NCBI RefSeq assembly: GCF_964194155.1
Contig: NC_135893.1
Location: 22,506,001 to 22,570,000, forward strand
Direction: 5' to 3'
DNA length: 64,000 nucleotides
Source of the DNA: Cetorhinus maximus
Lineage: Eukaryota
Below, one piece after another: positions 1-64,000 of the stretch. Numbering within the stretch: the first letter of the stretch is position 1; every line of letters starts with the position of its first letter. The notes beneath the pieces were generated by a model. The model saw only the letters and a program-made list of their open reading frames with translations, was not told the origin of the DNA and did no database searches. The translations under genes were made by a program, and so were the position numbers.

Positions 1-3000
1 TACCCTTTAATTTGGTGATTTAGAAATTGTCATAGCACTATTTACAAAAATAAAATTCTCTCCCAATACTGGATGCCCAAGACAGACCAGTTAATTTGAA
101 TAAACAGAGAAAAATCAGCTATTAAAAGGAAAAGTGCTCATGCATACAGTTTAATGTACCTCCGCTCACTTCAACACTGTGCTGAAAACACAAAGGAGAC
201 CAGTCACCATCTAATAGAGGTTCACATCCAAGGTGGGAATCCTTTTTAAAGAGTTTCTTCAAGACCATGAACTGCCCTTTCCCTGTTTCATATGCTGACA
301 GACCTGCTGTGCATTTCCATCATTTTCTGCTTTTCTTTGCATTGTGCAAGGCCTTCCAGACCAGAATCTCCTCACCGATTGTGGTAAGTCAAACATTAGT
401 GCACTCCTTCACAAACCAGCACTCTAAAAGTGAGACACTGGAATATCAGTTTAAGTCCCTAAAAAGAAAGAAAAATCCCTTTGGGCTGTAACACTTCATA
501 TAGGGGTTACATATAACAGTTTATCTCTGACCAAGATTTTAGTTCGGAGCTCCCCCAAATAGTTCAATGACTGTTTTCCTTGCCTCCATTTGCAAAACAC
601 CTCGGGAGAGGGAAATTTCTTACATCGAAGTAATTACATTACAGTGAAAATCTGGAACTTTCTTCCCCCAAAGAGCTGTTAAGGCCAATTGATTAAATGA
701 GGACTATTGAAATGACAAACCTGAGATTGATAAGATTTGGCTGGGCAAGGTATTAAAGAAAATGGAATGAAGGCAGGATTGAAAATTACTCAGGCCAACT
801 GCGAATTGAACATTTTAAATAAATTTAGTATTTTCAAAAAGTCTGAGGAATTTGTTTGGTTGGGACAGGTTCCCTCGCTTCCCTGGGATGGGGGGGAGCT
901 GTAGCGAGGTTGTGTTTTTCGGGTTAAAAGATGGGCTCAACCTCAGTGTAATCAGTTGCATTTCTAAAATAATTTCAATAAACTTGTGGGAGGACATCTG
1001 CTGCCAGCAAAAATGTCAACCGGCTGTCAAAGTAAGTTTCTGTCAAGTTGCTCAGGCTCAGGAATGAGATGGTGGAGCTGGCTGCAAAACTAACCCAGGT
1101 AGAAAAATGGTATGACTTGTTAAAAATGCACAAATTATTGGCAAAGAATTCCAAAAGCGGTTAGAAATGTGAAGCCCAATTTTTAAAAAAAATGTGCAAT
1201 TTGAAATAAAAAATGTTCTTGTTGTACCCTTGGATAGAATGGGAAGTATCTGAGTAAACTTCTACACATCAATTAATTTATGTAAAGTGCAAAGTTATCG
1301 ATAGTCAGTTCAGGACATCCATTATACACAAACATTATTAATATTTGATTTTTTGTTTTGGATAATACTGTGGAAAGTCACAGGATGTAAAAATCATTGT
1401 TTTTTTACTTTAAAAAACAACAAGATGAAAGGTCAAGTCCCAGGATGAAGACAGCAGCGAACATTCCAAAGGTCAGGAGAGAAAAGCTAAAGAGAGGCTG
1501 AACCAAGCTTGGGTTTTGAGAAGCTTGTCTAAACATAGGGAGGAAAGGAAAACGAAAGGAGGTGATGAGTTCCACTTTCTTCCTCAAAAACTAAAGAAAA
1601 ACTATCTTGAGTACATGATTCCACAAATCTAAATTTCTTCACAGGGGAACATATGGAGGAGGAGGAAATGCATTTAGGACAGAGTATTTGCCGCTTATGA
1701 GGAGCAGGAATGCAAAGTTCAAAGGAATACTGATCACATCAGTAACACACTGAAAATCCAAACTCTTTGGCATAGTCAAGTTTTGCTGCTCCCTAACCCT
1801 ATGAGAGGTGAAAATCTCTCATGCCCCTATGAAGCGATCCTGATGATTGAAATCAAATTCCAGCCTCGTTAATTATTTTCCTTTTAAAAGCAAATTTTAT
1901 AACCGTATCCCACAAATTTCAGAATAAGACCTCAGTGATTTCATCCTAAATGCCATACATGACATGGGAATATATTTCAGTTCCAATTCGCATTGTGCAT
2001 TTTTAAACTGGAATTTGTATTCACAGATAACCTACGCAGAGGCCCAGGGCTGGATTTTCCCAGCGGGTTTCTGAGCCCGCCCTTGCACCTTGTGGGAAAC
2101 AGTCACTCGTGGTGATTTCTCCCAGTGCGATCAGTTACTGGCCAGGGGGCAGGCTCACTGTCCAATTAAGGTTGAAGCTAAGTAAGGGAGATAGCGCTTC
2201 AAAACAGAGCCGCTCTCTCTCTCCAACTTAGTTTAAATTAAAAATGGCTTTTGTAGCCAGGTGACCACTGTCGAGGCAGTTCGGCGGGTGGGGGTGGGGG
2301 CTTGGGGTGGCCTCTACAGGGTGGTCTGCAGCTGATCCTGCGCCCAGGCTGACAGGGCCTCAGGCTGCCTATGGCACTAAACTGGCTCCAGCTGCCTGCA
2401 GAAACCCAAAGGCTGACTGGAAAGTCCCCCATTGGCCTCCTTTATCTGGCCTCAAGTAACCCGTTAACAAGTGGATTGATATCCACTGCAGGGCTGTCCT
2501 GCTGGACACCCCCACCACGAAATTCCGCCTCTGTAAATGGCTTGAGGGCAGGATAGAGCCAGAGGACCTGCACACTCGCTGGCCCACCTCTGATTCTGGT
2601 TCTAGTGGGGACTAAAAATTAAATGTCAATCGTTCAGGTTCCCCCTCCGTACGCATCGACTCGCTGCTGGGATACAGGTTCCTGCCCAAGTGGCCATTTC
2701 CCATCCATGAACCTACTCGCAACTGTGGAAAGGATCACAGCCTCGCCTGAGTATGCCCTCACCCAACATCTGCAGACACTCTTTCCGCTGGAGTTACTGG
2801 TACGTGGCTGATTCCCTCCTCATCCCAAGAACACTGCAGCTAAGTGAGTACAGGACAGGAATCAAATCTGACTCTTCCTATTCTGAATGCTTCAGTATTA
2901 TACTAGACAATACAATTATCAGTGAGCTATACCCTCCCAGATTTAAACAGCTTTTTTGTATGTACTGGCCTTTTATATTTAGCATTCTGGATGTAATAAC

Positions 3001-3683
3001 CATCTAAATGTAAACCAAGTCTAACAAAAATATCACCGTATAGTTAAGAATAACAATCCTGTGTAGGCAGTTACATCTGCCACCCTGAGTAGCTATGGTT
3101 TTACTGGGTTGTTACAGGTATTAATGGTTCTTCATTTCTGAATGTCACAGCCCCTTGACCACGACGTTCAAAATGGGATTTGACTTTGACACTTCCAGCT
3201 CCACGAAAGCGCCACTGGTCCACCTTATTGATTGGTATCAACATGAAAGCAGGTTAAGTACCAAACTCCAATGGATCAATAATGGCATTCCTTGCACCTG
3301 GATAGAAGTGACAAATCACTTGGGGCAGCTGAGCGGACAAGCCAATGTGAAAGCACCAGTCCTGAATGAAGAATTTAAGTGGTTCTATTAGGTGCACTTT
3401 ACACCCACTGGGTCTTTATATTTCTGTCAGTGGCTTCATGTGTTGATTGATTTCCAGTGGTAGCAGAATCGTGCGCCGAACATTTATCTTCAGTCAGTGG
3501 CAACATGACGACATATAAGAACTTGTCTCACAATTTTCCTTGAGTTTGAGGTTTCTCTGATGATTTTACGTTGAGTATTTGCCAATTTCTTGCTTCAAAA
3601 AAAAGTTTTCTAAAATAAACCAGGTTTTCCCATGAGACTGGTTTAATTTACTGTGGTGTTCATCATTTTCGTCTCATCCTGCC

Positions 3684-3776
3684 TCACTGGTAAAGAGTTC
3701 TGTGCCCATTTGCAATAATTAATGGCTTTCTTTCATCGGAGTTCTGCCCTTTATATGTGAAAAACTGAAACAAAAT
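3684..3776 (-). CDS. SLC66A1: SLC66A1/PQLC2 last coding exon (ILFQFFTYKGQNSDERKPLIIANGHRTLYQ*)
   Basis: ctctgcag acceptor; phase 0 continues the previous exon; carries a [DE]xxxL[LI] lysosomal sorting motif (ERKPLI) as in the PQLC2 C-terminus; TGA stop. Confidence 0.88.
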   Translation of the reverse strand: MLFQFFTYKGQNSDERKPLIIANGHRTLYQ

Positions 3777-5821
3777 CTGCAGAGGTTTTATTAAGGATAA
3801 GCAAATTGTTTTGTGCGCTCAAGGTAAATCATGTTGGTACGTGGAAAGGAAACATATCCCACTTTTGGCACCCAGGCTCATTTACAAAAAACTCCAGGTC
3901 AGGCACAGCAGGGCCAAGGTCTAGGGTGAACCTCCATCTGCCCTGCTCCAAAACACCTTAAAACAAGTTCCTCCTCTCTCACCCTCAATTTCACCAATAA
4001 GACATTTCCTTCCACACTAGCCACCCAGACAGCTTGTTAATTTGTCAATTTAATGCTAAACATTACCCCCCCCACCTCAAACAGCAGCCCCCAACCTCAA
4101 AAAAAAAATCACCTGGTCATTCTTCTTTGTGCTGTTTGTAGAATCGCATTCACAAAATGGTTGCCATGGCTTCCTACAAAATAGTCCCCACATTTTCAAA
4201 GTAATCCAGTGTACACGAAGCACCTTTCAGAATATCCCCGGAGATAAGATAAAGGTAATCATGGATAATTTTGGCTTGTAGGCCCATGTTCACTCGAAAA
4301 AAGGACTGAACCAGCCAAATGCATTCATATTGGATATTTCCTACATTGCCAGGGTGATAACACTTCAAAAATACTCCAGTGGTTGTAACATGCTTTGGGG
4401 CATGAATAAATATGTTTTTTTTTACAACCCACAAGAGGGACCTTCATCCCAAGAGTCCAGGTTGGATTCTTGCATAAGTCCAGTTTGCGCTGCTACAGGA
4501 GAGTCCAACAGGTATCAAAGAAAACGTTAATCTTTAACGATTAACCTCAAAGCAAAAAATCCCCCATCACATGACATCTCAGCTCACCTGCTCACAGGTG
4601 CACACAGCTGTCCTAAAAGAGCCGCCACTCTGCCCCTTTTCCGTGAAGTGCATTAGTGTTGACTGAACCTTTACATTCATGAAGAAAACCTGCCCCCTGC
4701 CCGGGTATATTCAGTTAAAGGTTTCCTTAAAAAAATCCAACATCAATAAATAAACCAGAATAAAAAAAGACTCTGGTTGCTTTGGCAATGTCAGGGCCTT
4801 CACCAATTGATAGGGAACGGAACAATTATACACATCTAAAACTTAACTAAAAATCCCATACGGAAAGATGCTTGCTCTCTTCCAAGGGACTGCTGGTTCT
4901 ATGCAAAATTCCTCAGTTATTCAGTCTCAAACACACAGGTGCAGAGGCAATGAACAATATTCCAGTTCAAACTCTAGCAGTGTTCCATTCTATGAATATT
5001 AACTGAAGGACCCCTAATGCTGCTTCGAAATTGTCCAGAGGCCTCCTTTAATGGGATATAAAGAGCTGATCTTCCCTCCCCTTCTTCCAACTGTGAATGG
5101 CTAACTTAGCATTTGGGAACGGAATAAAGTGAGCTGCCTGTAGTACACAGCAGCTGCAATCCTTGCTATTCGCACTGGGATTAGTGACGGTGCTGAGCTG
5201 GTTTTTTTGTAGCAAACACTGATTCACTGTGGAACACTTCACTCAGCTTCCCTCTGATGTTCCATTACTGCACTAGATGCAACCCAAGGGCAAAGTGGAG
5301 AGACTGGGTCAAGGCTGCATCGAAGGCACATTTACTACCTCATGCCATATTCAGACTCTTTATCTCTATTTTTCTCTCCTCCTGTGCAGAAGGTACTATC
5401 TAGGGTTTTATTTAATGAGTAAGCCACCCTTCTGTCCCTCACTCAAGTGCACATTCTTCATGTCCAAATCTAGATTGTCAGGCTATTCAACTTTTGTAAG
5501 CATCACAACCAAGCTCAATCCAGTCTCTGCCCCTCTTCTGTACAGAGGCAGTGTCCAGCAGGAGTGATTGGATAGTCGTGGGGATGAGCACCAGCCCAGC
5601 GGGCACTGAGGCCAACTACAGCAATACTACTACTGCCATTCTGGCTGGTGCCAAACACTCATTGGAAACTAGAAATGAAACCTGGGCCTTTCAGGACCTC
5701 ACGAAGCTATTCCACACCGGGTGGCATGGTTATCTGCAGCCATCAGCGGAGCCCCTCCAGAATATCTGGCCATGAGGCACAATTGCAGAAGCCAGAGGAG
5801 TTTTGGAGGGTAAAAGGATAC

Positions 5822-6007
5822 CATAAGGTCAAGTCCCATAGTTCCAAAGCTGCCAATCAACCAGGGAAGATGATGCACCACATAGTTGCCCTCACTTTGC
5901 CCTTCTTTTGGGGTTTTCAGCAGCACACTCAGGCCGTATGCAAGATTCCCTATAATCATCAGAGCAAAGAGGAAGGGGGAGATGCCTTCTGTGGACTTCC
6001 TTTTCAT
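5822..6007 (-). CDS. SLC66A1: SLC66A1 coding exon 6 (MKRKSTEGISPFLFALMIIGNLAYGLSVLLK...HHLPWLIGSFGTMGLDLM)
   Basis: ttcttctcag acceptor and gtatcc donor; 186 nt; recognisable PQLC2 sequence (KSTEGIS, HHLPWL). Confidence 0.96.
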
Positions 6008-6165
6008 CTGAGAAGAAAAAAAACATAATTTTAAAAAGGAAAATACAAATAGCATTTCTTCCCCTCACTCCACTCCTCTGGAATCTTTCTGGGATTTGGA
6101 TGCACTATAGGCTTCAGTACCGCACAGTGTGCGACCATCAGCATGACAGCCTCTCAAACACTTAC

Positions 6166-6258
6166 GGTTCTGCACAGTTGAGGTAATCTAGACGCGAGGT
6201 AAAATACAGACGAAAAGGAACCAATTGTAAATCCGATGATTTCTTTAATAGTAAATAC
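6166..6258 (-). CDS. SLC66A1: SLC66A1 coding exon 5 (VFTIKEIIGFTIGSFSSVFYLASRLPQLCRT), second PQ loop
   Basis: tttgcag acceptor and gtaagt donor; 93 nt; SRLPQ motif. Confidence 0.96.
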
Positions 6259-6621
6259 CTGCAAATGACAAGATGACAGACTGAATAGAAACAGTTTAAT
6301 GTGATAACTAAAAGGAGAACCAATATTACAAATGCTTATGAACGTATGAACTAGGAGGAGGCCACTCGGCCCTTCGCGGCTGCTCCACCATTCAATTAGA
6401 TTGTGGCTGATCTTGTTGAATAGCAGTTGAGCTTTTATTCCCTGTAATGAACTTTGTGGTTCTTCAAGGACTGGACCGATTCCAATGGAATCAGGGGAGG
6501 GAGTGTGTTACAATCAAGCTTTCTAACCAAATATTCAAAGGATTGCTCTCTTACAATAATAAAAATACAAAAAGGAAGTATACAAGGGCAAGTTATTTAA
6601 TTGGATTTACAGTGGGGGGGA

Positions 6622-6825
6622 GAAAGCAGGTCGGGGGGGAGGGGGAGGGGGAGGGGAGCGGGTAGAGAGAGGGGGAGGGGAGCGGGTAGAGAGAGGGGGA
6701 GGGGAGCGGGTAGAGAGAGAGAGAGAGAGAGAGAGGGTAGAGAGAAAGCGCGAGAGCAGGTAAAGAGAGAGAGTAGGTAGAGAGAGGGGCGGAGAGGCGG
6801 CTAGATGGAAAGAGAGGCAGAGTGA
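6622..6825. repeat. Purine-rich simple repeat: three ~24-bp units (gggggaggggagcgggtagagaga) and (GA)n
   Basis: Directly visible in the sequence. Confidence 0.9.
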
Positions 6826-7878
6826 ATAGAGTTCAACTACACAAATCTTTATTGCATTTTTTTCCTGCAGCTGAGAAAGCAGAAAAGCATTGGGATCCTC
6901 AGTGTAATAAATACCTCGTTAAAAAAGAGGAAATGTTACATCTGTAGAAATCATTGATTAGATCAGCGAAAATATGTTCAATTTTGGATGGTCGGCTATA
7001 GGAAGACTGTTAAAACCATGGGAAGGGTGCAAAAGGGATTTACAAAGGCGTGAAAGTAGTTTAGGAAACACTTGAGAACTCTTGTGCAAATGGCAATTGA
7101 TGCTGGATTAATAGTAAATTTTGAATATGATTGGCAAATTTTTATGAATCTGAGGGATTTGGGGCAAAGGCAGGTATACGGAATTAGGTCACAGATCAAC
7201 CACTAAATGCCAGACCAGACTTAACGGGCAAAAATCTTCTCCTATGTCATGACTGAGAGGCTCTAGTTATGAAGAGAATCTAGTGAAATGGAGGGTGAAT
7301 GGGTGCTGGGTGGGGTCTTTTCGTTAGGACATAGAAAGTTAAGGCGAGATGTGAAAGAGGTGTTGATCATGGAGAGGTTTGATACAGGCTCAAGGATTAG
7401 GGTTCTGTATGTCCATCATTTTATCTCTCTTCTGTTAATCACTTCTTCAATTCCCTTCCCTTGAAAACTTGCACTTAAAAATAGAGTGGGCATTCAAACT
7501 CCTGCTCGGAGGCTACTGTCAATTCAGCAACAGTAACCCAAGCATCTCCGTCTTTGTATTTCTCAGTTGTGGGTTTGTCCAATTTGATGTTTTTGGAGCC
7601 TGGAGGTTTGCAAAATGTGGTTCCTAGTAGTTTTGACTCATTGGTGAATAAATCTGAAAATGCCAAGATTTGTTTGTTTTCAGCAGCCTCAGACATTTGA
7701 GAGCAGGTAAACTCTATACAGCTGGACCAGACTCCATGATACACAGCAAAACAGCTCATGAAGACAAAACGTTTGGACATCTTTGCCTTAAAGGATGCGA
7801 GTGGATGTGAGTAAACGTGCATGGACTCAGGCAGATGCTATCTTTTGTGCAGAGAGTGATGGTTAAGTTAGAACTGAC

Positions 7879-8030
7879 CTGGTTAGCAGATAAATCAGAA
7901 ACAGCCAATAGAGAACGGCTAGTGGGCCTCGGCCTTTCTTGAATTGGAGACCCAAAGTCTTTCCCTGGTAGCAAGGAGACAGTGGCTCCAAGCATCACAA
8001 ATGCAACAACAGCGTTGATTGCAGTTCCAT
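7879..8030 (-). CDS. SLC66A1: SLC66A1 coding exon 4 (GTAINAVVAFVMLGATVSLLPGKDFG...RSLLAVSDLSANQ)
   Basis: tttctttcag acceptor and gtcagt donor; 152 nt; phases match both flanking exons. Confidence 0.92.
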
Positions 8031-8129
8031 CTGAAAGAAACCACAGCTTTAAATTCTTTGCACATCGGAAACATTTTAATGTTTAGGAGTAATTTGAAAC
8101 ATTTGCTCAATGAACAGAGATGGTTAGTA

Positions 8130-8800
8130 TCCAGAAAAACATGAAATGCTGGAAATACTCAGCAAGCCAAGCAGCATCTATGCAGAGAGAAACAGTCAAC
8201 ATTTCAGACTGATGACCTTTTGTGTCAGAACTGGAAAAACGTCAAGAGATGTGAAAGGTTTTAAGTACACAGGCAGGGAAGGGGCAGGGGAAGAGGGGAA
8301 AAGAACAAAGGGGAAGGTCTGTATTAGGGTGGAGAGGAGAGATTAAATGACAAAAGGGATGATGGTGCAAGGCAAAGGGGATGGTAATGGGACACAAAGA
8401 AACAAAAAAAAAGGAATAACAGAAACATTACCTGCTGTCCAATGACAAACTGGAGTAGTGGTTATGATCTGATATTGTAGAACTTAATGTTGATTACAAG
8501 GTTGCAAAATACTCAATTGAAAGACGGGGTGCTGTTCCTCAAGCTTCATTAGAACAAAGTCAAAGCCACAGACAGAACGGGAGGGGAGGAACATTCAAAT
8601 GGAAAGCGACTAGCAGCTTAGCAAAGCAATCACCCAGTCTATGTCCCAATGTAGAGCAGACTCCATCGTGAGGTATGCTGCCACTCTGATCTCTCTATTC
8701 TCTGCCTCCCACATTGTTCCAATGAAGCTCAACAAGAGCTCGAGGAACAGCACCTCATCTTTCAATCGGAAGGGTCAGCTCAGTGAGAGACCGTGGTTTG
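8130..8800 (-). mobile_element. Old Penelope-like fragment; similar ends at ~17480-17620, 24570-24900, 37530-37620, 43895-43982
   Basis: aaatgctggaaatactcagca..gcagcatct..gagagaaacag family end; ggtgctgttcctc motif. Confidence 0.7.
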
Positions 8801-10485
8801 GAAGTGGTGGGATGTATGTATGGTATGTGGAAAGCTACTTGAAAGGCACTTACCTGCTGGAACCAACGTCTTTGCCTCCCTTTAGCTTGTGGGTTTGGCC
8901 AGGGCAAAATCGAAAATAGAGATTGTTTTGAAGCACGCAACCTCATTATAATATTGAAGTGACCAACCTGCCCCCTGGGGGATGGCTGATTGGTTGACTG
9001 CCTCTACTCCCAACTCAATTAAAGCCAGAAGTGAGCAGACTGGATTTGGGTCAGATGGGATGTAATAATGTAAATCTCAAATCCAAGATTTGGGGGTTAA
9101 AATTCCTACCTATGTCCCTGCACACTGCAACAGTCATGAATTTGGCCAACAAATTTTTAAAAATTCTAGACTCTTCTTCCAATTGGCACTAGACCCAAAA
9201 CCCACTGGTGCATTCGTTTCAAGACGAGTCCGGCAGCACACTTCCCTGGAACCCTTGAAATGTTACGTTCTGGTTCATGTTTGACAGGTTTATCCTTAAT
9301 AAATTGGTAATAAAAGCCCAGAAAAATAAGTGACATTTGGATTTATCCATTTTCAAAAGACTATACAGAGCATCATTTCTCCAACACCAACCTCAAGTTA
9401 CTCTTCTCTTCTCTCTTTACAAAGGTACTCCCCTCCCTCTAACCATCACACTGCCCCTCCAACCACATTATCATGGGCACTCTCACTGGTCCATTTTGCT
9501 AAACAAGGGGTCTTCCCACACTCTGATCATCCCAATTAATACTGGCCTGGTGGAGCTCCTTTAAAGCTCCTTCCCCACCATCATTGAATCCCCTACTCCA
9601 CCACCCACAGCACTATTCCTGCTCCAGTAGTGAAAAGCTGTTCTGTGCAAGAATTTTCACAATAACCCTGCTTTATCAAACAGCAGATACTCAGAGATTG
9701 CAGAGTCATAGCGACAGATGAGGCTGGAAACAAAGCTCATTTTTTGCCACTTTGGCAGCTTCGAAGTGTACACACATTGCTTTTGCCCGCTGTGTCCATA
9801 GCAATACCAAAGATTAGCATACTTCAGGGAAAGAGAATCAAGAAAATCAACTGAGCTTCCCAGCTTTGATCATCTAATGACTGCTGTGGGGATGTGTATG
9901 TAGATTCTAGGTGAGGGTAGGACCAGGTTCTGATATGATGCCTGCGCCCCTCAGCAAGTATCCTGCCAACAGAGCTCATGCAGGAATAATGGCTACTTTG
10001 GTCACGCACCAGAGCACTGCTGGCATCTGTGGAACTGTACTGGAACAACAGTCTGGTGAGGAAAATGTTACTGCTTCATTACTAGTAACCCTTCCCAACC
10101 AAATTCAAGCCCCAACTCTATGTCCAAAATGGCTGCAATGGACAGAATGCATCATCAAATAATGCAATATTCGATATTTCATTTGTGAAAGCCAAGAATT
10201 CAGTGTTATGTCCACTGAAAGGATGACAACTACAGCCATCACACTAATGCATGGGCTAAATAGTCTTCAGTGTTGTATCATTCTCCAATTGCACATATTG
10301 TCTATGCCTGGCTTCCATCAAACCTGTAAGCAACTATATCTATTGCAGTACATGAAATGTCAGACTTAGCATACTTCTTACAAAGACAAGCATAAGATAT
10401 AAGAGAGAATCTGGCAGAGGGCCTCAAAGAGCAATTAAATAGCAATTAACTACTATTAAATAGTAGTTAACAAAGAGTCACTCAC

Positions 10486-10573
10486 ATCGTCTGGACCTAT
10501 TCTTCCACTTGTAATAAGCATACAGTGAGACCATCATCACATCCACCATGACATAATACACAGCGGTGTAAGT
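10486..10573 (-). CDS. SLC66A1: SLC66A1 coding exon 3 (TYTAVYYVMVDVMMVSLYAYYKWKNRSRR)
   Basis: ttcttccag acceptor and gtgagt donor; 88 nt; TYTAVYYV is a PQLC2 signature. Confidence 0.96.
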
Positions 10574-10976
10574 CTGGAAGAACAAACAACAACAGTAGAG
10601 ATAGGACAGACATAACTAATTAAAATAGTTCACTTAAATACAAATCATCAGCAAAACATGTTCTTTAAAGCAACATGGCCAGACTCAAGGGTAGTGCTGG
10701 TGTCTGGTGGAATTGAATCAAAACTATCCCAATGCCTCAGTGCATAAAGTAGGGTTATTAAGCCACATTGACCAGATGCTCCAGGTTCCAGGCCTGGTCT
10801 GTGTGGTGTTCGCTGGTCTTGTTTTCAGTGGGGGTGGGGTGATAGGAGGCTGCATCTGGACTTCTGGTTTGTAAAATTCCGTTTCACACAGTCAGCAAGG
10901 AAGAGAATTTTTCTTTTTTTTTCTTAAACATAATGATATCGATCTGGCTGGTTGTTTTCCAAGCGAGAGGCACAAA

Positions 10977-13250
10977 TGTTGGGAAGGAAACAGCTAACTC
11001 ACAAGGGGTTCAATTGTTAATCATCAGTTAACAATCTAAGTACCCATTTGGATGTATAAAAAGGAAACAGGTGAGGCAAGTTCTCTCTATTATAGAGGAT
11101 TTTATGCACTAGAAATGAAACTATCTAAAGGAGTCGGTTTTGGTCTCAGTCTTTATTGCCAAACAACTATTGAAGCTTAATAAATGTCACAGAAGATGGT
11201 GGCTGCTTGTAAGTAAAAAAGACTGGAAACTAAGTTTTCTTTGGACAAAAGACTGTATTTGGCATTAACTTTAAGGGCAGAGTGGTTTAGAATCACTCAA
11301 AAATGGCTGAATCAAAATGTAGTGTGTCAGGGTACAATTACACCGATGTTTTCTGAGCGTCTTCCATATGACCAATGGAAGAATGAAGTAACCATGTGGA
11401 CATGGGTTACGTCCTTGTCAAAGTAAAAACAGGGAATGGTCTTGGCACTTTTGTTACCATGCAAAAGCAAAATAAGATGCAAAAGCATTTTTGGAGTTGG
11501 AGCCTGAGCGTTTGGACGCAGGTCTATGGATAAGATCTATCAAAAAGACGATTTATTAAGTGCTTATGAAGAGTGATCAGATTTTGACAAATTTAAGAAG
11601 CTGGAGGATAGTTCCAGATTACATAATGGAATTCAGTAGACTATGTGCAAGATTGCAAAAATTCTGTCTGGAAATTCCCCAACCAGTGCTGGTATTTAAG
11701 TTACTAGAGTGTACCAAGGTATCGAATGTGGACAGACTTCTAGTTTTGATGGGAGTTAAGTTTGTGGAATGACACCCACTGCTAGAACAGATGCTCTTTA
11801 AAAAAGAAAATGCCTCGGAAAACATTCCTTTATCCGGCAGCGTTCGTGGTGTAATGAGCCATTTGGTGGTAAGACAGAAAATGGAGAAGGCAATGTTAAC
11901 GGGATGGCGAGATAATCTAGAAACAGGACACAGGCATCAGCACAAAAGGAGATTTGTAACTAGAAACGACGAGGACAGAAACACCTTTGACAGTTATGGC
12001 AGGAAAAAAGAATTGGGGAATTATCACAAAAGAATGAACCCCAGAAATGCCCGGAGTGTGGTCAATTGGTGTTTTAGATGCGATTCAAAATACCATTATT
12101 TTATACCAAAGAACTCTCATAAATGATGTGTTTGAAATTAAACATGAGACAGAAGGCTCCGAAGAAGATGGAGATATTGACTAAAGAGAGGGTATTGTAT
12201 TAGTTACAAAAGTTTCAGCCCAGTGATGAATGTCTTGGTTGCAGAGTCCTTCAACTGTGTGGTGCTAGATAACAGATGCGCATCTGTGTGTGGTTAAATA
12301 GACTGGTTAAAATGCTAAATAAAAATAAAAATACCTGGAAAAACTCAACAGGTCTGGCAGCATCTGCGGAGAGGAACACAGTTAACATTTCGAGTCCGTA
12401 TGACTCTTCAACAGAACTAAGGGGGGTGGGACAAGTAGAGCCCCCCTAAAACCAGCTTATATTTCACTTCTATTTTTACTTAGTTCTGTTGAAGAGTCAT
12501 ACGGACTCGAAACGTTAACTGTGTTCCTCTCCGCAGATGCTGCCAGACCTGCTGAGTTTTTCCAGGTATTTTTATTTTTGTTTTGGATTTCCAGCATCCG
12601 CAGCCGTTTTTTGCTTTTATCTTGGTGGTTAAAATGCTACCTGGACTACTTAAATGACAAGGATCAGGATAAGGTTAAGGAATTTGAGTTCCACCAGTTT
12701 TGGATTTGGAGATGATGATGGTACCCTAAGATCTTTAAAAAGGGTAGTGATTCCCTGTAAGGTAGCTGGAATCAATCATTTCTAGCGAAATATTGTTACT
12801 GTTGAGCAGGCCATTGATGTAGAAAGCGTAAATGAAGCTGGACATGGAAAATGACAGGGCTATTTTAATTGTAAAACCTGTGGATTTACAATTCATGCAA
12901 TCTGGACACTACTGTATTCCTTTAATGAAGTGTGGACATTTGTTGTCTTTTAAAAGGGGGGATAAGGGGGATTTATCAAATGGAAATAGATATATTGATG
13001 TTTGTAATATGTAAGAGAAGATCTATCTTCATTAGTTTTTTTTGTGATTATATATACTTAAGGGTTACTTTTATCCTAAGAAGAGGGGAATCTGTTGGGG
13101 AACCTCTCTCTCTCCCTCCCTCTTCCCCCACCCTCTGGTTGGAACTAATACAGTGCTTTAAAATTTCATCTTGGAGTCTAGAGAATCCCAAGCCAATATC
13201 TCGCGAGAGATTTAATTACACAAGGCATATTAATTGTTATGCCTATGATA
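10977..13250 (+). mobile_element. Decayed, internally deleted LTR retrotransposon (gag + protease), probably Ty1/copia GalEa-like
   Basis: YDQWKNEV.MW..VTSL.K*KQG..LAL gag start; zinc-knuckle remnant CFRCDSKYH; protease VLDN..CASVCG..DWLKCYLD; KLDMENDRA..SGHYCIPL; polypurine tract aagaagaggggaa before tgttgggg at 13093. Confidence 0.7.
12318..12625. mobile_element. Penelope-like element end forming an inverted repeat, inserted in the LTR element
   Basis: Arms ~12320-12421 and ~12479-12580 are near-perfect reverse complements; 14-bp TSD tggttaaaatgcta at 12304-12317 and 12626-12639; same sequence as the end of the Penelope at 55080-55230. Confidence 0.88.
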
Positions 13251-13504
13251 CAGATTCACAATCCTATCATTGCTCAAATAGGGTAATTTAGTGGAGTTTC
13301 CACAGCTCCACTCAATGCCCCTAGCACAAATTGGTGCAGAATGCAAAACCAAGCCATAGCAGGCCATGTGATTCAGGTTGTTTGTTGCAGAGCAAAAGTC
13401 ACATTGCAGTCACATTCAATGTTAATCCAATCCTCAACTGATAGTTTAACTGGGCTGTTGAATACAATAGGATCTTGCAACTCTAAAGTGTGAAGCCTGC
13501 TTAC

Positions 13505-13634
13505 CTGTATTGGCAATTGCTGAGCTAGGAAAGCACCAAGAAAATTGCATGAGTCACCTGCCAGCCAACCCAACAGGAACCAGATTGACACTGCTTGATC
13601 CATGTTTCCATTCTGAACAGAACTGTAACACTGC
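13505..13634 (-). CDS. SLC66A1: SLC66A1 coding exon 2 (QCYSSVQNGNMDQAVSIWFLLGWLAGDSCNFLGAFLAQQLPIQ)
   Basis: ttttag acceptor and gtaagc donor; 130 nt; GNMDQA and GDSCN motifs; first PQ spans the junction. Confidence 0.97.
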
Positions 13635-15054
13635 CTAAAATAAAATTAACGAGTTAAAAACAATTTCACAAAACCTTTAAGAAGAAAAAAAGATATAGAT
13701 ATCTCTTCTATATGATGCCCCAACCCAATGTTGGTGCATTCATTTCTGGTTATGGGGGAGGGAAGTTTGATAGCATGCCCATTAAAATGGTATATTCAGG
13801 TTCACTTAGGACACTTTGCATCTTAATATTTTTTAAATGGTGAAACACCTGGCACAAAAATGAAAACAAAAAAAACATTTGGATTTATCTATTTTGAAGA
13901 GACCATTCAGATACATGTTCCTTATGGCTACCTTGAGTGATTCTTTGCTCCCTTCTTCACAGAGGATCATCCTTCCCTATCAACCATATTAACAAAGGCA
14001 ATCTCAGATCTCCTTTGTTACTGATTCTGGGTATAGCAAAGAGAAGGTACAGAAACTGGGGAGTAGACTACCTCCTACAAAACCACACTTAAAAGTTAAG
14101 TTAGCAAAACCAATGATTTCAAAGTAATAGGGAAGTATTTGTTGCAGTATGAAACATCCTAAGTTTATTTGTGAGAGGACATGGTGGTGGTTGGGGAGAA
14201 TACAAATGGATTTCAAAAATCAAAATTGATTTTATTTATATATTTTTAAAAACATCTGGCTTGACTGGACACGGAATTCATCAAATTCTGCCTAAATGAT
14301 TGCAGAGGGAATTGGTTCCTCAAAGTGCTCTACACCCCAGTGATGGTGAACCTCACCCTTTCAGGTAATTTTTGTGACATTGGTTAAGGCAAAGTCATAA
14401 AATGACAAGCATGTTCCACACAGCAGCACAAAACACAACTAGGGAGATGAAACAATTTTAGAAGCAGAGAAAGCAACTGAGGAGAATGTAGAATAATTGC
14501 TCCTTTAATAGTTAACTTGTGAATTTAAAACATTTCCATTTATAGGAGATTCAGTAGTTTCTCCCCTTTTTTGCAGTACCAGAGTACACAGATTTAAAGT
14601 AATTTGGCAAAAGAACCAGAGGTGAAATGAGGAGACATTTTCTATGCAGCGAGTTTTGATGATGTAAATGTGCAGTGTTTAGGGGTGGCAGAAGCAGATT
14701 CAATAGTCACATTCAAACAGGAATTGTATAAATACTTTAAAAAAATTGCATGAGGAAATTGAGGTGGAGTGAGATTAATTGAACAGCTCTTTCAAAGGTG
14801 GGCTGAATGGCCACCTTCAATCTACAATAGATCTACGGTAGCTCACTGATTAAGTTGTTACAAATAGCTTGTGAACCAGGGTTTGAGGAGAAATCGTGCA
14901 CATTTTGGCAAAGACATTCCAGTCTGGAAAAAGATAGTGTTAAGATCCTGGAGTGCTCAAATGTTCTCTACATCCATTGATAACTATACCTGGTAGTGAT
15001 CCATATGGACCAACAAGTTCCAGATTCAGTCCCAAGTATGTTTTTAAATAAATT

Positions 15055-15510
15055 CTCAGAACGTGGTCATTATTGGCAAGGATGGCATTTATTAACCATC
15101 CTTAGTAGTTCTGAGAATGTGGATCACCTTCTTAAACCACTGTATAGTTTTGATACAATTGAGTGGCTTGTTAGACCACTTAGTTATGTCAGCTGCATTG
15201 CTCTGGGGCAGGTGCCATATAGGTCAGACCAGGTAACAATGCCTCATTTCTACCTTCTTTCAGTTCTGAAGACAGCCATATTCAACTTGAAACTGTTTCT
15301 CTCTTCAGATGCTGCCAGCCCGAGTATATCCAGCACATTGTTTTATTTCAGATTTCCAGCATCTGCAGTATTTTGCTCCTATTATAAAAGGACAGATTTC
15401 CTTCCCTGAAGGGCATTTGGAGGAGCTAGGTCCTTACAACAGTCCAGCAGTTTCGCAGCCACTTTTACTGACACCAGCTTTTAATTTTCCAGTTCTTTAA
15501 ACTGAATTAG
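15055..15510 (-). mobile_element. Short element joining the LINE 5' head region directly to its 3' tail, interrupted by a Penelope fragment (~15245-15385)
   Basis: 15055-15140 resembles the LINE tail; 15145-15240 and 15390-15510 resemble 51780-51990. Confidence 0.6.
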
Positions 15511-17717
15511 GTGATTTGAGTCCTGTGAACAGGAGAAAAAGAGCAAGAACTCCTGCTTCTGATTGCTATCTAGCCCATCTAAGTGAACAATTAAATGGGG
15601 GCAGCACCAGGCACAATTGTGATGCTAACCAGAGTTGAATAACCTGTCCGATGCATACTATCTAGGGTAACGCATGAAAAATGAACGCTTGGGCAAGGTG
15701 CTGACGATCAACCTGGTAGCTGTGGAACGCACACCTGAGAGTGTGTTTTCAGGAAGAGAGATGGGGAAAATAACAGACACATGCAGAATGAGATTGTGGT
15801 GGTGGAAATAATGGGGAAAAATTGGTAGTACAAGAGAACTGAAACTTAAAATTCATATTGATGCAAGTTTACTTAAAGTTAGTTTACTTAATTTCCTCAT
15901 TCTGGTTCGTCCACTGATCTTTGCTAAACCACCCATACATCAATGCTGCTGAATCAGTGACTTGTATTTCTCAACTCCAAACCTGTAGATGAGTCAGATA
16001 TATTCAATGCTGTAGTCTACCGCCATCAATACATCCCCCATTTCAGCACAGTACTAACCATTTATGACAAAGTGGAAGGTGACTTGATAGAAGATATTGG
16101 AGGGTTGAAGTAGTAAACAGCAGCAAGGTCATTTGAGACCTCAGGGGGTGGTCATCCCTGTTCAGTTGCAAGTGTCCCCCCAAGCCCAGTTAAGAGTCCC
16201 ATGCTATGGTTACAAGACATGGTCATTGGTGGCACCAACGAATTTTTGGTGGTGATGGTGGAAGAGCTAGAACCTTGTGGGACAACAGCTACTTACAGGC
16301 AAAATAACTTGTTTCCTTCAAGGACAGATGAGGAAGACAGCTGGAAACCACATGTATTCGTTTCCCTGATCATATCACTCACTGAAATTGAAACCAGGAA
16401 GCTCTTACAAGCAACTGAAGAGCAAAGTGCGAGCTTGCGAGGCAGAGATAAGGCAGAGGACCTGCCTTAGGCAGACTATGACTCCAATTAAGGGGGACTG
16501 AGGGTAGTTAGAGTGGAATCAGAGTCAAACCTGGAGGGAAATAGCTTAAACATTAAGGATAGGCCTTTCAAAAGTGAAAGTGAAGCTAGGTAACACTTCT
16601 GTTTTGAGGGATGGGCAATAAAAATGCTGGCCACAAAAGAATAATAAAACTTCTACAAACAAAGAGCTGTAGAAATTTGAAACGCTTAAGCAAACACAAA
16701 GTTGATGTTGATTAATTGTTAAATTTAAATCTGATAAATAGATTTTTGTTAACCAAGGGTATAAGGATAGGGGGCAAAGGTAGGGATATAGTCAAACCAC
16801 AGATCCAACCATGATCACAATGAATGACAGAACAGGCTCAAGGGGTTGAATGGTCTCCTCCTGTTCCTACATTCCTATAAAGTAACATGGGCTCATTTAT
16901 CTTAATCCGTTACACAACAGGTAAACGCATCATGTATTATACTATCATGTCATATAGACAAGGAAGATCTTGGGTTGATTAGCAGTCTTTGTTATGTTAA
17001 TAGATCTCATCCATTAAGGTTCTACAAATGGCTTATGGATTTTTAGGTTGAAGAAGGGGAAGATAATTGGATTTAAAACAAAACAAATGAAGGCTGATTG
17101 CTAAACAAGTCTAGCCAAACAGGCGAGCCATAAAATCCCAAATTCAATCCCCAGGCTGCCACTTATGGAATTGGAACCAGCAAAGAGTTTGCACTTAGAT
17201 GACAAAAGGTGAAAAAATATTAGAAGCTCAAACTGTACAAGTGCTGTCGCAATGACCTGTCCCTATCAGATCCCAGGTAACTTTCGACCAGCAAGAGAGC
17301 TCCAAATGCAGAAACTCACAGGCCTTTTGTTCTTTTACATGGAAAAACAACTTCTGTCAAGACTAAACCAGGGCATTTTGAATGGAAAGTGGGGTGAAGA
17401 GAAATGCCAGCTTGACCTGTTTATTTTCTGATTTTATTCCAGCTTTCCTCTTTATACTGATATGTCTGATTTTATGAAATCCGAAACAAAAAATTGCTGG
17501 AAAAACTCAGGTCTGACAGGTCCACAGTCTGTGGAGGGAAAGACAGAGTTAACGTTTCGAGTCCATATGCCTCTTCTTCAGAACCCTTCCAGCATCGGCA
17601 GTATTTTGCTTTTATCTTAGCGAAATCTGATTCGGTTTGGCGTTTAGCTGATGGACTGAATTATGATTATATCATTCATTATCAATGGCAATAGGAGTCC
17701 CAGTAAATTGTACTTAC

Positions 17718-17878
17718 GGGAAAGCAGACACCATGAAACAGAGGACAGAGAATAACCCCAGAACAATACTGGCCATGTCCCAGCCGTCTTGCGTGCACTC
17801 TTTCAAAATATTCCAAACAAATAGCGATCCGTTCGGGCAATTGGTAGTAAAATTTCCCATGAGGTAGCCAGCCATCAT
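17718..17878 (-). CDS. SLC66A1: SLC66A1 first coding exon (MMAGYLMGNFTTNCPNGSLFVWNILKECTQDGWDMASIVLGLFSVLCFMVSAFP)
   Basis: CPNG, ECxQDGWD motifs of the PQLC2 N-terminus; gtaagt donor; probable acceptor after a pyrimidine tract at ~17945; start could be ATG 17878, 17875 or 17860. Confidence 0.93.
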
Positions 17879-18339
17879 TCACACTGTGTTGTTTGGAGGA
17901 CTTCTGTTTCAAAGACAGCTTCTGCAGCAAGAGTCCAGTCAACACTTGGGAGGGTAACAGGAACAGAATGAAAGACACATAAACAATGCAAATTAAGTAC
18001 TGAAAGAAACTACATTAACACCCAGATTGGCGACAGTCTGTGTGATGTGAGCGACCCTTTGGTGAAGGGACAGAGAGGGGGGTGGGAAAAGAATTCAGCC
18101 AAGTTTAGGAGTTAAATAGCTGACTCGTGTTGGATTAAGAAGGGAATGGCTGTAACCAGGAAACGCAGACTTTCAGGTCTCTACACATTAATCTGTCCTT
18201 TCATTAATGTGTTGGCTTTGTACGGAGTGATTTTGTTAATAGTTGCATAAAAATGGCATTGGTCAGGGTTGTTTTACCGGATTTAGGCGGGGAGGGAGGG
18301 GAGGGAGTGGGGGGCGCTGAATCGGATTCGGTGCTCAAA

Positions 18340-18660
18340 TCCAGGCTCACTTGACAAACCCACTGCTTCCGCAATCCGTCTCCGCTTTAACCCCCATAAT
18401 CATTGAAAACCAAGACCCCGGTCCCCGCGAAATGAGCAGGTAACAGAAAACAATTAAGAAGCTCTTTACCCATCCAGCACTTCCCGAAATTGACAATCAA
18501 CAGCGGATGGAACACTCGGTCACATGATGAGTGATGCGGCAACACAGGTCACGTGAGAGAAGGTCTGAGACATCATTTGGGCTCGGGTTCCAGGACCATT
18601 CACGTGGCAATGGATAGGGACTGATTTACTGTCACGGTGGTTCCGTGTGTATTGGCTTGG
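18340..18660 (-). promoter_or_regulatory. Probable SLC66A1 promoter/non-coding first exon with CLEAR/M-box E-boxes
   Basis: Local CpG enrichment; GTCACATGA 18519-18527, GTCACGTGA 18548-18556, TCACGTGG 18600-18607; candidate minus-strand donors near 18469 and 18350. Confidence 0.6.
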
Positions 18661-18970
18661 GGTTTTCAATTCGCATCACAAAGCAGCCCGAGGAAACTAG
18701 CACCGAAAGTTACCACTTCAGCAATGTCTTTTTTTTTTGTTTTTTGGGGGGTGGTGGGGGTTGGGGGAATAGCAAGATCTTTCTAAATGAATTGCCTTTT
18801 TAGATGTGTTTAAAATCATTCTAACTGTGTTCAGCAATGTCTTGGTGCAAGCCTCTTAACATGTAAAAAAACAGTGGTTAATAGGTATTTATGTGTTAGC
18901 TGTGGCTCAGTGGATAGCACTCTTGTCCCTTCGTCATAAGGTTACGGTTTCAAGTCCTGCTCTAAGGCTT

Positions 18971-19639
18971 AGATAAAAGCAAAATACTCCGGACACAGGA
19001 AATCTGAAACAGACACACAAAAAGCTGGAAAAGCTCGGCAGTATCTGTGGAGAGAGAAACTGAGTTGACGTTTTGAGTCCGTATGACTTTCAGAGCTGCA
19101 GAGAAGTAGAAATGTGATGAAATTTAAACTGTTTAAGCTGGGTGGAGCAAGTGAAGCTGGATAGAAAGGCCAGTGATAGGTGGAGGCAAAGGAGAGATTG
19201 ACAAAGATGTCATGCACAAATGGTAGTGGTAAGGGCTTTAAAAAAAAAGGTGCTGATACTGGCAAATGTAAAAAAGCAGAATGTGGTAATAGCAGAACAA
19301 GGGTAAGCACTCTGAAAAGAACAACATGGACAAGTAACAGATGTGGTGGGGGGCAGTGGTCGGGGGGGGGGGGGAGATTGAAAATGGGATAAAAAGGGGG
19401 ATAAAACAATGAATAAATGAATAAAAATAAGTGGATAAAAAGTAAAAATGAATATTGAAAAAATGGGTGAAGATAGAGGAGAGAGTTCAAGGTCTGAAGT
19501 TGTTGAACTCAATACTAAGTCTGGAAGGCTGTAAAGTGCCTAATCGGAAGATGAGGTGCTGTTCCTCTTTTGTTCCTCTATTTTGCGTTGGGCTTCACTG
19601 GAACATTGCAGCAGGCCAAGGACAGACATGTGGGCATGG
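18971..19639 (-). mobile_element. Penelope-like fragment inserted in a SINE
   Basis: Similar to 55080-55700; 9-bp TSD ctaaggctt at 18962-18970 and 19640-19648. Confidence 0.85.
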
Positions 19640-19944
19640 CTAAGGCTTGCTTGAGTGCAGAAATCAAGGACATTCCAGTGCAGCACTGAGGGACTGCTAT
19701 GCTTTCTTTCAGATGGGATGTTAAAGTAAGGGACCATCTGCCTGTTTAGGTGGATGTAAAAGATCCCATGGCATTATTTTGAAGAAGAGCAGACTTATCT
19801 TCAGTGTCCTGGTCAATGCTTATCCCTCCATCAACATTACAAAAAAATTATCTGGTCATTATCACATTGATGTTTGTGGTTGTTTGCTATGCATGTTGGT
19901 CACCATGTTTCCCATGTTACAACAGTGACTATACTTAAAAAGTG

Positions 19945-20398
19945 TTAGAAAGAAACTCAATGCAAGCTCAAGGAACAGCAGCTCATCTTTGGACTCGGCA
20001 CTCTACAGCCGTCTGGATTCAACATTGTCATAATCTCTGCCTCCATTTTGTTTTTTTTTGATGGTTCGATTTTTTTCTCTTTATTTCCTCACTTTGCATT
20101 CCGAGGGCTGCTGTGCATTGATTCACACTTCATCTGGAAACATCTTTTGTTTCTTTACCATTACCATCCCTTTGGCTTTGTACCATGAAACCTTTTTGTC
20201 ATTTAATTCTTCCTTCCCTCCATCACCTTGCCTTTTGTTCTTCTCCTCCCCCTTTCACTTGCTCAAAATCTATTCAGTTTCCATCTTTCCTCAGTTCTGA
20301 TGAGAGGACATTGATTTGAAACATTAACTCTGTTTCTCTCCTGGAATGCTGCCTGCCTGATCTGCATAATATTTCCAGCATTTTCTGTTTTTATTTCA
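19945..20398 (+). mobile_element. Older Penelope-like fragment inserted in the same SINE
   Basis: KLKEQQLIFGLGTLQPSGFN endonuclease C-terminus plus the pyrimidine-rich family tail. Confidence 0.75.
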
Positions 20399-20609
20399 AA
20401 AGTAATTCATTGGCTGTGCTCATGGATGTCTGATGGCAGTGTAACGTGATATATGGATGCAAGTCTTATTTATAAATTTAACATGCAGGCATATTTGCCT
20501 GTTTTGCAGGGAAAAGTGTAAGTGCACGAAAGTCTACAGGATGGGATACAAATAATGAAAGCACTCTTCTAGGAAGTATGGGTGCATATCCCTGCAGCCT
20601 TTTTAAAAT

Positions 20610-20750
20610 TTATTTAATCATGGGATGTGGGCTTTGCCGGCTAGGCCTGCATTTATTGCCCATCTCTTACCCTTGAGAAGGAGGCGGTGAGCCGCCTTCT
20701 TGAATTGCTGCAGTCCATGTGGTGTAGGAACATCCACAGTGCTGTTAACA
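20610..20750 (-). mobile_element. 3' tail fragment of the same LINE family
   Basis: catgggatgtggg...gcatttattgcccatc...ccttcttgaattgctgcagtccatgtggtgtagg matches 48915-49040. Confidence 0.8.
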
Positions 20751-21054
20751 GATAGCCAGTTAATCACATTTTGGGATTGACTGCCCATTATTTTGAAACC
20801 AACCAATAATGTTGTTTTGGGAATCCGGGAAAGAATGAGTGATGAGAAGGGTTTCAGGGGAAGAAAACTCAAATGCGTGCACAGTGCACGAAAGTCAAAA
20901 TCAATTTTCATGTTATTCCTGTGCCATAAACTAAATTTGCAAACAGATATAAATTATTTTGCATTCAATTTTCATCAGCACTCTGCCTCCATCCCAGATC
21001 ATTCCGAATTGGTAAAAGGTGACCACCATTTCGGGCTCTCATTTTTAGGTCTCT

Positions 21055-21445
21055 GTTTGTAGCACTCTCCATCTGTCCTTGTGGGTTCAAGCACATTTCA
21101 GAGCTTGAGCACATAATCCTAGATGCACTCCAGTGCAGCGCCAAAGGAATGATGTATTGTTGAAGGTGTTGTCCTTCAAATTAGACATTAAACTGAGATT
21201 CTGTCTACCTGTCCTGGTGATTTAGAGGGACATTAAAGAACTCATTGTGCAATTTAAAGAGTGGATAAATTCTTCAGGTGTCCTGGACAAAATTCCCCCC
21301 AAAACAAAAACAAATTAACTGGTTATTCATCTTGTTTCTATTTTTGGGACCTTATATGCAAAGTAGCTTCTGTATAATCACAGTCACTGTACTTCAATAA
21401 AATTCTTGCATAGAAATTGATTTGGATATTTCTGAATGATATGAG
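21055..21445 (+). mobile_element. Deu-domain SINE copy (diverged)
   Basis: gggttcaagc..cttgagcacataatc..cagtgcag..gtgtcctggacaa..ctggttattcatc; colinear with 19650-19940. Confidence 0.7.
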
Positions 21446-21929
21446 CTGAGCATCCAATCTCTCCTGAAAAGGGGGGAATGGGAAACCAGGAAGATAAGCA
21501 AGGGGTGCTACAGACCAGGATGATTAGAGGAAGGAAGTGAAGACTGAAAGAGGGGCGAATGGGAGATCAAGAGTCTAAAAGAGAAGCTAGAAACTGGGAG
21601 TTTGTAAGCGGGGTTGGCTGGAGGCTTGGTCTGAGAGAAGGGAATGGCGAAAGCAGCACTTTCCAGGAAATAGAGAATAGTGGGACCGTGCCAAAAGCAG
21701 GTGAATGTCTTCTCAAAATGAACTACAGTGAAATCCACCACAATACCTTGCATATAAGGCAACTAATTTTCAACCCCTGAACAATGATCTACATTTCTAG
21801 TCGTTGGCACTAGACCTGTCCTTTGGGAAATATCATACTCGGGAACAGTGCTTACATACAATAGAAAAGGGAGGGTCACCTGAATTCTGATGATGGATCA
21901 GTAATTAAACATTATCTTTTTCTATTTCA

Positions 21930-22195
21930 AAAAAGAAAGACTTGCATTTACAACCATTTTAACCTTTAATGACCTCAGGATGAATTAAAATACTTTACAG
22001 CCAATGAAATACTTTTGAAGTGTAGTCAATGTTGTAATGTAGGAGTCATGGAGGCTAATTTGTACACAGCAAGCTCCCATAAACAGCAATGTGATGATGA
22101 CCAGATAAAAAGATTTGTGTGCTCAAGTCCTAGATTGGGACTCGAACCCACAACATTCTGACACAGTACTACCAACAGAACTACAGCTGATACAA
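21930..22195 (-). mobile_element. Deu-domain SINE copy, internally deleted
   Basis: aaagacttgcattta...cagccaatgaaatacttttgaagtgtagtc...gaccagataa; head ggactcgaacccac. Confidence 0.75.
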
Positions 22196-22211
22196 GATGT
22201 TTTTATATTAT

Positions 22212-23478
22212 GGGTGGAATCATCCCAGATTTGTACTAAGTGTGGTAGCAAGCAGGAAAAAGGATGTTTTACCCGCTGGCTGCAATGGCAGCTTTTCACA
22301 CCGTTTTGTCCCAATCTCACCTTATTGATTATGCAGCCACAGGAAACATGCCATCTCACTGGCGGGTAGCATCTGAATTGCCCGCCATGCCATTACCTTG
22401 CCACTTCCTCACTCCGGGGGCCATATCCAAACTGCAGCCAACCACACAGTTCTCAATGCTTGCAGCCCTGGACTGCTCCAGAGAAGACTTTGCCCTAAAA
22501 GCCAAGAAGCGTTCTGTGATCTGTCACTGGAATGCCTTTTGGAGGCCCCCCCTGATGTCCTCCACCCCCACTCCACTCCAACTCTGGTTGCACGAGGCCC
22601 AGCAATCTCACCACTCCAGCTTGGGAGGTAGTGGCAGTGGTGGTCAGTGCCAACACTGCACGGAAGTGGTTGGCTATCCAGTGCAGAAAGAGGATGAATT
22701 ATCTCATCCATGCCGCCAGGGTAAGGCAACCATCTCATCACTCTAAACTCACACACACAAGCCCATCACACATTCACTGGAATCTCACTCACTGCCAGCT
22801 CAAGGGACATCAGCACTCACTCACTCATACACACTCTCACATCTCCATCTGGCCTCATCTCCTCTGGAGATTACCTCCTCAGCCCTCATCATCTTGAGGC
22901 CACTTGCACAGGTCAACATGTGCCCCCATGCATGCCCTCCCTTCCCCAGTACAGCCCTAGCCCTGCAGCCTTTTCCATTGCCTGAGACCACTTCTCCCCC
23001 TTCCCCAAGCAACCTGCAGCTGTTGAAAAGCTATCACTGCCTTATGGCTGGTTTGGTAGGTAGGCATCTTCCCATGAGCCCCCCCTAAAAGTGATGTGGT
23101 ACTGCCTGCAAAGCCTGGTGCTGATGACCGCGAGTGCTGCCCATAACCAGGTAGGCAAACAAACCTCGAAGTTCCGAGCTAAGTGCAACTCGAGAGGTGC
23201 ACGCCGGTTATCTACAGTTGAGAAACACGGCATGATTGCTTGGATAATCCAGCAAGGGGGATGATTCTGGCGAGCTGGGCTTATAATGTTATGCACATGA
23301 ATTACAATGAAGTGCCCAATGAGGGGTGGTGGGAAACGCAGCCCGCCACTGACGGGTAGAGCGGACAATTGCAAACTGGTTCTATGACTTTGTGAAACCG
23401 ATTTTTGGCCTTCCCACCATATTGTCCGCTCATGCCCGCCATGATGCCTGATGCCAGTGGGCACAGAAAATTCTGCCC
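22212..23478. mobile_element. Non-autonomous internal-deletion derivative of the same or a closely related Harbinger family
   Basis: Left part aligns by eye to 43241-43800 and right part to ~47900-48313; termini gggtggaatcat...aaaattctgccc; TAT on both flanks. Confidence 0.85.
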
Positions 23479-25139
23479 TATGTGCCCAGCTGACAGGAGA
23501 TATTTGGGTCTCTTCCTAAATCCCCTTCCCCTGCTCCACGTGCATATATAGTATAAATACCTCTATGCTCAAGTTACTGATGGCATCGATAAGAATGTGC
23601 TATTGAATTAAGGGGCTGGTTTCAATTAAGTAAATACGGGAGTCTGGGTCCCTGCATTTCTATGATGTAGAAAATGGATCTCTGCACTCAACAGTGGAGA
23701 TAGTAAGGAGAGGAGTAATAAAGGGCAGAAGTGAGGTGAATATAAAGGAGCCAAATAGATAATGAAGAGGACAATGGTTGGTAATATTTGGAAGGCAACA
23801 AAGAAGCAATGGGTATGGAAAGGGGAAGAATGGTGACAGCTATGAAGGGGAGGAGCTGGGATGATCAATCAAAAGTGAGGGGAAAAGAGTGTCAACATTC
23901 ACTGGGAGGAGGGGTATAGTGTAATTTTTAATGGAAGCTGGATGGAAAAGAATGTCAGCTTTATCAAAGGGTGGGGGAGGGAGAATGGCAACATTTACAG
24001 AGTGGTAGAAGATAGTTACCAACTTAAATTAAGTTGAATGGAGCATAGAGAGTTGTTGAATTTGAGTGTGGGGTAAGGAAGAAAAGTGCCTTTATAAACT
24101 GGTGGTGTATTTGTGGAGTTTAGAGTGTCTTTGAGAAAAGAATGGGGAGTTGCACAAGGTAAAGTTTATTTTGGGGGGGGAAAGAAGAACAGATGTGGGA
24201 ATCTCTCTACTGAGATAACTTTAGGTAATGTGATGATCAGGTTCATGTATTAAAAATCCAGATGTCACTTAGTTTTCTTAATTTCCTTAAGAAAATTATT
24301 TTGTTTCTTATTAACTTGAGAAATATAGAAGTGGTTAAAAATAATGCAGCATTCTATTACATGAAAGACACTACATAAATATATGTTGTTGTTGTAACCA
24401 GAATGCATACTTCGTAATATGTAAGTTCAAATTTTCCATGGGAATATGATGCCCAGGATTCCCCTCCTTGAAGGAAAACATCACCAATTTTGCGTATTCA
24501 ACATTTGGATTTTTCCCTTGAGGCTCTCAGGTGCTTACATTTATTTTCCCAACCATTACAAGCAAAGTAATCAAAACAGAAAATGCTGAAAGCAGTCAGC
24601 AGGTCACACGGCATCAGTGCAGAGAAAAACAAAGTTAACCTTTCGGGTCAATGATCTCTTATCAGAACTGGAACGAGATAAGAGATTTAACGCAACAGAG
24701 ATTTAACAGTTTATAAGCAAGTACAGAGCAAGAGGGGGGGAGGGGGGGGGAGAAAAGAGCAGAGTGTGAAATGTAGAACTGAACTAAACAAAAAGAAAAG
24801 CTGTGATAAAGTGGAGTGACAGAAGGGACAACGGGAAGAAGGCAAAATAGGGGAGCCTTAATGAGACCATAAAGAAACAAAAGATGGGTCCAGCTGGAGG
24901 AATGTTGGGTAGTTGGACATCTTAGTTACCAGTGTTGTATAACCACTTATTGTTATCCCTCATAAGGGATGTTCTTGTGTTGTGGGCTTTTTGGGAGACT
25001 GTGTCCACTATTTTTCAAGCATTTGGTCGCCTTTTTCACTGGGTTGTCCTGTCTAATTGTGGGTCACTGCTTATTTTCACTTGTTGTGGGCTTGGATCAG
25101 GGGATGTCCTGGAGTTGTGTTTGAGGCTGTTGTTGCCTC

Positions 25140-25489
25140 CTTTCCCCCCGCCCGCCCGCCCGCCCCATTTTCTAGGCTGGCCTGCATGTGGTATTACCTT
25201 GGAACAGGATGAAGTTGTTTCCGTGTCCTTTTTTTGTTGTGCCCGGGGTGGGGGCGCGGGCGGATATTGTGATAAAAATAAAGCTGCAGTTTTGTTTGGT
25301 TTGACGCTGTCAGGTTGTGAGGCGGCCTCGGTCGATTTGTGGGTGTTGCCATGGTGACGGCGCTTGTATGAGGTAACGCTCCCCTGAGCGTTGACAGGAT
25401 TAACGTTTCCCTTCAGACTCCGGCTCAGACGCCAGCTTCTTTCTCCCGCCACCATGTTGAAAACCAGGACGGAGGTTTAAGCCGTCAAA
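25140..25489 (+). promoter_or_regulatory. PINK1 CpG-rich promoter/5' UTR with GC boxes and an RFX X-box-like motif
   Basis: ccgccc repeats ~25148-25165; GTTGCCATGGTGAC 25345-25358; CpG-rich through exon 1. Confidence 0.65.
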
Positions 25490-25810
25490 ATGTCGGTGCG
25501 ACGGCTCCTGGCCCGCGGCTTCGAGCTCAGCCGCTCGGCCTTGCGCCTCGTCGCCCCCGCGGCCAGGGCCAAGGGCAGCGCGGCCTTTGGGCGGCCCGGG
25601 GTCCAGCAGTCGCTGCGGGCCGCCCTACCCGCCCGTTACCGCTATTTCCGCCTGTCCGTGGGCGGCCTGGCGGTTCAGCTCCAGCGCCGAGCGTCCCGGC
25701 AGCTCCCCGGGCCTGGCGGGGCCTTGCTGGCCTTCGGCCTGGGGCTAGGCTTCGTTGAGCAGCAGGTAGAGGAGGTGAGGATGGGGATTGCTGCCTGCGA
25801 GGACATCCAG
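25490..25810 (+). CDS. PINK1: PINK1 exon 1 (mitochondrial targeting sequence, TM segment LAFGLGLG)
   Basis: Arg-rich N-terminus; FRLSVGGLA and LAFGLGLG (PARL site A|F); ACEDIQ then gtaaaa donor. Confidence 0.95.
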
Positions 25811-25872
25811 GTAAAAAAAAACAAAACAAATGTTGGTTCAGGCAACTTCTGAATAGACAGACTAACGTTTCA

Positions 25873-26030
25873 GGGCTGAATTTTCATCTTGCTGCTCTGG
25901 CGTAAAACTGGCGTTGCCCAATCGTTGCCAGATGTTCAATGGGGATGAGTTCAATTTAGGTGAAAATCGTGCGGGAAGCCAATTCCTAACGCTAGTTTTA
26001 GGCCCAAATAGCAAGTTGATAATCCACCCC
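25873..26030. mobile_element. MITE with ~43-bp imperfect terminal inverted repeats (Harbinger-like GGG ends)
   Basis: gggctgaattttcatcttgctgctctggcgtaaaactggcgtt versus reverse complement of the right end ggggtggattatcaacttgctatttgggcctaaaactagcgtt. Confidence 0.75.
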
Positions 26031-26544
26031 TCTAAAGTTTTGATTTGTGCCAACTGGCAATCAGCTGATGTTTGAGCTGATCAAACTGCTAATTTGGAAG
26101 TCAGGAAGCCTTGACTCTGCTAACTTGCCTTTAAACTCTGATTTGATAGCCCAGGCTCATGAATAAGCAATCACTTGAGCAAGATATTGGTAGAAGCCTG
26201 TGCAACCCTATCCTAATGTGTATTGGTTTAATCAAAAAGAGCATATCCTAATGTGTCAATTAGAGGCCTGGCAAATTAATGGTGTTACCCATTCGTTATA
26301 CTTGCACTTGTTACAGACTTTACGTGAGCTTTTGCAATAGAACTTGTGGCGGTTGGAAATCCAAACAATACATTGCCTCCTGTAGAGGATCTGGGAACTG
26401 TGTGAACAGGGCAAGTAACCATACCTTAGTCAGATTGAAGAATCCTTACTGAGATATGCAGAGTCTGAACCAGGAAGTGTAAGTTAGAATATTGAATTCA
26501 TTGACAAGTCATGTATAGAAATTGAAAGATGAGAGTAACATCTT

Positions 26545-26882
26545 ATGAATTCACCAAGGCTCCTTCGACAGCACCTTCCAAACCCATGACCACTGCCATC
26601 TAGAAGGACAAGGGCAGCAGTTAGATGGGAACACCACCATCTGGAAGTTCCCCTCCAAGCCGCTCACTATCCTGACTTGGAAATATATCGCCATTCCTTC
26701 ACAGTCACTGAGTCAAAATCCTGGGACTCCCTTCTTAACAGCACTGTGGGTGTACCTAGACCACATGGACTGCAGCTGTTCAAGAAGGCAAGCTCACCAC
26801 CACCTTCTCGAGGGCAGTTAGGGATGGGCAATAAATGGTGGCCTAGCCGACGATGCCCACATCCCATGAATGAATAAAAAAT
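26545..26882 (+). mobile_element. 3' fragment of the same LINE family
   Basis: Matches 59640-59965; ends cacatcccatgaatgaataaaaa. Confidence 0.88.
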
Positions 26883-27886
26883 TAGGCAGAAAGAAATAGT
26901 AAAACAAATACTCAAAAAAATGTGGCTATAATTAAAATCTGAAGGAATGAGACTTCACACTTATGTAAGTTAATTTTTAGTGCCAGAGGCTGTTTGGTAG
27001 TAATTAAAACTTATCATGCCATTATCACTTAGGCTGGAATGGACAAGCCCTAAGTTTTTCTTGCATATGTTATTTAAGTACCCCAACTTCAAACCCTTCT
27101 GCATATTTCAATGCCGATCTCTCAGCGAGGTACTGTTATAGCACAGCAACCCAGAAGGCAGCTTCCTGATTTTCCCATTTTACTGCGCATGCATGACTAC
27201 TGGACATGCCCTCAATGTTATTTTTACTACAAAATCCAGGCCATTGTTCTCAGGGGAGATGAGGAATTTTCCTGAGTTTAATATATATAATCAGTCATTA
27301 TTTAAGATGGATAATGGTGAATGTAAACCAATACCACAGCAGAGATTAAATTTTGGGGGAGTAGGAACCATTTTCCTACTCCCCAAAATAAAACTTCACT
27401 GAGCAACAAAGTGATTTAATAGCATAAGTTCTATCCCATCAGTGACCATTGATTTGATTTGCTTGATGTGATTCACTCCCTACTCTGGTGAAGCACTAAA
27501 AGCCTTCAGCTTCATCATTATGAAATTTAGGAATTTTTCACAGTTTCAGTCTTGCTAGCTTCCTGATTATCTGGGATGTTGGATCTGACAATGAAACCAT
27601 GGCATCTTAATTTCCTAGAATAGCCTGGAGAACTTGCCCTGTTGACCGGTGGGCAGGAATTTAGTAGATTAGTAAGAGTGCTAATGGCAGGGCTAAATTT
27701 TTTAGCAGTTCTACTCATAAAGCTGAATAAAGATTTGCAGTTCATTCAAAACTAACTGTACTTGATAAAAGTTCTAATATCCATAAATGTGTGCTCATTG
27801 GTAAATTTTGGTTAGTCACTGAATGCTATTTCTCCCCTCACTTGCATCTTCATAAATGTAATTGTTCTATTATTTCCATTTGCCAG

Positions 27887-28588
27887 ACATTGTTTAAAAG
27901 TAAGAAAATTAAATATGAAAACTCCATACCTTTGTGCACCCGTGGATATCGGTTTGAAGATTACAAGATTGGATACCACATTGGAAAGGGGTGTAATGCA
28001 GCTGTGTACAAGGCGTTTATCCCTGGACTGGTCAACCCAAAGGCAAGCAATACGATCACAACAAAGCAGACAGTCCAAGAGGGTCGTGGGGAGGGAAAGA
28101 CTGAACCCAGTGTAAAGGATGTCTTCAGTGAGAATTCCGAAATAAGAAAGAGCACAATGATTACAGAGGAAACATCAAGTTTAAGTTTTACGATTTTGAA
28201 GAGCGAACCATCAACTGACCCTGATCCACTGAGTGTGTCTGAAGGAGACATCAGCTACCTACTGGGTGCTTCCGAAGGAGACATCAGTCACCCACTGGGT
28301 GCTTCCGAAGGAGACATCAGCTACCTACTGGATGCTCCCGAGGGAGATATCAGCTACCCACTGGGTGCTTCTGAAGGAGACATCAGCCACCCACTAGGTG
28401 CTTCCGAGGGAGATATCAGCTACCTACTGGATTCTTCCGAGGGAGATATCAGCTACCCACTGGGTGCTTCTGAAGGAGACGTCAGCTACCCACTGGGTGC
28501 TTCCGAAGGAGACATCGGCTACCCACAGGGTGCTTCCATGGGAGACATCAGCTACCCACTGGCTCTAAAAATGCTTTGGAACATAAAA
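27887..28588 (+). CDS. PINK1: PINK1 exon 2 (Gly-rich loop IGKGCNAAVY, expanded insertion 1, beta3 YPLALKMLWN)
   Basis: ttgccag acceptor and gtaagt donor; 702 nt, open frame, phase 0 at both ends. Confidence 0.93.
28238..28567 (+). repeat. Coding minisatellite, 10 x 33 bp (consensus SEGDISYPLGA)
   Basis: Direct tandem copies of tc(c/t)ga(a/g)ggaga(c/t)atcagctacccactgggtgct with no indels. Confidence 0.97.
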
Positions 28589-28639
28589 GTAAGTTACGTA
28601 CAGTGAAAGTTTGTTGCTTGAGCCTGGATCGAAAATGAC

Positions 28640-28950
28640 CAAACAGGTCTAGGCAGTGGGTGGTGAGGGGGTCATTCAACCTGACTGTCTGCCTCTCTTC
28701 TGTGGTTACGTTCGTATCCAGGTGTCCTTGGAGAAGGAGCAGGTGGTATCTACCGGTGTGCTTGAGGCTTTCTGCCCACCCCAGTGGGTGCCGCAGGGGC
28801 TGGAATACATTGTCTCCCCTCAAAATATTATTTTAATTTAATTAAATAAGTTGCCTCTAAAGATTTGTTTTTTGTTACGGTGCCCCTTTAAGGGGCTGTC
28901 AATCTGTTCATTAGTTTGTTAATTTGTTTATTTAATTTTAAAAGAGTATA
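28640..28950 (+). mobile_element. Tx1/L1-clade LINE ORF2 C-terminal fragment and 3' end
   Basis: PDCLPLFCGYVRIQVSLEKEQVVSTGVLEAF..W.PQGLEYIV, followed by an AT-rich tail. Confidence 0.6.
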
Positions 28951-29895
28951 CTAGGGTATTTGGCATACAGCTTGAATGGGCATATAATGAATATTTTGAA
29001 GGCTGTACTCTGAATTTAACATACTTCACTCTCCACCTATTTGTAAAAAGAAAGTCATAATTTTTTAATGTAATATTTTTCCTGTTTTAGAAAGGGCACA
29101 ATTGCTTGATTAACAATGTAATTAATTCCCTAACAATAACAGTGTAACATCAGGAAAGTAAAATTATGTATGAAAAACATTTGCAGTGGATGAATATACC
29201 AGAATTAAACTTGTCTGGTGTGCAGCCTGTGGAGGATTTAAAATTTGTCACTGCTCTGGTGGTAACACTTTCCAAATCATGGTGAGGTGGATCATCAAGG
29301 AATAATCAACTCTTTGCAGGTAAATAGGTGGCTGTGCAGGTACATTTGAATTGTGTTTCTCTATCATGTTTAAGCCTCTCTGTTTCCTAAGCCATGAAGA
29401 ACTGCCATTTTGATTTCCCCTTGCATCAAAATGTTGCTCAGCATGGGAGGAGCGCTACAGATCAATTTGGGAATTAGCACCTTGGATCTGCCTGAATTGT
29501 GACCCAGCCTAGAAAAGCTAACACTAGCTGTTTTCTGTGCCATCAGCACCAAATTTATGACATGTCTGAGTTTTTAGCTGATGGGTTTGACTGGATCACA
29601 TTACTTAACATGCAAGACTGTTGTTGATGTGCTTCTTTTCTTGGGTAAAATGACATGAACTTGAGAAAATAAGGCTGAATTGAAGGGAACTTTATCGTTA
29701 ACATTTTGTGGATCCCTGAGACAGAGATCATGGTTTTCACTGTCTCCTCCACCTCCCATTTTAAACTTGCTACTTCTGCTGTAAAGTGAAAAATGAAAAT
29801 ACTTGAGGCAAAAAGTATTTTAAAGCAAACGCTCGTTTTTAGCACATTAAGCCTCATGGAATTAATTGCCTTGATGCTTGAACTTTTCATTGCAG

Positions 29896-29993
29896 GCGGG
29901 GTCCTCCACTGATGCAATCCTGTCAGCAATGGGCAAGGAGCTGGTTCCAACCATCCCCAACGCTTTAACCAGAGAGTTTGACAGAACCAAAGG
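29896..29993 (+). CDS. PINK1: PINK1 exon 3 (AGSSTDAILSAMGKELVP...)
   Basis: ttgcag acceptor and gttagt donor; AGSS includes the Ser228-equivalent autophosphorylation site. Confidence 0.95.
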
Positions 29994-30329
29994 GTTAGTT
30001 ACACACACGCAGCACCTATATTAGCAACCCTTGCCTCATTGGTATGAATGTGATAGGATAAGTGATTGCAGATATAGTACAGTTGGTTAAATACATTTGC
30101 TTGCAGGTGGATTTTTGTTTTGCTTAATATTCTTGTCTATGTAGTTATCATGTATTGTATCCCTACTCAAAGGGCATACAGTTATTAGACCTGTCCAGAT
30201 CAAGCTAATGCAAATGCGGTCAATGGGAGAACTATAAAAATCAGTAATAGGATACAAAAAAAGCAATCAAAACGGCAAAAGGGAGTATGAAAAAAAGAAA
30301 ACTTGTAAGGGACCTTATAGCTAACAACA

Positions 30330-31725
30330 TGAGTTTTAATAAATATACTGAGACAGCACGGTAAACAGGAATTAAACACATTGAATACAGATGGAGGGGA
30401 GATTATAATGGATAACAAGGAAATACCTGTTAAATTAGTACTTTGTATTGTTTTACAGTGGAGGAGGAGGATACATTACACATGGTACAAGGGAGCATAA
30501 AAATAAGTAAAGGGGAGGAACCCATTGGGTTTAATACAAAATAATGGCAATGGAGAAAGTAATGGTTCTGAAGATAAACAGGCGTCCAGAATCTGGTTTC
30601 TACTCCAGGGTGTTAACAGAAATAGGTGAGAAAACTACAACAGTAGTGGGGAAGTTACTGATTACAACATCAGAGACAGGAGTGACTAAGCAATTGGACA
30701 AGTATCAGCTAATGAAAGAGAGTCATAAAATCATAGAATAGTTCAGCAAAGGAGGAGGCGATTCAGACCATCGAGCCAGCTCTTTCGAAGAACAATTCAG
30801 AAAGGTTCATTCCCCGTTTAGCTGCCCGTGTACACACACCACTAAAGCTAGCGCAGGGGTACAAAAAGTAACCAACAAGGCGAATGATATGTGGGCCTTT
30901 ATCTCAAGGTGCTTAAATTCAAAAGTGAGGAATTGATGCTTAAATTGTACAGAGCCTTGATCATACCCAATATGATGCACTGTGTTCAGTTTTGGGCCAC
31001 CAGACCTCAGGAATGATATATTGACTTTGGAAGGGGTACAACGCAGATTGACCAGAATGATACCAGGGCTTAACAGATTACAGTACGAGGACAAGTTACA
31101 TAAACTTAGTTTGGATTCTCTTGAATTTAGAATCCTGAGGTATGATCTAATTGAGCCCTTTAAAATGATAATGGAATAGATACAGAGAAATCATTTTCTC
31201 TGGTGGTGGAACCAGAAAAAGGGGCATAATCTTAAAATTGGAGCTAGGAAAGGTTGGACAGACTGGGCTTGTTTCCACTGGAGTTTAGCAGAGTGAGGGG
31301 TGATTTGTTTGAAGTATACAAGATCCTGAACTGCCTTGACAAGTTGGAGGTGGAAAGGATGTTTCCTCTGGTGGGTGAGTCCAGGGCTAGGGGGCACTGT
31401 TATAAAATTAGGGGTCTCTCATTTAGGACCAAGATGAGAATATTTTTCTCAGAGCTATGCGACTTTGGAACTCTCTGCCTCAGAAGGTGGTGGAGGCGGG
31501 GTCATTGAACATTTTTAAAGCAGAGGTAGATAGAGTCTTGTTAGGCAAGGGAATCAAAGGTTATCGGGGGTAGATGGGAGCGTGGAATTCGAAAACACAA
31601 GCAGATCAGCCGTGATCTTATTGAATGGAAGAGCAGGCTCGAGGGGCTGAATGGCCTACTCCTGTTCAGTGATGAAACTGGCTCATGAGGCTGAAATACC
31701 TACACCTGTTCCTGTGTTTCCTCTG
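30330..31725 (+). mobile_element. CR1 (HER1-like) LINE fragments, two nested copies; other 3' fragments at ~590-800, 14560-14830, 16510-16880, 36500-36730(-), 39250-39595, 53040-53450
   Basis: LEGVQRRLTRMIPGL..YEDKL and DRLGLFPLEFSRVRGDLFEVYKIL; tail gggctgaatggcctactcctgttc. Confidence 0.85.
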
Positions 31726-32006
31726 ACATGAAAGAGTGGCTTTTGATGACTTCCTCTTACCTCACAGTTATAGCCAAGATAAAATTCTGCACCTGTGGCA
31801 TTGAATCTGCCCCTTAATATTGTGGGATAGCTTACTGCTGTGCCAGCTTACAGCACTGCAGCTCCACCAACATATTGAAGTATAACGGCAATTTCAATTA
31901 ACATTGAACATTATCTTATGTGCTACAGCCAGGGACAACAAGACACAGATTATGTGAATTTTCCTCCTGAATTATTCTTATAGCTTGTCCCTATAACTTT
32001 GATCAG

Positions 32007-32189
32007 ACCCTACAGTCATAACAGAAAGAAGATGAAACCACATCCAAACATCATCCAGATTGTCCGAGCTTTCGTAGACAATGTCCCTCTCTTGCCTGGA
32101 GCTTGGATAGATTACCCTGATGTACTGCCAACCAGATTGAATCCTTGTGGGTTGGGACACAACCGCACCCTCTTTCTAGTGATGAAAAG
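32007..32189 (+). CDS. PINK1: PINK1 exon 4 ([12 protein letters not shown]...[25 protein letters not shown]; insertion 3)
   Basis: 183 nt; gtaagc donor; first of three in-frame acceptors assumed. Confidence 0.93.
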
Positions 32190-32774
32190 GTAAGCAGTTT
32201 AGACCCTGCCAGGTACTATGCGTTCGAGGACCGCAAGCTGAAGAATTAGTCCTGGTCCATCATGTGTTGTGCTTGAGTTTGGACGGGAAGGAAACCTGAA
32301 AGTGGCCATGGTGAAACACGATGTAGATCTCTGAATGGGGTGGAAGAGATTGACTAAATCCTAGATCTTGAACATCTGTTCTATGTATCCAGAGTTAGCC
32401 TACCTCACAATTCATTGATCCCAGATTTATGTTGGTTAAGCAGTATAGCTATTGGCAGGAGTACCAGATTTTTCCATTTAGGATCAGTGTACAGTTACTG
32501 GAAGAGATTCATAACTGTTTTTAATGCCTGTGAGCATTCCCTTTGTACTTTTCGGTAAAACTGGTACAACATGGATAGCTTGTGAACCCCTGACTGGGAA
32601 ATAATCTATATAACATGTTGCAATGTTGGTTGCAGTATTAAACCAAACCTGGTCTGAGGATTCAGGTTATTTAAACGTGTGTGTGTGGGGGTGTGAGAGA
32701 GAGAGAGAGGCTTAGAGGTGTTCTCTCTCAGCCGTGCAACAGTCCATCACGTGCTGCGCACTTACCCAAGGGCA

Positions 32775-33111
32775 TGCCAAGGCAAAGACCTGCTCCCCCA
32801 GAGCTGGTCTCCAGTTCCCTGTTGGCCGCATCCACTGGCTGCTGTGCAAGGGTCACTATGCCGAGCGTGTCGGGGCCGGAGCCAGAGCCGGAGCCTCCAT
32901 TTACCCGGTTGCTGTCCTTGAGTACCTCACCACTGAGATCCTTCAGCTGGCCGGCAACACGGCCCTGCCACCAGCAGCTCGCCATCTGCAATGATGAGGA
33001 GCTCAGCAAGCTGCTAGGAGGGTTCACCATAGCCCAGGATGGAGTCCTGCCCAACAAACAGGCTATGCTACTGCCCAAGAAAACCAGGCACCCCAGCAAG
33101 GTTTATGCCTG
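32775..33111 (+). pseudogene. Histone H2A pseudogene in PINK1 intron 4
   Basis: [45 protein letters not shown], then a deletion/frameshift into [33 protein letters not shown]; duplicated AGA; no canonical N-terminus; no histone stem-loop seen. Confidence 0.93.
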
Positions 33112-35146
33112 AAGGGGTGAGATGAGAAAAAGATTCTGATGGTTAAATGAGGTTTCCTGCAACTTTAGCCCATGAGCAAAGAACTGATAGACTCCCCCAC
33201 GGCAGGAAATGAATGGAGAAGAGCCAAGCCTGACACAATTAATGAGGTGGAATTAACAGCTGAAATTCTTCATGTCGGTTCCTAGAGGCCAAAGCTATCA
33301 TTGGTCCTGATTAATGCGCACCAGCTGATTCCCTGAAACTAAACCGCAAGCCAGTGCCCTCCCGCTCCACACCGTTAGTTGGATTGATCAAATCTCCGGT
33401 TTCTCCCAATCCTTCTCTTTCTCTCCCCGGCTCCATTACCCTGTACAGCAATGAAAACAGTGCTCATTCTCTGCTTCCCTCCCCGACCCTCCTGCTCGCT
33501 GCTTCCCTCTCTGAGCTCTCGCTCACAGTGAGATGGGAGAGGAATGGTGAGTGGGAAAGTCACGGAGGGAAGCAGTGAGTTGAAATAGGCGGCAGGTCAG
33601 GAGTGGTGGCAAGCTGGAGGCAGGGAGCAGCGAACAAGGGCTAAATTGAAAGAGGTACTGAGTTATTTAGAGTTAGAGGATTTTTGGGCCAGTTAATGCC
33701 ACTGACTTAGCCATTCTGCTGCAGCTTGTTTTGTAGAATTATTAAAGAAAGGTTGATCCCAAAGACATTTGACACATTAAAAACACAAGGACATTTCTAG
33801 GGAGTGTGTGAAAAGTTTTGGACTCCTAGCCCTGATCTGCAAATAATAATGCAAAGTTTCTTGTAGCTCTTTCTATTTTGAGCTTGTCAAATTGAAACAA
33901 ATGAGCCATTGCTACCAATTCAACATTTCTTTTGTCACTAAAGTACAAGCTATAATATAAAAGCTAACAAAGCCTCTCCCAAGTATAGTTGTGAGGTGGT
34001 TGTGACATTGAACTTAAAACCTAGAGGTTTTGCCATCGTGGTAAATTTAAGATTGAATTCACTAAATCTGGTAATTTGTGGATTAGCATGTTATTGTATC
34101 AGTGGCTGAGGGTGTGTTCTTCTTCCATACGTATGGTAACTTTTCAAAAATATATATTATAAATAGGTTTTTATTGTTTCTACTGGTGGCATACATCTGC
34201 ACCTCACCTTGATAAAGGTGCACATAACAAAATTAATTCCACACGGATGGAAAAAAAATAGAACGTTATTTGCAACCCTCATACCTTTCATCTGATCCAG
34301 GCAGACCTGCTTTGAATGCACTTCCATCTCTGTGGGAGTTGCCAGAGTGTCTAGAGAGAGAGGGAGGGAGAAAGTGAGGTTATGTTAGGGATTTCTGCAG
34401 TCTCCCCATTAGACCTACAAAATAAACTGTTGGAACTGTAGATTTTTCCTCCTTCCTGTTGGGAAACACTCATCCTCCACTCAGGAAAAGCCAAGGTGAC
34501 ATGTTTGAAATCAGAAACTCACGATGGTGAAGTATGTGCAACATTGAATAGAATGACTTTTGAGCAAGTCATGCTCTAGACTGCAATCAAAACAAAAAGT
34601 CGATTAAACACTGATGGCTCAGCTATTTGTGACAGATTAGGAAGGTCAAACATTCAGTCACTGGTCTGTGCTGCACTGAGTAGTACAACTGGTGTAGCGC
34701 AGGTCCCTCATGGCTCTGTGTTAGAGATCTGATTCTTGATTGTTATCCACTGACCCTTGCTGGAACTCTGAGTGGAGATTGAGTCAGGACAGGATAGTCT
34801 TTGGCTATGTTGTCCCTACAAGTCAGATGCTTGCTGTCTGGCTTCGTTTGGATGAGGTGCCAGAGGTTACTTTGCTACAGGAGGGGTTGTATTGCAACAT
34901 GAGTCAACACCTTTAGCGGGGAAACAGAGAAAATTAATGTGAAAGGAGTAGTGGTGAAAAAAGCACCATTTCAGACAATGGGCATTTTGAACCATGTGAG
35001 GCTGCATGCTGCTATTGGAAGTGTTGCTGCTTTTCAAAAAAAATGGCATGTTGAATAATTTGAAAAACTTTGTAGTCAGCTATTTGATAACACCCTTTTT
35101 GGCAGGACAACATGCAGAGTTGACATTTGTATGTTTTCTGCCCTAG

Positions 35147-35310
35147 CTATCCATGCACCCTGCGCCAGTACCTTCAGGTCTGTATCCCCAACACAAACTG
35201 TGCGACTCTGATGATTCTTCAGTTACTGGAGGGAGTGGATCATCTAGTTCAGCATGGCATTGCACACAGAGACCTGAAGTCTGATAACATCCTGGTGGAG
35301 TTTGATTCAG
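35147..35310 (+). CDS. PINK1: PINK1 exon 5 (catalytic loop [10 protein letters not shown])
   Basis: ccctag acceptor and gtgatt donor; 164 nt. Confidence 0.97.
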
Positions 35311-35821
35311 GTGATTGTACGAATTGAGTGGGAGCAGTCATTAACACTTAGATTTTTTAAAGTTTTACTGACTCTGCATGCACAAAAAATAGTTAGACAT
35401 TCTGGTCATAGCATATCAGTATGATGTAAGAGAAGATTTGTCCACAATTCCAGTCTTGAGCCACAGAATTCCTGTACGGGATAAAGCCCTAGCTCAGTAT
35501 TTACACAATGTATAGTGGTACTCACTTTTGAAGATCATTTTTTTTTGCCTTTTTCTAAAAATATGCAATGAGGTAAATGGAATGGTTTGCAGTCAGTATT
35601 TCACGTAGGACACTGACAGCTTCTCTGCTTCTGTGGCACATCATAAGATTATTTTTCTGCTATATTTTGTAGATTGTTTTTTTTCTTTTTAACCATTTTA
35701 ATTCTATGAAAAATAATTAATTTTCAATTCATAGCACCCTTGCCTCAGTTGTAGAGTTGCTGATTCAAGACCCACTAATAAAGGGTATAAATTTAAGTCT
35801 TTTTTTCTGTGCTTTGTTTAG

Positions 35822-35949
35822 TTGGCTGTCCACGTTTGGTGATCACTGATTTTGGTTGCTGTCTGGCAGAGGAAAGTCTCGGGTTGAGGCTTCCTTTTAC
35901 TAGCATGGATGTCGACCGGGGAGGAAATGGCTGCCTAATGGCTCCTGAG
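35822..35949 (+). CDS. PINK1: PINK1 exon 6 (DFGCCLA...[11 protein letters not shown])
   Basis: tttag acceptor; DFG and APE motifs; inferred GC donor (GAG|gcaggt). Confidence 0.92.
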
Positions 35950-36126
35950 GCAGGTGCACTGGGAAAAATAAGTAAAATCAGGCAGAGCTGCTACTTGTGC
36001 ACAGTTAATGTTTGTAGTGCAACATATTTGTCTGTAACTGCAGTCAGAGTGACTGAACAAGTCAACATTCTTTGACTTATTGGTGCACTATGTCTTAAAT
36101 CTAATCCTTACAACTGTGCTTTCTAG

Positions 36127-36363
36127 ATTTCTGCAGCAGTCCCTGGACCCAGTGTAACTATTGATTACAGCAAATCAGATGCCTGGTCGGTGGGTACCTT
36201 AGCCTATGAGATCCTGGGTCTTCACAATCCATTTTATGGATGTGGAATGGATTACTTGGAGAGCAGGAACTATCAAGAGGATAAGCTGCCACCTCTGCCA
36301 GGCTCTGTTCACAGAGACGTGAGGCTGGTGGTGAAACTTTTGTTGTGCAGAGATCCTAAGAGG
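36127..36363 (+). CDS. PINK1: PINK1 exon 7 (ISAAVPGP...DYSKSDAWSVGTLAYEILGLHNPFY...DPKR)
   Basis: ttctag acceptor and gtgagt donor; 237 nt. Confidence 0.96.
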
Positions 36364-37880
36364 GTGAGTACAGCAGCAATGGTTGAAACTGTTCATTGAC
36401 TGGAAATGACACGATCGTTTGATAAGTGCCCTTGGAAGATCACAACTTTGCTTTTTATGAACGTACAAAATTGACAGCCAGGTGGTTCATCGAACCTGTC
36501 CAAGAATGCAAGAGCAAGAGTAGACCATACGGCTCATCGAGCTTGCTCTGCCATTCAGAACGATCATGGCTGATCTTGGGCTTTAACTTGATTTTCCCTC
36601 TTGGTCCCCATATTCCTCGATTCCCTGAGACCCCAAAATTTTGTATATCCCAGCCTTAAATGTATTCAATGATGGAACATCCACAACCCTCTGGTGTAGA
36701 GAATTCCAAAGATTCACAACCCTTTAAGCCCCACACAACAATGGCCAGAGCATTATTACCACATATCTCCTCTCCATAACCACCCCCCCATCACCCTCCC
36801 AACTGCTCCCACTGAGCTTCGCAACCATGTACTCTCCTGGGAGGAAAAAACCCCAGGGCCAATAAGGTTAAAAAAAAAGACTTGGAAAAATTCTTCGTCA
36901 AACCCCTGAGACAATCGAAATCAGTCTGGGAGATCACATAGACCAAGTATTTCTATAAAGACACTAGCTTATATGTCCCAGCTAAGAACAGGTTTGACTC
37001 CCTATCGAAGCACCCACCACACCAGCTGGCAATGTATTCCACCTCCTCTTCTAAAAACGCTGACTTGCTGGGGTACAGGTTCAAAGACATGGTACATGGC
37101 TGCCTATTATGTGTGAGCTCTAGGCAGTGAATGCCAACAAGCTTATTCAAGTAAACAGTGCCATAGCCAACCCCAAACTCAACTCTGTCCTTGCCTAATG
37201 TCCCTACTGTAGGGGTCACTGGACAGGGAAACCATGTGGCTGATCTTGAGGCCAGTTGTAGTGCCCCATCTCTACCCTGACTGGCTTTGCTGTATTCTCA
37301 GGGAATCAAGGGATTATGGGGAGTGAATGGGAAAGTGGAGTTTAAAGCCCAAGGTCAGCCATGATGGTATTCAGTGATGGAGCGGGCCTGATGACCCATA
37401 CGGTCTACACCTCCTATTTGCTGTGTTCTTGTACTCCCCCAATATTTCAACACATGCAGATATGCAGGTGCCATCCACCCGGCAGTGACCCACTCAATTG
37501 TCCATGGAAGTGAAGATGAGAATCTTGAAATATAAACAGAAAATGCTGGAAGTATTCAGCAGGTCAGGCAGCATCTGTGGAGAGGAACTTAGCTGGCATT
37601 TCAGGTTGATGAATTTTAATTTTTGACTCTTTGCAGCACAGGGTACCAATGGAACTTGTAAGGAAAGATGAAGGGATTATCTCCTTCCACCCTTTATTCA
37701 AAGGCCTCCTAAAGACTTTTCCCTCGGCTGTTTTTCTCAGTTTTTGGCACTGGGGCACTGAGGTTGAACATACTGTCCTCCCTCCCAACCTCAGCTCACA
37801 TAAGCTAAAAGTGTGGAATTTCATTATCTGTCGATCTGTATAACCTAGGAATGACCAATTTTTTTTCTTCCTTCTCGCAG

Positions 37881-38132
37881 CGCCTGTCAGCAAGATCTGC
37901 TGCAGACATGCTGCACCTACACCTGTGGGGGGCAGAGCTCCTCGCCTCCGCACAGATCAGTGTGGAGAAAGTTTTCGATTGGCTTCGGTGCCAGACTCTG
38001 TTCACCTTCCTGCAGGTCGCAATGAATCATGAATTATCCGTGGAGACCGAACTAAAGAGAAGCTTCTTGGCAAATATCAGCTTCGAAGAATTGAGCCTGG
38101 GACTGGATCTACTGCAACACGGGAAGGGCTGA
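37881..38132 (+). CDS. PINK1: PINK1 exon 8 (RLSARSAADMLHLHLWG...C-terminal extension, TGA)
   Basis: Long pyrimidine tract plus cag acceptor; LHLxLWG motif; stop at 38130-38132. Confidence 0.95.
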   Translation, partial: RLSARSAADMLHLHLWGAELLASAQISVEKVFDWLRCQTLFTFLQVAMNHELSVETELKRSFLANISFEELSLGLDLLQHGKG

Positions 38133-38145
38133 ATGAGTTCACATC

Positions 38146-38155
38146 AATAAATAAA
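38146..38155 (+). terminator. Candidate PINK1 polyadenylation signal (overlapping AATAAA); further AATAAA hexamers occur up to ~38405
   Basis: AATAAATAAA just downstream of the stop; the site actually used is unknown. Confidence 0.45.
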
Positions 38156-40214
38156 ACCCTAGGTTCTAAAACAGAATTTAGTTAAATTACTGCTACTAAT
38201 TAGGGATCTGGGAATAAAACTTTGCATTTAGTTCATAATTAATGAGATGAGTAAGAGCTTGACATTATGTCTAGGACTTATCCTGACCCAATAGTTAATG
38301 ATAAATAAATATCTAATGCAATCTCTCACCATACAGTACTCGACTGACATTTAAGGGAAATAAATGATTGGCTTCCATGGATCTGAAGCAGCTGGTACAA
38401 ATAAATATGTACATGTGTGATTAACCCTGTGTTTACTGTAGAATTTTACTGACCCTGCCAATCTGAAATAGAGGCCAGCTGCTATTGAGTTGTTTTTTAC
38501 ACAGCTTGTACCTTGAAGTTGAGCCCTGGAACTCAGCAGTTTTAGTTAACAAAATGAGTCCAGGGGAAAGTCCAAGGTTCACAGTGCATGACACCGTCAA
38601 GTTGTAAAGTGTATGAGAAGAACAAAGACAAATCATTAAGTAGTGGTAGGTGACACTGAGCCTAGGTTTTTAACTCCCGTAGATTGTCAGAGGAAAGGGA
38701 GACCGGGGGATGCAAGAAATTCCAGTTTTGAGATTTTGGGGAGGGAAAATTAAGTTTGTGGACATGAGATATTAATCCTGTGAGCAGGCACTGTTTGTCA
38801 TGTGCAGGTTCCATTTAGGGGAAAAAATCTAGCAAATAACAGGAACATTTTTCTGCACATCTTGCTTGTGTTTTCTGTATTGCAGCAGTTTATCTTGCAG
38901 CTAAATTAGTTACTGGGCTTGCTAAGTAGGCAGTCATGCTGATGCACAGGCATGTTTTCAGTCTGCATTTACAATGCAGTCCTGTTTAAAGTAGCTTAAA
39001 TAAACAGTACCATCTGATATTTGAACATTGATCTCATTTTCATTTCCCTCAGGCCTTTTTTTTTAGTTGCTGTTCTCTCAATCATTGATATCCAACACTG
39101 TGATCTCTCACATGAGTCAACATCAACAATTTAAATACATTTTCAGCTACGAACTAAACTTCAAAAATACTTAGTCTAGATCGATTCCATTCAAATTTGG
39201 AGATTCAATACCATCTAACATTTAAACAATAAGATGAAACACAAGATTCTGAAGGGAATTGACAGGGTAGATACTGAGAGGTTTTTTTCTTCTGGCTGGG
39301 GAATCTAGAACACTGGCAGTCTCAGGATAAGGGGCTGATCATATAGGACTGAGATGAGGAGAAATTTCTTCTCTCAAAATTTGTGAATATTTGGACTCTA
39401 CCCCAGAGGGTTGTGAATACTCCATTATTGTCTATCTTGACCTTAAATACAAGATTTTTGGTCTCAGGGAATCGAGGGATATAGGGAACATGCTGGAAAG
39501 TGGAGTTGAAGCTGAGGATCAGCCATGATTGTATTGAATAGCGGAGGAGGCCTGAAGGTTCGTAGGGTCTTCTCTTGCCCTTATGTTCTTATGATGCCTT
39601 CTATTTGTATAACGTACATACTTAATCACCTACCATCCACTCAGAAAATTACTTGCAACAATTCCCTTTCAGAAATTCCTCTTATTGTCTTTACTGCTTA
39701 AATGGCCTCCCCTTTTCCATAGCATTTATATTTTCCCCTTTCAAATTTCATATACTACAACTTTATAAGCTCCTTGTGCTCCATAAATTAAAGTTCAAAA
39801 TCCTTACTTTAGAATTTTTCCAAGGCTTTAACGTCTCTACAATGTCACCTCCTACACTGCATTCAAAAGTTTTCCAAAGATCCTTCTCTTCAACCATGCT
39901 TTTGTCCCAGCCCTGTAAAGTGCTCTGAGACATCTATGTGCAATGCACTATAGAAACAATTGTTTGTCCCCTGTCTTCTCATGCAGATAATGACTCTCAT
40001 TGTATGAGATTCCTAGGTCACTGTCAGCCCTGTGCTACCTCATCCAATTTCCAATCAAATCTTGCATGGAACATGTAGTACCAAAACATGTTATGCATGC
40101 TAAATGGTCAGTGAAAGATCACCTGTATCATTGACAAAAACTTAATTAAGTTCATAAAGGACTGTTGGGAATTGTTATTTATTTGGACAGAAACAGCCAA
40201 GTAAACATAAGCAT

Positions 40215-40615
40215 TTGGCTCTTATGGAGGTGGAAATTAGTTGGTTCAGTAAATAAAAGTGTTGCCCACTAAGCCATATAGACCAGGAAGGTTTCAGTTT
40301 CAATCATGGTCTCCCTTGAGTTAGTTCATCTCAGCTGGGATATGTGACAGGTTGTCAACGGTGCCCCTGGACTGTGGAGGCAAAAATCAGCCAGGGTTTG
40401 CGCTCCTGATCATTATAGTGACCCCAGCTTTAGAAGTACAGATGTGGAAGGCAGAAGAATACAGCAATGGACTCAGGTATATTGTTTCCTGCAATACAGT
40501 CCCCTGCTGATGATCACCATTAAGGCTCACTCATGAAGAACAGCCACTACAGTGCAGTATCACAGTGTGAGGAACTCTACTGCAGGAAGAATCAGTACCT
40601 TCAGGACAGAAGAAG
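40215..40615 (+). mobile_element. tRNA-derived SINE, AmnSINE2-like; related copies at ~10730-10900, 15510-15770, 34650-34870, 37080-37290(-), 48500-48800(-), 52560-52930(-), 62850-63160
   Basis: gccatatagaccaggaaggt..gagttagttcatctcagc..aaaaatcagccagggtttgcgctcctgatc..catgaagaacagccact; family name from recognition only. Confidence 0.6.
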
Positions 40616-41220
40616 AGATTTTTTTTTAAAATTACTCCCAAATTAGGATTACTTGGGGGTCAGAGTCAACCTTAGCTCGAGAACTTGGCATCTTGCAAAA
40701 TCGGCTGATCAGATTTCCGAAAGTCTAGCTGTGAGGGCCTTCGGGCCAGGTTGTGATTTGGTAAAGGGATATGATCTAACAACCATGGGATAATCACTCT
40801 TCACTTTGCAATCACAGAGAAAATATATTTTGAATAATGCTTTATTCAAGTCGATGTCTTTAGGAGACGAAGGAGCAAAAAGTTGTTTTTGGGTGAACTT
40901 GTGTAACTTGATGGGTATGTCACCCGGCTCTGCTTTCCTGGGCCCCTGGACAGCATGGAGACGAAGACAAGGAAGGAGACCATTCAGTCAGAGCTGGTCT
41001 GCAAATAGCTTAAGAGTGACATTGGCAGATGGATCAGGGTGGGACACTCGTCAGGACTCTCAGATTGAAAATGGGAGTTTAATCTGATGGTTTCAAAGAG
41101 AGAAAATTTCTTTAAATACATTCTGAGACCTGAGTAGGGTTGCTGTAGCGACAAAACTGAAGAGTATGAGTGGTTCAATGTTACTAGTTTAGCTGCAGCT
41201 GTCTCACTGCCAAGGTTCTG

Positions 41221-41315
41221 GGGTGGGCGGAGTTTCAGCTGGTAAACGCACTTTGACCAAAAGTGGTGTCCATTCTTATAAAACTCCTGAGATATTTCCA
41301 ACTTCCTCAGTAAGA
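41221..41315 (+). promoter_or_regulatory. AGMAT core promoter: GC box, HNF4-like site, TATAAAA, Inr-like TCAGT
   Basis: gggcgg ~41225; gcactttgacc ~41248-41258; TATAAAA 41277-41283; TCAGT 41307-41311. Confidence 0.5.
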
Positions 41316-41572
41316 ATGGAGCGGATTCTCCTGCGCTGTGCCCCCTCTCCACTGAAGGCAGGGTACCCGCGGGACTGGCTGCTGCAGACCCTGTGCCGCT
41401 GGAGCTCCTCCTCGTCTCGGTTCAACATGCCACCCAGCGCTGCCGAGGTAGCCCGGCCAGCCGGAATTTGCTCCATGATGCGCCTCCCGGTGCAGGATTC
41501 CTCGAAGGGCTTGGACGCTGCTTTTGTTGGAGTACCTCTGGACATTGGCACCTCGAACCGGCCAGGTACTAG
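41316..41572 (+). CDS. AGMAT: AGMAT (agmatinase/guanidino acid hydrolase) exon 1 with mitochondrial presequence
   Basis: MERILLRC...GICSMMRLP...GLDAAFVGVPLDIGTSNRPGTR; phase-2 gtggga donor. Confidence 0.93.
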
Positions 41573-42628
41573 GTGGGAAACACAAGCAAATCTACTGTTC
41601 TGTCACTAAAACCTGTTAATTAAGCTTCTGAGCATGCAGTTTGAGATACTCCCAATTGAGTTGCGATTTATTAATAACTCATACAAGCTTGTTCCGAATT
41701 TAGCATCAATTTAGGTACATTATTATTTCATATAGACGGTTGGCTGGGAGGCATGATGACAGCCTTCCAAGGATGAGGAGGAACAGCCTATCCAAACTTA
41801 AACCAAGAATGGGCTGAATTTTTCTTTCAAAATAACATTGAGTCTAATAGCGCTTACTGTTGTAAATAGGACAGCAACATAGAGTGAAGAGCATGTGTGA
41901 GTTTAAATGCCAATATCCAAAAGTTGTCGTTGTCGTAGGGTGGTAAATGCAGTTCAGAGGTCTGAAGAAGTCTCCATAGTCATACGTAGTTTAACTGTAA
42001 GTCTTTATTGACTCTTAGAACTATTTATAAATATGCAGTAAAGGGTACAAGAGAGGAGCTGCCTCCATGCTTGCTGGTACACACTGCTCTGTCCAACACT
42101 AGTCTGACCCTGGCTCTGGGTCATGTGCTCTCTTTCATCACTATGTAGGCAGTACTGTACTCAGTCCCACATTAACCTATATGTGCCAGACCCTTATAAT
42201 ACAGCACAGCTCCACTGTCAACATTGCAAATATGGCATTGTTTCTGCCTCACCTTTAACCTGCATTGAACATCCTGAATTTTCTGTATTTGCGTGGTGGA
42301 TATGAACTAAAGACCTTAGAAAGGTAAGTCTTGTCATTCCATGCAAAAAATTAAATAACCTAAAAATACAAGGGTAAGGCTAACTAATAGCAAATGTCTT
42401 TAAATAATCTGCGAATCATTCTTTCCAGCAACTAGCCGGGGCAGTTATCCCTGACCTGGAAGTCTTTCATGTTAGCAATAGTTGCCCAGCAATAACATCT
42501 CTCAGCTTAAAGAGAAAATGGCAAAAGAAAGTTCCAAGTTTTACATTGGCTGAAGGATTGATTCTCTTTTGCAATGTCATTATGTTCAGAATAAGGGGGA
42601 ACTCTTTCAATTCTGTTTTTACATTTAG

Positions 42629-42831
42629 ATTTGGACCCCGACATATCCGAGCAGAGTCAGCCATGGTTAGAGCCTACAATGGCAGCACCAGAGCAGCCCC
42701 TTTTGAATCTCTGATGGTGGCTGACATTGGTGACGTCAACGTGAATCTTTTTGACCTGAAGGAGAGCTGCAAGATGATCAGGAACTCTTTTAAGAAGATT
42801 GTGTCCACAGGCTGTATACCACTGACAATAG
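42629..42831 (+). CDS. AGMAT: AGMAT exon 2 (FGPRHIRAES...VADIGDVNVN...GCIPLTI)
   Basis: tttag acceptor and gtatgg donor; 203 nt. Confidence 0.96.
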
Positions 42832-42979
42832 GTATGGATTTGCATACTGACATTGGTCAGCAGCTCTTGGGGGGGAATAGAAGAGGGAATGGAATAAAAT
42901 TCAGAAAAAAGACAAAAAGAGAATTTTAAATCTTTTTACACTGCATGGCAAAATCACTAATTATGTCTGTTGTGCCTAG

Positions 42980-43028
42980 GTGGTGATCACACAATAACAT
43001 ATCCCATATTGCAGACAATGGCAGACAA
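42980..43028 (+). CDS. AGMAT: AGMAT exon 3 (GGDHTITYPILQTMAD)
   Basis: cctag acceptor and gtaagt donor; 49 nt; GGDH metal-ligand motif. Confidence 0.96.
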
Positions 43029-43483
43029 GTAAGTCTCGTTGCATGTTATTGTTATTGAAATGCATCAAACATTTTGCTAATAAATGCTGAATTCTACATA
43101 AGGAGCTATACTCTTTGCCAAACTGTCATGTACATGCCCTGGAAATGCTTGACTGGGCAGGGTAGCTGTACCATTGCTTGAAACTGTGCCATTTGTTTGC
43201 TTGAAAAAGCTGGGCTGCACTGCAGGGAAACATGTTCTACGTTTGGAATCATCCCTGATTTGCACTAAGTGTGGTAGCGGGTGGGAAAAACGACGTTTTA
43301 CCCACCGGCCAAAACAGCGGCTTCTCAGGTCGTATCGTCCCAACCCTGCCTCATTAATTATGCATTCGATGGCAGGCAGGCTCTCATTCGCCTCACCACT
43401 TCCTCACGCCGGGTGCCGTATTTAAAGTGCAGCTTCGTGCACACCTCTCAGTGCTTCCAGCCCAGGACCGCTGCACGGAAGAC

Positions 43484-45260
43484 ATGGCCTGAAAGGCAAA
43501 AAGACTGCAGCCCTCGTGTCCCTCAAGTGCCTTTTGGATGCCATAGAGGCCCACTGTGATGTTCTCTACCCACGCTCTGGCCACAGGATGGGCAGCAATG
43601 TCACCAAACTGGCCTGGGAGGCGGTGGCAGCGGTGGTCAGCGCCAAAACCCTGTAAAAGAGGACATCCAACCAGTGTCAAAAAAATGAATGATCTCCGTT
43701 CCGCCAGGGTAAGTCACTCTTCTCATCACTCTCAACTCACACACTGACAAACCCATCACACATCCACCAGGACCTCATTCACTGTCAGTTCAAGGGACAT
43801 CACCATTCACTCTCTCACACACACCTTCATTGTCCTCATCCTGCCCATGGGACCACTCACCACCCACACATGCCAGGCATACTTATCATCTGATAAAAAC
43901 AAAAAGCTAAAAGCTACTGCGGATGCTGGAAATCCAAAACAAAAACAGAATTACCTGGAAAAACTCAGCAGGTCTGGCAGCAACTTATCATCTGACCTGG
44001 CAGGTGTCCTGCTTACACTGTCTTCATCTTTATTTATGCAGGACAAGCTGGCACACAACAAGAGGGAGAAGTTCCAGACTGGTGGAGGAATGCCTGAAAT
44101 CCAGGTCCTCACAGACTTTGATAATAGAGCCATCCAGCTGGCCAGCGAGGATCTGGACCGTTCTTGTGCTGACGGTGAGGTCGGCGGTGCTGTACCAAGT
44201 GAGGATCCAGCAGTGCCGCATCCATCAGCCAACCATGCTGTGAGTGATGTGTCCTGTTTCACAGGCCACTGCCAAGCACTAATTATCTCTCCTTGCTTTC
44301 GCAGGCACATCTGGGAAACAGCCGACGGAGTCCACAATCCATGGTTTCCAATCAAGCCCTGAAGAAACCTCTGAAGAGCAATTAAAGGCACCCTCATTGA
44401 AGACCCATCACAGTGCTCACCCAGACCCTCCACCAACGCAGAGACACACACTTCGGTGGGACCTAGCTTTAGAGTAGCCCTGAGATCACAATCTGATGAG
44501 CACATTGCACTGTCTGATCCACAGCAGGCAGCAGCAGGGACTTCCCAGGTGTCTGGCACTCGAAGGACTGCTGGAGGCCAAAGATTTGCTGAGTTCAAGT
44601 CAGCTGACGAGCCTCTGGACTTGGTCATACCTCCGTTGCTAGAGCTGCAGAGGCAAGCTTGGGAACATCAGGAAGGAATGTTCCCTGCATTCCGCAAGGT
44701 ACGATGGAGGAGTCTGTCCGCCTTCAGGCTGAGATGATAGCACTGGCATGCCAATGCACTGAGGTCAACACTGGTAGATTGGCAATGCGCCATGGAGACC
44801 TTGGTCCAGGACATTGCTCCTGCATTGCTGCGCAGGCTTAACTCCATCGCTGATGCCATAGTCAGCCTCTAACAGTGTGTATGTGAGAGGGTGCGGGGAA
44901 ACTTGATCTCACTCCAGCTTCCCCTTCTCCTGAAGGAGTCAGCCAGGGCCCTAGGGCACCCATAGGGAGGAGGATCAGCAGGTGCACACCCCAGGGCCTT
45001 CCACCCAGGTAACTCCAGGAGAGTCCAGCCCATCCAACTCTCCTCTTCCTGTGACCCCAGCAGTTCCAGCTCTATAGGTCAAGGAGGATGCCACTGCCAC
45101 ACAGCAGGATCCCGAAAGCAGGCTGGACCCTCCAGGTCTTGGTCCTCCAGAGGATGCCTGCCAAGGTCATCACAGACAGCAGGCTGCCTCCACCTCCAAT
45201 GTGGATGTCCGAGGGCACCAAGACCTAGTGGCAGGGTTAGGAAGATTAAGAAGGTGTAGT
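43484..45260 (+). pseudogene. Harbinger Myb/SANT-like DNA-binding protein gene, spliced and decayed
   Basis: KKMNDL..AR|gtaagt at 43709; DKLAHNKREKFQTGGG after the acceptor at ~44041; a further acceptor at ~44304. Confidence 0.75.
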
Positions 45261-45959
45261 TGTACAGCCTGGGCATGGGTGTTAATCTCTTGTACATAAT
45301 GTTCACTATTGTAAATAAACTCTCAACAATGTCTCCCTGCCTATGGGTCCTTGTTCTGATGAGCAGTATTCCTGTCACTCAGATACTCAGATGTGAAACC
45401 ATGTGATAAAGGCAAGTGTCTCAGTCCAGGGTCTCTTCCCTGTGCTTTGTGCGGCCTTCAGACCAAAGTGATGGTCTGACTTCAAACTCCCTGGACAAAT
45501 TAGTGATGCCTGCACCTCAATGGTGCTTGTCATTGCTGCCAGAATGCCGTGGGCAGATGCCACAGAGTTCCGTCATTCTCTCTGTGTGCTCTCAGCACCT
45601 TTAAGGTGGGGCTGGGTCCCATTGCATCAGCATTTGTGTCCGGTGACGCTGTGCCCCTGAAGGGCTCAGGTGCTGAAGGCTGACAAAGGATCAAGTGCTT
45701 TTAAAGTTTCATGCCTGCATCTCTATGATATGACCCTGATCACAGAGCGCAAGCGAGCTGCCCTCAGCCACACAGAAGTCAGAGATTCTCAGAGGCTATG
45801 TGAAGATCTATGGAGTGTCCTCACTGCATGTCATCATCATCCTCCTGCAATTGGGCGACTAATAGGGCCTCCATTGGTCTCCATGACAGCAGCATTATCG
45901 CAAAGGGTATGCGCACTGCCATAAGCCAGACTGGAGTCAAATGTTCACAGGTGCAATGT

Positions 45960-47178
45960 GAGGAATAATGGACTCTCTTCACTGCATGTTGTCATCAGCC
46001 TCCACAAATCTAGCAGCTTTGAGCGCCTCCCGAGGGCACCTGCCTCATCTGGCCAATGCGAGGGCCTCACCCCCATCATCGCTGCCTTCGAGGATCTCCT
46101 CACCCTCATCCCCATCCCCATCCTCCTCATCCGAGGAGACCTCAAGCTCCTCCATCTCCTCCTCAGCCAGCTCCTCTCCCCATTGCAGTACCAAGTTGTA
46201 AAGGGCGCAGCAGAGGATGACGATGTGTGACACCCTATGTGGACTATATTGCAGGGCTCCACCACTCCGGTCCAGGCACCGGAACCTAATTTTCAGCATC
46301 CCGATGGTTTGCTCAACCAATGTGCGAGCTGCAGCATGAGCCTCATTATACCTTCGCTCTGCTAGTCTGAGGCCGACATACTGGTGATATCAGCCACATC
46401 CTCTGCTAGTAGCCCTTGTCCCCGAGGAGCCATCCCTGCAGCCTCTGTAGATCCTGGAAGATGTCAGGGATCTGTGACCAACTGAGAATGTAGGCGTCGT
46501 GGACAATCCCTGGAAACAATGCACAGACCTGCAGATCAGCGAATGGAAGCCCTTGCAGGTTGACATATTTGACCGTGTGTTGCAACGGAGATCTGAGTGG
46601 CACATGAGTGCAGTCGATGGCACCCTGCACCTGTGCGAAACCTAAGATCTGGGCAAATCCTGGCTGTCCTGGTCCTGGGTGAAATGTACAAAGTTGTGTG
46701 GCCTTGCGAAGATGGCGCCCGTGACCTCATGGATGCATTTGTGGGTGGAGGCTTATGAGATCCAACAGAGGTCACCTGTAGAGCCCTGAAAGAAGCCAAT
46801 GCCATAAAATTTGAGCGCCGCAATCACTTTCACGGCCATGGGCAGTGGATGCCCTCCATGTCCCCATGACGCCAAATCCTGCAGCAGCTGGCAGATGTGA
46901 CTGACCAGTTCCTTAGGCATGTGCAGTCTTTGACGACAGTGGTTCTTGGTCATTTGCAGGAATGAAAGGTGGCGTCTATAGACCCTGGGTCCAGCTAGGC
47001 GCTGACCAGCGATGGCTCGCTATGGCTCTTCAGCGGCATATGCGGTAGCCCCAGCTGCCCCATCTTCCTGAGGGAACTGCTCCTCCCTCTGCACAGCCAG
47101 GTGCCTCCGTCGCTCTCTTCTCCATCGTCTTTACTCTCTGTACGCCATGAATCATACAGCTTGTTCACCGGGCTCCAT
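45960..47178 (-). pseudogene. Harbinger (HARBI1-like) DDE transposase, frameshifted
   Basis: Fragments KVIAALKFYGIGFFQG, QGAIDCTHV, WLLGDKGY, VEQTIGMLKIRFRCLDRSGG and CCALYN lie in different frames; acidic tail. Confidence 0.9.
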
Positions 47179-48899
47179 GCTCCTGATGAACTCCCCCTGC
47201 AGGATGAAAGAGAGAGATGAATGGGTTAGCTTGGGTGTTCTAAGAACCTCTCTTGGTTAAGTCTGAAAGCCCTTTAACTCATCCCAGAGAGTGCTGGCCA
47301 CCACTTGGATGGCCAGAGATTAGTGCGCTGCATGGCTGCCCAAAACCCCACCCTCAGCCGCCCCACTTCACCTGACTAATTGGCGGCAGCTTTGCCCATT
47401 GGGCTGCATGCTGTGCTCTCAGCTCAGGCACAGGCATTTTCCTAACCCACACTGCAAGGCTGCACTGTTAGCTTGAACCACGGGTGAGGCTGGTCCAAAG
47501 CGGGATGATGACATTGCAAGGGGCTGTGAGCACCTCCAGCTCTGACTGCTCCATGGCCAGCTTTCGCAAGGAGATTGTACAAGGTGCCCAGCTGTTCAAC
47601 TGTTCTACAGTCCACTAAAACGTTCATTAGCTTGTAGTCTGTGCCCAAGGGGTGAAAAGCTCTGGAGCACTTGGTGGCACTTTCATGCCCTTGCGTTTCT
47701 TGAGTGGGGCAGAGAAGCTAGAGGCCGGACTCCATGCATGTCAGTGTGGCTGCGTCTGAACTGTCTCAGCTTCGGAGGAATGGTCACTTTATACAAGATT
47801 TCATGAATGCATGGCCGCTTCCCTCCCCCCGCACCTTGCACGTGCTTGTGCACTACTTTCAACCGCGGGGCAGCCCTTGCCCCCCCCCAACCCTCCAGAT
47901 CACCTCAACCACAGGGCAGCCCTTGTACCCCCCAACATGCCTCAACTTTGAAGTCCAATAGGCAACTCTCGCGAGCGCTGTGCACCATTACTGTGCACAC
48001 ACCTTCGAATTCCCCTCAAACTGCAGCCCGCCAAGTGTACGCCTTATATATGCTGTTGTGAAACACGTCGGTGTGCTCGGACAATCCAATGTGGAGGGAA
48101 GATTCTGACGGGCTGGCCTTATAATATGCAGGTGTATTACAGTGAGGCTCCTGATGTCCGATGGCGGGAAACATGGCCTGCCATTGACGGACTGAATGGA
48201 CGATTGCAAACTGGTTTCACGGCATCGTGAAACCAATTTTTGGCCTTCTTGCCCTATTGTCCGCTCACGCCGCCAAAAACGCCTGACTCCAGCCGGCATG
48301 GAAAATTCCACCCTTCATGTGAGTTAGTGCGAAAAGTCAGTAATGGTAAAAAGACAGCAAATTTGGTTTCAAACAAGGTTAAACATTTTAAAACAGACTT
48401 GCACAGAAAATGGAAAGATGCAGCTGAATGTTCAAAATGATTTTACTCTTCAACTTTCTCCCCTGTGCCTCTCCTGAATGTTGCAACCGTTGACCATCAT
48501 TTTGGCGGCTTTCGGCCTTTCTCTGTTTCATCTGTGGCCATTACTTATTATGAGCAAGGAACGGCTGTTCCTCCATGAGCAGCAGCACAGTTGATTGGAT
48601 CTTGACCAGACCTCTTCCTACATGTGCTTCCAGCAGGAGTGAGTGAATAATGATCAGGATCGAAACAGTGCCTGATATGTGATCATTGCATCACGGCTAC
48701 TGCTTCCCAGCAGTTAACTCTGCACAGAGCATAGATTGAATTTGTGACCTTCATGGAGCATTGGACTTAGGTACTCGCCAGATAAAAGTCACTGAACTGT
48801 GTTGTAAGAACTGGCACAGAAGGTGAAGTTAAAGAAAATTCCTGGAAGGATAAAATTAAGAAGCAGTTCAAAAGAATAGATTAGATGACATAGTTTTTA

Positions 48900-51800
48900 A
48901 AAATTGATTTACAGGATGTGTGCACCGCTGGCTGGGCCAGCATTTATTGACCATCTCTAATTGCCCTTGAGAAAGTGGTGGTGAGCCACCTTCTTGAACT
49001 GCTGCAGTGCCCTTGGTGTAGGTACACCCACAGTGCTGTTAGGGAGGGAGATCCAGGATTTTGACCCAGGGACAGTGAACGGCAATATATTCCCAAGTCA
49101 GGATGGTGAGTAGCTTGGAGGGGAACTTGCAGGTGGTGGTGTTCCCATGTGTCTGTTCACCTTGTCCTTCGAGATGATAGCGGTTGTGGGTTTGGAAGAT
49201 GTTGCCTAAGGAGCTTTGATGAGTTTCTGTAATGCACCTTGTAGATGCTGCCAGAGTGCGTCGGTGGTGGAGGGAGTGAATGTTTGTGGAAGGGGTGCCA
49301 ATCAAGTGGGCTGCTTTGTCCTAAATGGTGTCAAGCTTTTTGAGTGTTGTTGAAGCTGCACTCATCCAGGCAAGTGGAGAGCATTCCATCACACTCCTGA
49401 CTTGTGCCTTGTAGATGGTGGACAGGAGGTGAGTTACTTGCCGCATGATTCCTAGCCTCTGATCTGCTCTTGTTGCCACAGTATTTATATGGCTAGTCCA
49501 ATTCAGTTTCTGGTCAATGGCAACCTCCAGGATGTTGTTAGTGGGGGATTCAGCGATGGTAGTGCCATTGAATGTCAAGGGGCGATGGGTAGATTCTCTC
49601 TTGTTGGAGATGGTCATTGCCTGGCACTTGTGTGGCATGAACGTAACTTGCCACTTGTCAGCCCAAGCCTGGATATTGTCCAGGTCTTGTTACATTTGGA
49701 CATAGACTGCTTCAGTATCTGAGGAGTCGCGAATGGTGCTGAACATTGTGCAATCATCAGCGAACATCCTCACTTCTGACCTTATGATGGAAGGAAGGTC
49801 ATTGATGAAGCAGCTCAAGATGGTTGGGCCTAGGACACTACCCTGAGGAACTCCTGCAGTGATGTCCTGGAGCTGAGATGACTGACCTCCAATAACCATA
49901 ACCATCTTCCTTTATGCTAGATATGACTCCAACAGTGGAGAATTTTCTCCCAATTCCCATTGACTCCAGATTTGCTAGGGCTCCTTGACGCCACATTCTG
50001 TCAAATGCTGCCTTGATGTCAAGGGCAGTCACTCTCACCTCACTTCTGGAGTTCAGGTCTTTTGTCCATGTTTGAACTAAGGCTGTAATGAAGTCAGGAG
50101 CTGAGTGATCCTGGCAGGACCCAAACTGAGCGTCAGTGAGCAGGCACTGCTAAGCAAGTGCTGCTTGGTAGCACTGTTGATGACCCCTTCCATTACTTTA
50201 CTAATAATCGAGCGTAGACTGATGGGCCGTTAATCGGCTGGGTTGGAATTGTCCTGCTCTTTGTGTACAGGACATACCTGGGCAGTTTTCCACTTAGCCG
50301 GGTAGATGCCAGTGTTGTAGCTGTACTGGAACAGCTTGGCTAGGGGTACAGCAAGTTCTGGAGCACAAGTCTTCAGTACCACTTTCGGAATATTGCCAGG
50401 ATGCATAACCTTTGCAGTATCCAGTGCCTTCAGCTGTTTCTTGATATCATGTGGAGTGAACCAAAATGGCTGAAGACTGGCATCTGTGATGCTGTGGATC
50501 TCTGAAGAAGGCCAAGTTGGATCATCCATTCGGCACTTCTGGCTGAAGATTCTTGCAAATGCTTCAGCCTTATCTTTTGCACCGATGTGCTGGGCTCCTC
50601 CATCATTGAGGATGGGAATATTTGTGGAGCCTCCTCCTCCAGTGAGTTGTTTAATTGTCCACCACCATTCATGACTGGATGTGGCAGGACTGCAGCGCTT
50701 ACTTAGATCTGATCCGTTGGTTGTGGAATTGCTTAGCTCTGTCTATCACTTCCTGCTTATGCTGTTTGGCACACAAATAGCTCCGTCCAGTAGCTTCACC
50801 AGGTTGACACCTCAATTTTAGGTATGCCTGGTGCTGTTTCTGGCATGCCCTCTTGCACTCTTCATTGAACCAGGGTTGATTCTCTGGCTTGGTGGTTGTG
50901 GTAGAGTGGGAGATATGCCGGGCCATGAGGTTACAGATTGTGGTTGAGTACAGCTGTATTGCTGCTGATGGCCCACAGCGCCTCATGGATGCCCAGTCTT
51001 GCGTTGCTAAATCCGTTCGAAATCTATTCCATTTAGCATGGTGGTAGTGCCACACATAATGCACGGTATCCTTAATGTGAAGGCGGGACTTCATCTCTAC
51101 AAGGACTGTGCGGTGGTCATCCTACTTCTACTGTCATGGACAGATGCATCTGTGGCAGGTATGTTGATGAGGATGAGGTCATGTATGTTTTTCCCTCTTG
51201 TTGATTCCCTCACCACCTGCTGCAGACCCAGTCTAGCAGCAATGTCCTTTAGGACCCAGCTCAGTCTGTTGTGGTGCTTCCGAGCCACTCTTAGTGATGG
51301 ACATTGAAGTCCCCCGCACAGAGTACATTCTACGCCATTGTCACCCTCAGTGCTTCCTCCAAGCAGTGTTCAACATGGAGGAGCACTGATTCATCAGCTG
51401 AGGGAGGGCGGTACACGGTAATCAGCAGGAGGTTTGCTTCCCCATGTTTCACCTGATGCTATGAGACTTCATGGGGTCCGTAGTCAATGTTTCAGATTCC
51501 CAGGGCAACTCCCTCCCGACTATACCACTGTGCTACCACCTCTGCTGGGTCTGTCTTGCCGGTGGGATGGTGTCTAGGACATGATCTGTAGGGTCTGATT
51601 CCATGAGTATGACTATGTCAGACTGTTGCTTGGCTAGTCTGTGAGATAGCTCTCCCAATTTTGGCACAAGCCCCCAGATGTTACTAAGGAGGTCTTTGGC
51701 TGGGTTTGCCGTTGTCATTTCCGGTGCCTAGGTCAACGCCGAGTGGTCCATCCGGTTTCATTCCTTTTTATTGGCTTTTTAGCAGTTTGAAACAACTGAC

Positions 51801-52093
51801 TGGCTTGCTAGGCCATTTCAGAGGTCACCTAAGAGTCAACACCATTGTTGTAGATCTGGAGTCACATGTGAGGATGGCAGATTTCCTTCGCTAAAGGGCA
51901 TTAGTGAACCAGATGTGTTTTTACGACAATCGACAATGGTTTCATGGTCATGATTAGACTTTTAATTCCAGATTTTTATTGAAATCAAATTTCACCATCT
52001 GCTTTGGTAGAATTCAAACGTGGGTCCCCAGAGCACTATCCTGGGTCTCTGGAATACTAGTGCAGTGACAATACCACTATGCCACCACCTCCC
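48900..52093 (-). mobile_element. Near full-length decayed CR1/L2-group LINE (APE + RT) with a tRNA-like 5' head
   Basis: NIWGL..QSDIVILME (endonuclease), ALDIKAAFDRMW, GVPQGSVLGP, FADD, KLNWTSHI; family 3' tail at ~48910; A/B box-like motifs at 52010-52084. Confidence 0.9.
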
Positions 52094-52254
52094 ATTTTGT
52101 AAGGACTAAAGAAACAACTGGGTATGTGATAGTGGAGGAGGAGTTGGAAAACTTGTAGAAACATTGAAATCTCATTGTTTGCTCTTATGAAGTCTGGCCT
52201 GTTGATTGCAAATTCTGTCCCATCATGACTTCCTGTTGCTCTGTTTTTTATCAG

Positions 52255-52450
52255 ATATGGCCCAATAGGCCTGGTTCACATCGATGCACATACTGACACA
52301 GGTGATATTGTCCTCGGGGAGAAGATCTGTCATGGAACGCCATTCAGGCGCTGTGTGGAAGAAGGGCTACTTGACTGTAAACGCGTGGTACAGACCGGCC
52401 TCCGTGGTTCAACTTATGAACCAGATGGTTACCTTTGGGGCAGAGAACAG
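52255..52450 (+). CDS. AGMAT: AGMAT exon 4 (YGPIGLVHIDAHTDT...HGTPFRRC...GLRGS)
   Basis: tatcag acceptor and gtaagt donor; 196 nt; DAHxD motif. Confidence 0.97.
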
Positions 52451-53514
52451 GTAAGTTGCTTTTTTATTTTATTTTCTTCCCCTCTTTATGTTCCTTGCAT
52501 GGGCGATGGGTGGGACGAGGTGAACTGTGAGCTAGACTTGGCTAATCCTGAATTTCCCACACCTATTCTCCCCTTCTTTTGTCTTCTGAAGCCAACTAAG
52601 CCGCCCAGACTTACATTTCCGCAGGTATCACTGTCTGTTTGTGGACCTACACCTTAAGAGTCAGCAGACCATTTGACAGACATCATAGCTGAGCATCACC
52701 CTGTATTCAGGCAAAGTCCACAAACAAGGGTCGCTTGAAAGCAAACAGGAGCAAGATTCCAGGCTAACTTTCCTCCCTGTCCCTCATGCAGAGATACTTT
52801 GGCCAGTGGTAGTACTCCAATTGCCACCTGGCTGAGATCAGCTAACTAAACACACACCAAAGGTTGAACCTGAGACTCTCCTTGCCTGTACAATGAGTGT
52901 CTCACTGACTTAGACAGCTAGATAACTGAAGAAGACTAATATTGATCTGTAACTACATAAACGTGTATTTATATAGTGCCTTTAACATAGTAATCTATGG
53001 CACTTCACAGGAGCATTTTCAAACTAAACACCAAGCCACATGGTTGAGAAGAGTGGCACTGTATTCTCCAGAGTTTAGAAGAGTGAGAGGTAATATCATT
53101 GAAACTTCTTTAGGGGCTGGACAGGGTAGATGCAGAGAGGATGTTTCCCTTGGCTGGGGGGTCTAGAACCAGGGGACACAGTCTCCGAATAAAGGGCAAG
53201 CCATTCAGCACTGAGATGAGGAGGAATTTCAGAGAGTGGTAAATCTTTGGAATTCTCTACCCCAGGGGGCTGTGGAAGCTTAGTCATTGAGTATGTTCGA
53301 GACAGAGATTTCTAGGTACTAATGACATCAAAGGATATGGGGATAGTGTAGGAAAATGGCATTGAGGTAGGCAATCAGCCATGATCTAGCTGAATGGTGG
53401 AGCAGACTCGAGGGGCTGAATACCCTACACCTGCTCCTATGTTCCTATGAGAAGCTGTTAGAACAGGTGACTAAAAGCCTGGTCAAAGTGATAAGTTTTA
53501 AGGAGCATCTTAAA

Positions 53515-53539
<25 letters not shown>
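53515..53539. repeat. (GA)n microsatellite
   Basis: Directly visible in the sequence. Confidence 0.9.
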
Positions 53540-53547
<8 letters not shown>

Positions 53548-54383
53548 TTTAGGGGAAAAATTCTAGAGCTTAGGATCTTAGGAAACTGAAACTATCCCCA
53601 TTGTGAATGGGAGCAGCTGAGGGTGAAGCTCTATCTTTGTGAGAAAGCACAAGATCTCTTTAATTCACCTGCACAACGTTTCCTCTATATGTTCTCGTCT
53701 CATCGAAAGGAAATTCATGATGTCAGCAAACTATGAGCACTGATTCCCAGTTTACAACCATACCACTGGGGTAACACAACTCCAGCTCAACATACCAGTA
53801 AAGTCCAGATGCATTTGTTTGAAAATTGGTCAGTCAATCTCTGCTATTAATTCTGCATATTCACACCCTTAGGAGGACTGAATATCTCAGTGCTGTGTAT
53901 GAACACAAAGCCCATGTAGTATGCATGGCTGACTGAATTGAGAAGGTGGAAAGCTAAGGGTCCCTGTTTCTATTATAGACTGTTGTCATTCTTGCATTGC
54001 AATAATCAGCGGACAGGTGATTTTGTGATTCTTTTAATAATCTATACACACTGCAATGTAGGTGTGATGCTAAAGTATATCTTCAGTTTTTTTTAAAAAG
54101 CACATAATTGTACAGGAATCGGTAACAACTAATTTCTCTTGTGCACAATGCATCATTGATCCAGTGAGGTAAGTGGCATTGAGGGATACAGTGAGAAAAT
54201 GGGTTTGAGGTGCAAACTTGAATCAACCTGATAGTACCTCTTCTTCTTCCTATCTTACGTTCTGAAAGCTGGATCTTTGATTCCCTTAATATTTGTAGTC
54301 AGTTCCTTCAAACTGATGATCTGTAATTACTTGAGTAAATCTTTCATCGTTGATGCTTTTCATCCTGTGTTTTATTATTTCAG

Positions 54384-54563
54384 GGTTTTCGAGTGGTTAG
54401 TGGACAGGATTGTTGGCTACGTTCCCTTGCTCCACTTATGAAGGAGGTGAGGCAGCAAATGGGGGTTGGTCCTGTGTACATTAGCTTTGATATCGATGGC
54501 CTGGATCCAGCCTTTGCTCCTGGTACTGGAACCCCAGAGATCGCTGGTCTTCAACCCAGTCAG
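54384..54563 (+). CDS. AGMAT: AGMAT exon 5 ([21 protein letters not shown])
   Basis: tttcag acceptor and gtaaat donor; 180 nt; ureohydrolase SxDxDxxDP signature. Confidence 0.97.
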
Positions 54564-55077
54564 GTAAATGAGCAGAATAAATAGTATCCCACTACATAGA
54601 AATACAAATGGAGTATCTGCCAAAGCTTCACAGCAGAGAAGGGGTGATACAAGCCTTTAGCACTTGTTCAAGGCATCTGTGAATTCTACAATCACAGGGT
54701 GCTTCTGATTAAAAGTGCGTATGCAACTCTAATACATCATTTCAATCCAGCTAATGTGCTAATCTTATGTTTTAGAGGCTCAAGGAGTAGAGGACCAATT
54801 TACAGTGGACAAAAATTACTGTTCAGGGACAGATTAATATCGAGACAGAGAATAGCAGGGAGAGAGAAAGGAGAGTAGCAGAGACACAGGGAGAAAGGAG
54901 AGTAACAAGCCCAGGGACTATCAAAGCAAAACAGAAAGGGAAGCATAATGGAGATGTGAGCATTGAGTAACCAAGGCATGGAGTAACAGAGAGTAAAGAG
55001 AGAACATAACAGAAAAATAGAGAGATAAAGATGAGCAACAAAGATAAAGAGTAACAGAGAAAAACACAGGGAAAACT

Positions 55078-56165
55078 AAGATAAAAGTAAAAAAACTGCG
55101 GATGCTGGAAATCCAAAACAAAAATAAAAATAAAAATACCTGGAAAAACTCAACAGGTCTGGCAGCATCTGCGGAGAGGAACACAGTTCACGTTTCGAGT
55201 CCGTATGACTCTTCAACAGAACTAAGTAAAAATAGAAGAGAGGTGAAATATAAGCTGGTTTAGCCGGGGGGGGGGGGGTGGGTCAAGTAGAGCTGGATAG
55301 AGGGCCAGTGATAGGTGGAGATAGCCAAAAGATGTCATAGACAAAAGGACAAAAAGGTGTTGAAGGTGGTGATATTATCTAAGGAATGTTCTAATTAAGG
55401 GTAGAAAGCAGGACAAGCAAGGTACAGATAGCCCTAGTGGGGGTGGGGTGAAGGAATCGAAATAGGCTAAAAGGTAGAGATAAAACAATGGAAAAATCTA
55501 TATAAATTATTGGGGAAAAAAGGGGGGATCGGAAAGGGGGTGGGGATGGAGGAGAGAGTTCATGATCTAAAATTGTTGAACTCAATATTTAGTCCGGAAG
55601 GCGGTAAAGTGCCTAGTCGGAAGATGAGGTGCTGTTCCTCCAGTTTGTGTTGAGCTTCACTGGAACAATGCAGCAGGCCAAGGACAGACATGTGGGCGTG
55701 AGAGCAGGGTGGAGTGTTAAAATGGCAAGCGGCAGGGAGGTCTGGGTCATGCTTGCGGACAGACTGAAGGTGTTCTGCAAAGCGGTCACCCAGTTTGCGT
55801 TTGGTCTCTCCAATGTAGAGGAAACTGCATTGGGAGCAACGAATGCAGTAGACTAAGTTAGGGGAAATGCAAGTGAAATGCTGCTTCACTTGAAAGGAGT
55901 GTTTGGGCCCTTGGACGGTGAGGAGAGGGGAAGTAAAGGGGCAGGTGTTGCACCTTCTGCGGTTGCATGGAAAGGTGCCGTGGGAGGGGGTTGAGGTGTA
56001 GGGGGTGATGGAGGAGTGGACCAGGGTGTCCCGGAGGGAACAAGCCCTGCGGAATGCCGCCAAGGGGGGTGAAGGGAAGATGTGTTTGGTGGTGGCATCA
56101 TGCTGGAGTTGGCGGAAATGGCGGAGGATGATCCTTTGAATGCGGAGGCTGGTGGGGTGATAAGA
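55078..56165 (-). mobile_element. Penelope-like retroelement 3' part with a GIY-YIG endonuclease ORF
   Basis: ORF 55560-56189: CNRRRCNTC..NLVYCIRCSQC..YIGETKRKLGDRFAEH..EQHLIFRLGTL.PSGLN. Confidence 0.92.
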
Positions 56166-56629
56166 ACTAATTCTGTTGACTTCATACAAATGAGATTATG
56201 CTCTTGTCTTGACAATGTTAAGATTAATGAATCAGATAAGTGAAATCTATCTGAATATAGTTGGGATTCCCCTATGTTGTGCCCCAGCCCATAAATCAAT
56301 AATTAGAATTCAGAATGCACCAATCTCATTTCAGAATATTATGACCATTTTTCTGCAGAAAGAATTTGAAAGTAAGTTAATATATTTATTTTAAGCAATT
56401 GTATTGTCACAAAATTTTTTTAAAATCCCAAAGGGTGGTATATATGTTAATTGAAAGTTTCTTCCTGAGACTCATCTATTTTTAGCAGACACTGGGAAAA
56501 CTTCCAGCTCCTCTTCTAATGTTACAGGACCTTTTATTTGAACAGGCAGATGGGCTTTTGGTATAAATCCCTTCTGAAAGACAGCAAATATGGTGGTGTG
56601 CTACCAGAGTTTATATGCAAAACTCCTAG

Positions 56630-58518
56630 GGGGCTAAATTGGATAGCCCTCAAAAATGGTTACAAGGATTGCAATGCCATCATTGTTGCTGGAGCAGGTG
56701 CTGGGACTCATGGTTGTGGAGAATCCAACTTGGGAAAGAGTGAGGAATGGCACAACAGGAGAGAGACAGGGCTCCAAGGTTTTCAGATGCTGAATTGGAG
56801 GTCTTGGTGGTGGAGGAGGAGCAAAGGAGGAAAGACATCCTCTATTCACATGGGGGTGAGCAAGCCCTCCAGAAGCATGGTCAAAAAGCAGTGGGAGCAG
56901 ATGGCCACGGAGGTCAATGTCAGGAGTCAAACCCTGGGGACCTGGATGCTGTGCCACAGCAAGTTCAATGACCTAACATGAATAGTCAAGGTCAGCGAAT
57001 ACATCTTCAAATGCTATATCTTACCACCTGCAGCACCAGTCTCAGACACTTCTTATTTCAGCACAGACCCATCACTCAGCTAATAATAATCTCTTAGCAA
57101 CCTGGCTTCATACCTAACATTTGTATTTGTACATAACACTGCTGCAAGCCTCACATCTTGCAGGTTGGACAGCTATTCAATAATGACAGCCACATCAATC
57201 AAACAGATTGCATGACGCTCACTGACACAGTTCCCTCTCTCTTGCAGGACAAGGTGGTGCACAACTGCAGGTAGCAGGAGCTAACTGGAGGGGGCAGATG
57301 GGCTTGCATGTCCTAACCCCCATGGATGTGAAGGTGCTGGCCATTATTGTGACACCCATTGCTGAAGCCGTGGCCAGTGGTGGGGCTGAAACTATCAAGG
57401 ATGGCGGTACCCTCATACTTAGTCCTACTTCTCACAACCCACTTCCCAGACTCTCTTCTGATTTACAAACTACAAAGTAAGTGTGCACCTCTTACTTTCC
57501 CCCCCATTTACCCCGCAACAAAACCTTATCCCTGTGTCTTTTTCCTTTCAGACACCCGAGGTGCAACCTGGCCAGGCAGTGGAGGAATACCAAGAGTAAT
57601 GATAAAGACACAACACGATCAGTTGATTTAACACTCATAGCCACCCGCTCATATGCTGGCACTGCACATATTTTAGAGGATAGATTAGAGGCAGAATTTG
57701 CATGTGGTGAAATACTGGGCATGAATGGGCTGCAGCCAGGCAAGATAGTGCAGCTGCTAGCTCCCAGGAGGGCAATGTCACACATGGGTTCCACTGCAGA
57801 GAACTCAGGTGAGGGCCTTGATGGGTCTGCACAATAAAATGCCTCATGTATTGGGAAGCCTGTCAAAGCCTGTGGTCAATATGAAGAAGCATGGAGGAGT
57901 CCAGCACCAACTTGGTACAAGGCTTTACACAGAGCTTGAAGTCCATCCCCTCCATCATGGAAGTTTGCACAAGTGAATCCAACAACAATGCAGTGTTTGG
58001 TAATCAATGTCGCAGCTTTCGCTACAACACAAGCAGTAGCCACCCAATGTCTGAGTGCTGCAGTGTAAGCTCGCAAGCTCAGGCTGCTGCCAACAGTTCT
58101 GTGAACTACAGTATGCCAAGGGACTTGCATGGGTGCCACAGAAATCCAGCAATCTGTCCTCCAGTACATTACTAGGACTGCTGAGACACCATTCTGGGGG
58201 AGTGGCAGTGGCTCCTTGAACACAAATCTGCTGTTCACTCCACTAGATACCTTGCTGTTGCCTGTGAGCTACCCATCTAGATTGCTACTGTTGATAATGT
58301 GATGGTGCAGTTTGCAACTGGGCCTCTGAGGCTCAAAGCTGCTGCAAGGTCATCTGCAGTCTCCTTCACTGAAAGTTAGAAGCCTTCACCTGCCAGGGTG
58401 GGTGGCACTGCCTAGGAGCACTAGGACAGGTAAAGACATGTTGAAGATAAGCACTAAGGGAATGCACAAGGGTGATTAATTAATTTTTGTATGGAATATG
58501 GCATAGTTTGATTTATAA
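56630..58518 (+). mobile_element. Second Harbinger-family remnant with a Myb/SANT-like (NAIF1-type) gene fragment, interrupted by a LINE
   Basis: MAQQERDRAPRFSDAELEVLV..., QWEQMATEVN...CHSKFNDL, DKVVHN...TGGG. Confidence 0.75.
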
Positions 58519-59970
58519 AGCTGTTCCAGTACAGCTACAACACTGGTATCTACCTGGCAATGTGGAAAATTGCCCAGGTGTTTCCTGTACACAAAAAGGA
58601 CAAATCTAACCCAGCCATTTACCGCCCCATCAGTCTACTCTCGATTATCAGTAAAGTGATGGAAGGGGTCATCAGTACTATCAAGCGTCACTTGCTTAGC
58701 AATAACCTGCTCCCTGTCGCTCAGTTTGGGTTCCGCCAGGGCCACTTAGCTCCTGACCTCCTTACAGCCTTAGTTCAAACATGGACAAAAGAGCTGAACT
58801 CCTGAGGTGAGGTGGGAGTGGCTGCCCTTGGCATCAAGGTAGCATTTGACCGTGTGTGGCATCAAGGATTCCTAGCATGGGAATCGGGGGAAAACTATCC
58901 AATGGTTGGAGTCATACCTAGCACAAAGGAAGATGGTTGTGGTTGTTGGAGGTCAATCATCTCAGTTCCAGGACATTACTGCAGGAGTTCCTCAGGGTAG
59001 TGTCCTCGGCCCAACCATCTTCAGCTGCTTCATCAATGACCTTCCTTCCATCGTCATGTCAGAAGTGGGAATGTTCGCTGATGATTGCACAATGTTCAGC
59101 ACTATTCACGACTCCTCAGATACTGAAGCAGTCCATGTCCAAATGCAGCAAGACCTGGACAATATCCAGGCTTGGGCTGACAAGTGGCAAGTAATATTTG
59201 CGCCACGCAGGTGCCAGGCAATGACCATCTCCAATGAGAGAGAATCTAGCCATCGCCCCTTGATATTCAATAGCATTACCATCACTGAATCCCCCACTAT
59301 CAACATCCTGGTCACCATTAACCAGAAACTAAATTGGGACTTTCCATATAAATACTGTGGCTACAAGAAAAGGTCAGAGGCTAGGAATCCTGCAGCGACT
59401 AGCTCACCTCCTGACACCCCAAAGCCTGTTCACCATCTGCAAGGCACAAGTCAGGAGCGTGATAGAATACTCTCCACTTCCCTGTGTGAGTGGCAGCTCC
59501 CACAACACTCAAGAAGCTCAACACCATCCAGGACAAAGCAGCCCGCTTAATTGGCACCCCATCCACAAACATTCATTCCCTCCACCACCGATGCACAGTG
59601 GCAGCAGTGTGTACCATCTATAAGATACACTGCACAAACTCACCAAGGCTCTTTAGACCGCACCTTCCAAACCCATGACCATTACCATCTAGAAGGGCAA
59701 GGGCAGCAGACACATGTGAACACCACCACCTGGAAATTCCCCTCCAAGCAACTCACCATTCTGACTTGGAAATATATTGCCATTCTTTCAATGTCGCTGG
59801 GTGAAAAACCTGGAACTCCTTCCTAATAGCACTGTGGGAGTACCTACACCACATGGACTGTAGCAGTTCAAGAAGGCAGCTCACCATCACCTTCTCATGG
59901 GCAATAGGCTTGGGCAATAAATATGTTGGCCTAGCCAGCGACACACACATCCCATGGATGAATGTTTAAA
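58519..59970 (+). mobile_element. 5'-truncated copy of the same LINE family (RT domain to 3' tail)
   Basis: YRPISLLSIISKVME, QFGFRQG, GVPQGSVLGP, FADD; tail cacatcccatggatgaatg followed by an A-run. Confidence 0.92.
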
Positions 59971-60624
59971 AAAAATTGGTTTGGAACTTTCATTTTGTGG
60001 TGGCTTTTATTTTTTGCATTGTGACCAAGCAGATGCAGCACCTGCCACCCCAATCTCTTGCAACTTGAAACAACATTAGAAAACATCAAACCCCATTGAT
60101 TAGTAGCAACAATCATAAGAAATCGACCAGAAACTAAACTGCAAGTGTTTGATGATCTCTTTAAAATAGCTCTGCTGTTGGGCTGGGTGCTGGGGGGGCT
60201 GTCCTTCCTGCCGTGAATGCGTGTTCAGTTGTGTGAGGTTAAGAGAACGCATTGGCTAGAGCATTGAGCTCCAAAAAGCACCATTGATGTCAAATCAGCG
60301 TTGCATGCTGATTGACATCATGATCTGCCTGCTCTGGATACCTCCAGTGCACATGAATCACAGATGCCATTTTGGAGCTCTAGGGATACCAGTGAGCCTA
60401 ATTAATTCTTTCCCTTACATGTGACTTACAGGTGAGAGTACTACCATTAACTGGGCTGACACTCAAACCAATCGTGTGATGTTCACATTATGGGAAAGGT
60501 TTGAGGGAATGGAATTCAACAATATATGGTACTAAAAAAGCAAAATTTTGGATGTTCAAATTATTCTTGATAAATCATGCAATATAACAAGGAATTGAAA
60601 AATTGCCATTTGTACGTTCACCAG

Positions 60625-60709
60625 GCTTTGGAAATCATACGAGGTTGTCAGGGAATGAAAATAATCGGCTGCGACTTGGTTGAGGTTTCACCACCATACG
60701 ATACTTCTG
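60625..60709 (+). CDS. AGMAT: AGMAT exon 6 (ALEIIRGCQGMKIIGCDLVEVSPPYDTS)
   Basis: ccag acceptor and gtaaga donor; 85 nt. Confidence 0.96.
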
Positions 60710-61262
60710 GTAAGAAAGTAATGAAACTAAAATGTTGCATGATTGTAACTGAGGGTTTCTATCAACCGCCACAAACTAGTAGGTGTCAATAACTGCTTGA
60801 CTGATTTGGTAATACTGTCAGCACCAAATCAGAATATTGTAGTCTCAAGCTCCACTCCAAGACTTGAGCACGTAATCTAGGCTGGCACTCCATTGTGCGT
60901 TGTTGGAGGAGTTGCTCTTTGAGCAAAGCACTGTTGGGCAGTATGGGTGAATGTATAAATTTGGTAAATCCTGTGCACAAATTTCCTGTGAATTAAAAGT
61001 AATAAGTGGAAAATTGTGGGTGGTATGCCATGGAATTCCTGATATGTGGGGCATACCGGCAAGGCTTTACCGAATTTTCCCAGTTAGTACTATCTGACAT
61101 ACGCAGCTGAGGATAATAAATATTAACATGATAGTGCCCCCATTACCAGTCGTTATGCTGATATATATTAACACTAATTAATACTGCATAAAAGGAAAGT
61201 CTGAGGGGAAAATGAGTCAATGTCAGTTTATTTCAACAAGTTCACAAGTCTGTTTCTTTCAG

Positions 61263-61336
61263 GTAACACGGCACTGACAGCTGCCAACCTGCTCTTCGAG
61301 ATGCTCTGTGTTCTGCCCAATGTTAAGTATTATTGA
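61263..61336 (+). CDS. AGMAT: AGMAT exon 7 (GNTALTAANLLFEMLCVLPNVKYY*)
   Basis: tttctttcag acceptor; 74 nt; TGA stop; AATAAA at 61754-61759. Confidence 0.95.
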
Positions 61337-64000
61337 GTTTTGTAGAGTGTTTGGGTCACACTGCTAGTGTTAACTCACATTGATTATTACTTATTATAAT
61401 CAAATCCATTTGATAATTAACTGCATCTCATCCAGCTGCAGCTGTTATTAAACAAAACTTACATGTGTACTATTAACTCAAACTTTAAGCAACTTGTAAT
61501 GTGCAGCACTTCACATGAACAAGACTCAGTTGCAACTCTATATACTGCACATGAAAAGTCAAAGAAACATCTGTATATTCTGAGTTTTCCTGATTATAAT
61601 GCCACTCTCTTAACTGTTTTTATTACTGTTAAAAACTCCCACCTTGAGCACCCTATTAAACTGCAGCTGATTCATGGCACTGATTGAGAAACATTTTGGG
61701 ATCTACACTGACAATTTTCTTTTTATTATAACTTCTGATTTGCATAACACACTAATAAATAGCAATAATTTAAGACAGAGAAGTGGGAACTAGAATTTTT
61801 ACTGGGATAGGTTGGTGAACAGTAACACTGAAAACATTAACTTTTTCAATCTTCATAAATCTTATAAGTGATTTGTGAACAAGTCATTTATTAAACCCCA
61901 GCACTCACCTAGTTAGTAAACTCATCCAGTTATAGTTATGAAACTATAAAAAGAGCCCAGGCATGATCTTTAGCCTGCACTTAGACATAGCTATACAAGA
62001 TAGTAATAAAGACCACAATTTTACTCAGTGTCTTTAGGTTTGGGAGGGGAAGAATGGACAAGGATTCCTACTTCATCAAACCACAACAAAAGTCAGTGCC
62101 ATAGAGGAAAGATAAGTGGAAAGGAATTAGATATAACTGAATTTCAATCTGAAATTGTGGCATCATCCAGAATAGGGGTGTGGTTATATCATTACCTCAT
62201 TTGTTTTAAAGATAGTTGGATGGTTCTCTAGTTTGGGTCCTCACTCACTGCAGCACATGGGGATGGGATGGACTTAACTCCTGGCATTCAATACCCTCAT
62301 TGATCCTGACTTCTGCCTTGGCTACTGTGAACTTATCTTGGAATTATGTGCATAATATAAATCTGTACCTTGCCGGAATGTATGGACCACTGAGACACTA
62401 ATATGGTTTATTTGGCCATGGAAGAAGAGCAATTACCCAGCACACATTCACCATCAAGTTGTAACCAACTTGGGAACTGTAACCAAATTTCTCACATGTA
62501 CATAGGGTATTACAAACACAAACCTCAATGTGGACATGAAGTGCACACTTTTAACCAGCTAAAGCACAGTAAAACCTCGCTGACTGAATAATGTATTTGC
62601 TGTAAGGACATCAGCTGAGCAGCTTTTTGTTTATGCTAATGCTGAGTGCAACGCAACGTGTGAACGATTATAAATTTTATTCTATTTTAAAATGTCTACA
62701 GTTTGCATATTTAAAGTGACATTTAGTATCAGAAACATTCAACGGTGCATACAATAAATTGGATTTGCAGCTTTAATGGCATGTTACAAAAGTAATAAAT
62801 TCTTTTGTAAACTCATTTTGTACCGATTTGTCCAATGACTGAATGAGTAAAGGTGGCGCCTGGGCATAGTACTAAACTCCACACCAGATGGTTACTTCCC
62901 CTGCTCTGTGCCGAGTTAGCTGATCTTAGGGAGGGCAGGAATAGGGTTGCAACAATTGACTTAAAGCGTAAGGGGTAGGGAGGGAGAAAGATGACAGCCA
63001 GGGTTGATCACTATTGAGTGATCACAGTTCAGAAAGATGTTGGTCGAGGACAGGATCAGTCTGGTCTTGCACAAAGAATGGCCACAAGGTACTGGAGGGC
63101 GGATGGTACCAGTGGAACCTGACTCTAACAAAGACAAAAGGGAAGAAAATTGAAAAGAAGAATGCAACTGTGCTAAACACCAAGTTCTATAAATTGATGA
63201 ATACACAATCTTGGTCAGTGCCATTTCACTGGAATCTCCCTATGAAAAGCTGATGTTACAAAATCACACTCTGGGTTCAGAACCTCATCTGTCAAAAGAA
63301 TATATAATACATAATCCAGGCATACACTCTATACAATTTCCCATCCATTAAAAGAAAGAAAAAAGTGTATGTGGCCCTATAGTGGGTGAGGCTCAACCTC
63401 AGGAGTGTGATTTCATAAAATTACTCCCATTGTGGGAAATAACATTTTCAGTAAAGAGAGATATCACAAGTGCAGAAGATAATTTAAAAATTCTGGCTAG
63501 TAACAGCAACTACACAAAGGATGGGTAAAATCAGGGAAATACCCAACAAGAGAAAACCACAAATCTTGGAAACTTGAAAAAACCTAAGATGCTAGAACTT
63601 TACTCAGTCAGTGTCTGAGAGAAAGAACAGGTTGGTCCAGAAATAGAGGGCACATGGAGGCACAGGATATTTTCCCAGAGAATGTGGGGTCGAGGAGTGG
63701 GAGTGGGGGGTGTGGTTTCTGGGACTTGAGAGTCCAGGGGAAACTACTTACCTTCCTGGTTGAGTCTAAACATCTATTCCCTTTGCTTGGTTTTCCTAAG
63801 TGGAGCTGGTGCTGTCATGGGCTGCCTCAGGGCAAACCATTCTTGGAGAGGTAGTCAAATAGGTGATAGGCTCCTTACTACATAGGCAAAAGGCCAGCTG
63901 CCTGCTTCAGGTGTGACTAAAGCATGTTTTTTGTTCTTGCCCAATGTGGCAGACAGTGCACTTATGAGCACATTTCCTGACCACCATAACGGGGTCTAAG

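Follow-up and report, generated by a model that had tools for sequence, protein, structure and literature searches.

PINK1 is a Parkinson's-disease gene, and the kinase it encodes carries three insertions in its kinase domain. The first of these, insertion 1, lies between strands β2 and β3 and has, to our knowledge, no known role. Human PINK1 deprived of insertion 1 (residues 180-209) still phosphorylates ubiquitin and Parkin in cells according to PMC5679756, although that assay, made by overexpression with CCCP, concerns a 30-aa loop and not the 180-500-aa acidic loop of sharks. The same source describes insertion 1 as a remnant, of ~11 aa, in Tribolium. Low-resolution insect models reported in a preprint place insertion 1 near a dimer interface (10.64898/2026.08.19.745768), and the PINK1 N-lobe is described as often unfolded on the TOM complex and on Hsp90-Cdc37 (PMC12669725; 10.1101/2025.10.17.682828).

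Two further classes of known element resemble parts of the locus described here. Coding minisatellites, or protein VNTRs, include the mucin-type and DRD4 repeats. LC3/GABARAP-binding LIR motifs of the F type include the BECN1 motif SANS-FTLI, for which phosphomimics are reported to raise binding (PMC6613885).

A literature search in which subscription journals were thinly covered returned no paper on shark PINK1 insertion 1 or on a repeat within it, and the words 'shark', 'chondrichthy' and 'cartilag' do not occur in the main text of 10.64898/2026.09.05.749644, which treats a 48-species alignment. We describe here a shark-wide coding minisatellite in PINK1 that is present in automatic annotation whilst undescribed in print, and that is most likely tolerated.

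Results

The basking shark PINK1 gene

The window (the whole 64,000-nucleotide stretch of basking shark DNA analyzed) carries a complete PINK1 gene of eight exons on its + strand, at 25490-38132. The joined exons give a single 2,085-nt frame, the product of which is identical to RefSeq XP_078414193.1 (P0015; basking-shark PINK1 isoform X1, 694 aa). All of the introns are GT-AG except intron 6, which is GC-AG. The features of the gene are as follows.

25490..25810, + strand: PINK1 exon 1 (ATG, targeting sequence, transmembrane helix), joined by splicing to exon 2 in runs X4 and X14 (GT..AG, 2,076 nt skipped)
27887..28588, + strand: PINK1 exon 2, 702 nt / 234 aa (G-loop, insertion 1, β3 with catalytic Lys), bounded by AG and GTAAGT
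28016..28237, + strand: non-repeat part of insertion 1, 74 aa, an older extension common to sharks and rays
28175..28198, + strand: conserved block SSLSFTIL, aa 204-211, a candidate short linear motif with LIR-like core F-x-x-L
28238..28567, + strand: coding minisatellite of 10 x 33 bp, majority unit SEGDISYPLGA, found by TRF and tiled without differences by X1 and X4 contigs
28568..28570, + strand: catalytic lysine K335 (equivalent of human K219), directly 3' of the array; strand at 332-338 in the structural model
29896..29993, + strand: PINK1 exon 3 (AGSS autophosphorylation motif, αC Glu356); joint 28588>29896 GT..AG in run X14
32007..32189, + strand: PINK1 exon 4 (includes the insertion 3 region)
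35147..35310, + strand: PINK1 exon 5 (HRD)
35822..35949, + strand: PINK1 exon 6 (DFG, APE), followed by the GC-AG intron
36127..36363, + strand: PINK1 exon 7
37881..38132, + strand: PINK1 exon 8 (C-terminal extension, stop)

Translation, RefSeq name and fold matches agree on the PINK1 architecture of an N-terminal targeting sequence, a transmembrane helix, a kinase domain bearing three insertions, and also a C-terminal extension. Human PINK1 is the best match by both sequence and fold and aligns to the window protein on either side of the loop, in agreement with the naming of gene and loop as PINK1 and insertion 1 in the initial annotation. That annotation also held the catalytic Lys, HRD, DFG, APE and AGSS to be intact, and all are indeed found in the eight-exon translation, with K335 (in YPLALK), AGSS 342, E356, HRD 475, DFG 499 and APE 530 in place.

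Several other features of the locus were noted. Intron 6 (window 35950-36126) opens with GCAGGT, and its GC-AG ends are required by the RefSeq protein. RefSeq isoforms P0008 and P0016 (Heterodontus and white shark) are 61 aa shorter, which is the length of exon 4 (183 nt); P0008 is without exon 4 sequence, and insertion 3 would thereby be removed. Intron 1 contains, at 26540-26900, a very high-copy repeat element matched by tens of thousands of contigs in every run compared. Intron 4 has, at 32675-33112 (+), a fragment similar to the C-terminus of histone H2A (Pfam PF16211, E 1.4e-13), which probably stems from a retrocopy that has decayed. Directly downstream of PINK1, at 41193-52657 (+), lie exons of an arginase-family gene that we take from its motifs to be agmatinase-like; the downstream neighbor of human PINK1 is DDOST. 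Open reading frame fragments on the - strand at 50230-51121, 55560-56302 and 58876-59550 resemble, judging by eye, LINE reverse-transcriptase and GIY-YIG/Penelope-type pieces.

A coding minisatellite within insertion 1

The gap between AVYKA and YPLALK measures 179 residues (nt 28016-28552). The initial annotation had the size of this loop right, but its start at 28020 was 4 nt away from the true start at 28016. Ten in-frame 33-bp units, differing pairwise by 1-10 nt, fill 28238-28567 with neither stop nor frameshift, and translate exactly as first listed: SEGDISYLLGA, SEGDISHPLGA, SEGDISYLLDA, PEGDISYPLGA, SEGDISHPLGA, SEGDISYLLDS, SEGDISYPLGA, SEGDVSYPLGA, SEGDIGYPQGA and SMGDISYPLAL. Tandem Repeats Finder reports a period of 33, 10.2 copies, 84% matches, 0% indels and a score of 471. 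The array is thus a coding minisatellite in the usual sense of head-to-tail, in-frame units of 10-100 bp within a translated exon. Enlargement of the loop had been ascribed to the 10 x 11-aa repeat; the units do account for 105 of the 179 residues, but the other 74 are non-repeat. A 19-nt piece of the unit, with up to 3 mismatches allowed, occurs only at these 10 sites within the window, and exon 2 has a single match in the 3.99-Gb genome. Unit 10 ends in YPLAL, the start of strand β3, and the catalytic lysine comes next; the unit thus copies the 33 bp leading into β3.

The array in sequencing runs

The run evidence consists of contigs from 6 of 24 runs (X1, X4, X5, X6, X11 and X14), the RNA status of which was judged from spliced joints alone; X6 and X11 were compared to exon 2 alone, and the array coverage of X5 is partial and of low depth. 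In the DNA-like run X1, which is possibly the assembly's own sample and hence not independent, three contigs cover the array with 0 differences at a flat depth of 4.0-4.9, the long flanking contigs being at 5.5-6.0. Run X4 bears the same species label but is another sample. One of its contigs skips intron 1 (GT..AG, 2,076 nt) and enters unit 1, and further X4 contigs tile the whole array, again with 0 differences. Only 14 31-mers are repeated inside exon 2, all of them between units 4 and 7, so the path through the array is nearly unique.

In run X14, from a relative whose substitutions agree with the white-shark protein at the sites compared, both flanking GT..AG joints are present, the exon 2-3 joint with only 25 letters on its short side. 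This joint was seen only in X14, and was not among the joints from the basking shark's own runs. In X6 and X11, which come from another relative, exon 1 sequence overhangs exon 2 at its start. The X4 contig and the X14 joints bear out the retention of the 702-nt exon in RNA. An 867-nt X4 contig over the 3' half of intron 2 (29042-29908, depth 6.7) may be unspliced RNA or DNA carry-over.

Two other readings, that the assembly created the array or that splicing cuts it out of exon 2 before the transcript is mature, are very improbable. An artefact could be suspected from the RefSeq isoform X2 models of basking shark and white shark, both of which are without one unit, and from the ~25 identical protein units in a row in white shark, where an assembly could miscount. 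In the basking shark, however, contigs from X1 and X4 reproduce all ten units in their sequence, without evidence of collapse, and independent assemblies behind 14 shark proteins have the array as well. As for splicing, a phase-compatible donor after 28111 and an acceptor at 28528 would together leave a 40-aa loop, but the contigs of X4, X6, X11 and X14 run unbroken through this donor, and the internal intron (exitron) was rejected as a candidate. None of these four runs, the four compared there, has a joint inside exon 2, with the proviso that contigs drop rare variants and minor isoforms may escape such a check. Over the array, the summed depth of X14 climbs to 178,868, whereas the flanks have 1,003-1,543, an excess that many transcribed copies would produce but that is not to be read as a copy number. 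Artefact and splicing-out, which the initial annotation had named as ways for its reading to fail, are thus largely refuted for the basking shark.

The 33 nt absent from the RefSeq X2 models were ruled out as a GT-AG or GC-AG intron by a hand check of the units; not being a canonical intron, the gap would be an allele or a read-alignment effect. It is the only hint of the within-species length polymorphism that had been thought probable. The two basking shark samples (X1 and X4) fit one 10-unit path, and the unit count is 17 in each of two S. torazame assemblies. The T>C variant of X4 at 28260 (Leu>Pro in unit 1; depth 6/13, with the middle contigs at 13.6-17), absent from X1, is probably a heterozygous Leu/Pro change rather than a length allele. 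This substitution makes unit 1 match the majority unit.

Distribution of the array

The same 11-aa array is found in the same place in all 14 of the 14 shark species-level proteins compared. The number of units is 2 in Heterodontus, 4 (degenerate) in each of the carpet sharks Rhincodon, Stegostoma, Hemiscyllium and two Chiloscyllium, 6 in Heptranchias and in P0006, 10 in Mustelus and the basking shark, 15 in Pristiophorus, 17 in Scyliorhinus torazame, 18 in S. canicula and 39 in the white shark. P0006 is a whole 649-aa PINK1 with its six units encoded on one 2,096-nt Logan contig. In the white shark, the 39 units produce a 498-aa loop and a 1,013-aa PINK1. The loop had been called lineage-specific, and this stands for sharks as a whole but not for the species, the 10 units of which are mid-range between 2 and 39. 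The initial annotation had also considered that the repeat might already be common and described in chondrichthyan PINK1; common it proves to be, in 14 of 14 sharks, but the literature covered by our search gave no published description.

Across elasmobranchs the loop ranges from 80 to 498 aa. Ray and skate loops (80-102 aa) end in one clear unit and one or more degenerate ones, so the first duplication probably predates the shark-ray split. The bony-vertebrate loop, expected to be about 40 aa, does have a median of 40 (31-49 aa; 98 of 101 rows measurable, drawn from the best 120 of 1,097 hits). The sole chimaera model (Callorhinchus, P0120) is without the β3 region, and a representative search contained no further cartilaginous fish among its 12 hits; one protein from that search, P0272, was set aside as an unrelated repeat protein. 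In Mobula (P0013), insertion 1 ends in a separate ~8-9-aa repeat of GDAGYP type, apparently an independent small expansion at the same site.

When the loop is left out of the tree, the species with long arrays belong to separate clades. The end branches for the core are short in the 10-unit and 39-unit species alike (0.018 and 0.017), and the kinase core is therefore not in decay. In each of the 11 species compared, units resemble one another more closely than they resemble those of other species, and lineage-specific forms occur, such as SERESSYPLCA in the sawshark and SEGDISHPLAA in the white shark. As read from the aligned units, the pattern is one of repeated expansion and homogenisation; copy number that differs between species (2-39) with homogenisation within the array is also what defines a protein VNTR.

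Composition and constraint of the units

The loop was predicted to be acidic, and the ten basking-shark units do have a net charge of -21; across sharks the charge is -1 to -2.9 per unit. There are only 9 lysines in 135 units. Repeated S-x-x-D sites had also been claimed, which is true in general, an S/T-x-x-D/E pattern starting 113 of 135 units from 12 sharks, but not in the three carpet sharks counted, where this pattern starts only 1 of 12 units and, by this count, is lost. Of the positions in the majority unit, E2, P8 and L9 are invariant across all 12 sharks, whilst G3, D4 and S6 are kept in 11 of 12. Such conservation across long-split lineages appears to exceed what free drift needs, and homogenisation with a constrained last unit could explain it. 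No frameshift or stop is present in any array examined. Among units 1-9 there are 8 replacement variants over 24.7 sites and 5 silent ones over 8.3 sites, a ratio of ~0.5 that is not separable from neutral (hand binomial p ~0.2). Pfam hits to Mucin-like (39-unit array) and TT_ORF2a were discarded as compositional.

These features could be taken to mean that the array tunes PINK1 levels or import arrest, either through a turnover signal of PEST type or through its charge acting as a brake at the TOM channel, with copy number setting each species' mitophagy threshold. The initial annotation had likewise suggested that the loop could alter import arrest, TOM docking, dimerisation or turnover, a putative effect to be set beside the activity that human PINK1 keeps without insertion 1 (PMC5679756). 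The negative charge per unit, the scarcity of lysines and the S/T-x-x-D/E starts are all in keeping with such tuning, and segments with a PEST score >+5 (own script) occur in 6 of the 8 proteins scored. Moreover, since the N-lobe is frequently in an unfolded state when on TOM or Hsp90-Cdc37 (PMC12669725), a large insert in it could matter. We nevertheless consider tuning unlikely. Copy number is fourfold apart in two lamniforms and runs from 6 to 18 in carcharhiniforms with the core rate unchanged, the PEST-positive segments (basking shark, white shark, S. canicula, Pristiophorus) come from the array start or earlier and not from the bulk of the units, and the carpet sharks are without the S-x-x-D pattern.

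A conserved block beside the array

The 74 non-repeat residues, common to sharks and rays, contain a block, E-x-S-S-L-S-F-x-x-L, that is absent from the initial annotation. Between sharks and rays, column identity is 0.73 in the block and 0.31 elsewhere in the loop (p=0.003 by column shuffling). The block pattern occurs in 19 of 21 elasmobranch proteins. We take the block, upstream of the array, for a separate, older element under real constraint. It is best regarded as a constrained short motif with candidate partners only, of which a LIR is the leading guess; the block may bind a partner beside the repeat.

At aa 201-211 (EETSSLS-FTIL) the block has a LIR core, [W/F/Y]-x-x-[L/I/V], with acidic or phosphorylatable residues upstream. 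On this basis, the enlarged loop could be a regulatory module in which SSLSFxxL is a phospho-regulated docking motif, most likely an LC3/GABARAP-binding LIR, and the acidic S-x-x-D/E array adds adjacent negative charge; activated shark and ray PINK1 would then recruit autophagy membrane directly. The block is the best-conserved part of the loop and lies in a region predicted to be disordered, its serines at -1 and -4 resemble those of BECN1 SANS-FTLI (PMC6613885), and the genome has both ATG8-family and Parkin RING0 exons. A core preceded by an acidic residue, Ser or Thr is present in 19 of 21 elasmobranch loops, which are related and not independent, against 0.21 per shuffled loop by chance; with a stricter pattern, it is present in 1 of 100 bony-vertebrate rows.

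That same chance rate means that such cores are common, arising in about one-fifth of shuffled loops. In addition, basic residues come after the core, 11 of 15 skate rows carry Trp at +3 and Narcine no longer has the Phe, the latter two being departures from a canonical LIR. The block comes ~55 aa past β2 and before the array, the length of which would therefore not determine how far the block can reach; it also predates the expansions and so does not explain them. A predicted complex of aa 192-228 with GABARAP (P0174, from a frog, with no difference from the shark protein over the 40 aa compared) scored 0.11 against a mark of 0.34, in a run without folded controls or an alignment and with a tool unproven on peptides, and carries no weight for or against the motif. 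We think a LIR-bearing regulatory module quite improbable.

Predicted structure

The best fold match of the shark protein is 9EIH, human PINK1 on the TOM complex, and insect PINK1 is also matched. In an AlphaFold2 model made from a 76-row alignment that is thin over the loop (mean pLDDT 58.7), β1-β2 (134-151) and β3 (332-338) are formed, whilst aa 156-330 have pLDDT <50 and no secondary structure. The model of the 2-unit Heterodontus protein gives the same picture, with 153-234 unstructured. The disorder that the initial annotation proposed for the loop is thus predicted and only that, because low pLDDT also follows from a thin alignment. The conserved block lies within pLDDT <50 and without secondary structure in both models, a prediction subject to the same thin alignment. 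The idea that SSLSFxxL forms an edge strand was dropped, the strand being absent from the basking shark and Heterodontus models.

Discussion

We favor, at a probability of about 0.6, an explanation in which the array originated by duplication at the β3 end of exon 2, turns over by slippage and unequal exchange, and is tolerated in a flexible, dispensable loop. It likely arose as a single duplication of 33 bp ending in strand β3, probably before the shark-ray split, and would have grown and shrunk by slippage and unequal exchange. With a loop that is predicted to be disordered and that human PINK1 can do without, the array is likely tolerated and not required. The kinase, the long form of which is known here from genes, contigs and models, with its activity predicted, would fold and work normally: β3, with the catalytic lysine next to it, would come from the last unit, and the remaining units would extend from the N-lobe as a flexible chain, acidic and poor in lysine. 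The main targets of selection would be the reading frame and an inert composition, and not copy number.

A bolder proposal joins the block and the array: sharks and rays would have made insertion 1 into a regulatory arm, with a phospho-switchable LC3/GABARAP motif by which the kinase acts as its own mitophagy receptor, and with the shark array of 2-39 acidic, multi-phosphosite units as a species-specific dial on stability or signal strength. This we regard as a long shot.

Sharks offer a natural series of PINK1 loops from ~90 to ~500 residues, in which the white-shark protein is nearly doubled whilst the core is conserved. If neutral, the array shows how much insertion the N-lobe tolerates, both when on the TOM complex and when in the activating dimer, and points to a place for a tag or sensor. 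If the block binds a partner, this would give insertion 1 a first function and mean that one vertebrate lineage wires mitophagy differently. If alleles differ in length, the array is a candidate coding marker for shark population work.

With human and insect PINK1 the shark protein shares gene structure, motifs and the insert between β2 and β3, but the loop is 179 aa here and 80-498 aa in elasmobranchs, as against 31-49 aa in bony vertebrates (98 rows) and ~11 aa in Tribolium, and the array together with the conserved block is seen only on the elasmobranch side of the comparison with bony-vertebrate PINK1 rows. Automatic annotation already includes the long exon for many sharks (RefSeq XP_078414193.1 and relatives), where the models are annotated as PINK1 only and the repeat is undescribed. 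With F-type LIRs, as represented in PMC6613885 by BECN1 SANS-FTLI and PIK3C3 FELV, SSLS-FTIL shares the core and the spacing of the upstream serines; unlike them, the skate blocks often have Trp at +3, Narcine is without the Phe, and binding by the shark block is putative. The array also resembles coding minisatellites and protein VNTRs such as the PRDM9 zinc-finger array, which likewise combine an in-frame unit with lineage-wise homogenisation and large copy differences between species, and the 39-unit shark array scores as Mucin-like in Pfam by its composition. Allelic length variation is typical of VNTRs and is hinted at here only by the RefSeq X2 models; samples X1 and X4 fit one 10-unit path. 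In contrast to the PRDM9 type, the shark units are not folded domains but sit in the ATP-binding lobe of a kinase, and the last of them is part of the catalytic strand.
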